Shown here piece after piece: positions 1-64,000 of a stretch of DNA of 64,000 bases. The notes below the pieces were generated by a model. It did no database searches, was not told the DNA's origin, and worked only from the letters and a program-made list of their open reading frames with translations. The number at the start of each line of letters is the position of its first letter. Position 1 is the stretch's first letter. The position numbers and the translations under genes are program-made. Source of the DNA: a bacterium (GTDB lineage Bacteria > Patescibacteriota > Minisyncoccia > UBA6257 > 2-01-FULL-56-20); NCBI GenBank assembly GCA_027310625.1, contig DAIDAM010000003.1:2239-66238 (forward strand). Direction: 5' to 3'.

Positions 1-46
1 TATTTGTAGATACTGATGGATATTAATAGATACTGACCCGCAAAAC

Positions 47-946
47 ATGCTCAATATCATTAACAACAAAAATATTTTTCTGACCATATCGCTGATTGTC
101 GTGGGTGCGGCGGTGGTTGCAATGACCGCTTTCGGATTCCGGCAGGGGATTGATTTCGCCGGCGGCACGCTTTGGCAATTTGTCATAACAAAGGACTCGC
201 CGTCAGCCGATAGTTTGGAAAACTTTTTTAAAATAAATCTGAATGGAGCAGATACAATCGTCACCTATGATTCTTCCAGCAGAACTTTCCTTGCGCGTCT
301 TCCGGAAATATCGGAAGAAAATCATCAGAAACTTCTCTCGGCTCTCAAAGAAAAATATCCTTCGCTCGAAGAATCGGGATTTCAGTCCATCGGGCCGTCA
401 ATCGGCAGCGAGCTTAGGAAAAAATCAATCACGGCGATGATAATCGTTCTCATCGGCATCTCGTTCTATGTCGCCTTCGCTTTCAGAAAAGTTTTCCAAC
501 CGGTGAGTTCGTGGACTTACGGGTTGATAACCCTCGTTACCCTCTTTCACGACGTCGCCGTGCCCGCCGGCCTGCTCGCTTTTCTCGGGCGATACGCAAA
601 CGTGGAAATAGACGGGAACTTCGTCGTTGCCCTTCTTGTCGTCATGGGCTTCTCGGTTCACGACACAATAGTCGTTTTTGACAGAATCAGGGAGAATCTT
701 TTGCTTGACCGCGGCAGGACGGCATTTACGGAAATTGTAAACCGGAGCGTAAATCAAACAATGGCGCGCTCAATCAACACTTCGCTCACTTTGATACTGG
801 TTTTGCTCGCGATTTACTTTGCGGGCCCGCCGACGCTCCAATATTTCATCCTTACGCTTCTCGTCGGGGTATCAACGGGGATATACTCGTCAATTTTTAT
901 CGCCAGCCCCCTTCTTGTGACATGGCACATGTGGAGAAAGCAATGA
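47..946 (+). CDS. secF: protein-export membrane protein SecF
   Basis: 299 aa. N-terminal TM, then the SecF signature 'GIDFAGGT', followed by a six-TM SecD/F-type C-terminal half ('VHDTIVVFDRIREN'). Confidence 0.85.
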   Translation: MLNIINNKNIFLTISLIVVGAAVVAMTAFGFRQGIDFAGGTLWQFVITKDSPSADSLENFFKINLNGADTIVTYDSSSRTFLARLPEISEENHQKLLSALKEKYPSLEESGFQSIGPSIGSELRKKSITAMIIVLIGISFYVAFAFRKVFQPVSSWTYGLITLVTLFHDVAVPAGLLAFLGRYANVEIDGNFVVALLVVMGFSVHDTIVVFDRIRENLLLDRGRTAFTEIVNRSVNQTMARSINTSLTLILVLLAIYFAGPPTLQYFILTLLVGVSTGIYSSIFIASPLLVTWHMWRKQ

Positions 947-964
947 TTTGACGCCTCACGCCAT

Positions 965-1030
965 AACGGCAATTGCGCCCGCCTACCGGCGGGCGCAGAT
1001 TCTCATGAAAGTTGCCGTTTGGTGTGGGGG
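965..1030. repeat. partial copy of an ~70-85 bp inverted-repeat (MITE-like) element; right arm TTGCCGTTTGGTGTGGGGG plus internal GC hairpin GCGCCCGCC-TACC-GGCGGGCGC
   Basis: Shares 'caattgcgc...gcgcagattc...aaagttgccgtttggtgtggggg' with the copies at 50421-50504 and 51084-51152. The left arm is truncated. Confidence 0.6.
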
Positions 1031-1072
1031 TTGACTACCATACCTCCTTGATTTACAATAATTCCCATCAAT

Positions 1073-2104
1073 ATGGCTACGGTAGACAAGGTTTTAAACT
1101 GGCTTTGGTCGCACTTGGACGAACGCCAGAGAAAAGTTATTGAAGGACGCTTCGGGGTGGGTGAAAACGACGAGTCCATGACGCTCGCCGAGCTCGGAGA
1201 GAAATACGGCATTACGAGGGAAAGAGTACGCCAAATAGAATCCGGCGCCCTTTCGATTTTGAGAGAAAAAGCAAAAGCGCACGATGATTTCTCCGAATTC
1301 GTCGAGAACGGGAAAAGGATTCTTAAAAATTCGGGCGGAGTGATTCTGAGAGAAAGATTTTTGGACGGGCACAGAAAAGTTTTCAGCGACATCGGCGGCA
1401 GCCACGTTGACCTCCTTGTGGAAATGCACGGCGGCTTCAATTTTCATCACGAAGACGACGAGTTTCATCCTTTTTACTTTTACGACAAGGAAAGCTTGAA
1501 TAACGCCCGCGGCTTCATAAATGATTGGGAAAAACTTTTGAAATCGGAGAGGGAAGAAATTCTCCTTTCGCCGAAGTATCATATCCACTTCAAAGCTTTC
1601 GTAAGGAAGTCGGGGGTCAATCCCAATCACGCGGAAAATTACGTTTTGATTTCGAAGAAATTTCACACGAACAGCTACGGCGACTCCGGACTCGCGGAAT
1701 GGCCGGAAATAAAACCGGTTACCGTCCGCGATTACATTTATCTCATTCTGAAAAAGGAAGAAAAGCCGATGCATTTCATTGACATAGCGGAACTGATAAA
1801 CGAGAAGAACGCTGCGAAACGAGCCGTCGGAGCCACCGTCCACAACGAACTCATAAAAGACAGGCGTTTCGTTCTTGTGGGGAGGGGAATTTACGGGCTC
1901 GCCGAAAACGGCTATCGTCCGGGAACGGCAAAAGAAGTGATACAAAGGATTTTGGATGAAAACGGGCCGATGCGAACGAGAGAAATAATCTCCGCGGTGC
2001 AAAAGGAAAGATTTTTCAAGCCCAACACGGTTTTGGTGAATCTTCAGAACAAAAAATACTTCTCGCGTCAGCCCGACGGAACTTATCTTATTCGCTCAAA
2101 ATAG
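1073..2104 (+). CDS. sigma-70 region-4-like HTH protein with C-terminal HARE-HTH-like winged helix domain
   Basis: N-terminus 'LTLAELGEKYGITRERVRQIESGALSILRE' is a textbook sigma-70 region 4 HTH. C-terminus 'VTVRDYIYLILKKEEKPMHFIDIAELI...RRFVLVGRGIYGLAENGY' resembles the HARE-HTH/RpoE-delta N-terminal domain. No regions 1-3 are present. Confidence 0.6.
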   Translation: MATVDKVLNWLWSHLDERQRKVIEGRFGVGENDESMTLAELGEKYGITRERVRQIESGALSILREKAKAHDDFSEFVENGKRILKNSGGVILRERFLDGHRKVFSDIGGSHVDLLVEMHGGFNFHHEDDEFHPFYFYDKESLNNARGFINDWEKLLKSEREEILLSPKYHIHFKAFVRKSGVNPNHAENYVLISKKFHTNSYGDSGLAEWPEIKPVTVRDYIYLILKKEEKPMHFIDIAELINEKNAAKRAVGATVHNELIKDRRFVLVGRGIYGLAENGYRPGTAKEVIQRILDENGPMRTREIISAVQKERFFKPNTVLVNLQNKKYFSRQPDGTYLIRSK

Positions 2105-2157
2105 GCCCTTTCTTGCGCGCCTTCAAAGAATGCGGGAGAATTAGGGGAATATAGCAC

Positions 2158-3555
2158 ATGCTTTCGGAATTCCTCGGAGTAATTTGGCAGATAATCTACA
2201 CAGGCGGCACGGGAGTTTTGAATTTCCTCGCGATAAGCTGGTGGCTTTGGACGTTTATAATACTTCTCGGGCTCACTTATTCGGCATGGTTCACGTGGAG
2301 AAAATTCATCTACAAGGAAAAAACCGATTTCATACTGCTGGAAATTAAAATCCCCCGCGAGCTGAAAGAAAATCCGAGGGCAATGGAGCAGGTTTTTACC
2401 GCGGTGCATTCTTTGCGAAACGTCTACAGCACATGGCTGGAGAAATGGTGGGACGGGGAAATAACGCGCTGGTATTCTTTTGAAATAGTAAGTTTCGGCG
2501 GCGAAACGCATTTTTACGTCCGCCTTTACAAAAAACAAAAGTCCCTGATGGAAGCGGCGTTTCTTTCTTATTATCCGGATATCGAGCTGGTGGAAGTTGA
2601 CGATTATATTGACCGTCTGCCGAAAAACGTATCGGAGATGTACGAGCAGGGATACGACATTTGGGGGAGCGAGATTGCGCTGACCAGAGAAGCGGCTTAT
2701 CCGATTAAAACGTACGTTGATTTCGAGTCGTCTCCCGACGAAGAAAAACAGTACGATACAATGTCGAGTTATCTTGAGTTTTTCTCAAGTTTAAAGAAGG
2801 AGGAGATAATAGCTTTTCAAATACTGGTGGCGCCAGCCGACCCCGACTGGTGGGAAAAATGGAAGGGACTTTTGGACAAACTCAACCAAAGAGCGGAAGA
2901 CAAACAAAAATCGGCAACCGCCACTTCCTTCCCGAGCGATTACGCAATCGGGCCGCTGCCGAGGTTTGAAATAGTGAAGCCGACAAAAGACGAGCTGAAA
3001 TTGCTGAAAACCGCTTTCAGAACTCCGGGGGAAACCGCCATCCTTGAAAAAGTCGCCAACAATTTGTCCAAGTTGGCTTTCGACACGACTATCCGCTTTA
3101 TCTATTTGGCGCCGAGGTCGATATATTACGATACCATACCGAGGCGAGGAGTGAAGGGAATTTTAGCCCACTTCGCCTCCCTCGACTTGAACTCCCTGGA
3201 TTACAAAATAAAAACCGACGTCGGTTCTGCGAGAGTGCTTCTCTTCAAGCCGCCGTACATCTTCCCAAAAAAAAGAGCGGAAAAAAGAAAAGCAAGAATT
3301 CTTTATAACTACATTCACAGAGAAATCCCGGAAGAAAATTTCGTCGGCGAAGTAATAACGTCGAGTTTATTCAGCTGGAGTTTTTCATCGAAGCGTTTTG
3401 AAATGAACACGGAGTGCCTGGCGACGATTTTCCATCCGCCGACGTACCTTTCGCTGACGGCGCCCCATATCGAGCGTGTAGAAAGCAAAAAGGGAGGGCC
3501 GCCCGCCGGACTGGCGATTTTCGGCGGCGAAGAAAACGTCGAAAAATTAAAATGA
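2158..3555 (+). CDS. hypothetical membrane-anchored protein (N-terminal 2 TM + ~400 aa soluble domain), upstream partner of ATPase copy 1
   Basis: 465 aa, no recognisable catalytic motif. Hydrophobic N-terminus 'FLAISWWLWTFIILLGLTYSAWF'. Same strand and close spacing with the ATPase at 4212. Confidence 0.5.
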   Translation: MLSEFLGVIWQIIYTGGTGVLNFLAISWWLWTFIILLGLTYSAWFTWRKFIYKEKTDFILLEIKIPRELKENPRAMEQVFTAVHSLRNVYSTWLEKWWDGEITRWYSFEIVSFGGETHFYVRLYKKQKSLMEAAFLSYYPDIELVEVDDYIDRLPKNVSEMYEQGYDIWGSEIALTREAAYPIKTYVDFESSPDEEKQYDTMSSYLEFFSSLKKEEIIAFQILVAPADPDWWEKWKGLLDKLNQRAEDKQKSATATSFPSDYAIGPLPRFEIVKPTKDELKLLKTAFRTPGETAILEKVANNLSKLAFDTTIRFIYLAPRSIYYDTIPRRGVKGILAHFASLDLNSLDYKIKTDVGSARVLLFKPPYIFPKKRAEKRKARILYNYIHREIPEENFVGEVITSSLFSWSFSSKRFEMNTECLATIFHPPTYLSLTAPHIERVESKKGGPPAGLAIFGGEENVEKLK

Positions 3556-3676
3556 CAGTATCTGCCAGTATCCATCAGTATCTACAAGTATCAACCAACA
3601 TCCACAAACATCTCGCCGATACCGATTGATACTCATCGATACTTATTGATGTTGTCTGAATTCGAAGAGTAAAAAC

Positions 3677-4174
3677 ATGGACCAACAAACAATCGTTTAT
3701 CTTTACGAACTTTTCAAAACGATTTTCACCGCCGCCAATGTTTTCTTGCTGGTATTTTTTGTTTTCTTGGTGATAAAGTCCGTAAAATACAGACCTAATT
3801 TCAAAATTGCAGAGGAAGAAAAAAAGGAGATAGTTTACACTCTGGGAAATGTTGTCATCCGCGAACGCTGGCAGTCCATCGTCAATAGGAGCAGAATAAA
3901 TTCTCCCGAAGCGATGAAACTCGCGGTGATTGACGCCGACAACCTTGTTGACGAACTTTTGAAAAGAATGGGTCTGGAAGGGGAGCACATGGCCGACCGC
4001 CTGGAAAATCTCACAACCGAGGACTTCAGAAGCCTCGATCGCATATGGGACGCCCATCGGCTGAGAAACAGATTGGTTCACGAATCGGGATTCGTTGTTT
4101 CACGCGAGGAAGCATGGAAAGCGATTGAGGATTACGCTTCGTTCCTTAAAGAAATAAGGGTGATTGAGGAATAA
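3677..4174 (+). CDS. small hypothetical protein with N-terminal TM helix (possible C-terminal Rx4H HEPN-like motif, weak)
   Basis: 165 aa. TM 'IFTAANVFLLVFFVFLVI'. C-terminal 'RLRNRLVHE' fits an R-x4-H pattern, which is speculative. Sits between the membrane protein and ATPase 1. Confidence 0.4.
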   Translation: MDQQTIVYLYELFKTIFTAANVFLLVFFVFLVIKSVKYRPNFKIAEEEKKEIVYTLGNVVIRERWQSIVNRSRINSPEAMKLAVIDADNLVDELLKRMGLEGEHMADRLENLTTEDFRSLDRIWDAHRLRNRLVHESGFVVSREEAWKAIEDYASFLKEIRVIEE

Positions 4175-4211
4175 CTAATAACTGATGACTGATAACTGAT
4201 GACTTAAATTT

Positions 4212-5651
4212 ATGCCAAAAGCCGGCAAAATTCAGATAATAAAATACGCCCCGCCTCCGCCGGAACTGCCAGTTTACGGAAGAGTGAAAACAAGGGACGT
4301 TTCTTTCGTCGGAAGGACAAACTACGTCGCCGCTCTTGAAGAAAAAAGATTTATTTTCGGGATAAAACGCATAGACCGCAGGCGCCACCTTTACATAATA
4401 GGAAAAACCGGCGTGGGCAAATCGAAGATGCTCGAACTGCTCATGCGGCAGGACATCGCCTACGGATACGGCGCGTGCTTCATCGACCCTCACGGCGACG
4501 TTATTGATTCGCTCCTGGATTTCGTTCCGGAAGAAAGAATGGACGACGTGGTTATCATCGACCCCTCGGACGCGAAACACCCGGTATCTTTCAATCCGCT
4601 CGCAAACGTAATAGCCGATTTCAAGCACCAGTTGGCGCAGGACCTGATTGAAGTGATGCAAAAACAGTTCGGAGCGAACTGGACTCCGCGACTGGAGCAC
4701 GTTTTTCGCTTCAGCGTTCTTGCGCTTCTCGATTATCCGCACGCGACCATGCGCGGAATGATTTCGCTTTTGACGGACAGGAATTACCGACAAAAAGTTA
4801 TCGAATACATAGAAGACGACATGGTGCGGCGTTTCTGGGCTATTGAGTTCGCCGATTGGAGCGAAAAGTTCGACACCGACGCCATCATTCCGCTTGTCAA
4901 CAAACTCGGGCAATTCCTTTCCAACCCGTTGCTCCGCAACATTTTCGGTCAAAAGGAAAACAAAATTGATTTGGACCGCTTCATGAAAGAGAAAAAAATA
5001 ATTTTCATCAATCTTTCCAAGGGACGGCTGGGAGAAGAAAACTCAAGCTTTTTCGGCTCTATGTTTCTGACAAAAATAAAGCAGGCAGGGATGGCGAGGG
5101 CAAGAATGAGGCCCGAAGAACGGGAGGACTTTTATTTGTACGTGGATGAGTTTCATAATGTCGTGACGGACACTTTTGAAAACCTTCTTACCGAATCGAG
5201 AAAATACGGCCTCTGCATAACCATCGCGCATCAGTACTTCGGCCAGCTGACGTCAAGGGTGCAATCGGCGGCGCTGGGAAACTCCGGAAACATAATTGTT
5301 TTCCGCGTCGGCGGTGAGGACGCGGTGAAACTCAAGCCGGAAATGTCGCCCGTATTTGATACGAAAGATATGATAAATCTCGGCACGCAGGAATTTTACA
5401 TAAAGGAAACGATAGACGGCGAAACCTATGACCCGTTTTCCGCAGAAACGCTGAAAGTAATGCCCGCGCCGCATCCGTCTTACCGGGAACGAATCATTGA
5501 GCAGTCGCGCGCGAAGTATTCCATCACCGCCGACGCGGCGAAAAAACTTATAAAAGAGGAGGAGTCGTCAATACTCCGGCATTCCCGCGAAAAAGCGATT
5601 ATAGAGGGTTCAACAAGCGCGGCGGAAAAAGAACCGGAACCATTAATTTAG
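4212..5651 (+). CDS. FtsK/HerA/TraD(VirD4)-superfamily P-loop ATPase (DUF87-like), copy 1
   Basis: 479 aa. Walker A 'IIGKTGVGKS', Walker B 'FYLYVDEFHN', Arg-finger/ATQ-type motif 'RKYGLCITIAHQYFGQL'. Paralogous to 11901-13652, aligning from 'RRHLYIIGKTG' to 'IAHQY'. Confidence 0.8.
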   Translation: MPKAGKIQIIKYAPPPPELPVYGRVKTRDVSFVGRTNYVAALEEKRFIFGIKRIDRRRHLYIIGKTGVGKSKMLELLMRQDIAYGYGACFIDPHGDVIDSLLDFVPEERMDDVVIIDPSDAKHPVSFNPLANVIADFKHQLAQDLIEVMQKQFGANWTPRLEHVFRFSVLALLDYPHATMRGMISLLTDRNYRQKVIEYIEDDMVRRFWAIEFADWSEKFDTDAIIPLVNKLGQFLSNPLLRNIFGQKENKIDLDRFMKEKKIIFINLSKGRLGEENSSFFGSMFLTKIKQAGMARARMRPEEREDFYLYVDEFHNVVTDTFENLLTESRKYGLCITIAHQYFGQLTSRVQSAALGNSGNIIVFRVGGEDAVKLKPEMSPVFDTKDMINLGTQEFYIKETIDGETYDPFSAETLKVMPAPHPSYRERIIEQSRAKYSITADAAKKLIKEEESSILRHSREKAIIEGSTSAAEKEPEPLI

Positions 5652-5698
5652 AATCCAGTATCTAGTATTTAGAATTTGGAACACAAGCAGAGTAGAGG

Positions 5699-6223
5699 TT
5701 ATAAATTCCTTCCTTTCAAAAAATCCCTTAAGGGGGTGGGCGATACGGCGAAGTGCGTCAGAAAACCGAAAATTCCTCCGAGAATTGATGATAAAAGAAT
5801 GTTATTGTATGTTCTTATGAAGAGATAGTGGAAAAGCGCGGAGAAAGCGAGGAATGTAAGAATTAAAACGAGAAGCCCCGAAATAATCGGTGGAGCGACT
5901 TTCTTGCCGCCGATAAAAAGAACGAAAACCACAAAAGCGCTGATGAGCGCGAGCGTCAAACTGAACCCCTGGTAAATATCGTTTCTCGGAAAACCGACTT
6001 TAAGGAAAACGCTCACCTGATAAACGAGAATTATGAGAAAAAGCATCACGCCCGCCCAATAGCCGGCGTTCATCGCCAAGCGGTGCTTTTTTTCCTCCGC
6101 CTTGTCAGCCATCGCTCTTATGAGCCAGATGCAAACCAAAAGAACGATGGGCACGGCGAGCCACACGATAAAATAAAAAACCAACTCCAAAGCGCTAGCC
6201 ATTTTTGCAACTTTATAATACAA
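5699..6223 (-). CDS. hypothetical integral membrane protein (5-6 TM)
   Basis: 174 aa, almost entirely hydrophobic helices. No motifs recognised. Confidence 0.5.
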   Translation of the reverse strand: MYYKVAKMASALELVFYFIVWLAVPIVLLVCIWLIRAMADKAEEKKHRLAMNAGYWAGVMLFLIILVYQVSVFLKVGFPRNDIYQGFSLTLALISAFVVFVLFIGGKKVAPPIISGLLVLILTFLAFSALFHYLFIRTYNNILLSSILGGIFGFLTHFAVSPTPLRDFLKGRNL

Positions 6224-6245
6224 TAAGGGATATTAAATTTCAACA

Positions 6246-7775
6246 ATGAAGATAGAACTCTCAAAAATCGTCAAACCTTCATCGGCTCCGGTGTTTTTGG
6301 TTGATGACGCAAGAAAAATAAAGGAGCACAAACTTTTTAAATTTCTCGGCGCGGAAGACAAAGATTACATCGTAAGGCTCTTTGAAGAAAACGGGGACGA
6401 AGAGTTTCTGCGTTTTATTGTCCTGCCGTCGGGCAAAAAGGCCTTAATCGGCTTTCTCAAAAACAAGAAAACTTCTTTGAGAAAAATGATAATCGCGATG
6501 CGCCGCGTAATTTCCCTTGCACACCGCGAAAAAATAAAAGAAATCGCAGTCAATCTCGGAGATTTTTTGACCGCCGGCTCAAAAAGCGAAGAAATTGCCG
6601 AACTTCTCGGAACGCAACTGGAACTGGCCAATTTTGAGTTTACCGGATATAAAACGGCGCCGAAAGAAGGATGGAATTTTGTCGAACGCGTTTTTGTAAT
6701 CGGTAAGGAAAGCTCACCCTCCAAAATTTCAAAAAGAAATTTAGGAGGGCAAGCCCTCAAAAAAGCGCTCGCCGACGGGAAAATAATCGGCGAAGAAATA
6801 AACAAAGCAAGAGCGCTATCGAATACGCCCGGCGGGGATATGACCCCACAACGACTTGCTGAGGCGGCAAGTCGTGAGGGGCGCAGCGCCGGCTTTCGCG
6901 TGAAGATTCTCAAAGAAGACCAAATCAAAAAACTCGGTATGGGCGGCGTGCTCGGGGTCGCCAAGGGCTCAGCAGAACGGCCGCGGTTCATTATTATGGA
7001 ATATTTCAAAGGAAAGAAAGGCGAAAAACCGGTCGTTCTCGTCGGCAAGGGCGTGACTTTCGACACGGGCGGGTTGAACCTTAAGCCCGACAATTATATC
7101 TACGAGATGCATATGGATATGTCCGGCGGCGCGGCGGTGATTCACGCCATCGCGGCGCTGGCGCGCTTGAAGGTAAAGAAAAATATCGTCGGCTTGGTTC
7201 CGGCGGTTGAAAATATGCCTTCCGGTTCGAGCTATCATCCGGGAGATTTGCTGAAAACGCTCGGCGGAAAAACAATCGAGGTTCTGAATACCGATGCCGA
7301 AGGGCGAGTGATTCTCGCGGACGCGCTTGAGTACGCAAAAAAATACAAGCCGCAACTCGTCATTGACGTCGCGACTTTGACGGGCGCGGCGATTGCGGCT
7401 TTGGGTCAGCGTGCGTCGGCGATTTTTTCTACCGACAAAAAAACAGAAAAAGAAATGATTGACGCCGGAGAAAAAACAGGGGATTACGTTTGGCCGCTGC
7501 CGCTTTGGGAAGAATACGAAGAGGAAATAAAAGGAACATTCGGCGATTTCGCGAATGTCGGCAAAACGCGCTACGGCGGCGCGATAACCGGCGCGGTGTT
7601 TCTCTGGCAATTCGTTAAAAACCAAGCTCCAAGTTCTAATCTCCAAGATTTTCCTTGGGTTCATCTCGACATCGCGCCGCGGATGACGACAATCGAAAGC
7701 GACTCGCTCGCCAAAGGCGCCGCCGGCGCGTCCATCGCGCTTTTAGTAAAGTTTTTACGAGAAGCAAATAGATAG
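6246..7775 (+). CDS. pepA: leucyl aminopeptidase (M17 family)
   Basis: M17 signature 'NTDAEGRVILADAL', 'VGKGVTFDTGG', 'DMSGGAAV'. Length 509 aa. Confidence 0.9.
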   Translation: MKIELSKIVKPSSAPVFLVDDARKIKEHKLFKFLGAEDKDYIVRLFEENGDEEFLRFIVLPSGKKALIGFLKNKKTSLRKMIIAMRRVISLAHREKIKEIAVNLGDFLTAGSKSEEIAELLGTQLELANFEFTGYKTAPKEGWNFVERVFVIGKESSPSKISKRNLGGQALKKALADGKIIGEEINKARALSNTPGGDMTPQRLAEAASREGRSAGFRVKILKEDQIKKLGMGGVLGVAKGSAERPRFIIMEYFKGKKGEKPVVLVGKGVTFDTGGLNLKPDNYIYEMHMDMSGGAAVIHAIAALARLKVKKNIVGLVPAVENMPSGSSYHPGDLLKTLGGKTIEVLNTDAEGRVILADALEYAKKYKPQLVIDVATLTGAAIAALGQRASAIFSTDKKTEKEMIDAGEKTGDYVWPLPLWEEYEEEIKGTFGDFANVGKTRYGGAITGAVFLWQFVKNQAPSSNLQDFPWVHLDIAPRMTTIESDSLAKGAAGASIALLVKFLREANR

Positions 7776-7815
7776 GATAGATTAGGATAATTTGTAAATT
7801 CTTATTTTGTCTATA

Positions 7816-7842
7816 CCCTCATTCGCGCGAATGGTAGAATAA
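7816..7842. promoter_or_regulatory. 27-bp operator/promoter motif CCCTCATTCGCGCGAATGGTAGAATAA (14-bp perfect palindrome CATTCGCGCGAATG fused to a TAGAAT -10-like box), copy 1, ~30 nt upstream of arsR-like gene
   Basis: The identical 27-mer occurs at 10078-10104. A 26-bp perfect-palindrome variant occurs at 8171-8196. All three sit immediately upstream of consecutive genes. Confidence 0.7.
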
Positions 7843-7872
7843 GAAAAGAGGTAAGGCAATCCAATGATATAA

Positions 7873-8148
7873 TTGCAATTGCAAACCATGAAAGAACTCG
7901 AACGAAATTTGAAAGCATTAGCCAATCGCAGGCGGCTGGCCATTTTGAAGTATCTCAAAGAAAATCGCGAAGCGTCGGTAGGCGATATTGCGGCAGAAAT
8001 AAATCTTTCGCTAAAAGCAACTTCAAAACATTTGGGAGTTCTCGCAGCGGCGGATATTGTGGAAAAAGACCAAAGAAGCTCGCAAGTATTTTATCGGCTT
8101 GCTTCTCCCGTAAAATCGGCGGCAAGGCATATTGTGTTACTTCTTTAA
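7873..8148 (+). CDS. ArsR/SmtB-family HTH transcriptional regulator
   Basis: 91 aa. 'NRRRLAILKYLKENREASVGDIAAEINLSLKATSKHLGVLAAADIV' is the classic ArsR wHTH. Confidence 0.85.
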   Translation: MQLQTMKELERNLKALANRRRLAILKYLKENREASVGDIAAEINLSLKATSKHLGVLAAADIVEKDQRSSQVFYRLASPVKSAARHIVLLL

Positions 8149-8170
8149 CTTTAGTGTTTTAACATCTTGA

Positions 8171-8196
8171 TTCCACCATTCGCGCGAATGGTGGAA
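8171..8196. promoter_or_regulatory. 26-bp perfect palindrome TTCCACCATTCGCGCGAATGGTGGAA (operator variant, copy 2) upstream of Zn-ribbon gene A
   Basis: The sequence equals its own reverse complement. It shares the CCATTCGCGCGAATGG core with the copies at 7816 and 10078. Confidence 0.7.
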
Positions 8197-8249
8197 TGTG
8201 GAAAACAAATGGAAAACAAAAAACTTTTGAAACAATCATCAAAAGTAAA

Positions 8250-10064
8250 ATGAATTCCGAAACGAGAAATTGTCAAAACTGCAAGCAGAATTTCGTCATT
8301 GATTCCGATGATTTTGCTTTCTATGAAAAAATGAAAGTTCCGCCGCCGACGTTCTGCCCGGAATGCAGAATGATAAGGCGATTCGTCTGGCGCAACGAGC
8401 GGCATCTTTTCCGGAGAAAAGACGATGCGACCGGAATGGTTCGACCCGGTTCACCACCACAGGAAATTTTCTCGAGTTTTCCGCCGCAGGTAACTGTAAA
8501 GGTTTATAACCATGATTACTGGTGGAGCGACAACTGGGACCCGTCGGACTACGGACGCGATTACGACTTTTCCCGTCCGTTTTTTGAACAATTCAGAGAA
8601 CTGTTTTACAGCGTCCCGTTGCCCGCAAGGAGCGTTTTCGACACAACCAATTCTGAATATTGCGACAACGCTTCTTATGTAAAAAATTCGTATCTTTCTT
8701 TCAATGTCGGATACTTGGAAAACTCCGCTTACTGCGTTACAACCTTCTACAGCAAAGATAATTTAGACCTCTACGAAGCAAGACACGCCGAGCTATCTTA
8801 TGAAAATTACATGTCGGACGAGGCGTATCGCGTCTTTTTTTCCGTTAATATTGAGGATTCAACCGACATCTGGTTTTCGCGAAATCTTATGGGGTGCAAT
8901 AACTGCTTCGGATGCGTGAATCTGCGCAACAAGTCCTATTACATTTTCAACAAACCGTACTCCAAAGAGGATTACTTCGCCTACATAAAACAATTTGACC
9001 TCGGCTCTTACAAAACAAAAGAAGAATTGTTGAATCGCGCCCGCAAATTCTGGATGCAGTTTCCGATGCGCTTCACGCTCGCGATAAACGTCGTTAATTC
9101 CACAGGCGAACACATTGAGCACTCGCGGAACCTGAAAAGGTGCTATTCCATCCACAAAGGAGAAAATATGGCTTACTGTCAAATTTTTGAACCGCCGGGG
9201 GCCGATTCGTACGATTGCACGGTTTTTGGCTGGGGCGCATCGCGGAGTTATGAATCCCTTGTCTGCGGCGAAGAGTGCTATGATTTAAAGTTTTGCATTG
9301 AGTGCTGGCCGAGTTTAACCAATCTTGAATATTCCGCCCATTGTCATTCCTCCAATAATCTCTTCGGCTGTATTGGTTTGAAGAAAAAAGAATACTGCAT
9401 TTTGAACAAGCAATACTCGAAAGAAGAGTATTTCAAACTCCGCGAAAAAATAATACAACATATGAACGAAATGCCCTACATAGGCAAAATCCGAAATCAG
9501 AAATCCGAAATCCGAAACATTGAATACAAATACGGGGAATTTTTTCCGGCGGAGCTTTCTCCGTTCGCTTACAACGAAACACTTGCAAACGACTTCTTCC
9601 CGCTGACGAAAGAAGAAGCGGAGGCAAAAGGATTTCTCTGGCGCGAACAGGAACGGAGGGAATACGAAACGACGATAAACGCTTTGGATTTGCCGGACAA
9701 CATCAAAGACGTTCAGGATTCCATTCTCAAGGAAATCATAAAATGCGGCGACTGCGGACGGGCGTACAGAATAATTGAGATGGAGCTTCAGTTTTACCGC
9801 CGCATCCCGCTTCCGCTGCCGCGAAAATGTCCGGAGTGCAGATTCAAAGACAGATTCAAATTTGTAAACCCGCCGAAGTTGTGGAAAGGGAAATGTCAGT
9901 GCGCGGGAGAAACCAGTGACCAGCGACCAGAGACCAGTTACAGAAACGCTGTAAAGCATTTTCACGGAGCGGAACATTGCCCGAATGAATTTGAAACATC
10001 TTACCAACCCAACAGGCCGGAAATTGTTTACTGCGAAAGCTGTTATAACAGCGAGGTTGCTTGA
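8250..10064 (+). CDS. multi-zinc-ribbon protein A (N-terminal CxxC...CPxCR ribbon, internal Cys-containing repeats, C-terminal double ribbon)
   Basis: Start moved to 'MNSETRNCQNCKQNF' by analogy with paralog B ('MNNETKTCQNCKNQF'); the ORF-track start at 8196 lies inside the palindrome. Motifs 'KVPPPTFCPECRMIRR', 'NCFGCVNLRNKSYYIFNKPYSKEDYF', 'FGCIGLKKKEYCILNKQYSKEEYF', 'CGDCGRAYRIIEMELQFYRRIPLPLPRKCPECR'. Confidence 0.7.
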   Translation: MNSETRNCQNCKQNFVIDSDDFAFYEKMKVPPPTFCPECRMIRRFVWRNERHLFRRKDDATGMVRPGSPPQEIFSSFPPQVTVKVYNHDYWWSDNWDPSDYGRDYDFSRPFFEQFRELFYSVPLPARSVFDTTNSEYCDNASYVKNSYLSFNVGYLENSAYCVTTFYSKDNLDLYEARHAELSYENYMSDEAYRVFFSVNIEDSTDIWFSRNLMGCNNCFGCVNLRNKSYYIFNKPYSKEDYFAYIKQFDLGSYKTKEELLNRARKFWMQFPMRFTLAINVVNSTGEHIEHSRNLKRCYSIHKGENMAYCQIFEPPGADSYDCTVFGWGASRSYESLVCGEECYDLKFCIECWPSLTNLEYSAHCHSSNNLFGCIGLKKKEYCILNKQYSKEEYFKLREKIIQHMNEMPYIGKIRNQKSEIRNIEYKYGEFFPAELSPFAYNETLANDFFPLTKEEAEAKGFLWREQERREYETTINALDLPDNIKDVQDSILKEIIKCGDCGRAYRIIEMELQFYRRIPLPLPRKCPECRFKDRFKFVNPPKLWKGKCQCAGETSDQRPETSYRNAVKHFHGAEHCPNEFETSYQPNRPEIVYCESCYNSEVA

Positions 10065-10077
10065 GTGGAAATTATGT

Positions 10078-10104
10078 CCCTCATTCGCGCGAATGGTAGA
10101 ATAA
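10078..10104. promoter_or_regulatory. operator/promoter motif copy 3 (identical 27-mer to copy 1) upstream of Zn-ribbon gene B
   Basis: CCCTCATTCGCGCGAATGGTAGAATAA, ~50 nt upstream of the start at 10153. Confidence 0.7.
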
Positions 10105-10152
10105 ACAAAACAACAAAATCATAGGCGCTATGACTAGTCATAGCGGTATAAA

Positions 10153-11880
10153 ATGAACAACGAAACCAAAACCTGTCAAAATTGCAAAAACCAGTTTGCC
10201 GTCGAGCCAGATGATTTTGATTTCTACGCCAAAATCAAAGTCCCGCCGCCGACGTTCTGCCCGCCGTGCCGACTGCAGAGGCGGCTGGCGTTTTTCAATA
10301 TTTTCAATCTCTATAAACGGCCGTGCGATTTATGCAAGAAAGATTTCATTTCGATGTATCGAGCCGACACGCCGTACACTATTTACTGCCCGAAATGCTG
10401 GTGGAGCGACGATTGGGATACTTTTGAATACGGCAGAGAATACGATTTTTCGCGGCCGTTTTTCGAGCAATACAACGAACTACTGCATCGAGTTCCGCTC
10501 ATCGGCGCTTCGATAGATATTCCGACAATGGAAACATCGCCGTACACGAACCATGCCGGCCATCTCAAGAATTCTTACCTTTTGTTCCACGTCGATTATG
10601 TCGAAGATTCCGCTTACGGATTTAACACATTCAACAATAAATCATTATTTGACTGTACCAATTTAATTCTATCCGAATTATCTTATGACATAATTCACGC
10701 CTACAAGATATCGCGCTCCGCCGGCTCGCAGGATTTGCTCGAATCCATCAATTGTTTCTTTATGAAGGATTCGGAAAATTGCCAAGATTGTTTTGCGTCC
10801 GCGAATTTACGGAATAAAAAACACTACATTTTCAATGAGCCGTATTCCAAAGAGGACTATTTTGACGAAATCAAGAAATGGAATTTAGGTTCTTATAAAA
10901 TTTATCAAGAAGTTAAAAAACGGGCGGAAGAGCACTGGAAAAAATTTCCGCCAGACCCGATTTATCAAAAATTTGCCATTAATTCAACGGGGAACAGGAT
11001 ATATGAGTCGAAAAACTGCAAGGAATGTTTTGAGGTCTCTTATGCCGAGGACTGCAAATGGGCGATGATGATGTACATTCGGACAATTAAGGATTGTTAC
11101 GACGTCGTCAGTTGGGGAAATAATATGTCGCGTTCGTACGAGTGCTGCAATGTCGGCGAGGATGTTTCCGAAGCGCGGTTCTGCAGCGAATCCGGACTGG
11201 GATTGATGGACGCAGAATATTGCAAACTCTCGACGGGCAACCATCATTTCGGCTGCGTATCCGTAAAGAAAGGCGATTACGTAATTCTAAACAAAAAATA
11301 TTCAGAGGATGAGTACCGGAAATTGCGCGAAAAAATTATCGCGCAAATGAACGAGTTGCCCTACGTTTCAAGGGCGACCAGCAACCGGGGACCAGAGACA
11401 AGGGAGATAATTTACAAATACGGGGAATTTTTCCCGGCGGAAATCAGCCCCTTTGCCTACAACGAAACGATTGCAAATAATTTCTTTCCCTTGGAAAAAG
11501 AAAAGGTCTTGGCGAACAGCTGGCGATGGAACGAACCGGAAACGCACGCCTACTCAATTACAAAACACGCCCAAGATTTGCCCGACCACATAAAAGACGC
11601 CGGTGACGATATTTTGAAAGAGGTAATCGCCTGCGCGAAATGCGGACGGGGATTCAGAATCATACGAATGGAACTCGATTTTCTGCGGCGGATGAATTTG
11701 CCTTTGCCGCGCGAGTGTCCGTTTTGCCGCATCGGCGAGAAATTCAATTACTGGGTCAAAGAATCGCGGCTGGTGAAACGAACCTGCGACAAATGCGGCG
11801 CGGAATTCGACAGCCCGCACACGAAAGAGAACTATCCGAAAATTCTTTGCAAAAAACACTGGCTGGAAGAAGTGGTGTAA
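10153..11880 (+). CDS. multi-zinc-ribbon protein B (tandem paralog of A)
   Basis: 575 aa, collinear with A: 'KVPPPTFCPPCRLQRR', 'YDFSRPFFEQYNEL', 'ANLRNKKHYIFNEPYSKEDYF', 'FGCVSVKKGDYVILNKKYSEDEYRKLREKIIAQMNELPYV', 'CAKCGRGFRIIRMELDFLRRMNLPLPRECPFCR'. It carries an extra CxxC...CPKCWW ribbon where A has lost the cysteines. Confidence 0.7.
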   Translation: MNNETKTCQNCKNQFAVEPDDFDFYAKIKVPPPTFCPPCRLQRRLAFFNIFNLYKRPCDLCKKDFISMYRADTPYTIYCPKCWWSDDWDTFEYGREYDFSRPFFEQYNELLHRVPLIGASIDIPTMETSPYTNHAGHLKNSYLLFHVDYVEDSAYGFNTFNNKSLFDCTNLILSELSYDIIHAYKISRSAGSQDLLESINCFFMKDSENCQDCFASANLRNKKHYIFNEPYSKEDYFDEIKKWNLGSYKIYQEVKKRAEEHWKKFPPDPIYQKFAINSTGNRIYESKNCKECFEVSYAEDCKWAMMMYIRTIKDCYDVVSWGNNMSRSYECCNVGEDVSEARFCSESGLGLMDAEYCKLSTGNHHFGCVSVKKGDYVILNKKYSEDEYRKLREKIIAQMNELPYVSRATSNRGPETREIIYKYGEFFPAEISPFAYNETIANNFFPLEKEKVLANSWRWNEPETHAYSITKHAQDLPDHIKDAGDDILKEVIACAKCGRGFRIIRMELDFLRRMNLPLPRECPFCRIGEKFNYWVKESRLVKRTCDKCGAEFDSPHTKENYPKILCKKHWLEEVV

Positions 11881-11900
11881 AGATGGTATAGTTTTGCGAA

Positions 11901-13652
11901 ATGGCTCCGTTTTTCAAAACCGACAAGCAGAAAGACGTCGTTTATTTCGCGCGCACCGATTTCCGCAATCAGAATCGGCTTTTCGGCATTAAAAGAAAAG
12001 ACCGCCGCCAGCACACGTACGTCGTCGGCAAAACCGGCACCGGTAAAACCGCGCTCCTCAACAATTTAATTGTTCAAGACATCGCAAACGGCGAAGGCGT
12101 CTGCGTCATTGACCCGCACGGCGAGCTCGTCGAGGGATTGCTCGACAAAATTCCGGCCGAGCGGATAAACGACATCATCTATTTCAATCCCGCCGACCCC
12201 GACCACCACATCGGTTTCAACATTCTGGAATTGCCCGACCCGAAATACAAACATCTGGTCGCTTCCGGTTTGATGGGAATTTTCACCAAAATCTGGTCGA
12301 ATGTCTGGTCGGCAAGAATGGAATACATTTTGAATAACGCCGTTTTGGCGCTTCTCGAAAATCCCGGCTCGACTTTGCTCGGCATCAACCGCATTCTTGT
12401 CGACAAGGACTACCGACAGCAAATCATTTCCAACGTCAAAGACCCGGTGATCAAGGCGTTTTGGGTCAACGAATACGAACAGTGGCGCGACCAGTTCCGG
12501 AACGAAGCCATCGCCCCGATTCAAAACAAAGTCGGCCAGTTCCTTTCGACGGCGATGATTCGAAACATCGTCGGGCAGGAAAAAAGCACGATAAACATTT
12601 TCGATTTGATGAACGAGAAAAAAATACTTCTCGTGAATGTCTCCAAGGGAAGAATAGGGGAGGACAATTCGGCGCTTCTGGGCGCGATGCTCATCACCAA
12701 AATTCAGCTTTCGGCGATGGAACGCGTCAGGATTCCCGAAGACGAGCGTCCGGATTTTTATCTTTACGTCGACGAGTTCCAGAATTTCGCCACCGATTCT
12801 TTTGCCGGCATTTTGTCCGAAGCAAGAAAATATCGCCTGAATCTCATCGTCGCGCATCAGTACATCGGACAATTGGTCACCGATGTTTCCACAAAAGTCC
12901 GCGACGCGGTCTTCGGGAACGTTGGGACAATGATTCTTTTCAGAATAGGCGCGGCGGACGCGGAATTTCTGGAAACGGAATTTGAACCGGAATTCGCCAT
13001 TCAGGACATGGTCAATCTGCCGAACTACCGCATTTACCTGAAATTGATGGTTGACGGCATCACCTGCCGTCCGTTTTCCGCGCAAACTTTGCCGCCGTTC
13101 AATCTCGAATCATCGGAGGAAATAAAAGATAAAATCATCGCCGTTTCGAGGAAACTTCATTCAAAGCCGAGCGTGGAAGTGGAAAAGGCGATCAATCGCT
13201 GGAGCGGAATGATGGGCGAAACTGCGGCACAGCTGCCCGGAGCCAAAATGTTTCCGGCTGTTTGCTCGAACTGCGGTAAAAACACCATGGTGCCTTTCGA
13301 GCCGGCGAAGGGCAGACCGGTTTACTGCGACGATTGTTTTGAAAAGATACAATCGGGAAAACTCGCTCCCGTCGGCGGCGCAGGAAGACAGGGAAAACCA
13401 TCGGAAGAATTCTCGCGCGACCTTGCGGAACTCGGAATAGAATTCGAATTCAGAAAACCGCCGGCGAGACGTTTGGAAGAAGTGCCCTCGGCGATTCCCG
13501 TTGAAAGAAAAGGAATTTCGCTCGCGGAATTGAAGCCGCAGGAGGAGAAAGAGAGAAAAGAAAAGACGAAGCAGGCGGGCGAAAAACCGAAAGTGGATAT
13601 AAACGAACTCCGCGAAGCGATAAAAGAATCGCTTAAGAAAGCAGAGGGTTAA
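11901..13652 (+). CDS. FtsK/HerA/TraD(VirD4)-superfamily P-loop ATPase (DUF87-like), copy 2, with C-terminal zinc ribbon and K/E-rich tail
   Basis: 583 aa. Walker A 'YVVGKTGTGKT', Walker B 'FYLYVDEFQNF', 'RKYRLNLIVAHQYIGQL'. C-terminal 'CSNCGKNTMVPFEPAKGRPVYCDDCF' followed by 'KPQEEKERKEKTKQAGEKPK'. Confidence 0.8.
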   Translation: MAPFFKTDKQKDVVYFARTDFRNQNRLFGIKRKDRRQHTYVVGKTGTGKTALLNNLIVQDIANGEGVCVIDPHGELVEGLLDKIPAERINDIIYFNPADPDHHIGFNILELPDPKYKHLVASGLMGIFTKIWSNVWSARMEYILNNAVLALLENPGSTLLGINRILVDKDYRQQIISNVKDPVIKAFWVNEYEQWRDQFRNEAIAPIQNKVGQFLSTAMIRNIVGQEKSTINIFDLMNEKKILLVNVSKGRIGEDNSALLGAMLITKIQLSAMERVRIPEDERPDFYLYVDEFQNFATDSFAGILSEARKYRLNLIVAHQYIGQLVTDVSTKVRDAVFGNVGTMILFRIGAADAEFLETEFEPEFAIQDMVNLPNYRIYLKLMVDGITCRPFSAQTLPPFNLESSEEIKDKIIAVSRKLHSKPSVEVEKAINRWSGMMGETAAQLPGAKMFPAVCSNCGKNTMVPFEPAKGRPVYCDDCFEKIQSGKLAPVGGAGRQGKPSEEFSRDLAELGIEFEFRKPPARRLEEVPSAIPVERKGISLAELKPQEEKERKEKTKQAGEKPKVDINELREAIKESLKKAEG

Positions 13653-13717
13653 AAGTTATCAGACAACAGTAATCAGACATCAGAAGTAATTTTTAATTCT
13701 CTGATTTCTGATGACTA

Positions 13718-14443
13718 ATGATTAATCTCTTAACTATGCATTTTGATATTATTACTATCTTCCCGAAGATTTTCAATTCTTTTTTAAAGGAGTCGCTTAT
13801 TAAGCGCGCCATCAAAAAGAAAATCATCGAGGTAAAAATAACGAACCTCAGGAATTTTTCCGACGACAGAAAGCACAGGAAAATTGACGACCGTCCCTAC
13901 GGCGGGGGACCGGGAATGGTCTTACAAATTGGACCTATCTATCGCGCAGTCCAATTTGTAATTTCAAAGTTCTCCGCCAAAGGCGGATCCGCCTCCGGAG
14001 GAAAAGTTCAAAGTTCAAAAACTCGGACAATTCTTTTTTCAACGCGCGGCAGAAAATTTGACGCAAAAACGGCGAAGCGGCTTTCAAAATACGGTTCGCT
14101 TATTCTGATTTGCGGACGCTACGAGGGCGTTGACGAAAGGGTTGCGAAATACATCGCCGACGAAGAAATCTCCATCGGCGATTACGTTTTGAACGGCGGA
14201 GAAGTGGCGGCAATGGCGCTTATGGAAGCGGTAAGCAGATTTTTGCCGGGATTTCTCGGCAAAACGGAATCGCTTGAAGAAATAAAGGGTCATTACGCCA
14301 CTTACACCCGTCCTGCCGAATTCGTCCCCGACGTTTCTTCAAGAAAAAAATTTTTTCCGAGAACGCCGAGGAAGTGGAGCGTTCCGAGCGTTCTTATGTC
14401 GGGACACCATGAAAAAATAAACAAATTGAGAAAATCGCGGTAG
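13718..14443 (+). CDS. trmD: tRNA (guanine37-N1)-methyltransferase
   Basis: 'HFDIITIFP', 'DDRPYGGGPGMV', 'LICGRYEGVDERV', 'SIGDYVLNGGE'. The true start may be the Met at 13736 (MHFDII...). Confidence 0.9.
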   Translation: MINLLTMHFDIITIFPKIFNSFLKESLIKRAIKKKIIEVKITNLRNFSDDRKHRKIDDRPYGGGPGMVLQIGPIYRAVQFVISKFSAKGGSASGGKVQSSKTRTILFSTRGRKFDAKTAKRLSKYGSLILICGRYEGVDERVAKYIADEEISIGDYVLNGGEVAAMALMEAVSRFLPGFLGKTESLEEIKGHYATYTRPAEFVPDVSSRKKFFPRTPRKWSVPSVLMSGHHEKINKLRKSR

Positions 14444-14449
14444 AGCAAA

Positions 14450-15859
14450 ATGCCGATTTACGATGTAGCTTTTTACGGAGCGCTGTCGTTTATTGCAGGG
14501 GCGCTTGCCGCCGGATTGAATTTATCGGCCGCAAAAGCGGTTTTCTTTTTTGCAATCCTCGCCCTTATTCTCGCCTACGTAAAAATCTGGGGAAAATTTC
14601 CGGCTTTTTTCTTCATTTTTTTCTTTGTCTTCGGAACGTTTTATTACAATTTTTTCTTTGCCATCAAAGAATCAAGCCAAAAAATAACTTTTGAAAAAAC
14701 CGTAGAATTTTCCGGAATGATAACAAGCGAGCCGCAACTCAACGAAAAATTCCAGAAAGCGACCATTGAACTTAATCCGCCATTTTCAGGGGAAATAAGC
14801 GTTCTTGCGCCGCTTTATCCTCAAATAAACTACGGCGACGTAATTGAAGCAAAAGGAGAAATAAGGCCATCCGTTTCAAAAAACCAAAGCCCCGTCTCAT
14901 TTTTCCCTGAATTAAAAATCATGGAAAGTCATCGCGGCTTCTGGCTGAAAGAAAAACTTCTTAACATCAAAAAGGGGATGATATCGCAGTTTAGAAATCT
15001 CCTGCCGGGCGATCCCGCGGCGCTTTTAAGCGGCATGACGCTCGGCTGGCGCGGCGATTTCACGGAAAAATTCAAGAAAGAAATGTCCTTGAGCGGCACG
15101 ACGCACATCGTCGCGCTTTCGGGATACAACATAACCATTCTTGTCATCGCCGTCGCCGCCGTTTTCGGCAACTGGCTCTCGCGGAGAATGACGTTTTTCC
15201 TCACCTCTTTCATAATTCTTCTCTTTATTTTTATGGTCGGCGCCGAAGAATCTGTGGTGCGCGCCGCAATAATGGGCTTCATTGCCCTCATTGCAAAGGA
15301 ATCGGGCAGAAGATTCAGTTTCAGGAACGCGATTGCGCTCACGGCGGCGGCAATGATTCTTTTCCGTCCCGATGTTTTATTCGATATCGGATTCATTCTC
15401 TCCTTTCTGAGCTTAATCGGGATAATCTATATCGCCCCGGAGCTGAAAGAGATTTTCAGAATCGGCGAATCGGGAAGTTTTATGTCATGGAAAGAAAACG
15501 CGATAACGACATTGTCGGCGCAGATGATGGTCGCGCCCGTTCTCATAAACGTTTTCGGAAATTTTTCGCTGACGAGCATCGCCGCGAACGTTCTCATTCT
15601 TGAATTCGTCCCGTTGACGATGCTTTTGGGTTTTGTGATCGCCGTTTTCGGATGGATTTTCTATTACGCCGGTTTCATTTTTTCGGTTTTCGGGAATATT
15701 CTTCTCCGCTACGAAATCGGGGTCATAAAATTTTTCGCGTTCTGGAGTATGCCCGTTTTTTCGGGAACACGCTCGCTGATTTTTTCTTTTTTTTATTACA
15801 TTGCATTGCTCGTTTTTCTTCTCTACAGAAAGGAAATTAAATCCCGCGAATTGATATAA
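14450..15859 (+). CDS. comEC: ComEC/Rec2 competence protein, N-terminal part (DUF4131 + competence channel domain)
   Basis: Polytopic membrane protein with 'GTTHIVALSGYNITIL' (the ComEC 'HxxAISGxHv' motif). It ends with TGA 8 nt before the MBL-domain ORF. Confidence 0.75.
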   Translation: MPIYDVAFYGALSFIAGALAAGLNLSAAKAVFFFAILALILAYVKIWGKFPAFFFIFFFVFGTFYYNFFFAIKESSQKITFEKTVEFSGMITSEPQLNEKFQKATIELNPPFSGEISVLAPLYPQINYGDVIEAKGEIRPSVSKNQSPVSFFPELKIMESHRGFWLKEKLLNIKKGMISQFRNLLPGDPAALLSGMTLGWRGDFTEKFKKEMSLSGTTHIVALSGYNITILVIAVAAVFGNWLSRRMTFFLTSFIILLFIFMVGAEESVVRAAIMGFIALIAKESGRRFSFRNAIALTAAAMILFRPDVLFDIGFILSFLSLIGIIYIAPELKEIFRIGESGSFMSWKENAITTLSAQMMVAPVLINVFGNFSLTSIAANVLILEFVPLTMLLGFVIAVFGWIFYYAGFIFSVFGNILLRYEIGVIKFFAFWSMPVFSGTRSLIFSFFYYIALLVFLLYRKEIKSRELI

Positions 15860-15866
15860 TCAAAAA

Positions 15867-16745
15867 ATGTCCGGCAACAAGGGCAAAAACAAACCGGGGA
15901 ATATTATTATTTCCTTCTTTATATTATCAATTGTCGTTGATTTCTTTGTCTGGTATCGCGTAATTTTCGGAGGTTACGAATCGAAACCGAAAGCGTATTT
16001 CCTCGACGTCGGGCAGGGGGACGCCGAGCTCGTAATTTTTCCGGGAAACACAAAGATTCTCACCGATGCCGGGCCCGACTCAAAAATCGTTGGCGAACTT
16101 GAGAAAATTCAGGAACTTGCCGGCAAATACATCGATTTGGCCGTAATAACCCATCCTCAGCTGGATCATTTCAACGGCTTTCTCGGTCTCCTTGATAGAT
16201 ATAATTTCGGCGCATTTATTTACAACGGGCGCTCCGACTCTCAAGAAGGATGGAGTGAGTTAATCGCAAAAATAAAAGAAAAGAAGATACCGCTGATAGC
16301 GCTGAAAGCGGGCGATGTGATAAAAAACGGCGAGAATAGAATAAATTTCCTCTCTCCCGACGAGAATCTCCTCGGGAGCGCGGAGTTGAACGACACGGGA
16401 CTTGTCCAGTTGACGGATATTTCCGGCTTAAAAATGCTTCTTGCGGCGGACATAGGAGGGGAAATAGAAAAATATCTCGCCGAAAATTTTGATTTGAAAG
16501 CGGATGTTTTGAAAGTGGCGCATCACGGCTCAAAATTCTCTTCGTCGGAGGAATTCCTAAAAGCCGTCGGTTCCCGAGTTGCGATAATTGAAGTCGGGGA
16601 AAACAACAAATACGGCCATCCTGCCTCCTCAACCCTTGAAAAACTTTCTGATTTTTCGCCGGCAATCCTGAGAACGGACGTCAACGGGCAGATTATGGCG
16701 CTCTTGGACAACGAAAAACTCAAAATTTTCGCAGAAAAGGAATAA
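15867..16745 (+). CDS. comEC: ComEC C-terminal metallo-beta-lactamase domain encoded as a separate ORF
   Basis: 'YFLDVGQGDAELVIFPGNTKILTDAG', 'VAHHGSKFSSS', 'NKYGHPASSTLEKL' are typical of the ComEC MBL domain. Confidence 0.75.
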   Translation: MSGNKGKNKPGNIIISFFILSIVVDFFVWYRVIFGGYESKPKAYFLDVGQGDAELVIFPGNTKILTDAGPDSKIVGELEKIQELAGKYIDLAVITHPQLDHFNGFLGLLDRYNFGAFIYNGRSDSQEGWSELIAKIKEKKIPLIALKAGDVIKNGENRINFLSPDENLLGSAELNDTGLVQLTDISGLKMLLAADIGGEIEKYLAENFDLKADVLKVAHHGSKFSSSEEFLKAVGSRVAIIEVGENNKYGHPASSTLEKLSDFSPAILRTDVNGQIMALLDNEKLKIFAEKE

Positions 16746-16768
16746 AATCTGTATAATTACAACGAATA

Positions 16769-18292
16769 ATGACCGTAATTATAAAAAACGTACGGCCGCT
16801 CGCAGCCGCGCGGCAACTTCCGCAGCAGGTTGACGTCCTCATAAGCGGCGACAAAATCTCCGCCTTCGGAAGTTTTCCCTCAAAAGGGGCGGATGAAACG
16901 ATAGACGGACAGGGAGCGTATTTAAGCCCCGGATTTGTAGACGTAAATACGGACTCCGACCACTACCTCACTCTTTTTGACGACCCGGCGCAGGAAGATT
17001 TTTTGATGCAGGGCGTCACGACAATCATCGGCGGACAGTGCGGTTCGTCGCTTGCGCCCCTCATCTACGGCGGACTTGAATCCGTAAGGAAGTGGGCGGA
17101 CATAAGCAAAGTAAACGTCGGCTGGCATTCTCTTGCAGAATTTGTTTCGGTTCTTGAAAAAAAACGCATCGGCGTCAATTTCGGCACGCTTGTGGGTCAT
17201 TCCACGATAAGAAGAGCTCTCGTCGGCGAATCGCAAAGGGCGCTTACGAAAAACGAACTGTCGATTTTTCTGGAAGTGCTCAAAAAATCCCTTCACGAGG
17301 GCGGCTTCGGTTTTTCAACCGGCCTCGGATATATTCACAGCAGAAACACCCCCTACCAGGAAATAAAGTCCTTTCTTAAAATAGTAAAAAACTACGACGG
17401 CGTATACGCCACGCATTTAAGAAAGAGCGGCGACGGCCTCGCCGAATCAATAGAGGAAACGCTTAAGGTTCACAACGAGACCGGCGTTAAAACCGTTATC
17501 AGCCACTTCCTGCCGCATTTCGGCGAAGAGGAAGAATACGAAAAAGCGCTTGAAGAATTCGCGAAACTGCCGGGGACGAGCGATTTTAACTTTGACGTTT
17601 ATCCTTTCAATCACACAATAGTTCCTCTTTACACGCTTTTGCCGGAATGGGCGCAAAGGGACAATCTTGAAACAATGAACAAACTTTTGCAGGATGAGTG
17701 GCAGCGTTCAAAAATACTGAAAGAGATTCCCAAACTTGAACCAGATAGCATCGTCGTTTCGAAAGCGCCCAAAAACGAAGCGGTTGTCGGGCATTCGTTG
17801 GGGGAACTCTCGTCAATTTACGGAATGAAGAATCCGAAAGACGCGCTGATGCGGCTGATGATGACGACGAATCTCAAAGCCGTCGTTTTTTACAAAAATA
17901 TAAACGAAAGGCTGATTAAAACGGCGCTTTCTCATCCGCGCTCTCTTATTGCGTCCAATGCCGCAAGCTCAGCCGACAAAAGCGATGAAAAATCGCTTAA
18001 ATCCGAGCGCGCTTTGTCAACTTTCAAGAAATTCATTTCTCTTGCGGCAAACGAAAATCTTATGCCTCTTGAAAAAGCGGTGAGAAAAATAACTTCCATT
18101 CCCGCGGAAAAGTTCAATTTGCGGGGCAGAGGAGAACTAAAAGAAGGTAATTTCGCCGATTTGGTCGTTTTCGGCGCCGGGGAAGGAAAAGATACGGAAA
18201 TAAAAGCGGTGGTCGCAAACGGCAAAGTGGCCGTAAAAGACGGCATCCTTAAAAACGGCGAAGCCGGAAAAATTCTGCGGCATGAAATATAA
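16769..18292 (+). CDS. amidohydrolase-family protein (D-aminoacylase/N-acyl-D-amino-acid deacylase-like), metal-binding motif degenerate
   Basis: 507 aa. 'LSPGFVDVNTDSDHY' sits at the position of the canonical 'FIDVHTHSD', with His replaced by Asn/Asp. The overall layout matches Amidohydro_3. Confidence 0.55.
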   Translation: MTVIIKNVRPLAAARQLPQQVDVLISGDKISAFGSFPSKGADETIDGQGAYLSPGFVDVNTDSDHYLTLFDDPAQEDFLMQGVTTIIGGQCGSSLAPLIYGGLESVRKWADISKVNVGWHSLAEFVSVLEKKRIGVNFGTLVGHSTIRRALVGESQRALTKNELSIFLEVLKKSLHEGGFGFSTGLGYIHSRNTPYQEIKSFLKIVKNYDGVYATHLRKSGDGLAESIEETLKVHNETGVKTVISHFLPHFGEEEEYEKALEEFAKLPGTSDFNFDVYPFNHTIVPLYTLLPEWAQRDNLETMNKLLQDEWQRSKILKEIPKLEPDSIVVSKAPKNEAVVGHSLGELSSIYGMKNPKDALMRLMMTTNLKAVVFYKNINERLIKTALSHPRSLIASNAASSADKSDEKSLKSERALSTFKKFISLAANENLMPLEKAVRKITSIPAEKFNLRGRGELKEGNFADLVVFGAGEGKDTEIKAVVANGKVAVKDGILKNGEAGKILRHEI

Positions 18293-18375
18293 AATCTGAA
18301 GCATGAAGCCCGAAATCCCAAACAACAAGTGAATTTTGTTTAAAATTTAAAATTTGAGATTTCGGATTTAGCAAC

Positions 18376-19476
18376 ATGTTTTTTAAAAGAAGCTACAAAC
18401 CAGATTACCTCCTGATGAGCGTTTTATTCATTCTCACCGTCCTCGGGATGGTCATTCTTGCAAGCGCTTCCTCAGAGCTCGGCAAATCCAAATTCAACGA
18501 CAGTTATTATTATCTGAAACACCAGATTATTTTCGGGCTGTCGTTCGGAATCATCGGTTTCATCGCGGCATATTTCATTCCTTATAAAAACTGGAGATAT
18601 TTTTCATTCGCTCTTTTAATTTTGAGCATCATTTTCCTTTCGCTTGTTTTCACCAAACTCGGGATTTCGTCCGGCGGCGCATCGCGATGGGTTAAAATCG
18701 GTCCCGTCTCCTTCCAACCCGCCGAAATAATCAAACTTACTTTCATCGTTTATCTCGCGGCATGGCTCAGTAATCCGAAAATGGACAGGATAAAAGATTT
18801 TTGGGTGGGTTTCATCCCCTTTATCCTTGTATCCGGCTTTATCGCAACTATGTTGATTCTCCAGCCGGCAACAAGCGTTGTTATGATACTTTTGGGCACG
18901 GCTTTGGTCATGTACTTGGTAAGCGGCGCGCGTCTTTTGCACATCGCCATCGCCATTGCAGCCGGAGCGGCCGTTATCGCCGTTGCGATACTCGCCACCC
19001 CCTACCGACTCCAAAGAATAATGACTTTTATAAATCCGCAAAAAGATACGACAACTTATTCTTATCAGATAAATCAATCCCTTAACGCCATAGGTTCGGG
19101 GGGAATTTTCGGGGTCGGCTATGGACGCTCGGTGACAAAAGGCGGATTTCTTCCAGGGCCCGCCGACGACTCCATCTTCGCGGTCGCGGCGGAAGAACTG
19201 GGTTTTGCGGGAGCGGGCACGATAGTGGCCCTTTTCGCCATTTTCGTTTTCCGTCTCTTTTGGCTGGCGAAGAATCTCCGCGACAAATTCGGCCAGCTGA
19301 TTCTGGTCGGCTTTGGTTCTCTGGTTGCTTTCCAATCGCTGATAAACATGGCGGCTTTGTCGGGGCTTATGCCGCTCACGGGAATCCCGCTTCCGTTCAT
19401 AAGTTACGGCGGAACCGCCCTCGCGGTCTTTTTGACTCTCGGGGGCATATCGGCAAACATATCGAAATATGTCTGA
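18376..19476 (+). CDS. ftsW: SEDS-family peptidoglycan glycosyltransferase FtsW/RodA
   Basis: 366 aa, 10 TM. 'SGGASRWVKIGPVSFQPAEIIKL', 'PADDSIFAVAAEELGF'. Lies immediately upstream of murG. Confidence 0.85.
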   Translation: MFFKRSYKPDYLLMSVLFILTVLGMVILASASSELGKSKFNDSYYYLKHQIIFGLSFGIIGFIAAYFIPYKNWRYFSFALLILSIIFLSLVFTKLGISSGGASRWVKIGPVSFQPAEIIKLTFIVYLAAWLSNPKMDRIKDFWVGFIPFILVSGFIATMLILQPATSVVMILLGTALVMYLVSGARLLHIAIAIAAGAAVIAVAILATPYRLQRIMTFINPQKDTTTYSYQINQSLNAIGSGGIFGVGYGRSVTKGGFLPGPADDSIFAVAAEELGFAGAGTIVALFAIFVFRLFWLAKNLRDKFGQLILVGFGSLVAFQSLINMAALSGLMPLTGIPLPFISYGGTALAVFLTLGGISANISKYV

Positions 19477-19529
19477 AAAATTGAATAATGAATTACGAAT
19501 TATGAATAAAGCGGAGATAAACTAAAACC

Positions 19530-20672
19530 ATGAAAACAATAAGAATTGCACTCACGGGAGGAGGAAGCGGGGGACACATATATCCCCTGGTCGCCGTGGC
19601 GGAAAAGCTGGAGCTCATCGCTATCGAACAGAAACTCTACATGGAGATAACGTATTTCGGTCCCGTTGACGTCTATAAACCCGTTCTTGAAGACGCCGGG
19701 ATAAAAACAAGCAAAATCGTTTCGGGAAAAATCCGGAGATACGGTTCTTTTTCAAACATAACCGACATACCGAAGTTTCTAATAGGGTTTTTGCAGGCGC
19801 TCGCGAAATTATTATTTTTCATGCCCGACGTTCTTTTTTCAAAAGGCGGCAGCGGGGCGTTCCCCGTCGTCCTTGCGGCGTGGTTTTACAGAATCCCCGT
19901 GGTGATTCACGAATCCGACGCGCAGCCGGGGCTCAACAATCTTTTTTCGGCGCGCTTTGCAAAAAGAATAGCGGTAAGTTTTGAAAAAGCCCTGAATTAT
20001 TTTGAGCCGAAAAAGACGGCATTGACGGGAACCCCGATAAGAAAATCAATGACGGACAACAGACAGGACGCGGGACTTGTCAAAGAAGAACTTGGATTCA
20101 ATTCCGACAAGCCGCTTGTCCTTTTTCTCGGCGGCTCACAGGGCTCCGAGAGAATAAACAAACTCCTGCTTTCCGTATTGAAGGATTTGACGAAAGAAGC
20201 GCAAATTCTTCATCAAACCGGGTTCGCGAATTTTTCGGCGGTTGAAGAAAGCGTCAAATCTTCCGCGTTGGAACTCATGCAAAAAACTCAGGAGGGGATA
20301 AAATATCTTCCCGTTCCCTATCTTGACCCGAAGGAAATGAAAATGGCGATGACGGCGGCGGATTTGATAGTTTCAAGAGGAGGAAGCAACACAATTTTTG
20401 AAATAGCGGCTTTTTCGAAGCCGTCCGTTATAATTCCGCTCCCGGAATCGGCGAACGACCATCAGCGCATAAATGCTTACGAGTTTGAAAAAATCGGGGC
20501 AACAATAGTCATAGAGGAAACGAATCTTTTCCCGAATCTGTTTCTCAACCAAATATCAAATCTGTTCAAGAATAAGGAACTTCTTAAAAAGATGGGTGAT
20601 GCCGCCGGCGGATTTTTCAAGCCGGACGCATCCAAAATAATTGCGGAAGAAATAATGAAACTCGCAAAGTGA
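19530..20672 (+). CDS. murG: UDP-N-acetylglucosamine--N-acetylmuramyl-(pentapeptide) pyrophosphoryl-undecaprenol GlcNAc transferase
   Basis: 'IALTGGGSGGHIYPLVAVAEKL', 'LGGSQGS'. GT28 architecture, 380 aa. Confidence 0.9.
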   Translation: MKTIRIALTGGGSGGHIYPLVAVAEKLELIAIEQKLYMEITYFGPVDVYKPVLEDAGIKTSKIVSGKIRRYGSFSNITDIPKFLIGFLQALAKLLFFMPDVLFSKGGSGAFPVVLAAWFYRIPVVIHESDAQPGLNNLFSARFAKRIAVSFEKALNYFEPKKTALTGTPIRKSMTDNRQDAGLVKEELGFNSDKPLVLFLGGSQGSERINKLLLSVLKDLTKEAQILHQTGFANFSAVEESVKSSALELMQKTQEGIKYLPVPYLDPKEMKMAMTAADLIVSRGGSNTIFEIAAFSKPSVIIPLPESANDHQRINAYEFEKIGATIVIEETNLFPNLFLNQISNLFKNKELLKKMGDAAGGFFKPDASKIIAEEIMKLAK

Positions 20673-20837
20673 AACGCGATACAAATATACAAATGCATGC
20701 GAATGATACGAATAATGCTGATTCGTATTCATTTGTATCATTAGAACAATTCGTAATATTTCGTATATTGGCATCATAGTTTACTGGATTACCGTTGGAA
20801 AATATGTCAAAATTCGCCCCATGTCCCGTAGGAAACT

Positions 20838-20866
20838 ATGCGGAAATACCTGTGCATTTCCGCATA
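20838..20866. promoter_or_regulatory. perfect 9-bp-stem hairpin TGCGGAAAT-ACCTGTGC-ATTTCCGCA in gltX leader region
   Basis: Inverted repeat read directly from the sequence ~95 nt upstream of the gltX start. No T-box consensus was found. Confidence 0.35.
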
Positions 20867-20959
20867 AAAATCCTAAGGGAGACTCTCTTCTATTCACGCC
20901 AACCGATTTAAGAAATAAAAAGGTATGGGTCGCCGAAAATATTTAATTTCCTACGGGAT

Positions 20960-22501
20960 ATGACAGCCACTCAAAAAAGAGGGGTACGTGTTCGTTTTGC
21001 TCCGTCGCCGACGGGGTTTCTGCACGTCGGCTCCGTAAGAACCGCACTCTTCAACTGGATTTTTGCAAAACAGAATAGCGGAAAATTTATTCTCAGAATC
21101 GAAGATACTGATAAGGAACGCTCAAAACCGGAATATGAAAAAAACATTCTTGAAAGTTTGAAATGGCTGGGTCTTGACTGGGATGAAGGACCCTCGCCCA
21201 ATGGCGCGCAGAATAACGCAGACGATACGCAGAATAACGCAGAAAAAAGTCAGCGTGAGTCAGCGTCAAGTCGGCGCAAGTCAGCGTATATTGGAGATTA
21301 TGGTCCTTATCGTCAGTCGGAAAGGATAAAAATTTACAGAAATTACATTGAACGTTTGATTGGCGAAGGAAGGGCTTATCGCTGCTTTTGCTCCAAAGAA
21401 CAGCTTGAATCAGACCGGCAAACGATGCTTGCCGAAGGTTTGCCTCCGAAATACGGCGGGCGATGCAGAAACATAAAAAAAGAAGACGGCGAAAAGAGAA
21501 TGAAAAACGGCGAAGCGTGCGTCATACGTTTCGTCGTTCCCGAAACGGATGTAGAATTCAACGATTTGGTCAGAGGGAATGTGAAATTCAGCGGCGAACT
21601 GATGGGGGACATGATAATCGCCAAAAGCGAGGATGAGCCGCTTTATAACTTCGCCGCAACGATAGACGACGAACTGATGGAAATAACCCACGTCATAAGG
21701 GCGGAAGAACACCTTTCAAACACGCCGAAACAAATATTTCTTCAGCAGGCGCTGAATTTCAGAGAGATTAAATACGCCCACATCCCTCTCATACTCAATC
21801 CCGACAGAAGCAAAATGTCCAAACGCTATCTTGAATCGTCGGTAAACGATTACCGCTCGGGAGGTTATCTGCCGGAAGCAATGCTGAATTTTCTTTCGCT
21901 TCTCGGATGGCATCCGAAAGAAGAAAAAGAAATTCTCGGCATTGACGAAATAATAAAAGAATTTGACATCAAGCGCGTGCAAAAAGCCGGAGCCGTTTTC
22001 AATATTGAAAAGCTGAACTGGATAAATTCCCAATACATAAAGAAGAAAACGAATACAGAGTTGGCGGCGCTTTTGAGAATTTTTCTTGAAAATAAAAATA
22101 TTGACGCGGAAGATGAATTTGTCGCAAAGGTCGCCGGCGCCGAGAAAGAGCGCGTAAAGACCATTGCCGAATTAGCCGAAGCCGCCGAGTTTTTTTTCAA
22201 ACTTCCCGATTACGGTCCGGAGCTTTTGACATGGAAAAATAGAACAGCCGCCGAGACGAAAAATGCAATAAATGAATCGCTTAAGATGTTGGATGAGATA
22301 CCGGAAGAAAAATTCGCGAGGGAAGAAATCGGGAACGCGCTGCAGCAATTGATAGAAAAAACGGGCAGGGGAGAGGTTCTGTGGCCAATCAGAGCCGCAC
22401 TTTCAGGGCAAAAAGCTTCGCCGGACCCCCTTGAAATAATGGGGATTTTAGGCAAAAAGGAAACGGAAAGGCGATTAAAAATCGCGATGAAAAAATTATA
22501 A
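20960..22501 (+). CDS. gltX: glutamyl-tRNA synthetase (non-discriminating likely), with ~28-aa low-complexity insertion
   Basis: 'RFAPSPTGFLHVGSVRTALFNW' (HIGH region) and 'KMSKR'. An insertion 'NGAQNNADDTQNNAEKSQRESASSRRKSAY' lies between the conserved 'WDEGP' and 'GDYGPYRQSER'. Confidence 0.9.
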   Translation: MTATQKRGVRVRFAPSPTGFLHVGSVRTALFNWIFAKQNSGKFILRIEDTDKERSKPEYEKNILESLKWLGLDWDEGPSPNGAQNNADDTQNNAEKSQRESASSRRKSAYIGDYGPYRQSERIKIYRNYIERLIGEGRAYRCFCSKEQLESDRQTMLAEGLPPKYGGRCRNIKKEDGEKRMKNGEACVIRFVVPETDVEFNDLVRGNVKFSGELMGDMIIAKSEDEPLYNFAATIDDELMEITHVIRAEEHLSNTPKQIFLQQALNFREIKYAHIPLILNPDRSKMSKRYLESSVNDYRSGGYLPEAMLNFLSLLGWHPKEEKEILGIDEIIKEFDIKRVQKAGAVFNIEKLNWINSQYIKKKTNTELAALLRIFLENKNIDAEDEFVAKVAGAEKERVKTIAELAEAAEFFFKLPDYGPELLTWKNRTAAETKNAINESLKMLDEIPEEKFAREEIGNALQQLIEKTGRGEVLWPIRAALSGQKASPDPLEIMGILGKKETERRLKIAMKKL

Positions 22502-22521
22502 AATTCATCGTCGGAATTAAA

Positions 22522-23817
22522 ATGAGAATATACATATCGGTACTCCTCGTAATTTTCTTCTTTGGAAATTTTCTTTCGGTTGTTTTCGGACAGGAAGCAA
22601 CATCAACTTCTCCGCAAACCGAGCTGCAATCAAAAATACAGGAAAGAACACGGCAACTGGAGGAAATAAACGGTAAGCTTAAGGAAGCTGAAAAAAATCT
22701 CTCGGAAACGCAAAACCAGCGCCAAACTCTTCAAAATCAGGTAAAAATTTATCAAAACACGATAAACCAGCTTAACCTCAACATTAATAACGACAACGTC
22801 TCAATTCAGAAATTAAGTTTAGAAGTGGAATCTCTCAACTACGATTTAAGAGACATACAGGAATCAATAGACAATAAAAAAATCGCAATAAATAAACTCC
22901 TCGTCGAGATTCAAAAAAACGACTACGAAAATTCCAATTTGCTGGCGGTTTTTCTCAAAAGCAAAACTCTTGCCGACGGCGTAATGGAAGCGCAGTCACT
23001 TGTGAATATAAGAAGTCAGCTCGATGACGATATCCAGAATCTTTCAACTCTCAGCGAACAATACACCTCCAAAATACAGGATAAAAACGGAAAAATCTCG
23101 GAAACGGAAATTCGTAAAAACAATCTTTCCGCAAGAAAATCAATAGTGGCTGGTCAAAAAGAAGAACAACAGACGCTCCTGACGCAAACAAGAGAGCGGG
23201 AGAGTGTCTACCAGAAACAACTCTCCGATATATACGCGCTGCAGGAAAAAGTCGCCGCCGAAATAGAAGAGATGGATAGGCAGCTGCGGCAGAATATTGA
23301 TCCTTCTCTTTTACCGCCGACAGACCCGAATACTTTCCTGAACCCCGTTCCCGCCGCCTATTTAACGCAGGGGTACGGAAGCACAAGTTTTGCCTTAAGA
23401 AATTACCGCGGAAAATGGCACAACGGGATAGATTTGGGCGCCCCTCTCGGCACCGAAATTTTCGCCGCCGCTGACGGCGTTGTGATCAATGTTGGAAATC
23501 AGGACAAATTTTGCCCCAAAGCCGGCTACGGAAAATTCGTGGTCATCAAGCACAATAACGGTCTGACAACGCTGTACGCGCACATGTCACTCTACGTTGT
23601 CTCCATCGGAGACAAAGTATCCCGCGGCCAGCTGATCGGATACGTCGGAAGAACGGGGTATGCGACGGGACCCCATACGCACCTCACCGTTTTCGCGAGC
23701 CAAACGCTGACACCCGCAAGAAGCGGCTACCCGGAAGGCGCAAAACCGTCAAGCTGCGGGCCTACGCCGGTGGGCGGCGACCTGAACCCGTTGCTCTATG
23801 TTTCCGTCAGAAAATAA
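22522..23817 (+). CDS. secreted coiled-coil M23-family peptidoglycan metalloendopeptidase (EnvC/NlpD-like)
   Basis: Signal peptide, long Q/N/E-rich coiled coil, and a C-terminal M23 domain with 'HNGIDLGAPLGTEIFAAADGVV', 'LYAHMS', 'GPHTHL'. Confidence 0.85.
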   Translation: MRIYISVLLVIFFFGNFLSVVFGQEATSTSPQTELQSKIQERTRQLEEINGKLKEAEKNLSETQNQRQTLQNQVKIYQNTINQLNLNINNDNVSIQKLSLEVESLNYDLRDIQESIDNKKIAINKLLVEIQKNDYENSNLLAVFLKSKTLADGVMEAQSLVNIRSQLDDDIQNLSTLSEQYTSKIQDKNGKISETEIRKNNLSARKSIVAGQKEEQQTLLTQTRERESVYQKQLSDIYALQEKVAAEIEEMDRQLRQNIDPSLLPPTDPNTFLNPVPAAYLTQGYGSTSFALRNYRGKWHNGIDLGAPLGTEIFAAADGVVINVGNQDKFCPKAGYGKFVVIKHNNGLTTLYAHMSLYVVSIGDKVSRGQLIGYVGRTGYATGPHTHLTVFASQTLTPARSGYPEGAKPSSCGPTPVGGDLNPLLYVSVRK

Positions 23818-23831
23818 CTTCCGACGATTCG

Positions 23832-25049
23832 ATGCAAATTTTCAGCACGCTTAAAAAAATAGTAAGAAATTTTCTGCCGGATTCTCTCATCAGCTTTTAT
23901 CATTTTGTTTTGGCATATTTGAGCGCTTTAATTTACGGTTTTCCGTCGCACCAGCTTTGCGTAATCGGCGTGACGGGCACAAAAGGCAAAACAACCGTAA
24001 CCGAACTGCTTACCGCGATTCTTGAATCGTCCGGGAAAAAAGTGGCGCTGGCGAACGGTCTCCGCTTCAAAATCGGAGACAATGAAACTCCCAACCTTTT
24101 CAAAATGACGATGCCCGGGCGGGGAAGGCTTCAAAAATTTCTGTCTGAGGCACGAAAATCGGGATGCAGCTATGCGGTACTTGAAGTCACTTCGGAAGGC
24201 ATCCGTCAGCATAGAAACGCATTTATCCGGTTTGCAATCGCCTCGTTAACGAATGTGCAAAAAGAACATTTGGAATCGCACGGTTCTTTTGATGCCTACC
24301 GCGCGGAAAAGGGCAAATTTTTCCGAGAAGTAGGGGATACCCATGTCATTAACGCCGAAGACCCGAACGCGGAATATTTCGGAAGATTCCCGGCAAAGAA
24401 AAAAATATTTTATTCACTGAAAGATGCCGAGAGATTAAAACTCAAGCCGCGCATTTGGGGCGAATTCAATATCATGAACGCGGTTTGCGCCGCGACGATT
24501 GCCGAAACGCTCGGCATCCCCGTTGAAAAAATACGGAAGGCAGTTTCCGATTTCAGAGGAACGCCGGGAAGGATGGAATCAATGCAGCGCGAACCTTTCA
24601 CGGTGATAGTGGATTACGCCCATACGCCCGATTCTTTAGAATCCGTTTATCGGGCAATCCGGGACAACATTAAACCCGCTCATATGGTGTGCCTGCTCGG
24701 CGCCGCAGGAAATCGCGACAAGTGGAAAAGACCGGTTATGGGCGGCATTGCCGCGCAATATTGCGATTTGATTTTCCTTGCAGACGAAGACCCGTACGAC
24801 GAAAACCCGGCCGAGATATTAAATGAAATAAAGTCGGGGATACCGAACGCCAAAATAAAACAAACAAATGTGGTGCCGGACAGAAAAAAGGCGATCGGAG
24901 AAGCGATTAAATCGGCGGGGGCGGGCGATGCCGTAATCATTACCGGCAAAGGAGCGGAACAATACATGATTGTCGGTTCAAAAAAAATCCCTTGGGACGA
25001 CCGCGAGGTGGTTCGCCAGGAATTAAGAAAAATGGTAAAATCGCATTGA
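23832..25049 (+). CDS. Mur ligase family protein (MurE-like, lacks N-terminal domain)
   Basis: 'VIGVTGTKGKTTVTELL' (P-loop), 'DYAHTPDSLESVYRAI', 'GNRDK'. 405 aa. Confidence 0.7.
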   Translation: MQIFSTLKKIVRNFLPDSLISFYHFVLAYLSALIYGFPSHQLCVIGVTGTKGKTTVTELLTAILESSGKKVALANGLRFKIGDNETPNLFKMTMPGRGRLQKFLSEARKSGCSYAVLEVTSEGIRQHRNAFIRFAIASLTNVQKEHLESHGSFDAYRAEKGKFFREVGDTHVINAEDPNAEYFGRFPAKKKIFYSLKDAERLKLKPRIWGEFNIMNAVCAATIAETLGIPVEKIRKAVSDFRGTPGRMESMQREPFTVIVDYAHTPDSLESVYRAIRDNIKPAHMVCLLGAAGNRDKWKRPVMGGIAAQYCDLIFLADEDPYDENPAEILNEIKSGIPNAKIKQTNVVPDRKKAIGEAIKSAGAGDAVIITGKGAEQYMIVGSKKIPWDDREVVRQELRKMVKSH

Positions 25050-25054
25050 TAAAA

Positions 25055-25462
25055 ATGAAAAAAATCCTTGTTATTTTTACAACCGTTGTTTTGCTGATAC
25101 CGACGTTATCGTTGGCGGAAATTTCACTCCAAACGCCGCAGAGCACATTGAATCTTCAAAGCTTGCCGTCGCCGTTCAGTGAATTCATCGGGAACCTTCG
25201 AGACATAAACAATTCTTTCAATACTCAAATAAGCAAATACTTCAGCATCTCGCCGATTCAGGCGCCGATAAGTTTTGAACAAATAAGCAAACTAAGTCCC
25301 AATCAATGGATCCAAAACATTCAAAACATGTTCCAAAATACGCCGCTGTCTGGTTTATATTCCATAGTAGTTAAAATTATCCAGACGGTGGGAAACATAG
25401 TTCTTTGGATTCTTGAAACGGCGATAGATCTCATAAAAGGCGGGTTGTCCATGTTGCGTTGA
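25055..25462 (+). CDS. small secreted hypothetical protein
   Basis: Start moved to 'MKKILVIFTTVVLLIPTLSLA' (signal peptide). The longer ORF-track start overlaps the preceding Mur ligase gene. Confidence 0.45.
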   Translation: MKKILVIFTTVVLLIPTLSLAEISLQTPQSTLNLQSLPSPFSEFIGNLRDINNSFNTQISKYFSISPIQAPISFEQISKLSPNQWIQNIQNMFQNTPLSGLYSIVVKIIQTVGNIVLWILETAIDLIKGGLSMLR

Positions 25463-25522
25463 TTGCGCTGATAGTCAAAGTAGATTTTATGATATTTGCT
25501 GGGCAAATGTTATAAAATTCAC

Positions 25523-25548
25523 GTCAACCTTGTTACGTCAGATATCAG
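25523..25548. promoter_or_regulatory. perfect palindrome ACGTCAGATAT-CAGA-ATATCTGACGT upstream of murC
   Basis: 11-bp arms with a 4-nt spacer, ~40 nt upstream of the murC start. No T-run follows, so an operator is more likely than a terminator. Confidence 0.4.
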
Positions 25549-25586
25549 AATATCTGACGTAAAAGGTATATTGGGCGACATATCTT

Positions 25587-26603
25587 ATGGCGAAGAAACA
25601 AAAAGAAAACCAATATCCCCTAGCAGATGTGCCATTCCTCTCAATAAGCCCGAAATCCGTTCATTTTATCGGCGTTCTGGGCATCGGCATAAGCTCCCTT
25701 GCCCAGTGGTTTATGGCCCGCCCTGAGCGCGGTCGAAGGGCTCAAAAATGGGCTGTTTCGGGGTCGGATACGGCAATTGGTCCTACCTATCAAATGCTCA
25801 AAAAAGCCGGTTTAAAAGCAAAAATTGGGCATAAAAGAGGCAATATTCCAGCAAAATGCGGTCTTGTTATATATAGCCGGGCGATAAAAAAGAATAACCC
25901 CGAACTTAAAGAAGCAAAAAGAATGGACATACCCGCGCTCTCCTATCCGCAGGCCGTCGGGAAGCTGACAAAGTTCTACAAAACGATTTGCATTTCCGGC
26001 ATGCACGGAAAGAGCACTACAACGGCGCTGACTGCGTTTCTTTTAATTAATGCGGGGTTGGATCCGACGGTAATCATCGGCACGCGCCTGAAGGAATTCG
26101 GATACAGAAATTTCCGCAATGGAAAAAACGAATTTCTTGTTTTAGAGGCGGACGAATACAAAGACGCTTTTTTGAACTACTCCCCTGCTTTTGCGATAGT
26201 CACCAATATAGACAAAGAACATCTGGACTATTTCAAAAACATAAACGAAATAAAAAATTCTTTTCTGAATTTTTTCCGCCGCGTAAAAAAAGGCGGAATA
26301 ATTATATTAAACCGCGACGATGCAATGCTTTATTCCCTCAAACGAAAAATAGATAAATTAAGCAAAATCAGAAACATAAAAACAAAATGGTATTCACTGC
26401 GAGACAAAGAAGCGGCGGAAGTAAAAAAGTATATAAAGTTGCCGGGAATGCATAATGTATCAAATGCTCTAGCGGTATATTGTTTGTCAAAGTTTCTCGG
26501 AATAAGCGGAAAAACCTTCTTAAAAACCATCTCCGAATACGCCGGTTCGTGGAGAAGAATGGAATACCGCGGCAAGTATCAAGTATCAAGTATCAGTTTA
26601 TGA
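25587..26603 (+). CDS. murC: UDP-N-acetylmuramate--L-alanine ligase, N-terminal and central domains (reading frame broken at 3' end)
   Basis: 'HFIGVLGIGISSLAQWF', 'CISGMHGKSTTTAL', 'LVLEADEY'. The ORF terminates inside the tandem heptamer AAGTATC x3 at 26582-26602. Confidence 0.8.
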   Translation: MAKKQKENQYPLADVPFLSISPKSVHFIGVLGIGISSLAQWFMARPERGRRAQKWAVSGSDTAIGPTYQMLKKAGLKAKIGHKRGNIPAKCGLVIYSRAIKKNNPELKEAKRMDIPALSYPQAVGKLTKFYKTICISGMHGKSTTTALTAFLLINAGLDPTVIIGTRLKEFGYRNFRNGKNEFLVLEADEYKDAFLNYSPAFAIVTNIDKEHLDYFKNINEIKNSFLNFFRRVKKGGIIILNRDDAMLYSLKRKIDKLSKIRNIKTKWYSLRDKEAAEVKKYIKLPGMHNVSNALAVYCLSKFLGISGKTFLKTISEYAGSWRRMEYRGKYQVSSISL

Positions 26604-27093
26604 CGATTACGCTCATCATCCGACGGAGATAAAAGCGACGCTTGCCGCGTTCAGGGAAAAGTTTCCTAAAAGCGAGATTGTCTGCGTTTTCCAGCCGCAT
26701 CAGGCGGAGCGGCTCAAGCTTTTATTCAAAGAATTTCGTAACGCCTTTGACGGCGCTGATAAAACAATAATTATGCCGATTTACAAAGTCGCCGGCCGCG
26801 AATCGTCGGTTAACTCCGAATATGACGCCGCGGCGCTCGTAAAATCAATCCAAAAAATGAAACCGCCGCGGAAAGTTTTTTATCTGAAAGACCCGAAAAA
26901 CTTGAAAAAGGCGCTAAAAATTCTCTTGTCCGATTACTCGCTCCCCTGCCCCCTTCCGCGTAAGTCGGCGTTAAGTCAGCGTGAGTCTGCGTCAGGTCCG
27001 CGTCAGTCCGCGGTCGTGATAATGATGGGCGCCGGCGACATTGTAAATTACACGGATTCACTCATTAAAAAAGACAGGGCCAGCAAGCGCTAG
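26596..27093 (+). pseudogene. murC: murC C-terminal domain in shifted frame (frameshift at AAGTATC x3; alternatively a sequencing or population variant)
   Basis: The frame gives 'VYDDYAHHPTEIKATLAAF...VCVFQPHQ...IMMGAGDI', the canonical MurC C-terminal motifs. Deleting one 7-bp unit restores a single ORF ('...RGKYQVSVYDDYAHHPTEI'). Confidence 0.7.
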
Positions 27094-27115
27094 CCCTTTA
27101 TCCCCGACGCCCCGT

Positions 27116-27345
27116 TCAGAATGGCCGCGACAGATGCGGATGGACGGAAGATTCGTACGACTCGTGGATTGAATCCCAACAGCTTCCGCAGAAGAGAAGC
27201 CCTTCTGGATAGTGCGGGGAAGGCGTCCCACGATCGCAGACATCGTAGTAGTTGCCGCTTCCGCACCCCGCACACCTGCCCTGCTTGGATAGCTTCTTCA
27301 TTCGCCCTATTTCTTCTTTTGAAGGTTCATAACCCCCGAACGTCA
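27116..27345 (-). CDS. small zinc-finger protein (CxxC...CxxC)
   Basis: 76 aa starting 'MTFGGYEPSKEE'. A strong SD 'AAAGGAGGTG' lies 5 nt upstream of the ATG. 'CAGCGSGNYYDVC...CGSCW'. Confidence 0.5.
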
Positions 27346-27516
27346 TAGAACCACCTCCTTTCACGCCCGAGTTAATACAAAAAATATCACAGGAAATATT
27401 TTCTTGCAACACGATTGTAAATTACCTGACTTTGCTGATAAAATGACACAGCAGTAATCAGCAATTAGACATCAGTAATCAGTTGTCGGCAGTCGGTTCC
27501 TAATGTCTAATGACTA

Positions 27517-28326
27517 ATGTCAATTGTCTATCTTACTTATATGTCCGAATACTATTCAACGCCCGAAAGTTTCAAGGAAGCCAACGGATATATTATTGAG
27601 GGCATTTGGTATCCGCGAGTAACAAAAATCGTTTCCATCAAGGCGAAGCCCGCTCTTTACCGCTTTTACGCCGAGCAGGAAAGCTTTGAAGCGAGCAGAA
27701 AAATAACGGAGCAATCGGCGGCCGAGGGAACGCTCGTCCACGAAGCGGCGGAGGCGATTCTCCTCGGACAAGCTCCGGAAATTGACGAGTCAATAAAGCC
27801 GGCCATAAAGGCGTTCCAAAAATTTCTGGAAGAGAAAAATATTCAGACCTCTCCGGAATACGTCGAGCGGCAAATTTTTCATCCCGGACACAGATACGCC
27901 GGAACAATAGACGTAATGGCGCTGATTGACGGAAAATTCGGCGTCCTCGACATAAAAACTTCACAGGGAATTTATCGCGATTACAATTTGCAAACGGCGG
28001 CGTATATGGGCGCGCTCAAAGACCAGTTTCAGCATTTGCAGACAAGATGGATTTTGAGAATTGATCAGATTCAAACCTGTCTCCGATGCGGCGCCACAAG
28101 GAGAACAAAAGGCGGACGCGAAAAGATAAGTTTGTGGAACAAAAACGGCGCGATGAACAAAGAAAAGATGAAAAAATGCGAACACGAGTGGTCAGAGGTT
28201 CGGGGAGAAATAGAATTCAAAGAATTCCCCTACTGGGAAAGCGATTTCGAAGCGTTCTTGGGGGCGAAAAAATTGTGGGAATGGGAAAATGAGAATTGGT
28301 TGCGGAAAATAGGATATTTAACTTAA
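27517..28326 (+). CDS. PD-(D/E)xK nuclease superfamily protein (Cas4/RecB-nuclease-like fold) with C-terminal Cys cluster
   Basis: 'GTIDVMALIDGKFGVLDIKTSQ' gives D...D-x-K after 'LVHEAAE'. C-terminal 'CLRCG...CEHEW'. Not adjacent to any cas genes. Confidence 0.55.
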   Translation: MSIVYLTYMSEYYSTPESFKEANGYIIEGIWYPRVTKIVSIKAKPALYRFYAEQESFEASRKITEQSAAEGTLVHEAAEAILLGQAPEIDESIKPAIKAFQKFLEEKNIQTSPEYVERQIFHPGHRYAGTIDVMALIDGKFGVLDIKTSQGIYRDYNLQTAAYMGALKDQFQHLQTRWILRIDQIQTCLRCGATRRTKGGREKISLWNKNGAMNKEKMKKCEHEWSEVRGEIEFKEFPYWESDFEAFLGAKKLWEWENENWLRKIGYLT

Positions 28327-28336
28327 ATCGGCGAAA

Positions 28337-29455
28337 ATGTTTGACCTTCTTTATTTGGTAACCTATAGAACGGGAGAAATTATCGCCTCAGTGGCGGCAG
28401 TTTTCGTCGCTTTTTCGCAACCGAGCGTCGAAATAATAAATCCCTCGCCGATTTTGGTTCTGCCCGTTCCGACTTCAACCGAGTTAATTGAAACTGCAGT
28501 GTCAACAACAACATCAACGGCTTTAGCTGCCGCCGTTGCTCCACTGTCTTCCCCAAAGCCGGCCCCAACCGCAAGCGTTCCTAAACCAAAGCAATCCTTT
28601 GCCCCCAAACCGGCAACAGTTCAGTCAATTCTTGAAGGAACAACGTTTTCTCTCGGCAAACGCTCCGACGGAACCTACTGGGTTTCTTTGCGTACAGATA
28701 TTGGAAACGGCTCGGGATTTGACTGGGGTTTCAGCGACTCATCGATAGGAGGAAGCGGGTCCGTTCCGCAAATGAAAACGTCTTTTTTATGCGACCCGCA
28801 ATGGATTTCACCGCCGTCCAATTCACCGGACCAAAACCCGATTTTTGATGTAAACACATCTTACAGCTGCAACATCTCGCTCACTGACGCCATGCTGCGA
28901 ATCGCCGAGAAAAAAATAACTTTCAAAACCGAGAACGGCCGATTAGTTGTTAAGTCGTCCAATTTAGGCACCACCCTAAGAAGCGGCACCGACAATAATG
29001 GTTTTGTCTTTGACAACCAAAGCGACTCGCCGATAAACGTCAATGGAATTGTCGTAGACGTTTCTTTCAGGTCGCTTAATACTTCATCCCCTATTGCGCT
29101 TCGTTTTTACAGCCCCGACAACGAGTCGCTTATCTCCGATTTCCAAATTCAAAATAGCCCGCCAGACCCACTCAAGTTAAATTTCAAAACAACCCAGGGG
29201 ATAGTTGTTTCGTTTCCTTTCACGTTTACGGTCAAGCCGCGGAGTCAACGCATGCTGCCGGTGCAGATTCTCGGCGTACAGCCGCTGAACGAGGTAGGAA
29301 TAAACCCTGAAATAGACATTGTGTTGAGACAGGTAAATTACGACAACCAGGGAATAAAAATTTCCTTGGTGTCGCCCGCAATATCGTGGAGCTGCATTCC
29401 TTACGATGCCCTTACTTCCGGAGGAAACCTACCGAACGAAAGCAACTGTCAGTAG
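28337..29455 (+). CDS. hypothetical secreted/membrane-anchored protein with Thr/Pro-rich linker
   Basis: N-terminal hydrophobic anchor, a 'PKPAPTASVPKPKQSFAPKP' linker, and a beta-rich C-terminus. No motif assignment. Confidence 0.45.
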   Translation: MFDLLYLVTYRTGEIIASVAAVFVAFSQPSVEIINPSPILVLPVPTSTELIETAVSTTTSTALAAAVAPLSSPKPAPTASVPKPKQSFAPKPATVQSILEGTTFSLGKRSDGTYWVSLRTDIGNGSGFDWGFSDSSIGGSGSVPQMKTSFLCDPQWISPPSNSPDQNPIFDVNTSYSCNISLTDAMLRIAEKKITFKTENGRLVVKSSNLGTTLRSGTDNNGFVFDNQSDSPINVNGIVVDVSFRSLNTSSPIALRFYSPDNESLISDFQIQNSPPDPLKLNFKTTQGIVVSFPFTFTVKPRSQRMLPVQILGVQPLNEVGINPEIDIVLRQVNYDNQGIKISLVSPAISWSCIPYDALTSGGNLPNESNCQ

Positions 29456-29483
29456 TCACTAGTCCGTCGCCTGTCGCCCGATT

Positions 29484-29645
29484 TACGATTTTAATTCGCA
29501 CTTCTCTATTACTATCGGCGCGTGATTAAACTCGCGGTTAGCAAGATATCCCAGGGCGAAATTTATCGTCGCCACCAAGAAAATCACCACGGCGAAAATG
29601 ATTTCCTTCTTGTAAAAAATAACCCAGTCGCGCAGTTTTTCCATA
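29484..29645 (-). CDS. possible 53-aa single-TM micro-protein
   Basis: 'MEKLRDWVIFYKKEIIFAVVIFLVATINFALGYLANREFNHAPIVIEKCELKS'. Below the ORF-track cutoff and speculative. Confidence 0.25.
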
Positions 29646-29767
29646 TTTCTGATTGTTTATGGCTAGTAGCTAACAGCTAATGGCTAAAGACCAATTACTA
29701 TCATTATATCACAATTGTGACATAATAATAAGTAATAAACTTTTTAATTAAATTTCGTTTTTTATGA

Positions 29768-30241
29768 TTACGAATGGAAAAGTTTTTTACACTCGTCTCG
29801 CATAAAGTCTTTGACGATTTCAATTTTTCCCGGCGATTTCTTTACAATTTCCTTTGAAGATATTTTTATCGTGCGCCAACTATATCTCTGATTGCCGTGA
29901 TTTTTGCCATGGTCGTTCATGTCAGAAACCCTGCTGCCATAAACGATACCATTCAATTTCGCCCATACCGCGGCAGAAGAGCACATCGGGCAAGGTTCGT
30001 GAGTAGTATACAACACACAATCACTCATATGCCTCCGTTTAAGAACTTTACTAGCTTGCAGAATCGCCAATGTTTCTGCGTGGCCGATTGGATTTTCATC
30101 CCTAATGCTGCGATTGCTCGCCGATGAAATTATCCTGTTTCCTCTCGCCATCACGGCGCCGATTGCGTAATCGCCCATCCGCTTCGCGGCTTTAGCCTCG
30201 CGAATCGCTCTTTCCATAAACTTTTTCTGCGGTTTCAGCAT
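29768..30241 (-). CDS. CMP/dCMP-type zinc deaminase (TadA/guanine deaminase-like)
   Basis: 'HAE' and 'PCPMC' zinc-binding motifs in 'PIGHAETLAILQAS...HEPCPMCSSA'. Confidence 0.75.
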   Translation of the reverse strand: MLKPQKKFMERAIREAKAAKRMGDYAIGAVMARGNRIISSASNRSIRDENPIGHAETLAILQASKVLKRRHMSDCVLYTTHEPCPMCSSAAVWAKLNGIVYGSRVSDMNDHGKNHGNQRYSWRTIKISSKEIVKKSPGKIEIVKDFMRDECKKLFHS

Positions 30242-30274
30242 AGTTATCAGTTATTAGTTATTGGTTATTGGTCA

Positions 30275-30994
30275 TCAAAATTTTAAGTACTTCTCCCATT
30301 TTTCATAAAGTTCTTTCGTCGCGTTTAAATCGCCGGCGTTATAGCGCGCTATTTCGGCGTATTTTTTTTCTTTGAAAAGTTTTCCGACATCGTCGCCGGT
30401 TATGCCGCCTGCCTTCGGGCTTGTTATGCCGAAAGCCCTCGTCCAAAGGTGGAGATTGCCTTTTCTCCGCACCGCGCCGTAAAAAGAAAGCTGGTCCAAA
30501 AGGTCAACATGGACGGCGTCGAAATTCTGCTGCGAAAAATATCTTCCGCGCATCAAATCTTTTGCGGGCCTGATGCTGTGCACCGCGGAACGGACCATCA
30601 AAAAAGGAATATCGAACGCCCTGCCGTTGAAAGTTATGAAGTAATTGTAATTCTTCGCGATATCCCAGAAATTCCGGAGCATCTCCTTTTCGGAACATTT
30701 TTTAAACGAAAAATTGTTTTCTCTGAAATCGCCGGCGTCGCTCTCCGGCGCCTGAAAATAAACCGCTCCTTCGTTTTTTTCACATTCAAGAACTCCTATC
30801 GCAACAACTTCCGCCGTAAGCGGCGAAAAGCCGAGACGATTTTTCAACTCGCTCAACGCTTCATCATAATCGGCATTGCTCTCCGATTCTTTCCTTATCC
30901 AGCGCGTGAGATTTTCCCTTGTCGCCTCATCAAGAGAATCAAAATCTTCCCCAACTGTTTCTATGTCCAAAACGAGTTTCTTAAAGGTTGACAT
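30275..30994 (-). CDS. RNase H-like 3'-5' exonuclease (PolB-exonuclease-like, YprB/RNase_H_2 family)
   Basis: 'LVLDIETVGEDF' (Exo I, DxE), 'FITFNGRAFDIPFL' (Exo II), 'YNAGDLNATKELY' (Exo III, YxxxD). Confidence 0.7.
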   Translation of the reverse strand: MSTFKKLVLDIETVGEDFDSLDEATRENLTRWIRKESESNADYDEALSELKNRLGFSPLTAEVVAIGVLECEKNEGAVYFQAPESDAGDFRENNFSFKKCSEKEMLRNFWDIAKNYNYFITFNGRAFDIPFLMVRSAVHSIRPAKDLMRGRYFSQQNFDAVHVDLLDQLSFYGAVRRKGNLHLWTRAFGITSPKAGGITGDDVGKLFKEKKYAEIARYNAGDLNATKELYEKWEKYLKF

Positions 30995-31120
30995 TCGTCT
31001 GAATTATATACTATAATCTTTTTTCATAAGTATCCATTAGTATCAACAAATATCGATGAGTATCATCTTTGATATTCGTAGATACTCGCTTCGCGATATT
31101 GATGGAAATTATCTCAAACT

Positions 31121-31393
31121 ATGGCTCACACAAAAAGTGGTGGTTCAACTAAATTAGGAAGGGACTCGGAAGCAAAACGCCTTGGCGTGAAAGTCCAGGA
31201 CGGCATGCCGGTACTTGCCGGACAAATAATAATACGCCAGCGCGGCACCAAATATTTTCCGGGAACAAACGTTTTGAGAGGCGCGGACGACACGCTTTAC
31301 GCCGCGCGCAATGGAAAAGTGAAATTCTACGAAAAGAATAAAACGAGATTTGACGCTTCGCGCCGAAAATCTACTTTTGTGAGCGTGGTGTAA
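31121..31393 (+). CDS. rpmA: 50S ribosomal protein L27
   Basis: '[24 protein letters not shown]...[11 protein letters not shown]'. Confidence 0.95.
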
Positions 31394-31404
31394 TGGTATA
31401 GTAT

Positions 31405-31854
31405 TTACTTTTCGGGGCGTAGTATAACTTTCAGTTCCGCAACTATCCCCTTCTTCAGACGGACTTCAATCTTGTGTTCGCCGAGTTCCTTGAGCGGCTT
31501 ATCAAGCTTTATTTCCACTCTTTCGGCGCGCACAAGCCCGGCGCCCCTTAAACCTTTGAGTATCATTTCTTTCGTAACCGAACCGAAAACTTCTCCTGAT
31601 TTTCCGGTTTTTATATCAAATTCCAGATAACGCTCTTTAAGATTTCTTGCGATTTCTTCAAGGCGTTTTTTTAATTCCCTGTTTTCCTTATCCGCTTCCG
31701 CTTTTTCTTTCTCCAGTTCCTTTAAGGAGCTTGGCGTAGCCGGTTTTGCAAGTTTGTTCGGAAAAAGAAAATTTCTCGCGTAGCCGTCAGCAACATTCTT
31801 GACTTCATCTTTTTTGCCGAGATTGCGGACGTCTTCAAGTAAAATTACCTGCAT
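31405..31854 (-). CDS. rplI: 50S ribosomal protein L9
   Basis: '[36 protein letters not shown]'. Confidence 0.9.
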
Positions 31855-31957
31855 AATTTTGTTTGAAAATCCTAAATTCTAAATCTGAAATCCGAAACAA
31901 ATTCTAAACACTAAATTCCAAATTGCAAACGTTTGGGATTTGGAATTTGTGATTTGT

Positions 31958-33199
31958 TTAGGATTTAGTGCTTCGAATTTCGGATTTGATAACTTCCAGT
32001 GCCTTGTCCAGCTGGGGGTCGCGTTTGTTTTTAACGTCGTCTTCCGTCATTTTAACCTCGAAATCGGGTGTCAAGCCGCCGTTTTCAAGCGACTTTCCGC
32101 TCGGCAAAACCCAGCGCGCTATCGTAAGCTTTACAGTAGAGCCCTCCGACAGCGGTATAACCTGCTGAACCGTTCCCTTGCCGAAACTTTTTTCGCCAAC
32201 CAGTTTCACTCTCCTGTTGTCGCGGAGCGCTCCGGCGATGATTTCAGAGGCCGAGGCGGAACCGCCGTTTATCAGGACAACAACCGGAACATCGGAAAGC
32301 GCTTCGTTGCCGACAGCGCGGAAATCTTTCTTGCCTTCCTCTTTTGACTCTTCACTCACTATCAAAGCTCCTCTCTTCAAAAACCATCCGCCCAAATCAA
32401 CGGCGACTTCAAGATATCCGCCGGGGTTGTTGCGAAGATCCAAAATTACTCCTTTCGCGCCTTCGGAAGCAAGTTTGTAAACAGCATTGTAGAAAAGATA
32501 ACCGGTGTTCGCGTTGAAACTGTAGAGCTGAATGTACGCCACATTTCCGTCTTTCATTGAAAAATCGAGGGTCGGCACCGTTATCGTGTCGCGGATTATT
32601 TCAAAGTCCTTCGATTTCTCCCAGCCCTCGCGGATTATTGAAAGCGTCACCTTCGTTCCTTGCGGACCGCGTATCAGTCGCACCGCCTCATCAACCGACA
32701 TTCCTTCCGTTGAGGTTGAATTTATCGCAAGTATGATGTCGCCCGCCGTTATCCCGGCCCTCATCGCGGGGGTGTCCTTAAGCGGAGCGACTACGACGAT
32801 GTTGTTTTTCTTTGAACCGATTTCGGCTCCTATGCCGCCGAAGCTTCCCTGAACGTCCTCCTGGAATTTTTTGTTGTCTTTCGGGGAGAGGAAAACGGAA
32901 TAAGGGTCTTTCAGCGATTGAACAAGACCGCTTATTGCTCCGTAGACCTTGTCCTGGGGCGATATTTTGTCGGCTCCGATGTAGCTTTTATTTATCACGT
33001 CCCACGTCTGCCAGAAAGTGCCGAAATTCACGGAGGACGGTTGTCCCGCGGACGTATTGCTGACTTCGGTAACGGTTATGTTTTGCGGGTACATTTTCCC
33101 CAAACTGAAACCGGCGGCAAAACCGCTTCCCAAAAGAGCGGCTCCGGCAATAACCCCCAATCCCCACCAGATCGCTTTGTCCCTTAAAAATTTCTTCAT
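31958..33199 (-). CDS. ctpA: carboxyl-terminal processing protease (S41 family)
   Basis: N-terminal anchor, PDZ region, and 'VVLINGGSASASEIIAGAL' with the catalytic Ser/Lys arrangement. Confidence 0.85.
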   Translation of the reverse strand: MKKFLRDKAIWWGLGVIAGAALLGSGFAAGFSLGKMYPQNITVTEVSNTSAGQPSSVNFGTFWQTWDVINKSYIGADKISPQDKVYGAISGLVQSLKDPYSVFLSPKDNKKFQEDVQGSFGGIGAEIGSKKNNIVVVAPLKDTPAMRAGITAGDIILAINSTSTEGMSVDEAVRLIRGPQGTKVTLSIIREGWEKSKDFEIIRDTITVPTLDFSMKDGNVAYIQLYSFNANTGYLFYNAVYKLASEGAKGVILDLRNNPGGYLEVAVDLGGWFLKRGALIVSEESKEEGKKDFRAVGNEALSDVPVVVLINGGSASASEIIAGALRDNRRVKLVGEKSFGKGTVQQVIPLSEGSTVKLTIARWVLPSGKSLENGGLTPDFEVKMTEDDVKNKRDPQLDKALEVIKSEIRSTKS

Positions 33200-33246
33200 T
33201 GCTCTCTATTCAAACGCAAGAACTTAATTGTACACTGCGTGAAAAA

Positions 33247-33798
33247 CTATTGCAAAAAATCCCAGTTCCCCATTTTGAAATATTCCGCACCGCTTCGTTT
33301 CAGAACTGATTCAAATAAATCAATGCTTTCCGGCTCGAACCGCACTTCAAAAGGCGACTCCGTTTTTTTGCGCGGTTGCGCCACCGGAAAGCGGGCGATT
33401 GTAACATGACCGTTGAATTTCCTGGATTCCTGCGCGAATTTTATCCCTTTCTCCGCCATCGCTTTCTCCAAAAATTCTTTAATTTCCAAGAGAATTTGCG
33501 ATGTTTTTTCGCTTGTCGTCAGCCAAATCATCCGCGGGGTTCTTCCGGGAGGGCCGAGCTCGAACCTGTCAAAAACTATTTCCGGCGGTTTGAAATTCTC
33601 CGCCGTTTCGCGGACGGCGTCAGTTATTTTCGGAATTTCGCCGTCATCCTGCGCGCCCAAAAAAGAAAGGGTTATGTGCAAGTTTTTTCCTGCAATAAAG
33701 CGAGCGTGGTCACCGAAGTTAATCTTTACAATTTCACTTTCTACTTTTTTCTTAATCCAATCCGGTAAATCCACGCCCACGAACAATCTTTTCTTCAT
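33247..33798 (-). CDS. thpR: RNA 2',3'-cyclic phosphodiesterase (2H phosphoesterase, LigT/ThpR)
   Basis: Two H-x-T/S-x motifs, 'HITLSF' and 'HVTIARF'. 183 aa. Confidence 0.8.
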   Translation of the reverse strand: MKKRLFVGVDLPDWIKKKVESEIVKINFGDHARFIAGKNLHITLSFLGAQDDGEIPKITDAVRETAENFKPPEIVFDRFELGPPGRTPRMIWLTTSEKTSQILLEIKEFLEKAMAEKGIKFAQESRKFNGHVTIARFPVAQPRKKTESPFEVRFEPESIDLFESVLKRSGAEYFKMGNWDFLQ

Positions 33799-33863
33799 TT
33801 CTAAATGATATTATTTACGGCCGAAAAATTGAAATTTATCGCTAAAAATCATAGAGTTTACGG

Positions 33864-34145
33864 ATGGGGCTTAAGGAAAATTACCTTAAAGAACTCAAAA
33901 AAAGGGCTGCGGAATCGAGAGTTTATAAAAAATATCAGCTCTTCGGACTTGAAATCGCTTCGCTTCTCGGAGACGAAAAACACAAATCGCTTTACATAAA
34001 ACTTGCGAAAGAAAACAACCCGGAAAAACTCTTGGGTATAGCCAAAAAAATCTCTGAAAACAAGAATGTAAAAAACAAAGGAGCGTATTTTATGACAATT
34101 GTTAAGACATCAGTCATCAGACACAAGACACCAGGGAGAAAATGA
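33864..34145 (+). CDS. hypothetical Lys-rich small protein
   Basis: ORF only, AT/Lys-rich. Confidence 0.25.
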   Translation: MGLKENYLKELKKRAAESRVYKKYQLFGLEIASLLGDEKHKSLYIKLAKENNPEKLLGIAKKISENKNVKNKGAYFMTIVKTSVIRHKTPGRK

Positions 34146-34516
34146 GCAAAATAAAATCTTTTCAGGAATTGAAAGTTTGGCAGGACGCGCACAAATTTAC
34201 GATTCTCATTTATAAAATAACAGAGAAGTTTCCCGCCAGCGAACAATTTGGACTAACCCTACAATTAAGACGCTCGGCGTCGTCAATCGGCGCGAACATT
34301 GCCGAAGGATTTGGAAGATATCACTACAGAGAGAAAGTAAAGTTTTATCTAAACGCGAGAGGTTCAGCAGTTGAATCAGAAAATCATATTTTGCTTGCGA
34401 GAGATTTAAAATACACAACAACAATCGAATACGAAGCACTGCATGAGTTAATAAAAGAAATATTGAGAGAATTGAACGGCTTAATAAATTCAACCGGTAA
34501 AACTCGTAACGATTGA
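34142..34516 (+). CDS. four-helix-bundle protein (23S rRNA-intervening-sequence protein family), copy 1
   Basis: 'FQELKVWQDAHKFTILIYKITEKFPASEQFGLTLQLRRSASSIGANIAEGFGR'. Confidence 0.8.
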   Translation: MSKIKSFQELKVWQDAHKFTILIYKITEKFPASEQFGLTLQLRRSASSIGANIAEGFGRYHYREKVKFYLNARGSAVESENHILLARDLKYTTTIEYEALHELIKEILRELNGLINSTGKTRND

Positions 34517-34565
34517 TGTTTTATACTTCTGATTACTGATGTCTAGTTACTGATTACTGATCATC

Positions 34566-35135
34566 ATGGATAAAATAGTCACAATAGAAAATAAAAAGGA
34601 CGAAAAATTTCTTCGCGAGAAAACGAAGAATTTTGACTTCGAAAAATTCAACAGAAAAGAAATAAATTCGCTGGTGGAAGGGATGAGGAAAGCGATGAAA
34701 ACGGCGAACGGCATAGGATTGAGCGCAAACCAAATCGGATTGGACATGCGCGTTTTCGTCGCCCAGATACAAAAAACCGACAGAATAGGCAAGGCGCGGC
34801 ATCTTTCGGCGGGAGAACAGAAATTTTACGCAATTTTCAATCCCGAAATAATAAAATCATCCGGAGAAAAAACGAAATCAGAGGAAGGATGTTTGAGCAT
34901 TCCCGGCTTTTATGGCGAAGTTGAAAGACCGGAGAAAATAACACTTGTCGGCATGGATAAAAACGGAAGGAAAATAAAAATAAACGCCTGGGGACTGCTC
35001 GCAAGAGTGTTCCAGCACGAAATGGACCACCTGAACGGCAAGCTGTTTATAGATAGGGCGAAAAAAGTTTATCATGTCCCGACTTCCGAGCGGTTAAAAG
35101 AGTATCAAGAATCAAGAAATATGAAGCATGAATGA
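34566..35135 (+). CDS. def: peptide deformylase
   Basis: 'EGCLSIPG', 'HEMDHLNG', 'GIGLSANQIG'. Confidence 0.9.
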   Translation: MDKIVTIENKKDEKFLREKTKNFDFEKFNRKEINSLVEGMRKAMKTANGIGLSANQIGLDMRVFVAQIQKTDRIGKARHLSAGEQKFYAIFNPEIIKSSGEKTKSEEGCLSIPGFYGEVERPEKITLVGMDKNGRKIKINAWGLLARVFQHEMDHLNGKLFIDRAKKVYHVPTSERLKEYQESRNMKHE

Positions 35136-35514
35136 AAATTCCAAAAAAATAAAAAATTTTACAGACCTGATTGCTTGGCAGGAAGCCCAAAAATTGATCC
35201 TGAGAATATACAAAATAACCAAAAATTTTCCGAGAGAAGAGCGATATTCTTTAACAGACCAAATAAGAAGAGCAGCAATTTCTGTTACGTCAAATATAGC
35301 TGAAGGATTCTCACGTAATTCCTACAAAGAAAAAATTTATTTCTATTCCATAGCGCAAGGTTCTTTAACAGAATTGCAGAATCAACTAATTCTCAGCAAA
35401 GATCTTGGATACCTCTCTAATAGTGATTTTGATGAAATTTTTGCGCACTCTGTTTCAACGCATAAGCTTATAAATGGATTAATAAAAGGAGCAAGAAAGA
35501 TTTCTCTTGCATGA
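35128..35514 (+). CDS. four-helix-bundle protein (23S rRNA IVS protein family), copy 2
   Basis: 'FTDLIAWQEAQKLILRIYKITKNFPREERYSLTDQIRRAAISVTSNIAEGFSR'. Its start overlaps the def stop. Confidence 0.8.
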   Translation: MNENSKKIKNFTDLIAWQEAQKLILRIYKITKNFPREERYSLTDQIRRAAISVTSNIAEGFSRNSYKEKIYFYSIAQGSLTELQNQLILSKDLGYLSNSDFDEIFAHSVSTHKLINGLIKGARKISLA

Positions 35515-35524
35515 TTCTTGATTC

Positions 35525-36448
35525 ATGATTCTTAATTCTCGATTTGTTTTCTTCGGCACGCCGGAATTTGCCGCAACAATCCTTGAAAAGCTGATAAGTT
35601 CCGGATTTGTTCCGGAGGCGGTTGTCTGCAACCCCGACCGCCCCGTCGGCAGGAAGAAGGTTATCACTCCCCCGCCGGTGAAACTGCTAATTATGAAGCA
35701 GGAAGCAAGAATCAAGAAGCAAGTTAAAATTTTTCAGCCAGAAAAATTAGATAAACAATTTCTTGATTCATTATTCTTGATTCATGATTCTTTTGATTTT
35801 TTTGTCGTTGCCGCCTATTCCCAAATTCTCCCTAAAGAAATAATCGAAATACCGCGGCTCGGAACAATCGGCGTCCATCCTTCGCTTCTGCCGAAATACC
35901 GCGGCGCCTCCCCCATCCAAGGCGCGATACTGAACGGAGAAAAGGAAACAGGCGTAACGCTTTATTTGATGGACGAGAAAACGGACCATGGGAAAATAGT
36001 ATCAAGTATCAGGTATCAAGTATCAGGGAATGAGAATTACAAAACATTGGAAAAAGAACTTGCGGAACTCGCGGGAAATCTGCTTGTGGAAACGTTGCCG
36101 AAATTCATCAAAGGAGAAATAAAACCCGTGCCGCAGGACGAATCAAAGGCGACCTACACGAAAAAATTCACGACTGAAGACGCGTTCATTGATGAAAAAA
36201 CTCTGGAAGAAGCGCTAAACGGAGAAAATGAAGAAACGGCTGAAAAAATCTATCGCAAAATTCTGGCTCTCAATCCCGAGCCGGGAACATGGACGTATGC
36301 GCGAGCACTGGAACATTCCAACGTTCTTGAGAATGTTGGAATGTCGTCTTCCGGCAAACGGATTAAGATTTTGGAGGCAAAAATTGAAAACGGAAAACTT
36401 GTTCTGAAAAAAATCCAGATTGAAGGAGAAAAACCCAAAGCCGTTTAG
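35525..36448 (+). CDS. fmt: methionyl-tRNA formyltransferase
   Basis: 'VFFGTPEFAATILEKL', 'NPDRPVGRKK', 'GVHPSLLPKYRGASPIQ'. Contains short in-frame repeat words (aagaatcaagaagcaag; agtatcaagtatcaggtatcaagtatcag). Confidence 0.9.
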   Translation: MILNSRFVFFGTPEFAATILEKLISSGFVPEAVVCNPDRPVGRKKVITPPPVKLLIMKQEARIKKQVKIFQPEKLDKQFLDSLFLIHDSFDFFVVAAYSQILPKEIIEIPRLGTIGVHPSLLPKYRGASPIQGAILNGEKETGVTLYLMDEKTDHGKIVSSIRYQVSGNENYKTLEKELAELAGNLLVETLPKFIKGEIKPVPQDESKATYTKKFTTEDAFIDEKTLEEALNGENEETAEKIYRKILALNPEPGTWTYARALEHSNVLENVGMSSSGKRIKILEAKIENGKLVLKKIQIEGEKPKAV

Positions 36449-38544
36449 CCGCGTCCCGATTCTTCCTCAACTTCCCAAACCTCTTTGCCGATATAGCGGC
36501 TGACCGCGTCCAGGTCCTTCATAAGTTTTTCTTCGCGGAGTTTTTCCTCCACGGAAATTTCTTTGCTCAATTTCACCTTGCGGATGACATTAAGTTCCGC
36601 TTCTATGTCGCGCTTCAAAATGGAAAACCCGCGGCGAACTGACTCTTCCGCTTCCTTAAGCATCGCATTGAGCCGGCGTTTCTTAACGTTGTAGTGATAA
36701 GCATGATAGACGGTGTAGGCGAGCAAACCGAGGAATGCAACAATGAATATGATGAAGAGAACGAGGTAAAGGTTCTCGAAACTCAAGCGCTTGCCGCCTA
36801 TTTGTATCGCCGTCTTCGCGACCGAAAGGTCCACTCGCGGGCTCGGCGGACTCACGCTGTCGCCATTCTGCAGCTGTGTCCAGGCGATATACTTGCCGGC
36901 GTCAAAGAATTTGGGGAAGGAGAAAAACCACGAACCGTCTTTGTCGGTCGTCGCCGTCTCCCCTATTGTGCTGCCGGTCTCCAGATTCTGAAGATAAATG
37001 AGAACTTTCGCCTGCGGAATTCCGGCGTTGCCGCCGATGTAAAGAATCTCGTCGTTCGAAATCGCCTGCGGGAAGAGAGTGACCACGGGCGGCTGCAGCG
37101 GAACGTTGTCTGTCGCCTGTGATTGCGATTGCGCGGCTTTCGCGGGAATGCCGGCGAACATCGAAAGCGAAAAGACGATTGCGAAGATGAGCGCTATCGC
37201 CAAATGTCTCCCGCCATATCCTTTGAATCTTTCCCTCATTTTTTTCAATTCTTCCAGTCCCGGAAGAATCGAGGGATGCTTCAGGCCGCCGTGCGCGAGG
37301 TGCTCTTCGATTTCGCGGTGCCGTTCCCAAAGCAGTTTCGCGAAATAGAAAAGTCCGATGAGAATTACGGCGCCGAGCGGCAGGGCGTAAATCCAGGGAA
37401 TGACGTATTCTCCTATGCCGATTCCTTCCAAATAAATAAATTCGAAGAATAGTTTTGTGATTGTCAGGTTTTGTTCCGTCTGATAATAGTTTCCCGCTTT
37501 GTCGTAGGCTTTGACGATGACTTTATAGCGTCCTTCGTCCAAATTGCGCGAATAAGGAGGCGCGGCCTCTATGAAAAACGGATTATTTCCCTGCGACGCG
37601 AGAGCGAGCTGTTTGTCGAGAGACGTGATGTTAAGTTCGTAATGGTCGATTCCGGAGGCGGCGTCGGTGGTTGCAAAATCGATAATCGGCCTGCGGTTGG
37701 AAGTTTGCCTGCTCGGCGAAATGTTTACTTTGAAAGACGCCGGCGGCGTGTTGTCCACATTTATGATGTAATCCGTTATTCCACCCCAGCTGCCGCTTCT
37801 CAGCGTTTTGATATGAAAATAGTAAACGCCGTCTGCTAAATTGTTGTACACTGCTCTCGTCTTAATACCTTCGGGAACATCGTCCACATCCGTAACAGGA
37901 TTCTGGTCGAGAATGTAACTGTAACCCTCGATATCCGGCGGGGAAGTCCATTCTAAAGAAACGGTTTTGGTGTTGTACCATTTTTCCTGGTCGGGGTTGG
38001 TTCTCGACGTGACTATCGGGCCAGCGGGCGGCGGCAGCGTGAGATAATAAACGCCGTCGGTCATTTGACCGAGAACGTTCGTGCCGCGGCCGTCGTTCAA
38101 AAGCACGCGCGAACTGTCGGAAAATTTCAAAACCGCCGTCCCGATGCTCTTTACGCGGAAAGTGACAGTTGAAATCAGTCCACCGTCGGTATTCAGCCCC
38201 GGCGCCGGTATCGCGCCCTGAAAATTAAGCGTGCCGTTCAGATTATCGTAAGACGGTTGGTTGACCCAGACCTGTATGGAAGACCTGCCCGCCGTAGGCG
38301 AAGCAACCTGCAGTTTATCCGGCGGAAAAGTGAGATTGGCTTCGACGGCGTTGACCGACTGCCCTCCCGTATCCACGTAAATGGAAACGGAAAAAGTGCT
38401 CCCGCTCGTGAAACTTCCGCTCGCCGGTGAAACGTAAAGCGAAGCGGCGGCATTCGCTCCTGACGGCGAAATAAAAAAACCGACGAAAAGGGCGCTTACC
38501 AAAACAACGGAAAAACGACAGGTTTTTGTCTGTTTATCCATCAC
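36445..38544 (-). CDS. large surface protein: signal peptide, cohesin-like domain, Ig/FN3-like domains, TM helix, cytoplasmic coiled-coil tail
   Basis: N-terminus 'LYVSPASGSFTSGSTFSVSIYVDTGGQSVNAVEANLTFPPDKLQV...TVTFRVKSIGTAVLKF' is cohesin-like. 'DNTPPASFKVNISPSRQTSNRRPIIDFATTDAASGIDHYEL' is paralogous to the 45030-45989 protein. TM 'VIPWIYALPLGAVILIGLFYF'. Confidence 0.65.
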   Translation of the reverse strand: MMDKQTKTCRFSVVLVSALFVGFFISPSGANAAASLYVSPASGSFTSGSTFSVSIYVDTGGQSVNAVEANLTFPPDKLQVASPTAGRSSIQVWVNQPSYDNLNGTLNFQGAIPAPGLNTDGGLISTVTFRVKSIGTAVLKFSDSSRVLLNDGRGTNVLGQMTDGVYYLTLPPPAGPIVTSRTNPDQEKWYNTKTVSLEWTSPPDIEGYSYILDQNPVTDVDDVPEGIKTRAVYNNLADGVYYFHIKTLRSGSWGGITDYIINVDNTPPASFKVNISPSRQTSNRRPIIDFATTDAASGIDHYELNITSLDKQLALASQGNNPFFIEAAPPYSRNLDEGRYKVIVKAYDKAGNYYQTEQNLTITKLFFEFIYLEGIGIGEYVIPWIYALPLGAVILIGLFYFAKLLWERHREIEEHLAHGGLKHPSILPGLEELKKMRERFKGYGGRHLAIALIFAIVFSLSMFAGIPAKAAQSQSQATDNVPLQPPVVTLFPQAISNDEILYIGGNAGIPQAKVLIYLQNLETGSTIGETATTDKDGSWFFSFPKFFDAGKYIAWTQLQNGDSVSPPSPRVDLSVAKTAIQIGGKRLSFENLYLVLFIIFIVAFLGLLAYTVYHAYHYNVKKRRLNAMLKEAEESVRRGFSILKRDIEAELNVIRKVKLSKEISVEEKLREEKLMKDLDAVSRYIGKEVWEVEEESGRG

Positions 38545-38574
38545 AATTATTATAACATTCTTGTTTTCGCGTTT

Positions 38575-39441
38575 TTATTTTGTTTTATAAAACCTTCCAA
38601 AAAAGAAAATAAACGAAAAAACAATAAGCACAACCAGCAAGGTTATCCCCGGCCCCCGGATAAACGCTTTCCAGTCATAGGCAGCCACGAGAGCGACATT
38701 GCCTTTATTGTCGGAAGCTGAAATTTCAACTGCCCAGACATTTTTCCCGACGGCGGCAGGATTGGTTATCTCCTGCCAATCCGTCCACAAAAACCAATTT
38801 TTCAGACGACCGCGAATTTCCTTGACGCCCGAGCCGGCGTCTTTGACGAGGAAACCGACTAGTTTTTGTTCCGGATTCAACGGGTCGGCGCTTAGAGAAA
38901 GCTCCTTTATTTCTGGCGGGGTTTTGTCGGTGACGCCCGATTCGCTTGCAAGATACTCTGAAGTTGACTTGGTAAGAACAATTGGCGCGGGTTCGACGAT
39001 TGGAGTATACTCCGTCCCCTTTCCGTCATTTACATAAACAAGCGGGTTTATAAACGAAAGCTCAATTTTCCCTTCTTTAAGAACTTGGAATCGCGCGATG
39101 ATTATCTCTCCGCCGCCGCCGCTGAACGGCGTTATGCTTACTCCGGCAAGCGCTATCGCCCCGCTTTCCGAAAAAGCAGGTCTTGTCTGCCATACGCTTA
39201 TAATGGAACGGCTGTCATCAAAGGAAACAATCTTAATCTTGTCCGCGGGAAAAGAAATGCCCAAAGAATACCCGTTCAACGGAGAATCGGAGTCAATCAA
39301 TGCCTTGACGGAAATTTCGGAACCGACGGCGGCAGACTCGGGAGCCGAAAAATAAACTTTTGTTGAAGAAGCGTCGGCGAAATGTGAAGAAACAAAGAAA
39401 GTCAGTGCGGATATAAGGATGATTAAATTTGTTTTTTTCAT
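38575..39441 (-). CDS. cohesin-like domain surface protein with C-terminal TM anchor
   Basis: Signal peptide, 'VYFSAPESAAVGSEISVKALIDSDSPLNGYSLGISFPADKIKIVSF...IIIARFQVLKEGKIELSF', C-terminal TM. Confidence 0.6.
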   Translation of the reverse strand: MKKTNLIILISALTFFVSSHFADASSTKVYFSAPESAAVGSEISVKALIDSDSPLNGYSLGISFPADKIKIVSFDDSRSIISVWQTRPAFSESGAIALAGVSITPFSGGGGEIIIARFQVLKEGKIELSFINPLVYVNDGKGTEYTPIVEPAPIVLTKSTSEYLASESGVTDKTPPEIKELSLSADPLNPEQKLVGFLVKDAGSGVKEIRGRLKNWFLWTDWQEITNPAAVGKNVWAVEISASDNKGNVALVAAYDWKAFIRGPGITLLVVLIVFSFIFFFGRFYKTK

Positions 39442-39480
39442 TTTTTCTAATTTCCAGATTCTAGTTTCCAGATTCTATTT

Positions 39481-40515
39481 TCACGATGCTATAGACCGGT
39501 AATATCTCTCGCCCGTCCAATAAAACATCATCACGGAAATGTCGGCGAAATCGACTCTGCTGTTTCCGTCAAAATCATATCGCGCAAACTCCGCTCCCCG
39601 CTCGCCATAAAAATAAATAAGTATTGAGAGGTCTATAAGATTAATTTTTCCGTCGCGATTCAGGTCAATCCTTGTGAAATCTTCCAGCGATGGTACGCGC
39701 GGGCCGAAGGGAGGCAAAAAGAACCCCGTTCCACCTCCCCCGCCTTGCTGAACGCCGCCACCATTATTGTTATTTTGCTGCTGTTGTTGCTGCTGGGAGC
39801 CGAAGAGCGCGAAGGAACTAAAATTGGCGGTAGAGAAAGTAACCGTTTTATTTGTAGTGTCGACTGTTGCCCCTGAAATTAATTGCCAAGAAGCATCACC
39901 GCTGCCCCACTTATAAGGGGCAAGGGTGCTTTGATCTATTCCGATAACATCGGAGTCGATATAAGTTGAAACAATAGTTGCCGTTTGCAGAAGAGTTGAA
40001 ACTGTCTCGCCGTCTGGGTTCACAAAAATGAAATCATAGGTTTTTCCTATAAAGTTTTTACCCGAGGGGGCCGGTTTGGTTGACGAAAAGAAACCGTTGG
40101 TATACGAAAACGCCTGCATCTGCAAGTCTTGAGTGTAAAAACCTGCCGGCAGAGTTATTTTAGCGGAGTCACCGCCGTTGGTTAGGGTGTAAGCACCACC
40201 AGTTGAAGCAGTAAAAGTTGGCTGTGCAGTTACCTCCGCACTGGTAGTGCAATTTGTTGTATTGAAAGTGCAAGAAGCGGAACAACTCAAAGTTCCGCTA
40301 CTAAAGCCGAGGTCGGTGCAACTTTTTACTCTCAAATCACTGCCATCGCACATTTCGCCGCCCTCCGCAGTATTATTTCCGCAAACCGAAATCTTGATTG
40401 TCGTATTTACCGTGGCATCTGGTGCGGCAAAACTAAATTTATGAAAAATAAAAAACGCGCCTCCAAAAACGAGTATGAAAAAGAAAAAATAAATAATTGA
40501 TTGATTGCTTTTCAT
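39481..40515 (-). CDS. secreted dockerin-domain protein with poly-Q/N/G linker
   Basis: C-terminal pair of Ca-binding dockerin repeats 'DLNRDGKINLIDLSIL' and 'DFDGNSRVDFADISVM'. Linker 'QQQQQQQNNNNGGGVQQGGGGG'. N-terminal signal peptide and Cys-rich module. Confidence 0.75.
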   Translation of the reverse strand: MKSNQSIIYFFFFILVFGGAFFIFHKFSFAAPDATVNTTIKISVCGNNTAEGGEMCDGSDLRVKSCTDLGFSSGTLSCSASCTFNTTNCTTSAEVTAQPTFTASTGGAYTLTNGGDSAKITLPAGFYTQDLQMQAFSYTNGFFSSTKPAPSGKNFIGKTYDFIFVNPDGETVSTLLQTATIVSTYIDSDVIGIDQSTLAPYKWGSGDASWQLISGATVDTTNKTVTFSTANFSSFALFGSQQQQQQQNNNNGGGVQQGGGGGTGFFLPPFGPRVPSLEDFTRIDLNRDGKINLIDLSILIYFYGERGAEFARYDFDGNSRVDFADISVMMFYWTGERYYRSIAS

Positions 40516-40564
40516 TCATCTCTAAAATATTCACCCCATTAGAAACGATGATTTTTTGATAGGG

Positions 40565-41179
40565 TCATTTTCTCGCTATTTGAAATTTAAACCTTTTGGA
40601 AATATACCAAAGCAAGGCCGCGACAAAAATCACCGCCAAAACAATGGTATCCCATGGGTGATAGCGCGAGTATAAACTGATAAAGCGGTAATAGATTCCT
40701 TGGAAAAAATTGGCTGGCGCAATTGTGAACCAAAGCTGAGTGGCAGCGGCAATGCCGATCGAAGTTTCGCCGGCAACAGATTTTTTCATCGGCTGGGCTT
40801 CCAAAAGCGCATAATAATTCCCCGGCGTTACTTTGGTCGGAAGAGTAAGTGTTACTTTGACGGTCTGGACCTTACCTGGTTCAAGAGAAAATGTTTGAGG
40901 CGTAAAAGTGAACCATTCTTCTGCCGGTCTAAGTCCCATATCGCTTCTCGTTTCCTGTTTTTCAAAGTATTGAACCGAAACTTGGTAATTAGCCGTCTCA
41001 TCGCCGGTGTTTAAAACCGGAACCGCCGGTAAATCATAAATACCGCCGGCTCTAAGCTGTTCATCTGTATAGATTTTGCCAGCACCAACTCCAACCCCGA
41101 TTCTGGCAAATACCGCAGCTGGCAGAATTAAAATCAGCGCAGATAATATTAAAAATTTTAACGCAGATTTAAAACTCAT
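40565..41179 (-). CDS. secreted beta-rich protein with C-terminal TM anchor and basic tail
   Basis: Signal peptide, then a C-terminal 'IVLAVIFVAALLWYISKRFKFQIARK'. The architecture recalls DUF916-type partners in WxL loci, which is an inference. Confidence 0.45.
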   Translation of the reverse strand: MSFKSALKFLILSALILILPAAVFARIGVGVGAGKIYTDEQLRAGGIYDLPAVPVLNTGDETANYQVSVQYFEKQETRSDMGLRPAEEWFTFTPQTFSLEPGKVQTVKVTLTLPTKVTPGNYYALLEAQPMKKSVAGETSIGIAAATQLWFTIAPANFFQGIYYRFISLYSRYHPWDTIVLAVIFVAALLWYISKRFKFQIARK

Positions 41180-41275
41180 AAATTATGATCGCAAAAACTT
41201 CCCATAGCCACATCCCGCTAGAAATGAAGCGCACAAAATTTTAATTTAACTTCGGCGTCAATTTCTAACGGGATT

Positions 41276-41797
41276 TTAAAAGGCAATAGCTGTGAGAGTA
41301 ACATTGGGGCTCTGCTGTGTGAACACGGTTGAAGGATTCGGCGTTGTGATCTGCAAGTTCAAGGTCGAGGTTCCCGCCGCCGCTATATTAGTCGCCAGGT
41401 CCTGATCCGAAGTGGTTAACGCCGTGCCACCAGAAAAAGTGGAACAAGTACCATTCTTGAACTGATGCACATATTGATCGCTTGCCGTCGTAGCTCCCAA
41501 TGCCCAGTTGGCGGTGGCCACCCCCTTGATCCTGAAAGTTTCCGCCACATTGCCATCATTAGTAACGGTTTGAGCATCGTTTAGTTCTGAAGTGCATGTG
41601 CTCTTGCTGGTATTAGAGCCGAGTGTTCCATACGCGACCGCACCATCAGCAACGGAAAGCGAAATACTCTGCACCGTAACCGTGGCCGTAACTGTTGCCG
41701 AAGAACCAGCCAAAGCCACTGAATAAGCGACGAGTATCCCAGCTAGCCCGATTATTCCAGTAGAAACAACGAACGGTTTTGTAATTTTTCTTGACAT
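41276..41797 (-). CDS. small secreted protein; whole protein is the domain shared with the C-terminus of 42104-43981 (W-x-L motif)
   Basis: 'TCTSELNDAQTVTNDGNVAETFRIKGVATANWALGATTASDQYVHQFKNGTCSTFSGGTALTTSDQ' aligns with 'TKSTCSTELNDAQTVTNNGNVNENFNIRGQNSANWTLGATAGSNQYVQKFLNGTCSTFSGGTALTTSDQ'. Confidence 0.55.
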   Translation of the reverse strand: MSRKITKPFVVSTGIIGLAGILVAYSVALAGSSATVTATVTVQSISLSVADGAVAYGTLGSNTSKSTCTSELNDAQTVTNDGNVAETFRIKGVATANWALGATTASDQYVHQFKNGTCSTFSGGTALTTSDQDLATNIAAAGTSTLNLQITTPNPSTVFTQQSPNVTLTAIAF

Positions 41798-41924
41798 ATC
41801 TTTGTTAATTTAAATTTATACCAAACTTATAATTCGACCATTTAATAAACACAAAAAGCGCCGCTAAAACAGCGCCTTAAGTGTCTACGATTATAAGTAA
41901 AGAAGTAAAATCGCGGAGCGATTT

Positions 41925-41959
<35 letters not shown>

Positions 41960-42103
41960 TTTTGACTCCGAGGTTTGATAAAATAAAATAAGTGTCCTTA
42001 TCATAGCCATATATAAACTACGAGTTTATTATACCACATATCAACTTGAAATGTAACCAATACAATTCCATTATATCACTAATCAGCTTGATAATCTACA
42101 ATT

Positions 42104-43981
42104 TTACGGTTGTACGGCGGTAATCGTCACATCCACTGACTGTTGAGTGTAAACCGTGGAAGGATTCGGGGTGTTAATTTGAAGATTCAGCGTGGCTGTC
42201 CCGCTCGGCGCAATACCAGTCGCAAATGACTGATCGGAAGTCGTCAGGGCAGTACCCCCAGAAAAAGTGGAACAAGTACCATTCAAAAATTTCTGCACAT
42301 ACTGGTTGCTTCCCGCTGTCGCCCCCAGCGTCCAGTTGGCGGAATTCTGACCACGGATATTGAAATTCTCGTTTACATTTCCATTATTAGTAACCGTTTG
42401 AGCATCATTTAATTCAGTAGAACAAGTGCTTTTGGTGGTGTTCGCCGGGATCGTCCCATAAGTGACCACTCCATCGGAAACGGTGACAGAAATAGTCGGC
42501 GTCAATGTGGTGAAAGTGTTGCAAGTCGTAGAATCTGTGAAAGTATTACTGCCATCAGGGTCTTTGACTGACGCCTTCCACCAGTATTGGGTGTTGTAGG
42601 AGAGTGCATCAGCTGACTGTAAAGTAAAACTGCCTTGAGTGCCGGAGTTATAGCATGATGTTGGATTATTGGTGCAGGTCGCGTCAGTTCCGCCCCAACC
42701 GGTAGAATTAGTTGATTGGTCATGAGCATTTCCTACAACCGTCGTGCATGCGCTGTTCGAATAAATTGTGACTTTATAGCTCAAATGGTCTGGGTCGGGA
42801 TCGGTCGCGGTCATTAAAAAAGTTGGGGTTACCGAAACGCCAGTCGCGCTATTTGCCGGCGAATCCTGCGAAGGCGCGTTGGGCGCGACATTAGTGTTTT
42901 TTTTCGCGTAAACCACATTGAAATAGAGCGGCATGTTGTCCGTACCGGTATTGAAAGTGGCAGTAAGGGTATGGGTATGCGTCGAACCGGCGGCCGCGGT
43001 GCCACTTGTTGAGCTGCCCTTTGTTTTGGCGCTGGCTGCGCCGGACGCGCCGCTGGTTTCGTTGGCATGATCATGGGTTGTGGCGCCCTGTGAAGTGCCA
43101 TTATAACTCGTGAAGTCGCGAATAAATTGCTGATAAAAGGGGCCTCCACTTGCCGATTTTATTGTCCATGCCGAACCCGGATCGCCGTCGAACATGGCAA
43201 TCATTCCATTGGGCAAAGATGCAGTATTAGAATTCGCCTTGGCGATGATTACTTGAATATAAGGCGGGAGAGCTGTCATGCTTGCGGTTTGCGTAGCAGC
43301 GGGGGCAGTATGGGTATGCGTAGTTGCGGCACCTGCATTAGCTGTACCAGAGCAAGTATTGAGCGTACCGTTTGCAGTTCCAAGAGAACTCCAAGTAAGC
43401 GAATGGGTATGCGTGTCTGATCCTCCCGTGCCGACCGTGGAGTTAACTTCAATCATTTTATTGTTGATGGTGCCCGATTGATCAGTCCATCCTGAAGGAG
43501 CAGCTGCGTCAAAAATCGCGATTGCGCCGGCCGGAATGGAAACAGGAATGCCGGCGTCAAATTGAATGAGTTTATAACTTTGATAAGCCGGCAAATTGTT
43601 CGCCGACCCAACCGTGACGGAAAGCGAAGCGTGTGTGTGATTGTAGGAAGAACAAGAGTTGGTAGAAGCCGCAGTCGTTCCTGCTGATGGCGCGCTGTTT
43701 GTGACACTTGCTACCGTTGGCGTATGCGTGGAATTTCCTCCAGTCGTGCCGAAATTCGCCACCGCCTCTCCGCGCGGGAACTTTCCGTCATAAGTTGTTA
43801 CGATACTCCAGCCGGTCGGAGCAGACGCACCATCCCAAAAAAGAAGCATGCGCACTGTGGCGGCTTTTGCATCTTTTGCCCCCGGGGGCACGGGTGGATT
43901 ATTCCAAATTCGCGGCCAGCCGGAAAAAATCCAACCTGCTATTAAAACTATAATTAAAAATTTTTTTATATAACGAGACAT
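42104..43981 (-). CDS. large surface protein: N-terminal anchor, three phage-tail-collar-like repeats each followed by THTH segments, C-terminal shared (W-x-L motif) domain
   Basis: 'MLLFWDGASAPTGWS', 'IAIFDAAAPSGWTDQSGT', 'MIAMFDGDPGSAWTIK' resemble the 'FAGxxAPxGW' motif of phage tail collar/Mdp domains. 'GGSDTHTHSLTW', 'TTHTHTAPAAT'. C-terminal 160 aa homologous to 41276-41797. Confidence 0.55.
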   Translation of the reverse strand: MSRYIKKFLIIVLIAGWIFSGWPRIWNNPPVPPGAKDAKAATVRMLLFWDGASAPTGWSIVTTYDGKFPRGEAVANFGTTGGNSTHTPTVASVTNSAPSAGTTAASTNSCSSYNHTHASLSVTVGSANNLPAYQSYKLIQFDAGIPVSIPAGAIAIFDAAAPSGWTDQSGTINNKMIEVNSTVGTGGSDTHTHSLTWSSLGTANGTLNTCSGTANAGAATTHTHTAPAATQTASMTALPPYIQVIIAKANSNTASLPNGMIAMFDGDPGSAWTIKSASGGPFYQQFIRDFTSYNGTSQGATTHDHANETSGASGAASAKTKGSSTSGTAAAGSTHTHTLTATFNTGTDNMPLYFNVVYAKKNTNVAPNAPSQDSPANSATGVSVTPTFLMTATDPDPDHLSYKVTIYSNSACTTVVGNAHDQSTNSTGWGGTDATCTNNPTSCYNSGTQGSFTLQSADALSYNTQYWWKASVKDPDGSNTFTDSTTCNTFTTLTPTISVTVSDGVVTYGTIPANTTKSTCSTELNDAQTVTNNGNVNENFNIRGQNSANWTLGATAGSNQYVQKFLNGTCSTFSGGTALTTSDQSFATGIAPSGTATLNLQINTPNPSTVYTQQSVDVTITAVQP

Positions 43982-43983
43982 AC

Positions 43984-44535
43984 TTAAGGCGTACCCAATA
44001 CATTGGGATTTGTAATATCAAAAAGTGTTTCGGAAATAAAATTGGAGCTATTTTTGCAGGATTCGTAACTCACTCCCGCACCGGAGCCAATACAAGCATC
44101 GAAATCATAGCCGTATTCTACAAAGCTATAATGGCCCGGCGGTAAATTGGTAAGAGGGGTGCCATTATTGCCGAAACACTGCGGAGTGCATAAAGAAAAT
44201 TCTCCGACAGTCCGCATGGAATTGATATCTTGATCAAAATATTTAATCGCAGCACAGAGGTTATTGGCGGCATCCAGATTATTACTAATGGCAATCGGAT
44301 GGTCGGGTTTATCTAAATTATAGATAAAGCCGTTATGATTATTAAAATCAAAATCGCTGAAAGCTATTGCGCAAGCATTATCTGCCGCTGGAGTGGCAAT
44401 ATTTATCGCCCGCGCCTCTCTAATTTCTGGCGGTATTCGTAGATTTTGCCAAATCTGCGGCCGGCCGGAAAAAATCCAAGCAAAAATAATAAGAAATATA
44501 ATTCCTGTCCGTAAATATTTAATGTGCGCATTCAT
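43984..44535 (-). CDS. hypothetical protein sharing N-terminal anchor motif with 42104-43981
   Basis: 'IFAWIFSGRPQIWQNLRIPPE' versus 'IAGWIFSGWPRIWNNPPVPPG'. The DNA is also similar (ccaaat(c/t)tgcggcc(g/a)gccggaaaaaatccaa). Confidence 0.45.
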   Translation of the reverse strand: MNAHIKYLRTGIIFLIIFAWIFSGRPQIWQNLRIPPEIREARAINIATPAADNACAIAFSDFDFNNHNGFIYNLDKPDHPIAISNNLDAANNLCAAIKYFDQDINSMRTVGEFSLCTPQCFGNNGTPLTNLPPGHYSFVEYGYDFDACIGSGAGVSYESCKNSSNFISETLFDITNPNVLGTP

Positions 44536-44606
44536 CTGCTATTAATCTATATTATAACAAGTGGAACGGCGTGCAATACTTAATTGCTTCTTGACTGCTT
44601 TACTTT

Positions 44607-44677
44607 ACCCCGTTAGAAATCGGACGAATAACGAATTCAGGCGGAGTTATGCAACTATGTCTGATTTCTAACGGGGT
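44607..44677. other. long near-perfect inverted repeat ACCCCGTTAGAAATCGGAC...(33 nt)...GTCTGATTTCTAACGGGGT
   Basis: 18 of 19 bp complementary arms in a 500-bp non-coding gap. Possible structured RNA or regulatory site. Confidence 0.4.
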
Positions 44678-44935
44678 TTATATTCAATCAAAATTTCCTG
44701 CTTATCTTTTAAAACATGATTTTCGTAGTCGGCATTCGGCTAACTGTCAACAGACGTTACAGTTTTGCGACTGTCATCGGTTTGATAATCCAAAATTTGG
44801 TTTTTGAAAAACAGCTTGCCTCAGACGCTGAAAAAATCTGCAAGCATTAGGGGGATTTACCGAAAAATTCTCGCTTTCACTCCCTAGCCGGGAGTTTGGA
44901 CGCTCAAACAAACGCCGGACAAGCGCCGGAGAGTC

Positions 44936-45030
44936 AAACTGCTTGAGGCAAAAATTGAAAACGGAAAATTAATTCTCCGAAAAATTCAGACGGAGGGAGA
45001 AAAACCGAAACGCCTTTACGGTGTTTGAGT
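44936..45030 (+). pseudogene. fmt: relic duplicate of fmt 3' end (encodes ...KLLEAKIENGKLILRKIQTEGEKPKRLYGV*)
   Basis: Matches the fmt C-terminus 'KILEAKIENGKLVLKKIQIEGEKPKAV*' at 36365-36448. The first 22 nt are identical (ggcaaaaattgaaaacggaaaa), then ~75% identity. No upstream ORF. Confidence 0.7.
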
Positions 45031-45989
45031 CAGCGCTTGAAGCCGTCTTTTTCTATTTTGTTTATTTCTCGCCGTAATTCTTTGCCAAATTCGGCGGCAT
45101 CGCGCTCAACCGCATCTCTCAATCTCTTGAACCGCAGACCAATTAAGTACAAAGTGAATAAAACCTCGATTATCGTGAGCGGCAAAATCCACCAACTGGT
45201 GAAAAATATCAGCAACCGGTAAAGAAGCGACGCCGGCTCGGTTTTGGGCACAACGCTGAACTGAATCACCGAATCGCGGAAATTTCCCGCGAAATCGTAG
45301 GCGCGAACGGCCAGAATTCTTGAATACTTCGTAGATTGTTCGGGTAAAACGTAATCTCCGTCTTCGTTTTTCAAAATTTCGGGATTAAACCATTCCCCTT
45401 CCCCGATTTTCGCTTTCTCGTAGGCAACGCCGGATACTCTGTCGCTTGCTTTCCAGCCGAAAACCGGACGATTGCTTGAAATATCTTTGTCAACGCGCGT
45501 TATGTCAAATGACTCCGGCGGCGTCCTGTCCAAAAGAAAATGTTTTACTGTAATCGGCCCCCAATAACCCCTTTCGTTAAAGGCGACGGAAAAATAACGG
45601 TCGCCGTCAACAAGCGGCCTCAGGTCATACGCGGCTTCCGACACTCTTCCTTTGCTGACTTTCGGAAATTCGTAATTGAGATTTTCCGAAAAAACATAAT
45701 TCACGCCTTCCACTGCCGGAGGAATTTCCCAGCTGAATTTTATCGAATCCAAACTGTAGTACCTGCATTCAATTACATTCACGGGCGGTTCCGAATAAAT
45801 CACCGGAGCCGGGATGTAAGGAACTGTTGATGTTGTGCGATAGAGCGTAAACTCGTTCGGCAGAAGTATGCAGGAACCGGTCCACTTGCAAACAATCGGC
45901 GTGCTTCTCACCCACAAAAGAGAAAAAATTATCGCGGCGGTGACGGCGATTATCAAAACAATCACGCCGACGTTGCCTTTGGCATTCAT
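45030..45989 (-). CDS. membrane-anchored surface protein with Ig/FN3-like ectodomain, paralog of central part of 36445-38544
   Basis: N-terminal TM, 'DRTPPESFDITRVDKDISSNRPVFGWKASDRVSGVAYEKAKI', 'VRAYDFAGNFRDSVIQFSV', C-terminal TM plus charged cytoplasmic tail. Confidence 0.55.
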   Translation of the reverse strand: MNAKGNVGVIVLIIAVTAAIIFSLLWVRSTPIVCKWTGSCILLPNEFTLYRTTSTVPYIPAPVIYSEPPVNVIECRYYSLDSIKFSWEIPPAVEGVNYVFSENLNYEFPKVSKGRVSEAAYDLRPLVDGDRYFSVAFNERGYWGPITVKHFLLDRTPPESFDITRVDKDISSNRPVFGWKASDRVSGVAYEKAKIGEGEWFNPEILKNEDGDYVLPEQSTKYSRILAVRAYDFAGNFRDSVIQFSVVPKTEPASLLYRLLIFFTSWWILPLTIIEVLFTLYLIGLRFKRLRDAVERDAAEFGKELRREINKIEKDGFKR

Positions 45990-46306
45990 CCCGTTAGAGA
46001 CAGGAAGCGTTTCATTCTATTTTTCAGATAGCGCTTGCCCATGCCTGATTTAAGGTATCTTTCTCTCGACCTTGCGTCGGCGACGTTTTTAGAAAATTCT
46101 CCATAGATGAGTTCAAATGGACCCCTGCCCCTAGTCCAGCCGGCAACACCATCATTGTGCTCATTGAAGCGCTTCCGTAAGTTATCAGTGAAGCCTGTAT
46201 ACCACACACCGTCCCTCTTGCTGCGCAAGACATAGACATAGTAGAATTTATTGTCTCTAACGGGATTCACTTCCGCTAGATTATACCAGCGGCAGCCGAA
46301 TATCAA
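45986..46306 (-). CDS. GIY-YIG nuclease family protein (UPF0213-like)
   Basis: 'FYYVYVLRSKRDGVWYTGFTDNLRKRFNEHN'. Confidence 0.75.
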   Translation of the reverse strand: MIFGCRWYNLAEVNPVRDNKFYYVYVLRSKRDGVWYTGFTDNLRKRFNEHNDGVAGWTRGRGPFELIYGEFSKNVADARSRERYLKSGMGKRYLKNRMKRFLSLTG

Positions 46307-46310
46307 AAAA

Positions 46311-46382
46311 TGGGGGTTCGTCTAATGGTAGGACACATCCCTTTGAAGGATGGTATTGGGGTTCGAGTCCCTGACCCCCAGC
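46311..46382 (+). tRNA. tRNA-Gln (anticodon UUG)
   Basis: Cloverleaf folded by hand: acceptor TGGGGGT/ACCCCCA, D-arm GTCT-AATGGTA-GGAC, anticodon arm CATCC-CTTTGAA-GGATG, T-arm TGGGG-TTCGAGT-CCCTG, discriminator G. Confidence 0.7.
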
Positions 46383-46394
46383 AAATAAAAAATC

Positions 46395-46970
46395 ATGCGA
46401 ACTTACGGAAAAATGAGAAAACACAGGCCGTATGAATTAAAGGAATACGATCCTGAATGGAAAGAAAAATTCCTTGAATACGCCGGACGATTGAAACCGA
46501 TTTTGGGCGACAACCTTCTTGAGATAGAACACATGGGAAGCACTGCTATTGAAGGAATGGTTGCAAAACCGCAAATCGATATACTCGCAATTGTAAAAGA
46601 TTTAGATAAAATTAAAGATATTTATGACCGTTTCATCTCCGAAGGATTTACTCCTCGCGGGAGAGAGTATGTCGGAATCGGGGATGAATATGTGACTCTC
46701 GACGCTCCAAACGGGAAAAGACTCGCAAGCATCCATATTTTTCAAAAAGGCCACCCCCGAATTGCGGAGGACAGATTATTCAGAAAATACTTGTCTACGC
46801 ATGAATCGGATAAACAGCTGTATATAAAAACCAAAAAAGAACTTTATGCCAAACACCGTGATAATTATGAAGGATACGACACGGGCAAAAATAATGTAAT
46901 CAAGGCAATCAAATTACGCGCTCAACAGTGGGCCGACGAAATTGATGGAAGTTCAATTCCAAGCCCATAG
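46395..46970 (+). CDS. GrpB-family protein (UPF0157)
   Basis: 'YDPEWKEKFLEYAGRLKPILGDNLLEIEHMGSTAIEGMVAKPQIDILAIV'. Confidence 0.7.
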   Translation: MRTYGKMRKHRPYELKEYDPEWKEKFLEYAGRLKPILGDNLLEIEHMGSTAIEGMVAKPQIDILAIVKDLDKIKDIYDRFISEGFTPRGREYVGIGDEYVTLDAPNGKRLASIHIFQKGHPRIAEDRLFRKYLSTHESDKQLYIKTKKELYAKHRDNYEGYDTGKNNVIKAIKLRAQQWADEIDGSSIPSP

Positions 46971-46979
46971 CCGCAAATT

Positions 46980-47585
46980 ATGCCCCACGCTTTTAAAACA
47001 GATTTGGTCGTTTCTCTTGCGAGCGGAATTTTTATCGGCGGCGCGCTATTTGGCGTCTTTCCCGAATCGTCCGGAAAGATCGGGATGACGGCGGCCGCAT
47101 TGTGGCTGGCGGGCGGACTCGTCGGCTGGTGGATAGCAAAAGTTTCTCTGCAGAAATTAAAAAAGCCGGCGATGCCGATTCTCACCGCAATCACAATCTG
47201 GATTCATTCCGTTTTGGAAGGAGTTGTTACGGGTCTTGCTTTCGGCGTATCGCAAATATTCGGCGTTTTCGTATTCGTCGCAATAACGCTTCACGTCCTA
47301 CCGGAATTTTTCGCGGCAACGGTGCTTATGAAAGGAACGGGTTCGACAACGAAAGGTTCGATTGCGACCTCTCTTGCGGGGTTTGGTCTTCTTTACGCAA
47401 GCTTTGCGGCGACGTATTTGCTGCTGCCCGACTTCGGAGCAGTACTGCCCGCGGCGCTTGCCGTGTCCGGCGGCGCGTTCATCTTCATCGGCCTTGCGAG
47501 TTTCTGGAAAAGAAAATCGTTTTGGAATTTTGTTTCGCTCCTGGTCGGCGCGCTGGCCGTTTTCCTGCAAACAAACCTGCAGTAA
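46980..47585 (+). CDS. ZIP-family divalent metal transporter (short ZupT-like)
   Basis: 'HSVLEGVVTGLAFG' and 'HVLPEFFAATVLM', i.e. the HxxxEG / HxxPE ZIP motifs. 6-7 TM. Confidence 0.6.
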   Translation: MPHAFKTDLVVSLASGIFIGGALFGVFPESSGKIGMTAAALWLAGGLVGWWIAKVSLQKLKKPAMPILTAITIWIHSVLEGVVTGLAFGVSQIFGVFVFVAITLHVLPEFFAATVLMKGTGSTTKGSIATSLAGFGLLYASFAATYLLLPDFGAVLPAALAVSGGAFIFIGLASFWKRKSFWNFVSLLVGALAVFLQTNLQ

Positions 47586-47641
47586 GAAAAATACTGAAAC
47601 TAATTTCATCGATAATCGCAAACCAGTAAACGAGAGTTTCC

Positions 47642-47680
47642 GAAAACACAAAAGCCCCGCAAAGGGGCTTTTGTGTTTTC
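47642..47680. terminator. bidirectional intrinsic terminator, 17-bp perfect arms GAAAACACAAAAGCCCC-GCAAA-GGGGCTTTTGTGTTTTC
   Basis: Lies between convergent genes ending at 47585 and 47703. GC core stem with U-tracts on both sides. Confidence 0.8.
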
Positions 47681-47702
47681 GGCGTTTTCAGTTTTCAGAA
47701 AC

Positions 47703-47921
47703 TTACAGCGAATTCAAATCGGTATCAACAGGTCCGAAGTCCGGCTCCTGAACGTTTATGCTGTTCAGATTGCTGTTGATGGAAGCGGTGTTGTCGCTCG
47801 TTGACAAAGCTCCCGCCGGCGCGCCGGTTGTCGGAGCGGAAGCGGGCTGATTCGACCACCACCAAACACCGAGAATAATAATGACGACAACTGCGATTAA
47901 AATGTAGGTTGATTTGTTCAT
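47703..47921 (-). CDS. small membrane/secreted protein
   Basis: 'MNKSTYILIAVVVIIILGVWWWSNQ' anchor, then a low-complexity S/N/T tail. Confidence 0.4.
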   Translation of the reverse strand: MNKSTYILIAVVVIIILGVWWWSNQPASAPTTGAPAGALSTSDNTASINSNLNSINVQEPDFGPVDTDLNSL

Positions 47922-47931
47922 GGGCTAAAAT

Positions 47932-48663
47932 TTACTGGTTTGTAGATGTGGTAGTTGATGTTGCCGTGGAGGTTGGCTGCTTCAATTCGTCAACGCCGCG
48001 AATCTGACCCAAGGTTACCGCGGCGTTTCTCACTGCTTCGCGCGCCGCTTTTACGGCATCGCCAACTTTTTTCAAGTCCCCTTGCAACGCTTTGCGAGCT
48101 TCGCCTACAACGTTTTTGAGAGTCGCATCGGTCGTGACATTAAGCGTGTAAACTTTACTCACCTGCGCCGTTACGGCCGCACGCGCGGCGTCAATCGCCG
48201 TCTGCGCTTTTGTAATCGCCGTCCTCACAGAAGCGACGTCAAGGCCGCTGGTCTGCGCCTTGTCCGCGCGCGAAACAATCCTTTTCAGAACGTCGCTGAT
48301 TTGGTCAAGAACATTAGAATAGTGAGTTGTCATTCTGGCGTTGAGATCGGTCAAACTCTTATCAATCCGCTCAACTGCCGCTTTCTTTCTTTCGTCTTTT
48401 ATATTCTGAAGTTTCGTCTTCAGTTCCTCGCGGCTTGACTGTATCGCTGTTTTCAAATTCTCGCGCATAGATTCGACTTTCTGCTTGAAAGCTTCCCGCT
48501 CTTTCTGTATTTGTTCCTGAGTCGCCTGACGCATAACCTGAACCTGCTGTTTCGCCGCCGACCTTATATCCTGAACCCGCGTTGAGGTCGTAGAAGTCGT
48601 CTGCGCCGACGCGCTAAAAACGAGCGCTGACGAAAAAACGACCGTTAAAAATGTTTTAAGCAT
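47932..48663 (-). CDS. secreted alpha-helical coiled-coil protein
   Basis: Start moved to 'MLKTFLTVVFSSALVFSASA' (signal peptide). The rest is Q/K/A-rich coiled coil. Confidence 0.5.
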   Translation of the reverse strand: MLKTFLTVVFSSALVFSASAQTTSTTSTRVQDIRSAAKQQVQVMRQATQEQIQKEREAFKQKVESMRENLKTAIQSSREELKTKLQNIKDERKKAAVERIDKSLTDLNARMTTHYSNVLDQISDVLKRIVSRADKAQTSGLDVASVRTAITKAQTAIDAARAAVTAQVSKVYTLNVTTDATLKNVVGEARKALQGDLKKVGDAVKAAREAVRNAAVTLGQIRGVDELKQPTSTATSTTTSTNQ

Positions 48664-48742
48664 GGGGTAATTATAGCAAACCCGCCAGTGGCGCAAGCAT
48701 CCCCTGTGGATAAAATGTTTAACAGGGAACTCTTTTGATATA

Positions 48743-49198
48743 ATGATGATGTCCGAAGATAAAGACGAAATGACCAATAAAAATCTTACTTTGATAATAG
48801 TGGCTCTTTTGGCAATTGCCGCGGTTTTTTTGGCCTTTAAAACAAATTACAGAAACGAGGTGAGCAAATTTTCTGAAACCGCAGGTCTGGGCGGGCCGCT
48901 TTATGCGGTGATAGTCACTTACACAAACGACGGATTTTCTCCAAAAACCGTTGAAATACAGAACGGCGTTTCGGTTATTTTCAAAAACCAATCCTCCAAG
49001 AATCTCTGGGTTGCTTCCGGTCCGCACCCGACACATAACGCCTACCCGGAAATCGACGGCTGCATCGGGAGCACGTTTGATTCCTGCGCCAATATCCCGC
49101 CGAACGTCTCGTGGTCGTTCACCTTCAAAAATTCCGGTTCCTGGAAATACCATGATAATCTGAATCCCTCGCAAACAGGAACGGTAATCGTCAAGTAA
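48743..49198 (+). CDS. membrane-anchored cupredoxin-like domain protein
   Basis: TM anchor. 'TVEIQNGVSVIFKNQSSKNLWVASGPHPTH...CIGSTFDSC...YHDNLNPSQTGTVIV' fits the Cupredoxin_1-like fold with His/Cys/His ligands. Confidence 0.5.
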   Translation: MMMSEDKDEMTNKNLTLIIVALLAIAAVFLAFKTNYRNEVSKFSETAGLGGPLYAVIVTYTNDGFSPKTVEIQNGVSVIFKNQSSKNLWVASGPHPTHNAYPEIDGCIGSTFDSCANIPPNVSWSFTFKNSGSWKYHDNLNPSQTGTVIVK

Positions 49199-49200
49199 AA

Positions 49201-49416
49201 ATGCCTACAATCCACGGACACACAATCGAGGGCGACCCAACGGCGCTTCATTACCTTGCGAATCTCGACTACGGAGAAATAGAAACCCTCGTCAATCAGG
49301 CAAAGTACGGAGGGAAAGCGAAGTTCAAATACGACTACAAGCATTACGAAATTGCCTACACTTCATCCGGAACTTACGTCGTCACGAGAGTGGAAACGGA
49401 TTCGGGGTTGTTCTGA
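49201..49416 (+). CDS. small hypothetical protein
   Basis: 71 aa, 3 nt downstream of the preceding gene. Confidence 0.35.
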   Translation: MPTIHGHTIEGDPTALHYLANLDYGEIETLVNQAKYGGKAKFKYDYKHYEIAYTSSGTYVVTRVETDSGLF

Positions 49417-49425
49417 AAAAAAGAG

Positions 49426-49458
49426 CGGCTGTCCGCCTAGGGCGGACAGCCGTTTTTG
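49426..49458. terminator. intrinsic terminator CGGCTGTCCGCC-TAG-GGCGGACAGCCG + TTTTTG
   Basis: Perfect 12-bp GC-rich stem followed by a T-run. Confidence 0.85.
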
Positions 49459-49498
49459 TTTCGACACAGCGCGCCGGGCGCGGCGTGTCAGTGTACCG

Positions 49499-50173
49499 TC
49501 AGAACCTCATCCCCGGAATGAATCCCGTCGCCGGACCGTAGCTGCGGTCCGGTTCCGAAACTTTCCTCATGAGACACCGCCTCCTCCTCACAGAATAATC
49601 CAAGAAGGAATTGAGACAGGGGATCTTGGGAGAACCATTACCGTTAAAGTCCGCGTTGCCGGAGCAATCAATGCCGAGCTCGCCTGACTCTCCCGTCAGC
49701 CGCCCCGGATGCGTAACAAGGGCGGCAGCGGAGAGATAAAAATCAAGGCCGAATTCGTTTTTCTCGAGATTTCTTCTTGTTTTTTCCACGCATACTCCTG
49801 CGTAAAACCGGCCGAGCTGTCCCGGAATCAGCCAGAAATCGCCTCTGTAAAGTCGCCTCATCACCCTCAGCGCCTGAACCGTTCTCTCTTCCCTTTCAAG
49901 TTCATCGAGAGGAACGTGTTTCGTATCGATGCCGAGGTAGTAGAGCATGAACGCCGTCGCCTCGGCGAGCGACTTTCCGACCCTCCTGTCGTCCGGAATG
50001 ACGAAGAAGTCGTCGATGCCGTTCGGCGTGTTCCACGGCAAGCGACTAATAACTTCCTCTCCGTCAAGGTACGGCAGTATTTTTTTGAGAATTGAAACCT
50101 GCGCGTCCACTGGAACGCGGACATACGTCCGCGGATAGCCGAGCGGACGCAACGAAGGAATTATCTCTTGCAC
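49499..50173 (-). CDS. hypothetical protein in compositionally GC-rich segment
   Basis: 224 aa, no motif recognised. The local sequence is visibly more GC-rich than flanking DNA. Bounded by terminators at 49426 and 50513. Confidence 0.45.
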   Translation of the reverse strand: MQEIIPSLRPLGYPRTYVRVPVDAQVSILKKILPYLDGEEVISRLPWNTPNGIDDFFVIPDDRRVGKSLAEATAFMLYYLGIDTKHVPLDELEREERTVQALRVMRRLYRGDFWLIPGQLGRFYAGVCVEKTRRNLEKNEFGLDFYLSAAALVTHPGRLTGESGELGIDCSGNADFNGNGSPKIPCLNSFLDYSVRRRRCLMRKVSEPDRSYGPATGFIPGMRF

Positions 50174-50420
50174 AAAACCTCCTTATTCATTGTTACAAGT
50201 TGCACATTGGCCCGAAGGCCATCCGAAAACGAAACGAGCTCTTTATCCAAGAGCTCGTTTTTGATGTCGTATGTTTCTTGTAGTGAGTTTTATCGAATCA
50301 TTACAACAGCAAAAATGAACTCTCGGACGAGTTTCTAAAGAAGAAAAATCCAAAAAAGCGGCGTTTCGAGTTCATTTTGTTTATAGGAAAAATGTTAAAG
50401 CCGGCAAGAAAAAATGTCAA

Positions 50421-50504
50421 CCCCCACACCAAACGGCAATGTATTTAATTTTTGCGCTGCGCCTGCCTGCTGGCGGCAGGCATAGTTGCCGTTTGGTGTG
50501 GGGG
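50421..50504. repeat. MITE-like element with 19-bp terminal inverted repeats CCCCCACACCAAACGGCAA / TTGCCGTTTGGTGTGGGGG and internal hairpin GCCTGCCTGC-TGGC-GGCAGGC
   Basis: Arms are exact reverse complements. Located 3' of the major pilin gene. Confidence 0.7.
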
Positions 50505-50512
50505 TAAACGAA

Positions 50513-50539
50513 AAACGCCCGCCTAAGGCGGACGTTTTT
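50513..50539. terminator. intrinsic terminator-like hairpin AACGCCCGCC-TAA-GGCGGACGTTTTT
   Basis: GC stem plus T-run, downstream of the pilin gene (minus strand). Also A-run on the other side. Confidence 0.6.
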
Positions 50540-50555
50540 CAAGAAACCAGCGAAT

Positions 50556-51008
50556 TTACTGGGTCAAAGAAATTGCGGTTCCGAGTTCTGCTGATGGCGC
50601 GCTGACGGTTACGCGTCCGGTGCTGGATGAAACCGAAACGTTATAGCCGCTGTCGTAGTCGGAAGTGCTCGTCCAGTGCGCTCCCGTCGCCGACGGGTCG
50701 AAGGGCATATTCGGAAGATAGGTGGGAACAACGCAACCCGCTATGTCGTATCCCCCGGTGTTCGCCATTTTTGTAGCCGTTTGAGGCAAAGCCCCCGCGG
50801 CGCAAGTGAAGATGCCTTTGTTGTCGGCCATGTTTTGTCCGATGGCGTTAAGTATTGCAAGAACGTTGGACTGTCTTTGCGTATTCCTTGCCTGAGCAAA
50901 CTGCCTTGCGGGGTTCAACGCAACTATTACTACCGCCGCCAAGATAGCTATGATGCCGATCACAACGAGAAGTTCTATCAAAGTGAAACCTTTCCTTGAT
51001 TGAAACAT
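50556..51008 (-). CDS. pilA: type IV major pilin (PilA-like)
   Basis: 'MFQSRKG|FTLIELLVVIGIIAILAAVV', the class III prepilin leader with cleavage/methylation site. 150 aa. Confidence 0.85.
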   Translation of the reverse strand: MFQSRKGFTLIELLVVIGIIAILAAVVIVALNPARQFAQARNTQRQSNVLAILNAIGQNMADNKGIFTCAAGALPQTATKMANTGGYDIAGCVVPTYLPNMPFDPSATGAHWTSTSDYDSGYNVSVSSSTGRVTVSAPSAELGTAISLTQ

Positions 51009-51083
51009 AATTTGAAAACCTGTAATTTCTCGACCTTTCTGATTTGTTTGATTATACCAAAAAGGAGAATTAATTTATCCACA

Positions 51084-51152
51084 CCCCCACACCAAACAGC
51101 AATTGCGCTTCGCGCAGATTCAATTTTGCAAAAGTTGCCGTTTGGTGTGGGG
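51084..51152. repeat. MITE-like element copy (arms CCCCCACACCAAACAGCAA / TTGCCGTTTGGTGTGGGGG, internal GCGCTTCGCGC hairpin)
   Basis: Sits between the pilin start and the upstream pseudopilin stop. Its internal sequence matches the partial copy at 965-1030. Confidence 0.7.
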
Positions 51153-51153
51153 G

Positions 51154-51585
51154 TCAGAAATTAGGCAATTCTTCCCGTCTCACAACGGAAAGAGTTGAAG
51201 AATTCACGGTAACCTTGAGATTTGTAAATGAGGAATTGAACTGCGCCTGTGTTGAAATCACTTTTTCTGCGGTTCCGCTCGCAACAATTGAAATTATTCT
51301 GCACGTATCGCTTGCAATGGAAATCGTTTCATTGCCGGAGTAAGAACTGTTCTGTGATAACTTCAAGAGCGCTTCTTCCACGCACGCCCTTGCAAGCAGT
51401 GAGCTCTTTTCCTTGTAAGAGGTGGTGGAAATATTAACGCGCGAAAGAAAAGAACCCGTGCTGATTACAAAAATTATCACGAGAACCATCGCGCCGATGA
51501 AAATGGCGGAAGTCAGAGCGATGTATCCCCCACACAACTTGCTTATGCGGGGGACAAGCCCTTCTTTGTTTTTAGAAAAGCTCAT
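51154..51585 (-). CDS. pseudopilin/minor pilin with extended leader (…LVPRISKLCGG|YIALTSAIFIGAMVLVIIF)
   Basis: Hydrophobic pilin-like helix after a Gly. Conserved leader motif shared with 52118 and 54158. Confidence 0.6.
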   Translation of the reverse strand: MSFSKNKEGLVPRISKLCGGYIALTSAIFIGAMVLVIIFVISTGSFLSRVNISTTSYKEKSSLLARACVEEALLKLSQNSSYSGNETISIASDTCRIISIVASGTAEKVISTQAQFNSSFTNLKVTVNSSTLSVVRREELPNF

Positions 51586-52118
51586 CTCAGATAAATTGTA
51601 TTTTCAATGGTTGTGGAAGCCCTTACAACTGCCTCGGATGTGGAAGCAACCACAGATAAAGTTATCCGGACTGCTTCAGGCGCAGTTCCGGAAGCAACAA
51701 GATGAGAAAAAACGATTTCCGTCACGTTTACGTTCCCGTTTGTAAGCGGAGCGGCAGTTCCGCCACCGCGACCCAAACGGACAGAGCCGGACGAAACGTC
51801 AAAAGTAAGAGGATTTTGCGAAAAATTGTATCTACTAAGGGTTAGAACGGAAGACGTCGCTCCTGCGGCCGGCGAGGAAACGCTTTCCGCGGAATTCAAA
51901 GCCCAAACGATTTTTCTCATCAAAAAGTCGGCTTCCGTTTCAACCTCGCGACGTGTTCTGTTTTGCGATTCCAGCGAAACAATTTGATAAAAAATTATCA
52001 CCGCAAAGCTGATGACTATCGCAAAAAGACCGGAATAAACCAGGGTTTCTACAAGAGTGAATCCTCCGCATAACTTGCTTACGTGGGGGACAAGTCCCCT
52101 TTGCAGTTTCTTTCTCAT
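51582..52118 (-). CDS. pseudopilin/minor pilin (MRKKLQRGLVPHVSKLCGG|FTLVETLVYSGLFAIVI)
   Basis: Start moved to the internal Met. The extended ORF-track N-terminus has no support. Confidence 0.65.
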   Translation of the reverse strand: MRKKLQRGLVPHVSKLCGGFTLVETLVYSGLFAIVISFAVIIFYQIVSLESQNRTRREVETEADFLMRKIVWALNSAESVSSPAAGATSSVLTLSRYNFSQNPLTFDVSSGSVRLGRGGGTAAPLTNGNVNVTEIVFSHLVASGTAPEAVRITLSVVASTSEAVVRASTTIENTIYLR

Positions 52119-52120
52119 TT

Positions 52121-53596
52121 TTACTGGCTTGAAGTTATGATTCTGAAGGCATCGTTCGACCTGACTGAAACGTAGACGAAGTTGTCCTCGTAATCTATCC
52201 CGGTGCCTACGTTGGGGAAATTGTACGAACTCCAGAGCGAAGGCGCGGAGGAAGTGGAGATATTCCATGCCTGGAACTCTTTATTCGTGTCCGATGTGGC
52301 AAGAAACGCAAGGTAATCTGTAACGTAAATCCCGTTAACCGATACGTTTCCCAAATTCGCAATGCCGAGCTGCGTCGGCGAGGAAGAATTGGAAACGTCG
52401 ATAATGATGAAATCGCTCGTTCCACCGGCTCTCCCGAGATAAGCTTTCGCGCCGGAAATGTAAATACTTTTCCCGTCGTCATTCCCCGAAGCGTTGAAAC
52501 TGCCGAGTTGCGCTATATGCGCGGGGTCGCTAACGTCGAGAATTAGAAGTTCCTTGGAATCGTCGGAGGTGGCGAGGTAAGCGGTCGTGCCGGAAACGAA
52601 AATGTCGTTCACGTCCGCTCCCACTTCGTAACTTCCGAACTCCGAGGGCGCCGCGGGATTAGAAACGTCGACGACATGAAACTCCGGTCCGCTCGCCGCT
52701 TTCGTGCCGATGTAGATTTTATTGTTGTAGAAAAACAGGCTTTGTCCCATTGCTCCTGAGCCGGAAACGCCTGGGAGTTTGAAAGACGCGAGAACGTAGG
52801 GCGCGGCGGGATTGTTCATATCTATCACCTGCAGCTGGGCGTTAGTGTCGGAATTGGCGACGTAGGCGTAATTTTGGACGGCATCGACAGCATTAAGTCC
52901 CGGACCGGTGTCAATTTTGGAAACGAGGTAGGGATTCCGGCCGTCGGTGGCGTTGATGATGAAAAAGTCGGGCTTGGTGCGATCCGACGCGGTGGCCGAC
53001 ATATAAATTATTTTGTTGATGACGTCTAAGCCGGTGGCGGACTCACCCGGCCCCAGGTCTATCGAGCCGAATGTGGTCGGATTTTTCCAATCGCCTGTCA
53101 CTCCCCCGCCACTGGTGTCTCCGCCGGTTGCCTGATTAACCTGCCAATTGGTGACAATTGTCGTCAGTTCAATTTTTTGGATGCGCAAGGGGTCGGTGCT
53201 CCAGCTCACTCGGCTCGTAATTTTTTTCTTGTTCGCGTCAACGTTTTCAACAATTATTTCTTTTAGAAATTCTCCTTGTGTGCTTGAACTTGAAACAAGT
53301 CCGCCGAAGTCGTTTTTCGCAAAAGCGATGGAATTCTCAATTGATTGCCTCGCCAAGTTAACGGCTCGGTTTGATTCCTGTGTATCCGCCAAAAGCGATT
53401 GACTGCTCGAAATTACCACTGCTATCGCCGACAAACTTATCGCGATAACGGCAAAGGCGATAAGAATTTCAAGCGTTGACTGCCCGGCTGCTCTAGAGAC
53501 CAGAGACCAGAAAGTAGAAACCGGGGGACGGAAACTAGAGACTAGAAACCGGAGACCAGAGAAAGAGAATAGGTTTGTTATTTTTGCGTTGTCCAT
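52121..53596 (-). CDS. large pilin-like protein with C-terminal LVIVD-repeat beta-propeller (putative pilus tip adhesin)
   Basis: 'AAGQSTLEILIAFAVIAISLSAIAVV' prepilin-like helix. Repeated 'YAYVANSDTNAQLQVIDMNNPAAP', 'AYLATSDDSKELLILDVSDPAHIA', 'FIIIDVSNSSSP' match LVIVD repeats. The N-terminal leader is encoded by GACCAGAGACCAG-type tandem repeats. Confidence 0.6.
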   Translation of the reverse strand: MDNAKITNLFSFSGLRFLVSSFRPPVSTFWSLVSRAAGQSTLEILIAFAVIAISLSAIAVVISSSQSLLADTQESNRAVNLARQSIENSIAFAKNDFGGLVSSSSTQGEFLKEIIVENVDANKKKITSRVSWSTDPLRIQKIELTTIVTNWQVNQATGGDTSGGGVTGDWKNPTTFGSIDLGPGESATGLDVINKIIYMSATASDRTKPDFFIINATDGRNPYLVSKIDTGPGLNAVDAVQNYAYVANSDTNAQLQVIDMNNPAAPYVLASFKLPGVSGSGAMGQSLFFYNNKIYIGTKAASGPEFHVVDVSNPAAPSEFGSYEVGADVNDIFVSGTTAYLATSDDSKELLILDVSDPAHIAQLGSFNASGNDDGKSIYISGAKAYLGRAGGTSDFIIIDVSNSSSPTQLGIANLGNVSVNGIYVTDYLAFLATSDTNKEFQAWNISTSSAPSLWSSYNFPNVGTGIDYEDNFVYVSVRSNDAFRIITSSQ

Positions 53597-53645
53597 ATTT
53601 TTATTTCTTGCCCGGTTGCCGGTCACTGGTTACTGGTCGCTCTTT

Positions 53646-54158
53646 TCACCAATCAATCCTACCCTCGGAATTAACGAACACATTTAGCGTTTTCACGCCG
53701 TTGGAAATTGAAACCGTGCCGGAGACGTTGGAGTTACCATCAAGTTGCGAAAAAACAATCTCCGGTGCACCGCTGATATTCATTCCGCCCGTTCTTGGAA
53801 AAAACTCGTCGTAAACGGGATTTCTCGAGGCGTATAAGCTGCCCTGAAAAATGACGTAATTCCCCGCTGAGCCGAAGTAAATGCCGTGAGCGGACTGGTT
53901 CACGTTGTTCTGCGCGCTGTTGCGGGCTTTTTTCAAAATATAGACAACTGTATCGCGCTCCGCGCTTATTACCTTTTGCCTGTAAAAATCAACGCTTACG
54001 AGCAAACCGAGCGAAAAAATCACAACCATTATGAAAGCGGATATGGAAATTTCCCACAGAGTGAATCCCCCGCATAAATCATACTTTGTGCGGGGGAGCC
54101 CCTCACATAACTTGCTTATGCGGGGGGTATCGTCAGCGAATACTTGAGGTAACTTCAT
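53646..54158 (-). CDS. pseudopilin with extended leader (…DTPRISKLCEGLPRTKYDLCGG|FTLWEISISAFIMVVIF)
   Basis: Pilin-like N-terminal helix. The leader motif is duplicated. Confidence 0.6.
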   Translation of the reverse strand: MKLPQVFADDTPRISKLCEGLPRTKYDLCGGFTLWEISISAFIMVVIFSLGLLVSVDFYRQKVISAERDTVVYILKKARNSAQNNVNQSAHGIYFGSAGNYVIFQGSLYASRNPVYDEFFPRTGGMNISGAPEIVFSQLDGNSNVSGTVSISNGVKTLNVFVNSEGRIDW

Positions 54159-55215
54159 AAATCGGCGTTATTATGGAGAGAGCAACAAAACCGACGATTA
54201 ACCCCATGAAAACAAGGAGTGCCGGCTCAAGCAACTCAGTTAACCTTGAAACCATCAACTGCACTTCTTCGGCGTAGTAGTCGGAAAGATAAAAAAGATT
54301 TTCCTCCAAATTGCCCGTGTTCTCCCCTATTTCAATCAAACTCAAAAGTATGTAAGGGAAAAACTTTTTGTTCTTGTTCAAAATGTTCACGAATTGCTCT
54401 CCTTTTCTTATATCGTCCGCCGTCTGAAGAAGTATCCTCCTGTAAACGAGATTGTTCAGCGTATAAGCCGTTATACTAACGGCTTCAACTATTTTTACGC
54501 CGCTTTTAAGAAGGACGGCCATCGTCCTCGTGAAATTGGACATCGCCATTCCCACTGTGAGCGACGAAACAATCGGCGTATAAAAGAGAAGCATATTTGA
54601 AACGTACTTCACCGGCTGGAAGCGAAGAGCGATTCTCAAAACAACGATGACCAAAACGAGCGCAACAATTAAAGTCCACCAGTAATTGAGGAGGAAATTG
54701 AAAACAACTATGAGAATTTTTGTCGTAATCGGAAGTTCTATCCTTAAGCTTGAAAATATCGGGAGGACCTTCGGGAAAACGGAGAAAGTAAGAAGAGCCG
54801 TTATGCCTATCGTTGCCGTAAAAATCACGATGGGATAAATCATCGCCGAACGGATTTTGTTTTTAAGTTCCTTCGCTTTTTTCATTTCGTCCGCAAGATA
54901 AAGAAGATTCTGAAAAAGCGTCCCGCTTTGCTCGCCGACGTGGACGATGCTTATGAAAAAATCGCTGAAAACGTTTCTGTGTTTTTCCATTCCCTGCGCG
55001 AGAAATTGTCCGCCTTCCACGCTTGAAATGATGTCCCCTATTGCCCGCTTCAGCGCGCCGGATTGCGTTTGTTTTTCAACTATTTTCAGCGATTCCAAAA
55101 GGGGCATCCCCGACTTTATCGTCAGAGAAAGGTGACGCGCGAAATTTATCTTTTCCTGTTCGGAGACGTGCGAAAAAACGCGCTTCCACCAAGGAAATTT
55201 TCCCTTTTTATTCAT
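54133..55215 (-). CDS. pilC: type IV pilus assembly platform protein PilC / GspF family
   Basis: Two GspF repeats, 'ARHLSLTIKSGMPLLESL', 'MAVLLKSGVKIVEAV'. 360 aa, 3 TM. Confidence 0.8.
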   Translation of the reverse strand: MNKKGKFPWWKRVFSHVSEQEKINFARHLSLTIKSGMPLLESLKIVEKQTQSGALKRAIGDIISSVEGGQFLAQGMEKHRNVFSDFFISIVHVGEQSGTLFQNLLYLADEMKKAKELKNKIRSAMIYPIVIFTATIGITALLTFSVFPKVLPIFSSLRIELPITTKILIVVFNFLLNYWWTLIVALVLVIVVLRIALRFQPVKYVSNMLLFYTPIVSSLTVGMAMSNFTRTMAVLLKSGVKIVEAVSITAYTLNNLVYRRILLQTADDIRKGEQFVNILNKNKKFFPYILLSLIEIGENTGNLEENLFYLSDYYAEEVQLMVSRLTELLEPALLVFMGLIVGFVALSIITPIYEVTSSIR

Positions 55216-56437
55216 GAATTATCCTCAAAATTTCCTGTACGGTCGTTATTCCCATCCTCGCTTTTTCAATGCCGTCCTGAAGCATTGTTGTCATGCCGTT
55301 TTTGATTGCGGCTTCCTTTATCTGTTTTGCGTTTGCCCGCGACATAATGAGCTCTCTTATTTCGTCGTTTATCTCGAGAACTTCGCGGATGCCGATTCTC
55401 CCCTCGTAACCCGTGCCTCCGCATTTGTCGCAGCCCTCGCCGGCGTAAAAAGTTTTCATGTCGCCGACGTCGGGGATTATTTCCTTCAAACTCGCCAGTT
55501 CTTCTTTCTTTATGTCGCGTTCTTTCTTGCAATTTTTGCAAATCATTCTCACGAGACGCTGTCCCATCGCGATGTTCACAGTTGAGGCGACAAGGAACGG
55601 CGGAACACCCATATCAATGAGGCGCGGGAAAGTGGTGGCGGCGTCGTTTGTGTGCAGCGTTGAAAGAACAAGGTGTCCGGTGAGCGCGGCGTTGACGGCG
55701 ATGTCGGCCGTTTCCTCATCGCGGATTTCTCCGACCATAATGACGTTCGGGTCCTGGCGGAGAATGGAGCGGAGACCGTTCGCGAATGTGAGACCAACTT
55801 TCGCGTCCACTTGTATCTGCGTGGTTCCTGCAAGCGAATATTCAATCGGGTCTTCTATCGTGATGATGGAAATCTCCGGCTTGTTGAGATTTTTAAGAAT
55901 GGTGTAGAGGGTCGTTGTCTTTCCGGAACCGGTCGGACCGTTGGCAAGAATCATTCCGTAGGGCTTTTTGATGGAGCGTTTTACTCTTTCAAGGTCGTTT
56001 TTGGAAAAGCCGAGGTCTTCAAGATTGAAGGCGCGCGTCTCCGCAAGAATTCTCAAAATGGCGTTCTCGCCGTGGTATGTCGGCATGATGGAAACTCTTA
56101 TGTCCACGTCGCCGAAGCCCTCAATGTTAACCCTGAATCTTCCATCCTGCGGCAGAAGGTGTTCGTCCGTGCGGAGACCGGCAAGAACCTTGATTCTCGT
56201 AATCACTTCCTGATGCAAATCTTTGGAAAGCCCTTTATCAAGGATATCGCGGAGCATTCCGTCTATCCTGAAACGCAGGCGCACCGCGTCGACTTCCGGC
56301 TCTATATGAATATCGGAAGAGCGCGAGCTGTAGGCGTATTCTATGAAAAGGTCAACTATTTCAACTATGGAAACTTCGTCCGCTTTGACGCTCAATTTTT
56401 TCTCGATCAGCGGCTTGAGGGTTTTTATGTCGCGCAT
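55208..56437 (-). CDS. pilB: type IV pilus assembly ATPase PilB / GspE family (short form)
   Basis: Walker A 'LANGPTGSGKTTTLYTIL', 'VMVGEIRD', His box, and C-terminal tetracysteine 'CKNC...CDKCGGTGY'. Confidence 0.85.
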   Translation of the reverse strand: MRDIKTLKPLIEKKLSVKADEVSIVEIVDLFIEYAYSSRSSDIHIEPEVDAVRLRFRIDGMLRDILDKGLSKDLHQEVITRIKVLAGLRTDEHLLPQDGRFRVNIEGFGDVDIRVSIMPTYHGENAILRILAETRAFNLEDLGFSKNDLERVKRSIKKPYGMILANGPTGSGKTTTLYTILKNLNKPEISIITIEDPIEYSLAGTTQIQVDAKVGLTFANGLRSILRQDPNVIMVGEIRDEETADIAVNAALTGHLVLSTLHTNDAATTFPRLIDMGVPPFLVASTVNIAMGQRLVRMICKNCKKERDIKKEELASLKEIIPDVGDMKTFYAGEGCDKCGGTGYEGRIGIREVLEINDEIRELIMSRANAKQIKEAAIKNGMTTMLQDGIEKARMGITTVQEILRIIHE

Positions 56438-56484
56438 TTTGAAAAGTTGTCAGTTGCTAGTTGTCAGTTACTGGTTACTAGTTA

Positions 56485-57393
56485 CTAGTTCTTCAGATAC
56501 CTTCTGACGGCGAGGAAGCTCGAAAGTCCGCCGATTATTACCGCGAAGAGAATTTGATAAAGCGTGAGGCGGAAAATATTGGAAACGAAATATCCAAAAA
56601 CGTTCAGTTGCGGAACGAAAGAATTCAAATACGGCGAAGCGGAATAAACGATGGGCGCCGAAATTATTACGCTCACGACCGCGGCAAGCACTCCGTTTAT
56701 AATTCCCTCCACGACGTAAGGTCCGCGCACGAGACCGTTGGAAGCTCCGACCGCGCGCATTATCCCTATCTCTTCGCGGTTGGAGTAAATGGCGAGGCGA
56801 ATGGTGTTGAAAACGACAAGCCCCGCAATAACCGCCATTGCGATTGTGACAACCAGCCCGCCGCGGCTTATGCTTTGGATAATCGCGTTAAGCCGGTCTA
56901 TCGCCGTCTGATTTTCGGTGTAAGTAACGCTGTCCACATACTGCTTGAGGTCGGGGGAATCAAAATAGGAAGCGATTGTCTTGTACTGGTCCGGCTGTTT
57001 TGCCTTGATGTTCAAAGACGCCTCAAGCGGATTTATGTTAAGTTCGTTTATCGCCTGACTGATTGTTTCATCGCCGGCGTGTTTGCTTTTGAAAATCTCA
57101 AGCGCCTGGTCTTTGGAAACATATTCGGCGCTTTTGACTTCCGCCATTTTTTCAAGAGTGCTTTTAATGTTTAATATCTCGTCTTCGGGAGCGTCGGTTT
57201 TGAAGTAAACGCTGATGTCGATTTTTTCCTGAATGGAAGCGACTGCTTTGGCGGTGACGTATCCGAAAAGCATCAGCCCCATGGAAACCAAAAGTGCGAG
57301 CGTCATCACGACAACCGTCGTCGCCGACAGCCATCCGTTTCTCCGGAAACTCGTCATCCCGTACTGAATTATTCTTGAAATGACCGTGAACAT
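56485..57393 (-). CDS. ftsX: cell division permease FtsX
   Basis: 4 TM with a large periplasmic loop, FtsX-like C-terminus. Sits downstream of ftsE. Confidence 0.75.
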   Translation of the reverse strand: MFTVISRIIQYGMTSFRRNGWLSATTVVVMTLALLVSMGLMLFGYVTAKAVASIQEKIDISVYFKTDAPEDEILNIKSTLEKMAEVKSAEYVSKDQALEIFKSKHAGDETISQAINELNINPLEASLNIKAKQPDQYKTIASYFDSPDLKQYVDSVTYTENQTAIDRLNAIIQSISRGGLVVTIAMAVIAGLVVFNTIRLAIYSNREEIGIMRAVGASNGLVRGPYVVEGIINGVLAAVVSVIISAPIVYSASPYLNSFVPQLNVFGYFVSNIFRLTLYQILFAVIIGGLSSFLAVRRYLKN

Positions 57394-57605
57394 GCCAATT
57401 TTACCCGCGAGGGCAAGTTTTTATCTGCATTTATTCAATACTACACGCAGCCCGAGTGGTTGTAAAATTGAGCACCCCGCACCATTTGTGGCACGGTGCA
57501 TGCACATTCTTTGTCTGTAGCCGATAGGCGGCTTCGCCTTTATTGTGTAATATATTGACGTTCATACTTGCAAATGGTGCGGGGTTAAGATTTTGTAGAA
57601 AAAAT

Positions 57606-58286
57606 CTAAACAAGGATGTACTTTCCTTTCTCCTCGTCTCTTATCATCCTCCCTTTGTCCAGCGTGACAACCCTTTTCTCCAGGTCATTGACGATGTCTT
57701 TCTCGTGAGTCGCAAGAATCAAAGTCGTGCCGAGGTCATTGATTTTTTTCAAAAGCCCGATGATTTCCGCGCTATGAAACGGGTCGAGGTTCCCCGTCGG
57801 CTCGTCGGCGATTATCACTTCGGGGCGGTTCGCCATCGCGCGCGCTATCGCGACTCTCTGTTTCTCTCCGCCAGAAAGTTCGTGCGGAAAATTCTTCATC
57901 TTGTCGCTCAACCCAACCATCTCAAGAACCTGCGGGGCGATTTCTTTTATCTCGCTCTGCGGGCGGCTGGCGGCTTCCATCGCGAAGGCGACGTTTTCAA
58001 AAGAGTTTTTGTTCGGCAAAAGGCGGAAATCCTGAAAAACGACTCCGATGTGTCTCCTGAAAAGCGGCAGCTCATCGTCCGCAAGCTTATTCACTTCGTA
58101 CTGACCGAAAAATATTCTCCCTTTCGTCGGTTTTTCGGTGCCGATAAGGAGATTTATCGCCGTCGTTTTGCCCGCGCCCGAGCGGCCGACGAGTATCACA
58201 AACTCGCCGGGATCCACCTTCAAATTGAAGTCCTCAAGAGCAGTAGTGCCGTTATACAGCTTATAAACGTTCTGGAAAGAAATCAT
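57606..58286 (-). CDS. ftsE: cell division ATP-binding protein FtsE
   Basis: ABC ATPase 'GRSGAGKTT', '[14 protein letters not shown]', 'ILATHE'. 226 aa. Confidence 0.85.
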
Positions 58287-58322
58287 TGTATCCGAATGCC
58301 TTAACGAATAGGCACATACGAA

Positions 58323-59445
58323 TTAAATTCGCGACATTCGCATGGAATTCGCGTCATTCGCATCGCACAGTAATTCTACCTCACTCTCAATAAATATGTC
58401 TATGTCTCCTTCAAGAACATTATCCACCTGCGTCGTTTCCACATTTGTCCTGTTGTCTTTCACGAGTTTATAAGGATTCAGAACATAGGAGCGTATCTGA
58501 TTTCCCCATTCCGGCTTGACGTTCACGCGCAACTTGGAAAGCTCATCAACCTTGTTTTTTTCCATCAACTGCATGAGTTTTGATTTCAGCAAGCTCAGCG
58601 CTTTCTGCCTGTTTTGCTCCTGCGAACGCTCGGCGCGCGAACTGGCGGAAATTCCGGTCGGGACGTGAACGACGCGGACGGCGGTTTCCACTTTGTTGAC
58701 ATTCTGCCCTCCGGGTCCGCCGGAGCGCGAAAATTCAAGTTTCAAATCTTTTTCGGGAATCTCCAGTTTTGACTCTTCAATTTCCGGAAGTTCGGGAACA
58801 ACCTCAACCAAAGCGAAAGAAGTGTGGCGGAGTTTTTTTGCCGAAAATGGCGAAACTCTAACGAGGCGGTGCACGCCTGATTCGTTCTTCAAATAACCAT
58901 AAATGTAATCCCCCTTCCCGCCCGAGGCGGGTCCCTGCCCGACGGCGGGCGTGGCGCCTCTGGCGGAGATTTCGAGCGTCCGACGATTCGGAGTATCGTC
59001 AAGAATTGCTATTTGCCATTTGCGCTTCGCCGCATAGCTTCTGTACATTTCAAAAAGCATTCTCGCCCAATCAGCCGCGTCCTCTCCTCCCGCGCCGGGA
59101 TAAACCGAAATCACCGCCGGCTCTTTGTCGTATTTGCCTTTGAAAAGTTCTTCCAGTTCCAGCTGGCGGAATTTCCGCTTCGTTTCGTAAAACTTATTCT
59201 CGTCAAAATTCTTTTCTAGTATCTCAATATCATTTTCAATATCCGAGTATCGCTTCAATAGATTATCCAATTCGCCGAACTCCTTTATTTTTTGGTCAGC
59301 CCTCTTTCTGTCCGCCCAAAAATCCGGCTGCGACATTTCCGCCTCGATTTCGTTTTTCAGTTGTTCTTTTCCGGCGACGTCAAAGCCGGCCGCCTAAGCG
59401 GCGGCATTCAACTGCTAAATCCTTTAATTCCTGTCTGAGGTCCAT
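58323..59445 (-). CDS. prfB: peptide chain release factor 2 with programmed +1 ribosomal frameshift
   Basis: Frame 0 reads '[21 protein letters not shown]' and stops at CTT TGA C (plus-strand ~59380-59386). The +1 frame continues '[22 protein letters not shown]...[20 protein letters not shown]'. An SD-like 'TAGGCGGCC' lies upstream of the shift site. Confidence 0.85.
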
Positions 59446-59547
59446 GAGGGAAGTATTACACAAATTAGAGAACTTGAAAATAACACGCCCGTACTCGCTT
59501 TTCCGCAACCGAATTTCGTGACAGCTAAGCTGGTGCGCCGCTTAAAA

Positions 59548-61059
59548 TTAAGCGAATAACGTCAATTCTCGTTTTGCGGGATGCAAATCAAATTCTTTCA
59601 CCAAAGTAGAATTTATTGGGAGTTTTTCAAGTGATCTTGGCTCAACCTTAATGGCACCCGAGCCATAAGATTTCCCAACCAACTGTAGATTTGAAATTGT
59701 ACTTGGGTGTTGCAGAACTTGCCAAAGCTTCTCGATGAATTCCTTATCGTTTGAACGAGGATATACACAAAGAAATCCGGTGAGGGGAACGATGCCCGCC
59801 TCATTTTTGATAAATCGGGCATTACGCCGTCCCAAATATGCAAAGAGGAACATTGGTACTTCTCTCACTTCCATTTTATACCAAGGTTGTCGTGTGGAAA
59901 TTAGAGCGCGTTTTGCTAGGCCACTTTTTTCCCCCTCTTGAATATAACTTTTGACCGATTCTGGTAAATCTTCCCATTTAACACCGTTCGGAAAGAAAAG
60001 CAGTGTCGGTCGTCCTTTTTCTTCAAGTCTTTTAATCGTTTCTTCTGTGATAAAAGATTCCTCCGCATCTCTTGTTCTACCTATTGCGGGCAAGAAAAAT
60101 TTTTCTGGAATTTGAAGATTTTTTGCCTGTTCTTTTGTGAGAAAGAAAAACTCATTTGCACCCGTAGCAATTCCTCGCATTACTCGAGCGAAATCGGCAA
60201 GCGTAAATTCAAAATGATGATCTTCGAGCGGTTTTCGAGAAAGCCCAACAGATAGAGCTTCTTCTAAACTGCGATTGTAAATTTCTAAATCATCAAAGTT
60301 GTCATCGAGGAGATCATTTTTTAGAAATTCAAATAATCCTCGGCTTTGTGGCTCAAGACAACGACCCCATTTCAGTTTTTCTTGGGGTCTGGCATTTCTT
60401 ATCAAGAAAATAACAGCATTTGTATCAACACCAGGGAATGGTGTTGCCTTCTGATCAAAAGTGATAACTCCATCAATGCAGAATTTCTTTGAAATCCAAT
60501 TCCAAAGTTTTTTTGAAAATACGCCCTCGCAGGTATCGGCTGGCATAATAAACGCCAATCTTCCGCTTTTATCGAGCAAACTCAATGCTTGTATCAAAAA
60601 GTAAATATGAAGCCCTGCTCGTCCGTCCAAAGTATCGCCAATGTTAAGCAAACTTATTTTGCGGAACTGATCTTTTTGCTCTTGTGAGAGGCGGTGGTGG
60701 CGGATATAGGGCGGATTTGCAACGATGGCTTTAAAAAGTTTTTGGGGTGGATTAAGAATAAAATCCCGCATTTCTAGTTGAGCATTACGATCAAAAATTC
60801 CTTTTTCTTTTGCTTGAGAAATCACTTCTGGATCAATATCTATTCCAAAAAACATTCTTCTTGGAGTAACTTTCTTTAGTGCAGTGTAAAAAGCTCCCAT
60901 TCCCACGCCAGGGTCAAAAATTAAATCAGCATCGTGCGAGACATACGCCACCATCGCCTCTGCAACCCAGTCAGGTGTCCAAAATTGCCCTTTATCGCGC
61001 AATTTTTCGCGTTCGTTCCATTGCTTATTAGGTAATTTTTGATGAATTACTTTTTTCAT
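59548..61059 (-). CDS. N6-adenine DNA methyltransferase, gamma-class (type II R-M, PstI/BsuBI-like size and organisation)
   Basis: 'GQFWTPDWVAEAMV' (motif X), 'DPGVGMGAF' (motif I), 'ANPPYIRHH' (motif IV NPPY). 503 aa. Confidence 0.8.
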   Translation of the reverse strand: MKKVIHQKLPNKQWNEREKLRDKGQFWTPDWVAEAMVAYVSHDADLIFDPGVGMGAFYTALKKVTPRRMFFGIDIDPEVISQAKEKGIFDRNAQLEMRDFILNPPQKLFKAIVANPPYIRHHRLSQEQKDQFRKISLLNIGDTLDGRAGLHIYFLIQALSLLDKSGRLAFIMPADTCEGVFSKKLWNWISKKFCIDGVITFDQKATPFPGVDTNAVIFLIRNARPQEKLKWGRCLEPQSRGLFEFLKNDLLDDNFDDLEIYNRSLEEALSVGLSRKPLEDHHFEFTLADFARVMRGIATGANEFFFLTKEQAKNLQIPEKFFLPAIGRTRDAEESFITEETIKRLEEKGRPTLLFFPNGVKWEDLPESVKSYIQEGEKSGLAKRALISTRQPWYKMEVREVPMFLFAYLGRRNARFIKNEAGIVPLTGFLCVYPRSNDKEFIEKLWQVLQHPSTISNLQLVGKSYGSGAIKVEPRSLEKLPINSTLVKEFDLHPAKRELTLFA

Positions 61060-62003
61060 AGTGAGTCTAGGATTTCAACAGCTTCCTTGCGAATTTTCAA
61101 TTTTCCGCCATCGAATTTTACATAAGGCAAAATGTGTCCATTTTTGTCCTCGACATACGCTGAAACAAGTTTCGGCTCCTCAACAGCATCACCGAGTGGG
61201 TATCCGTACCGATAGTAAATTTTGTATATTGCTTTCTTTGTTGTCGCGCCGCCTGGAGCTTGGAATGTTTGAATTGTCGGCTGAATAAGGCCGTCGTTTA
61301 TTAAACGCTCTGCTTCATCAAGAGGAATGCCAAATGCTTGATCGTAAAATACATGCCAAACATGAATTGGCACATGATTTTGATCTTGCCATTTCTTTAG
61401 TGGCTCACGATCTTCTTCTTTAATAATGATTGTCGGCAATACTGCGGTCTTTTTTAATCCAAGTTTTCCATTCAACCTTTTTTGAGCCGAGAATTCCGTC
61501 GCATAATCCGGCATTTTCTTTGACTTCCATAAACTGTTTTCACATTCAATCGCGGCAACAGCTTTCTTGAGCAATGGCTTTAATTTATCTTCTTGGATAA
61601 ACGGCAATTCCTGCACTCCGCCAATCACCTTCAAAAATTTATCAATTTCGCTCTTGTCTTCTTTTTTGAAAACGAGCAAATCCGGTCTTTTGATGTTTCC
61701 AAGTCCAGCGGCCTCCAATCGTTCGAAATATAACTCGAATGCACGGACATCATCCGTTGGGGCAGTGCCGCTTGGTCCATAAGGAATCGCAAAATATCCA
61801 CCATTTTCGTTTACGGCTTCAATCAAGCGATTTTCGCTCCACACACCTTGCGACCACCGCATTAGAAAGTCGCTTCCGCGAAGCCGTCGAGGATTTAGAA
61901 GAAAATCAGTCCAAGGCAACAAAGGAAAATCATGTATCTCCAGGGCGATGTTTTCTTTCGAAACACTTAAGACTTTTTCAAATGAGTGAATGTGTTTTTT
62001 CAT
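61056..62003 (-). CDS. putative cognate type II restriction endonuclease
   Basis: 315 aa. 4-nt overlap with the downstream MTase gene (translationally coupled). Candidate PD...ExK elements 'RPDLLVF' and 'AIECENSLWK'. Assignment is by context. Confidence 0.55.
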   Translation of the reverse strand: MKKHIHSFEKVLSVSKENIALEIHDFPLLPWTDFLLNPRRLRGSDFLMRWSQGVWSENRLIEAVNENGGYFAIPYGPSGTAPTDDVRAFELYFERLEAAGLGNIKRPDLLVFKKEDKSEIDKFLKVIGGVQELPFIQEDKLKPLLKKAVAAIECENSLWKSKKMPDYATEFSAQKRLNGKLGLKKTAVLPTIIIKEEDREPLKKWQDQNHVPIHVWHVFYDQAFGIPLDEAERLINDGLIQPTIQTFQAPGGATTKKAIYKIYYRYGYPLGDAVEEPKLVSAYVEDKNGHILPYVKFDGGKLKIRKEAVEILDSL

Positions 62004-62197
62004 AATTACTTATTTAAAGTAGTATAGCTTTGTTTAATAGATTTACGGCTTCAATCTTACAATACTAGTGGGCCAGGAAGGACTCTCCGCCCGAGGCGGA
62101 TGCGCCCTGGGCGCAGAACCTAGAACCTCGAGGTATATGAAACAAAACTTCGTTTTGTTTCATCAATCAGGTCGCTCGTCGAAGATTAGAATATTTG

Positions 62198-62271
62198 TGG
62201 GCATGCCTGGACTCGAACCAGGAACCGCTAAGGTATAAGCTTAGTGCTCTAACCAGTTGAGCTACATGCCC
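62198..62271 (-). tRNA. tRNA-Ile (anticodon UAU)
   Basis: Reverse-complement fold: GGGCATG acceptor, TAGCTCAACTGGTTAGAGC D-arm (Ile-like), anticodon arm CTAAG-CTTATAC-CTTAG, T-arm CCTGG-TTCGAGT-CCAGG, discriminator A. Confidence 0.65.
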
Positions 62272-62299
62272 ATTTTAATATTCTAATCCTCTTCTCGCT

Positions 62300-62342
62300 A
62301 CTGATTGTAAGCTTAGCGCTCTGCCGTTGAGCTATGTGCGCA
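62300..62342 (-). pseudogene. 5'-half tRNA fragment related to adjacent tRNA-Ile
   Basis: GCGCACATAGCTCAACGGCAGAGCGCTAAGCTTACAA matches the tRNA-Ile 5' half (acceptor, D-arm and anticodon 5' stem) but has no T-arm. Confidence 0.5.
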
Positions 62343-62441
62343 TATTAGCAACCAGAATTTTGAGACCAGAAACCGGAGTTATTTTTACTCAACAGTCGCT
62401 TTGTCTCTGGTCGCTGGTCTCTGGTCGCTGGTCGCTGGTCG

Positions 62442-64000
62442 CTACACCGTCACCGGCTTTATCTTATAAGGTTTCAGCAAATTGTAAAATTCGTCGCCTT
62501 CGATAGTTTCTTTCTCAATGAGCGTTTCGGCGACTTTTTTGAGAGCGTTTTTGTTGGTCTGAAGAATTTTTTGCGCGACAGCGTGAGCGCGTTCAACGAA
62601 GGCGCGGACTTCTTCGTCTATTTTTTCCGCCATTTTCTCGGAGTAATTTTTCTCGGTGGCGATTTCCCGTCCGAGGAAAATGAGCTCTTCGGTTTTGCCG
62701 AAAGTCAGCGGGCCGAGTTTTTCGCTCATACCGTATTTGGTAACGAGAGCGCGGGCGAGTTCCGACGCCTGGCGCAAATCATTGGAAGCGCCGGTGGAAA
62801 CGTCGCCGAAAATTATTTTTTCCGAAGCGTAGCCGCCCATCATCACGGCGATGTCGTTCAAAAACTGCGTTTTGGTGCGAAGGTGCTGTTCCTCCATCGG
62901 CAGTTTCATCGTGTATCCTCCCGCCATCCCTCTGCTGATGATGGAAATTTTATGAACGGGGTCGGAGCCCTTGAGCGATGCGGCGACGAGCGCGTGCCCG
63001 CCTTCGTGATAAGCGGTGATTTTCTTTTCGTTTTCCGAAATCGCGCGGCTTCTCCTTTCAGGCCCGAGTATTACTTTCTCAATCGCTTCCTGAAGTTCTT
63101 CCTGACCGATTTCTTTTTTGTTCGCGCGTCCGGCAAGAATCGCCCCTTCGTTCATAAGATTCGCCAAGTCGGCGCCGGAAAACCCGGGTGTCCTGATGGC
63201 GAGTTTTCTTAAGTCAATGCCCTTTGCGAGAATTTTTCCCTTGCTGTGGATTTTTAAAATCTCCTCACGGTCGTTGATGTCCGGCAAATCAAGAACAACG
63301 CGCCTATCAAACCTTCCCGGACGGAGAAGCGCAGGGTCGAGAATGTCGGGGCGGTTGGTTGCAGCAAGAACGATAACGCGCGTGTCTCTGTCAAAGCCGT
63401 CGAGCTCCACGAGAATCTGGTTGAGCGTTTGTTCGCGCTCGTCGTTTCCCCCGCCGAGCCCCGCGCCGCGCTGGCGACCGACGGCATCAATTTCATCAAT
63501 GAAAAGTATGGAAGGCGCCGCTTTCTTTGCGGTCGCGAAAGCGTCGCGCGTTCTTGAGGCGCCGACGCCAACAAACATCTCAACGAACTCCGAAGCGGAA
63601 ATGTGGAAGAAAGGAACGTTTGATTCGCCCGCAACGGCCCGCGCCATAAGAGTTTTTCCGGTTCCCGGAGGACCCATCAAAAGGACGCCGCGCGGGATTC
63701 TCGCGCCCAAATCAAGAAATTTTTTCGGGTCCTTCAGAAACTGGACGATTTCCAGAAGTTCTTCTTTCGCCTCCTTCAACCCTGCAACGTCCTTGAAAGT
63801 TATTTTTTCTTTTTCAAAACCGGAGAGGCGGATGTTGGAACGCCCGAAGCTGAACGCCTGATTGACGCCCGTCCGCGCTTGACGGAGCATGAACCAAAAA
63901 ATCAGTCCGATTATCAAAACCGGCAAAACGGAGGGAATGAGAATCGCGGCCCAGTACTGAAATCCCGACTCGCTTTCAACGCCGATTTTAACTTTTTCAA
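62442..64000 (-). CDS. ftsH: ATP-dependent zinc metalloprotease FtsH (N-terminus beyond window)
   Basis: '[22 protein letters not shown]', SRH '[19 protein letters not shown]', 'HEGGHAL' zinc site. The frame stays open upstream of the TTG at 63926 to the window edge ('...[31 protein letters not shown]'). Confidence 0.9.

What the first reader, a model, noticed from the sequence alone, without database searches (positions are those of the whole stretch)
59548..62342. Type II R-M pair directly downstream of tRNA-Ile(UAU), with a 5'-half tRNA fragment on the other side
A gamma-class N6-adenine methyltransferase and a translationally coupled upstream ORF (a probable endonuclease) lie immediately 3' of a tRNA whose anticodon reads UAU (Ile, AUA). 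That isoacceptor is uncommon in bacteria, which usually use lysidine-CAU. About 30 nt upstream of the tRNA is a 43-nt fragment reproducing its acceptor, D-arm and anticodon 5' stem. tRNA-adjacent R-M cassettes plus partial tRNA copies are typical scars of integrative elements.
Basis: partly seen in the sequence, partly recalled or inferred. Interest (0 to 1): 0.6.

Follow-up and report, generated by a model that had tools for sequence, protein, structure and literature searches.

The report
tRNA-Ile gene nested inside older copy
The restriction-modification pair is an ordinary horizontally acquired cassette, but the tRNA "fragment" beside it is half of an older tRNA-Ile(UAU) gene, split in its anticodon by a small, previously undescribed structured insertion that carries the working replacement tRNA.

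Summary

The host is a Candidatus Liptonbacteria (CPR) bacterium. All five related genome stretches that reach past ftsH show ftsH, then tRNA-Ile(UAU), then variable cargo, then prfB. The tRNA is therefore a native gene, and the host uses AUA heavily.

The R-M genes are foreign (GC3 0.32-0.38 against about 0.5-0.6). They recur at 70-92% identity in unrelated CPR contexts, and the three contexts inspected have no conserved flanks, integrase or adjacent tRNA-Ile.

The tRNA fragments do not bracket the R-M pair. The 5' half stops at nucleotide 35. A 171-nt two-hairpin element follows (62307-62137), with the intact tRNA in its apical loop. The old gene's 3' half (62135-62108) comes next, then a second 3'-end remnant (62085-62068).

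Homologous 80-89-nt elements sit at the same 35/36 position in nested tRNA-Ile pseudogenes of sister genomes. They show strong, strand-specific covariation and match no Rfam family.

I read this as a site-specific insertion element that replaces the tRNA it destroys. A novel intron is the main rival.

The parts
62442..64000 (-). 3' part of ftsH, the conserved left anchor of the locus. The gene runs off the window end.
   Evidence: Pfam AAA, AAA_lid_3 and Peptidase_M41. It is 100% identical to a 612-aa FtsH, and the nearest named relatives are Candidatus Liptonbacteria.
62308..62341 (-). 5' half (nucleotides 1-35) of an older, now dead tRNA-Ile(UAU) gene. Sequence: GCGCACATAGCTCAACGGCAGAGCGCTAAGCTTA.
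   Evidence: 27/28 identical to the L175 tRNA-Ile allele (E 1.9e-9). Overall 88% to that allele against 81% to the adjacent tRNA. It ends exactly where the R1 element begins.
62137..62307 (-). Two-hairpin insertion element of the 'R1' family, lying between nucleotides 35 and 36 of the old tRNA. The left arm is 62307-62272 and the right arm 62196-62164; together they form the long stem. The second hairpin, ATGAAACAAAACGAAGTTTTGTTTCAT, is at 62163-62137. One further A (62136) may belong either to the element or to the old tRNA.
   Evidence: A covariance model built only from five copies in other genomes finds it at 54.2 bits, E about 1e-10, with the tRNA as an 82-nt insert in the apical loop. 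The fold has a z-score of -7.3.
62197..62271 (-). Intact tRNA-Ile(UAU), allele 'C', the only complete copy at the locus. It sits in the apical loop of the R1 element.
   Evidence: ARAGORN and Rfam at 72.4 bits. ARAGORN with introns allowed still finds only this gene. It is 95% identical to the tRNA embedded in the same way in L177.
62108..62135 (-). 3' half of the old tRNA-Ile(UAU) gene, from nucleotide 36 to the discriminator base. It is 'B'-type with a 9-nt deletion in the T arm. Sequence: TACCTCGAGGTTCTAGGTTC^TGCGCCCA.
   Evidence: It aligns to the L176 and L175 alleles at 27/28 and 26/28 nt apart from the 9-nt gap. The 12-mer GGTTCTAGGTTC is exact. It starts immediately after the element.
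62068..62085 (-). Second remnant: the last 18 nt (T loop to discriminator, plus C) of an 'A'-type tRNA-Ile(UAU). A GC-rich double hairpin (62115-62087) precedes it.
   Evidence: 18/18 identical to the 3' end of the intact tRNA-Ile of L173 and L174.
61056..62003 (-). Restriction endonuclease, AccI family, 315 aa.
   Evidence: PF09545 at 69.5 bits. 2538 homologues were found, and the closest are named 'AccI family restriction endonuclease' in CPR genomes. GC3 is 0.38.
59548..61059 (-). Gamma-class N6-adenine DNA methyltransferase, 503 aa. Its start overlaps the R stop codon (ATGA).
   Evidence: Pfam Eco57I, N6_Mtase and M_Eco57I_C. Solved relatives are adenine-specific DNA methyltransferases (7lni, 8cxz) and M.TaqI. 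It is always found with R in the same order in L167, L168 and L170. GC3 is 0.32.
58323..59445 (-). prfB, with its programmed +1 frameshift site CTTTGAC at 59385-59379. It is the conserved right anchor of the variable slot.
   Evidence: Pfam PCRF and RF-1. The order ftsH, tRNA-Ile, cargo, prfB holds in all five loci that extend that far, and ftsE/ftsX follow prfB in four of them (not L176).

Best explanation
Two independent things lie side by side.

(1) The R-M pair. The endonuclease and methyltransferase genes form a self-contained AccI-family Type II cassette. It was acquired horizontally and dropped into the variable slot between the ftsH-linked tRNA-Ile(UAU) gene and prfB of a Candidatus Liptonbacteria genome. 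It works as an ordinary Type II system: m6A protection plus cleavage of unmodified DNA.

(2) The tRNA. The tRNA-Ile(UAU) now in use is not the ancestral gene. A 171-nt structured, non-coding insertion element carries a complete tRNA-Ile(UAU) in the apical loop of its long hairpin. It sits between nucleotides 35 and 36 of an older tRNA-Ile(UAU) gene, directly 3' of the pentamer GCTTA. The element's own tRNA took over AUA decoding, so the insertion is tolerated and cannot easily be lost.

An 18-nt end of a third allele shows that the locus was overwritten at least once more. Short versions of the element (80-89 nt, no tRNA) occupy the same site in nested tRNA-Ile pseudogenes of sister genomes.

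Shown here: the anatomy, the homology, the structural covariation, the single intact copy in each complete locus, the foreign origin of R-M, and the variable slot.

Inferred: that the element is, or was, mobile at the DNA level, with strand-specific insertion 3' of GCTTA in the manner of single-strand (HUH-type) elements and mobilisation in trans. Also inferred: that the R-M arrival is mechanistically unrelated to it.
For: The tRNA is native:
- All five related loci that reach past ftsH (L172, L173/L174, L175, L176, L177) have one intact tRNA-Ile(TAT) downstream of ftsH.
- Each has different cargo before prfB.
- The host uses ATA heavily.

The split gene:
- The 5' half is 27/28 identical to the L175 allele.
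- The 3' half is 27/28, apart from a 9-nt deletion, to the L176 allele.
- The 18/18 remnant matches L173.

The element family:
- A covariance model built from five copies in other genomes finds the window element (54 bits) and an L177 element that also carries a tRNA.
- Across eight copies, 96% of cells pair, against about 40% in slid controls. 20 of 33 pairs have compensatory changes, and 0 of 500 shuffles reach that.
- There are 17 G.T pairs against 1 A.C pair, so the structure is selected on the tRNA-sense strand.
- The left flank is GCTTA| in 7 of 8 copies, including the one copy outside a tRNA (L172:1614). The eighth copy abuts the end of another element.
- All copies have the same orientation.
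- No Rfam family matches.

Other support:
- ARAGORN with introns allowed finds only one valid tRNA per complete locus, so the outer halves are pseudogenes.
- L177 and L178 encode identical FtsH but have different arrays, so turnover is fast.
- tRNA alleles are 71-86% identical, and their distribution does not follow FtsH similarity.

The R-M pair:
- Pfam hits and low GC and GC3.
- Homologues at 70-92% across CPR phyla and beyond. The three contexts inspected are unrelated, and DNA homology is confined to the ORFs.
Against: - No transposase or recombinase was found in the window or in the roughly 10-kb flanks of six related loci, so the mobilising enzyme is unknown.
- Only eight copies from five genome stretches are known, and seven are at one locus. 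Shared position could reflect descent and local duplication or recombination rather than repeated site-specific insertion.
- The element's ends do not match the classical IS200/IS605 layout: the cargo sits in a hairpin loop, and there is no linker between the right hairpin and the end.
- In L178 a tRNA-Ile whose anticodon-stem halves are mutually complementary is interrupted by a cargo-less element, and no intact copy is seen before the contig ends. That would fit RNA-level removal.
- The covariation alignment was fitted to the model, and five of its eight rows trained it.
- Strand-specific structure fits an RNA as well as single-stranded DNA.
Confidence: 0.55

Rival explanations
1. The 80-171-nt intervening sequence is a new kind of small tRNA intron at position 35/36. 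It is removed from the RNA by itself or by host enzymes. The nested arrays arise by duplication and recombination of intron-containing tRNA-Ile genes, and the tRNA in the loop is simply co-transcribed.
For: - The structure is strand-specific on the tRNA-sense strand and covaries strongly, as expected for a functional RNA.
- The L178 copy interrupts a tRNA whose anticodon-stem halves are complementary (CCGAG/CTCGG), and no other intact gene is visible before the contig end.
- A LigT-like 2H phosphoesterase is encoded in the window at 33247-33798.
Against: - No group I or other intron or ribozyme family matches, even at E up to 10.
- At 80-89 nt it is far below group I size. The 5' exon ends in A and the intron in A/T, not U and G.
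- The junctions lie at a three-way junction, not in a bulge-helix-bulge (structure; my inspection).
- In the window and in the two nested relatives that are complete (L176, L177), the interrupted genes are broken: mismatched stems, a T-arm deletion, truncations. Exactly one uninterrupted gene is kept.
- One copy lies outside any tRNA, upstream of rpsB, with the same GCTTA left flank.
Confidence: 0.2
2. A tRNA-targeting integrative element delivered the R-M pair, possibly with the tRNA, and the partial tRNA copies are its attachment-site scars.
For: - The R-M genes are compositionally foreign and sit next to a tRNA, in a slot that varies between relatives.
- 3' tRNA fragments that begin in the anticodon loop and in the T loop are what anticodon-loop and T-loop integrases leave behind (my knowledge: Williams 2002).
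- The 18-nt fragment lies directly upstream of R.
Against: - No integrase or recombinase domain was found in any window ORF of 90 aa or more.
- No tRNA repeat lies distal to the methyltransferase.
- All remnants lie between the tRNA and R, so nothing brackets the cassette.
- A 5' half cannot be produced by 3'-end integration.
- In the three other genomes inspected, the cassette has no tRNA-Ile beside it and no shared flanks.
Confidence: 0.1
3. Nothing is mobile. Local tandem duplication of the tRNA-Ile gene, with its promoter, terminator and processing hairpins, was followed by deletions and gene conversion, and this produced the halves. The conserved hairpins are processing or terminator signals for the tRNA.
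For: - The apical part of the short elements looks like an intrinsic terminator (AAAAGCG..CGCTTTTATTTT).
- A TAGAAT -10-like box precedes several tRNA copies.
- Mosaic elements and chimeric exon pairs show frequent recombination within the locus.
Against: - Duplication does not explain why six 5' halves of three different alleles all end at exactly nucleotide 35, or why five 3' pieces resume at exactly nucleotide 36.
- It does not explain the related copy with the same GCTTA flank at an unrelated site.
- It does not explain why elements at the same position differ in strains with identical FtsH.
Confidence: 0.1

Closest known systems
AccI-family Type II restriction-modification systems (PF09545 endonuclease with a gamma-class N6-adenine methyltransferase of the M.TaqI/Eco57I-like type)
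   Same: The domain content, the separate adjacent genes with R upstream and a 4-nt overlap, and the foreign composition typical of mobile R-M cassettes all agree. Close homologues are annotated as AccI family in many CPR genomes.
   Different: The recognition sequence and activity are unknown. No controller protein and no flanking mobility genes are present. NCBIfam has no model that passes for either protein.
tRNA-gene-targeting integrative elements that regenerate the tRNA they interrupt (anticodon-loop or T-loop att sites)
   Same: A tRNA gene is the target. The break lies in the anticodon loop. A functional tRNA is kept because the incoming DNA supplies tRNA sequence, and displaced fragments pile up.
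   Different: Those elements bring only the 3' part of the tRNA, encode an integrase, are kilobases long, and leave only 3' fragments at the far end of the island. Here a complete tRNA is supplied inside a 171-nt non-coding hairpin element, both halves of the old gene remain, and no integrase is present.
Group I introns at position 35/36 of Patescibacteria tRNA genes (Nakagawa et al. 2026, PMC13011429)
   Same: The phylum-level host group is the same, the unusual 35/36 position in the anticodon loop is the same, and standard tRNA finders are also defeated.
   Different: [quoted passage not shown] Here the sequence is 80-89 nt (171 nt with the tRNA) and has no group I signature or Rfam hit. The 5' exon ends in A, the exons are decayed, and a tRNA sits in the loop.
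Non-autonomous IS200/IS605-type elements (PATEs), mobilised as single strands by Y1 HUH transposases (PMC5934647, PMC6006769)
   Same: Shared features are insertion directly 3' of a short specific sequence with no clear target duplication, asymmetric ends without terminal inverted repeats, conserved hairpins whose structure matters more than their sequence, strand specificity, fixed orientation, head-to-tail tandem insertions, and no ORF.
   Different: No TnpA has been found. The hairpin layout differs from IS608 and ISDra2. The cargo sits in a hairpin loop. Copies are almost confined to one locus.
Archaeal intron-containing and split tRNA genes (PMC4090602)
   Same: tRNA genes occur in pieces, with extra sequences in the anticodon, D and T loops, and long complementary stems join the halves.
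   Different: This is a bacterial host. There is no bulge-helix-bulge motif at the junctions, no splicing endonuclease was seen in the window, and the outer genes are degenerate.

Membership tests
Type II R-M system, AccI family | Endonuclease with the RE_AccI domain | tested here: met
   PF09545 at 69.5 bits against a cut-off of 22. Close homologues are named AccI family.
Type II R-M system, AccI family | Cognate DNA methyltransferase with the AdoMet motif (FxGxG-like) before NPPY and a C-terminal target-recognition domain (gamma class) | tested here: met
   Pfam Eco57I, N6_Mtase and M_Eco57I_C. DPGVGMGAF then NPPY is visible in the translation. Relatives include M.TaqI and other solved adenine-specific DNA methyltransferases.
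Type II R-M system, AccI family | Sequence-specific cleavage and protective methylation (GTMKAC for AccI) | not testable with these tools
   This needs REBASE comparison, methylome data or enzymology.
tRNA-Ile(UAU) | Canonical cloverleaf with anticodon UAU | tested here: met
   ARAGORN and Rfam at 72.4 bits. It is conserved at the same locus in five relatives.
tRNA-Ile(UAU) | It is the only AUA decoder (no tilS or tRNA-Ile(CAU) in the genome) | tested here: inconclusive
   Neither is present in the 64-kb window. The rest of the genome was not available.
tRNA-targeting integrative element / genomic island | Integrase (tyrosine or serine recombinase) in or next to the island | tested here: not met
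   No such domain appears in any window ORF of 90 aa or more, or in the called genes of L167, L168, L170 and L172-L178.
tRNA-targeting integrative element / genomic island | Direct repeat of the tRNA 3' segment at the distal end of the island | tested here: not met
   Nothing was found between the methyltransferase and prfB. All remnants are proximal to the R gene.
Group I intron in a tRNA anticodon loop | Group I core detectable by the covariance model; U at the 5' splice site and terminal G | tested here: not met
   No Intron_gpI hit at E up to 10. The flank ends ...GCTTA and the element ends ...CAT(A).
Group I intron in a tRNA anticodon loop | Exons that join into a valid tRNA | tested here: not met
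   ARAGORN with introns of up to 400 nt finds none. The stems are mismatched and the T arm carries a 9-nt deletion. L178 is undecided because the contig ends.
IS200/IS605-type non-autonomous element (PATE) | Insertion 3' of a specific 4-5-nt sequence, fixed orientation, no terminal inverted repeats and no clear duplication | tested here: met
   The left flank is GCTTA| in 7 of 8 copies, including the non-tRNA site. All copies lie on the same strand as the tRNA. A 1-nt (A) ambiguity remains at the right junction.
IS200/IS605-type non-autonomous element (PATE) | Structure-defined subterminal hairpins on one strand | tested here: inconclusive
   There are two conserved hairpins with covariation and a G.T excess. 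However, the geometry differs from IS608, and RNA would explain the same data.
IS200/IS605-type non-autonomous element (PATE) | A Y1 HUH transposase in the genome with matching ends, and dispersed copies | tested here: inconclusive
   None was seen in 64 kb plus about 70 kb of related loci. Only one copy lies outside the tRNA-Ile locus. Whole genomes were not available.
Archaeal-type (bulge-helix-bulge) tRNA intron | Splice sites in two 3-nt bulges separated by a 4-bp helix | tested here: not met
   In the consensus structure both junctions flank a three-way junction of the anticodon stem, the long hairpin and the second hairpin (my inspection).

The most novel reading that the evidence does not exclude
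A previously undescribed class of small structured genetic element exists in Liptonbacteria (CPR). It homes to nucleotide 35/36 of tRNA-Ile(UAU) genes, directly after GCTTA. In its full form it carries a complete replacement tRNA-Ile(UAU) in a hairpin loop. Each insertion therefore kills the resident essential gene and makes the cell dependent on the element's copy: a 'tRNA-swapping' addictive element. Repeated rounds would produce the nested tRNA-in-tRNA arrays and the rapid allele turnover seen here. The alternative that is just as novel is a new, non-group-I class of bacterial tRNA intron.
Probability: 0.35. Interest if true: 0.85.

Novelty: new variant of a known kind. Interest (0 to 1): 0.68.

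Why it matters
The R-M cassette alone is routine. The tRNA locus is not.

It shows an essential, probably single-copy decoder gene being overwritten again and again. Four alleles (71-86% identical) occupy the same site in genomes whose FtsH proteins are 85-91% identical. The overwriting involves a tiny structured element that no RNA-family library knows.

If the element is mobile, it is a minimal selfish system that ensures its own retention by replacing the gene it destroys. It would also be a new route for exchange of tRNA genes in CPR bacteria.

If it is spliced, it is a new kind of bacterial intron at the same unusual 35/36 position recently found for group I introns in this phylum.

There is also a practical point. 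Standard tRNA finders report only the inner gene.

Tried and rejected
- Empty-site comparison by exact-protein look-ups of FtsE, R, M and PrfB. Only short, 100%-identical Logan contigs came back, and all of them break inside the tRNA, so they were uninformative.
- PrfB-based scans of the genome and metagenome collections. These were saturated by a conserved motif, the best relatives were only 52-64% identical, and synteny was lost. The FtsH homologue search followed by context look-ups is what finally worked.
- The idea that the tRNA is cargo supplying AUA decoding for an AT-rich cassette. I rejected it because the host uses ATA more than the R and M genes do.
- Reading the fragment as a tRNA-Val(UAC) remnant. 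I rejected it because homology to tRNA-Ile alleles simply ends at nucleotide 35.
- Reading 62136-62068 as one 3' half with a T-loop insertion. This is less likely than two remnants, because TGCGCCCA reproduces the B-type acceptor end.
- Known RNA families, including group I and II introns and ribozymes. None matched.
- Hammerhead-like and bulge-helix-bulge readings. I rejected both by inspection.
- Seven scans of viral contigs for the tRNA alleles and for element motifs. They returned nothing or chance hits that the model rejects.
- Other R1 copies in the 64-kb window. There are none.
- Literature searches for tRNA-Ile(UAU) and TilS in CPR, and for Liptonbacteria tRNA. Nothing relevant turned up beyond the group I intron paper.


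Full report
**What is at the coordinates.** All genes discussed here lie on the minus strand.
- ARAGORN finds tRNA-Ile(TAT) at 62271-62197, and Rfam's tRNA model scores it 72.4 bits.
- A 315-aa ORF (62003-61056) begins 193 nt downstream of the tRNA. It matches the AccI restriction-endonuclease family, PF09545, at 69.5 bits against a cut-off of 22.
- Its stop codon overlaps (ATGA) the start of a 503-aa ORF (61059-59548). That ORF carries the Eco57I, N6_Mtase and M_Eco57I_C domains, shows DPGVGMGAF upstream of NPPY, and has adenine-specific DNA methyltransferases (7lni, 8cxz) and M.TaqI as its nearest solved relatives.
- A sequence 36 nt upstream of the tRNA reproduces the acceptor strand, the D arm and the 5' anticodon stem of a tRNA.

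**Host and neighbourhood.** The flanking genes are ftsH on one side and prfB, ftsE, ftsX and a T2SS-type ATPase on the other. prfB has its CTTTGAC +1 frameshift site at 59385-59379. The FtsH fragment is identical to a 612-aa protein from a 136.9-kb NCBI contig. Its closest named relatives, at 80-91% identity, are Candidatus Liptonbacteria, which belong to the Parcubacteria/CPR.

Context look-ups for FtsH relatives gave six informative loci: L172, L173/L174, L175, L176, L177 and L178.
- Each of the five that extend far enough has ftsH, then one intact tRNA-Ile(TAT), then cargo, then prfB. ftsE and ftsX follow prfB in four of them, but not in L176.
- The cargo differs in every case: a 177-aa protein; a 252-aa protein plus HicA and its 108-aa upstream partner gene; DUF805 plus HI_0787_N; a 152-aa protein.

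The tRNA is therefore a native, conserved gene, and the interval before prfB is a variable slot. Host genes use ATA for about 13-70% of Ile codons (most 20-50%). The R and M genes use it for only 13-18%, so the tRNA serves the host, not the cassette.

**The R-M cassette.**
- Its GC content (about 0.40) and GC3 (0.32-0.38) are well below those of the neighbouring genes, whose GC3 is about 0.5-0.6.
- The endonuclease has 2538 homologues. Copies at 70-92% identity occur in Wolfebacteria, Kaiserbacteria, Uhrbacteria, Paceibacterota and Berkelbacteria, and even in a deltaproteobacterial and an Elusimicrobiota MAG.
- In the three longer contexts examined, the same pair occurs in the same order and with the same overlap, between unrelated genes and with no tRNA-Ile next to it.
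- DNA similarity to the window begins and ends at the ORF boundaries.
- No integrase, transposase or TilS domain occurs in any window ORF of 90 aa or more.

This is an ordinary, horizontally mobile, 'naked' Type II cassette. How it entered the slot is not visible.

**What the fragment really is.** The fragment (62341-62308) matches the tRNA-Ile(UAU) allele of a sister genome better than it matches the tRNA beside it: 27/28 and E 1.9e-9 against L175, or 88% overall against 81%. The homology ends precisely after nucleotide 35 of the anticodon loop (...AAGCTTA|).

Immediately after that point a long imperfect stem begins (CAATCAG...). Its two arms enclose the intact tRNA (inverted repeat I11; fold z-score -7.3). 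A perfect 12-bp hairpin follows the stem.

Directly after that hairpin, the sequence resumes at nucleotide 36 of a tRNA-Ile. TACCTCGAGGTTCTAGGTTC^TGCGCCCA (62135-62108) aligns to the L176 and L175 alleles at 27/28 and 26/28 positions, apart from a 9-nt deletion in the T arm.

Twenty-two nucleotides further on, 62085-62068 is 18/18 identical to the 3' end of the L173 allele.

So an older tRNA-Ile(UAU) gene was split at 35/36 by a 171-nt insertion that contains the working tRNA, and a piece of a third allele also survives. None lies beyond the methyltransferase.

**The insertion belongs to a family.** In L176, L177 and L178, the region after ftsH holds nested tRNA-Ile halves of several alleles. 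They are interrupted at the same point by 80-89-nt sequences of the form CAATnnG..CGAG..hairpin..GAGCGAAC..nnATTG + ATGAAAY..RTTTCAT.

I built a covariance model (R1) from five of these short copies.
- It finds the window element at 62307-62137 (54 bits, E about 1e-10), treating the tRNA as an 82-nt insert in the apical loop.
- It finds a second tRNA-bearing element in L177. The tRNA there is 95% identical to the window's, and the differences in the acceptor stem are compensatory.
- It finds one copy outside any tRNA, upstream of rpsB in L172.
- It finds no other copy in the 64-kb window.

Across the eight copies:
- 96% of cells form pairs, against about 40% when partners are slid.
- 20 of 33 pairs show compensatory changes, and 0 of 500 shuffles reach that.
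- G.T pairs outnumber A.C pairs 17 to 1, so the structure is selected on the tRNA-sense strand.
- Seven of eight left flanks end in GCTTA, including the non-tRNA site. The eighth abuts the ...TTTCATA end of another element.
- All copies have the same orientation.

No Rfam family matches, whether group I or II intron, ribozyme or anything else, even at E up to 10.

**Are the outer genes alive?** ARAGORN with introns of up to 400 nt allowed finds only one tRNA-Ile in the window and in each of the two nested relatives that are complete, L176 and L177. In every case it is the uninterrupted one.

The outer halves have mismatched anticodon and acceptor stems, a T-arm deletion, truncations and extra GC-rich hairpins in D- or T-loop positions. 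L177 and L178 encode identical FtsH proteins yet carry different arrays and different elements at the same position.

The four tRNA alleles (A, B, C, D) are only 71-86% identical to each other. Their distribution does not follow FtsH similarity.

The locus is being overwritten quickly, while exactly one working copy is always kept.

**Mechanism.** My preferred reading (about 0.55) is a small non-autonomous insertion element. It enters single-strand-specifically, directly 3' of GCTTA, which the tRNA-Ile(UAU) anticodon loop provides. In its full form it carries a replacement tRNA-Ile(UAU). It can therefore disrupt an essential gene and then cannot be lost.

Several features recall IS200/IS605-type elements: the fixed orientation, a target defined by the left flank, asymmetric ends, structure-defined hairpins and head-to-tail tandems (background in PMC5934647 and PMC6006769). 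However, no transposase was seen, the hairpin geometry differs, and seven of eight copies are at one locus. I therefore do not file it as a member of that family.

The main rival (about 0.2) is a new small intron at 35/36. [quoted passage not shown] The strand-specific structure and the coherent but interrupted tRNA at the end of the L178 contig fit this rival. The decayed exons, the non-tRNA copy, the small size and the non-U/non-G junctions argue against it.

Pure local duplication (about 0.1) does not explain the exact 35/36 junctions across alleles.

**Limits.**
- Only eight element copies from five genome stretches were available.
- The covariation alignment was fitted to the model, and five of its rows trained it.
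- L178 is truncated.
- Whole genomes, reads and transcripts were out of reach.

**Verdict.** The finding is real. The R-M part is ordinary and is a new member of a known kind.

Noticed in passing
window 45986-46306 (-) and 46311-46382 (+); L173 2859-3167 and 3178-3264: A 106-aa stand-alone GIY-YIG nuclease gene starts 4 nt from tRNA-Gln(TTG), in divergent orientation. In relative L173 a 102-aa GIY-YIG gene sits 10 nt upstream of tRNA-Tyr. Small GIY-YIG genes beside tRNA genes recall the free-standing homing endonucleases in the phage T4 tRNA region (my knowledge).
   Followed up: no
L176 7933-7951; L177 7875-7893; L176 8131-8167; L177 7554-7589; window 62087-62115: Short GC-rich palindromic insertions sit in D-loop or T-loop positions of the tRNA-Ile pseudogene halves. 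The 19-mer CCCTCCAAAGGCGGGCAGG (L176, D loop) reappears as a near-exact reverse complement in L177 (T loop). The window has a GC-rich double hairpin overlapping the end of the first 3' remnant and ending just before the second.
   Followed up: partly
L172 1614-1696; L177 601-672; window 59486-59520: One clear R1-family copy lies outside tRNA-Ile, right after the rpsB promoter-like TTGCCA-N17-TATAAT, with the same GCTTA left flank. A weaker GC-rich relative (30 bits) lies in another L177 intergenic region. A stretch just downstream of the methyltransferase (CACGAAATTCGG..GGAAAAGCGAG..CGGGCG) resembles the left arm of that relative, but BLAST did not report the match.
   Followed up: partly
window 62403-62443 and 9912-9937: A heptad tandem repeat (GACCAGC/GACCAGA)n lies directly after the ftsH stop codon. 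A 96% identical 26-nt copy lies inside a 622-aa ORF of unknown function.
   Followed up: no
window 62042-62056 and 61810-61824: An exact 15-nt direct repeat (GATTGAAGCCGTAAA on the minus strand) links the region just upstream of the R gene to a site about 180 nt inside it. It may be a remnant of an earlier R allele or a recombination junction.
   Followed up: no
window 34142-34516 and 35128-35514 (+): Two paralogous '23S rRNA intervening-sequence protein' genes (PF05635, bAvd-like) flank the peptide deformylase gene, upstream of fmt.
   Followed up: no
window 33247-33798 (-): A LigT-like 2H phosphoesterase ('2'-5' RNA ligase' family) gene. It would be relevant only if tRNA halves are processed or joined at the RNA level.
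   Followed up: no
window 14450-15859, 4212-5651, 11901-13652 (+): A ComEC competence channel and two TrwB/HerA-type coupling-protein-like ATPases. DNA uptake could supply the foreign tRNA alleles and the R-M cassette.
   Followed up: no
window 62212, 62233, 62255 (L004-L006) and 59380: Three independent Logan assemblies of the same population all break inside the intact tRNA-Ile. One also ends at the prfB frameshift site. This is compatible with co-existing strains that share tRNA k-mers, or with structural variants.
   Followed up: partly
L173 8956-9514; L176 10454-11012; L175 9732-10058: In L173 and L176 a HicA toxin gene, with a 108-aa gene just upstream of it, lies directly upstream of prfB, with the prfB -10 box at its end. 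L175 shows only the 108-aa gene there. The window has the R-M pair in this place instead.
   Followed up: no
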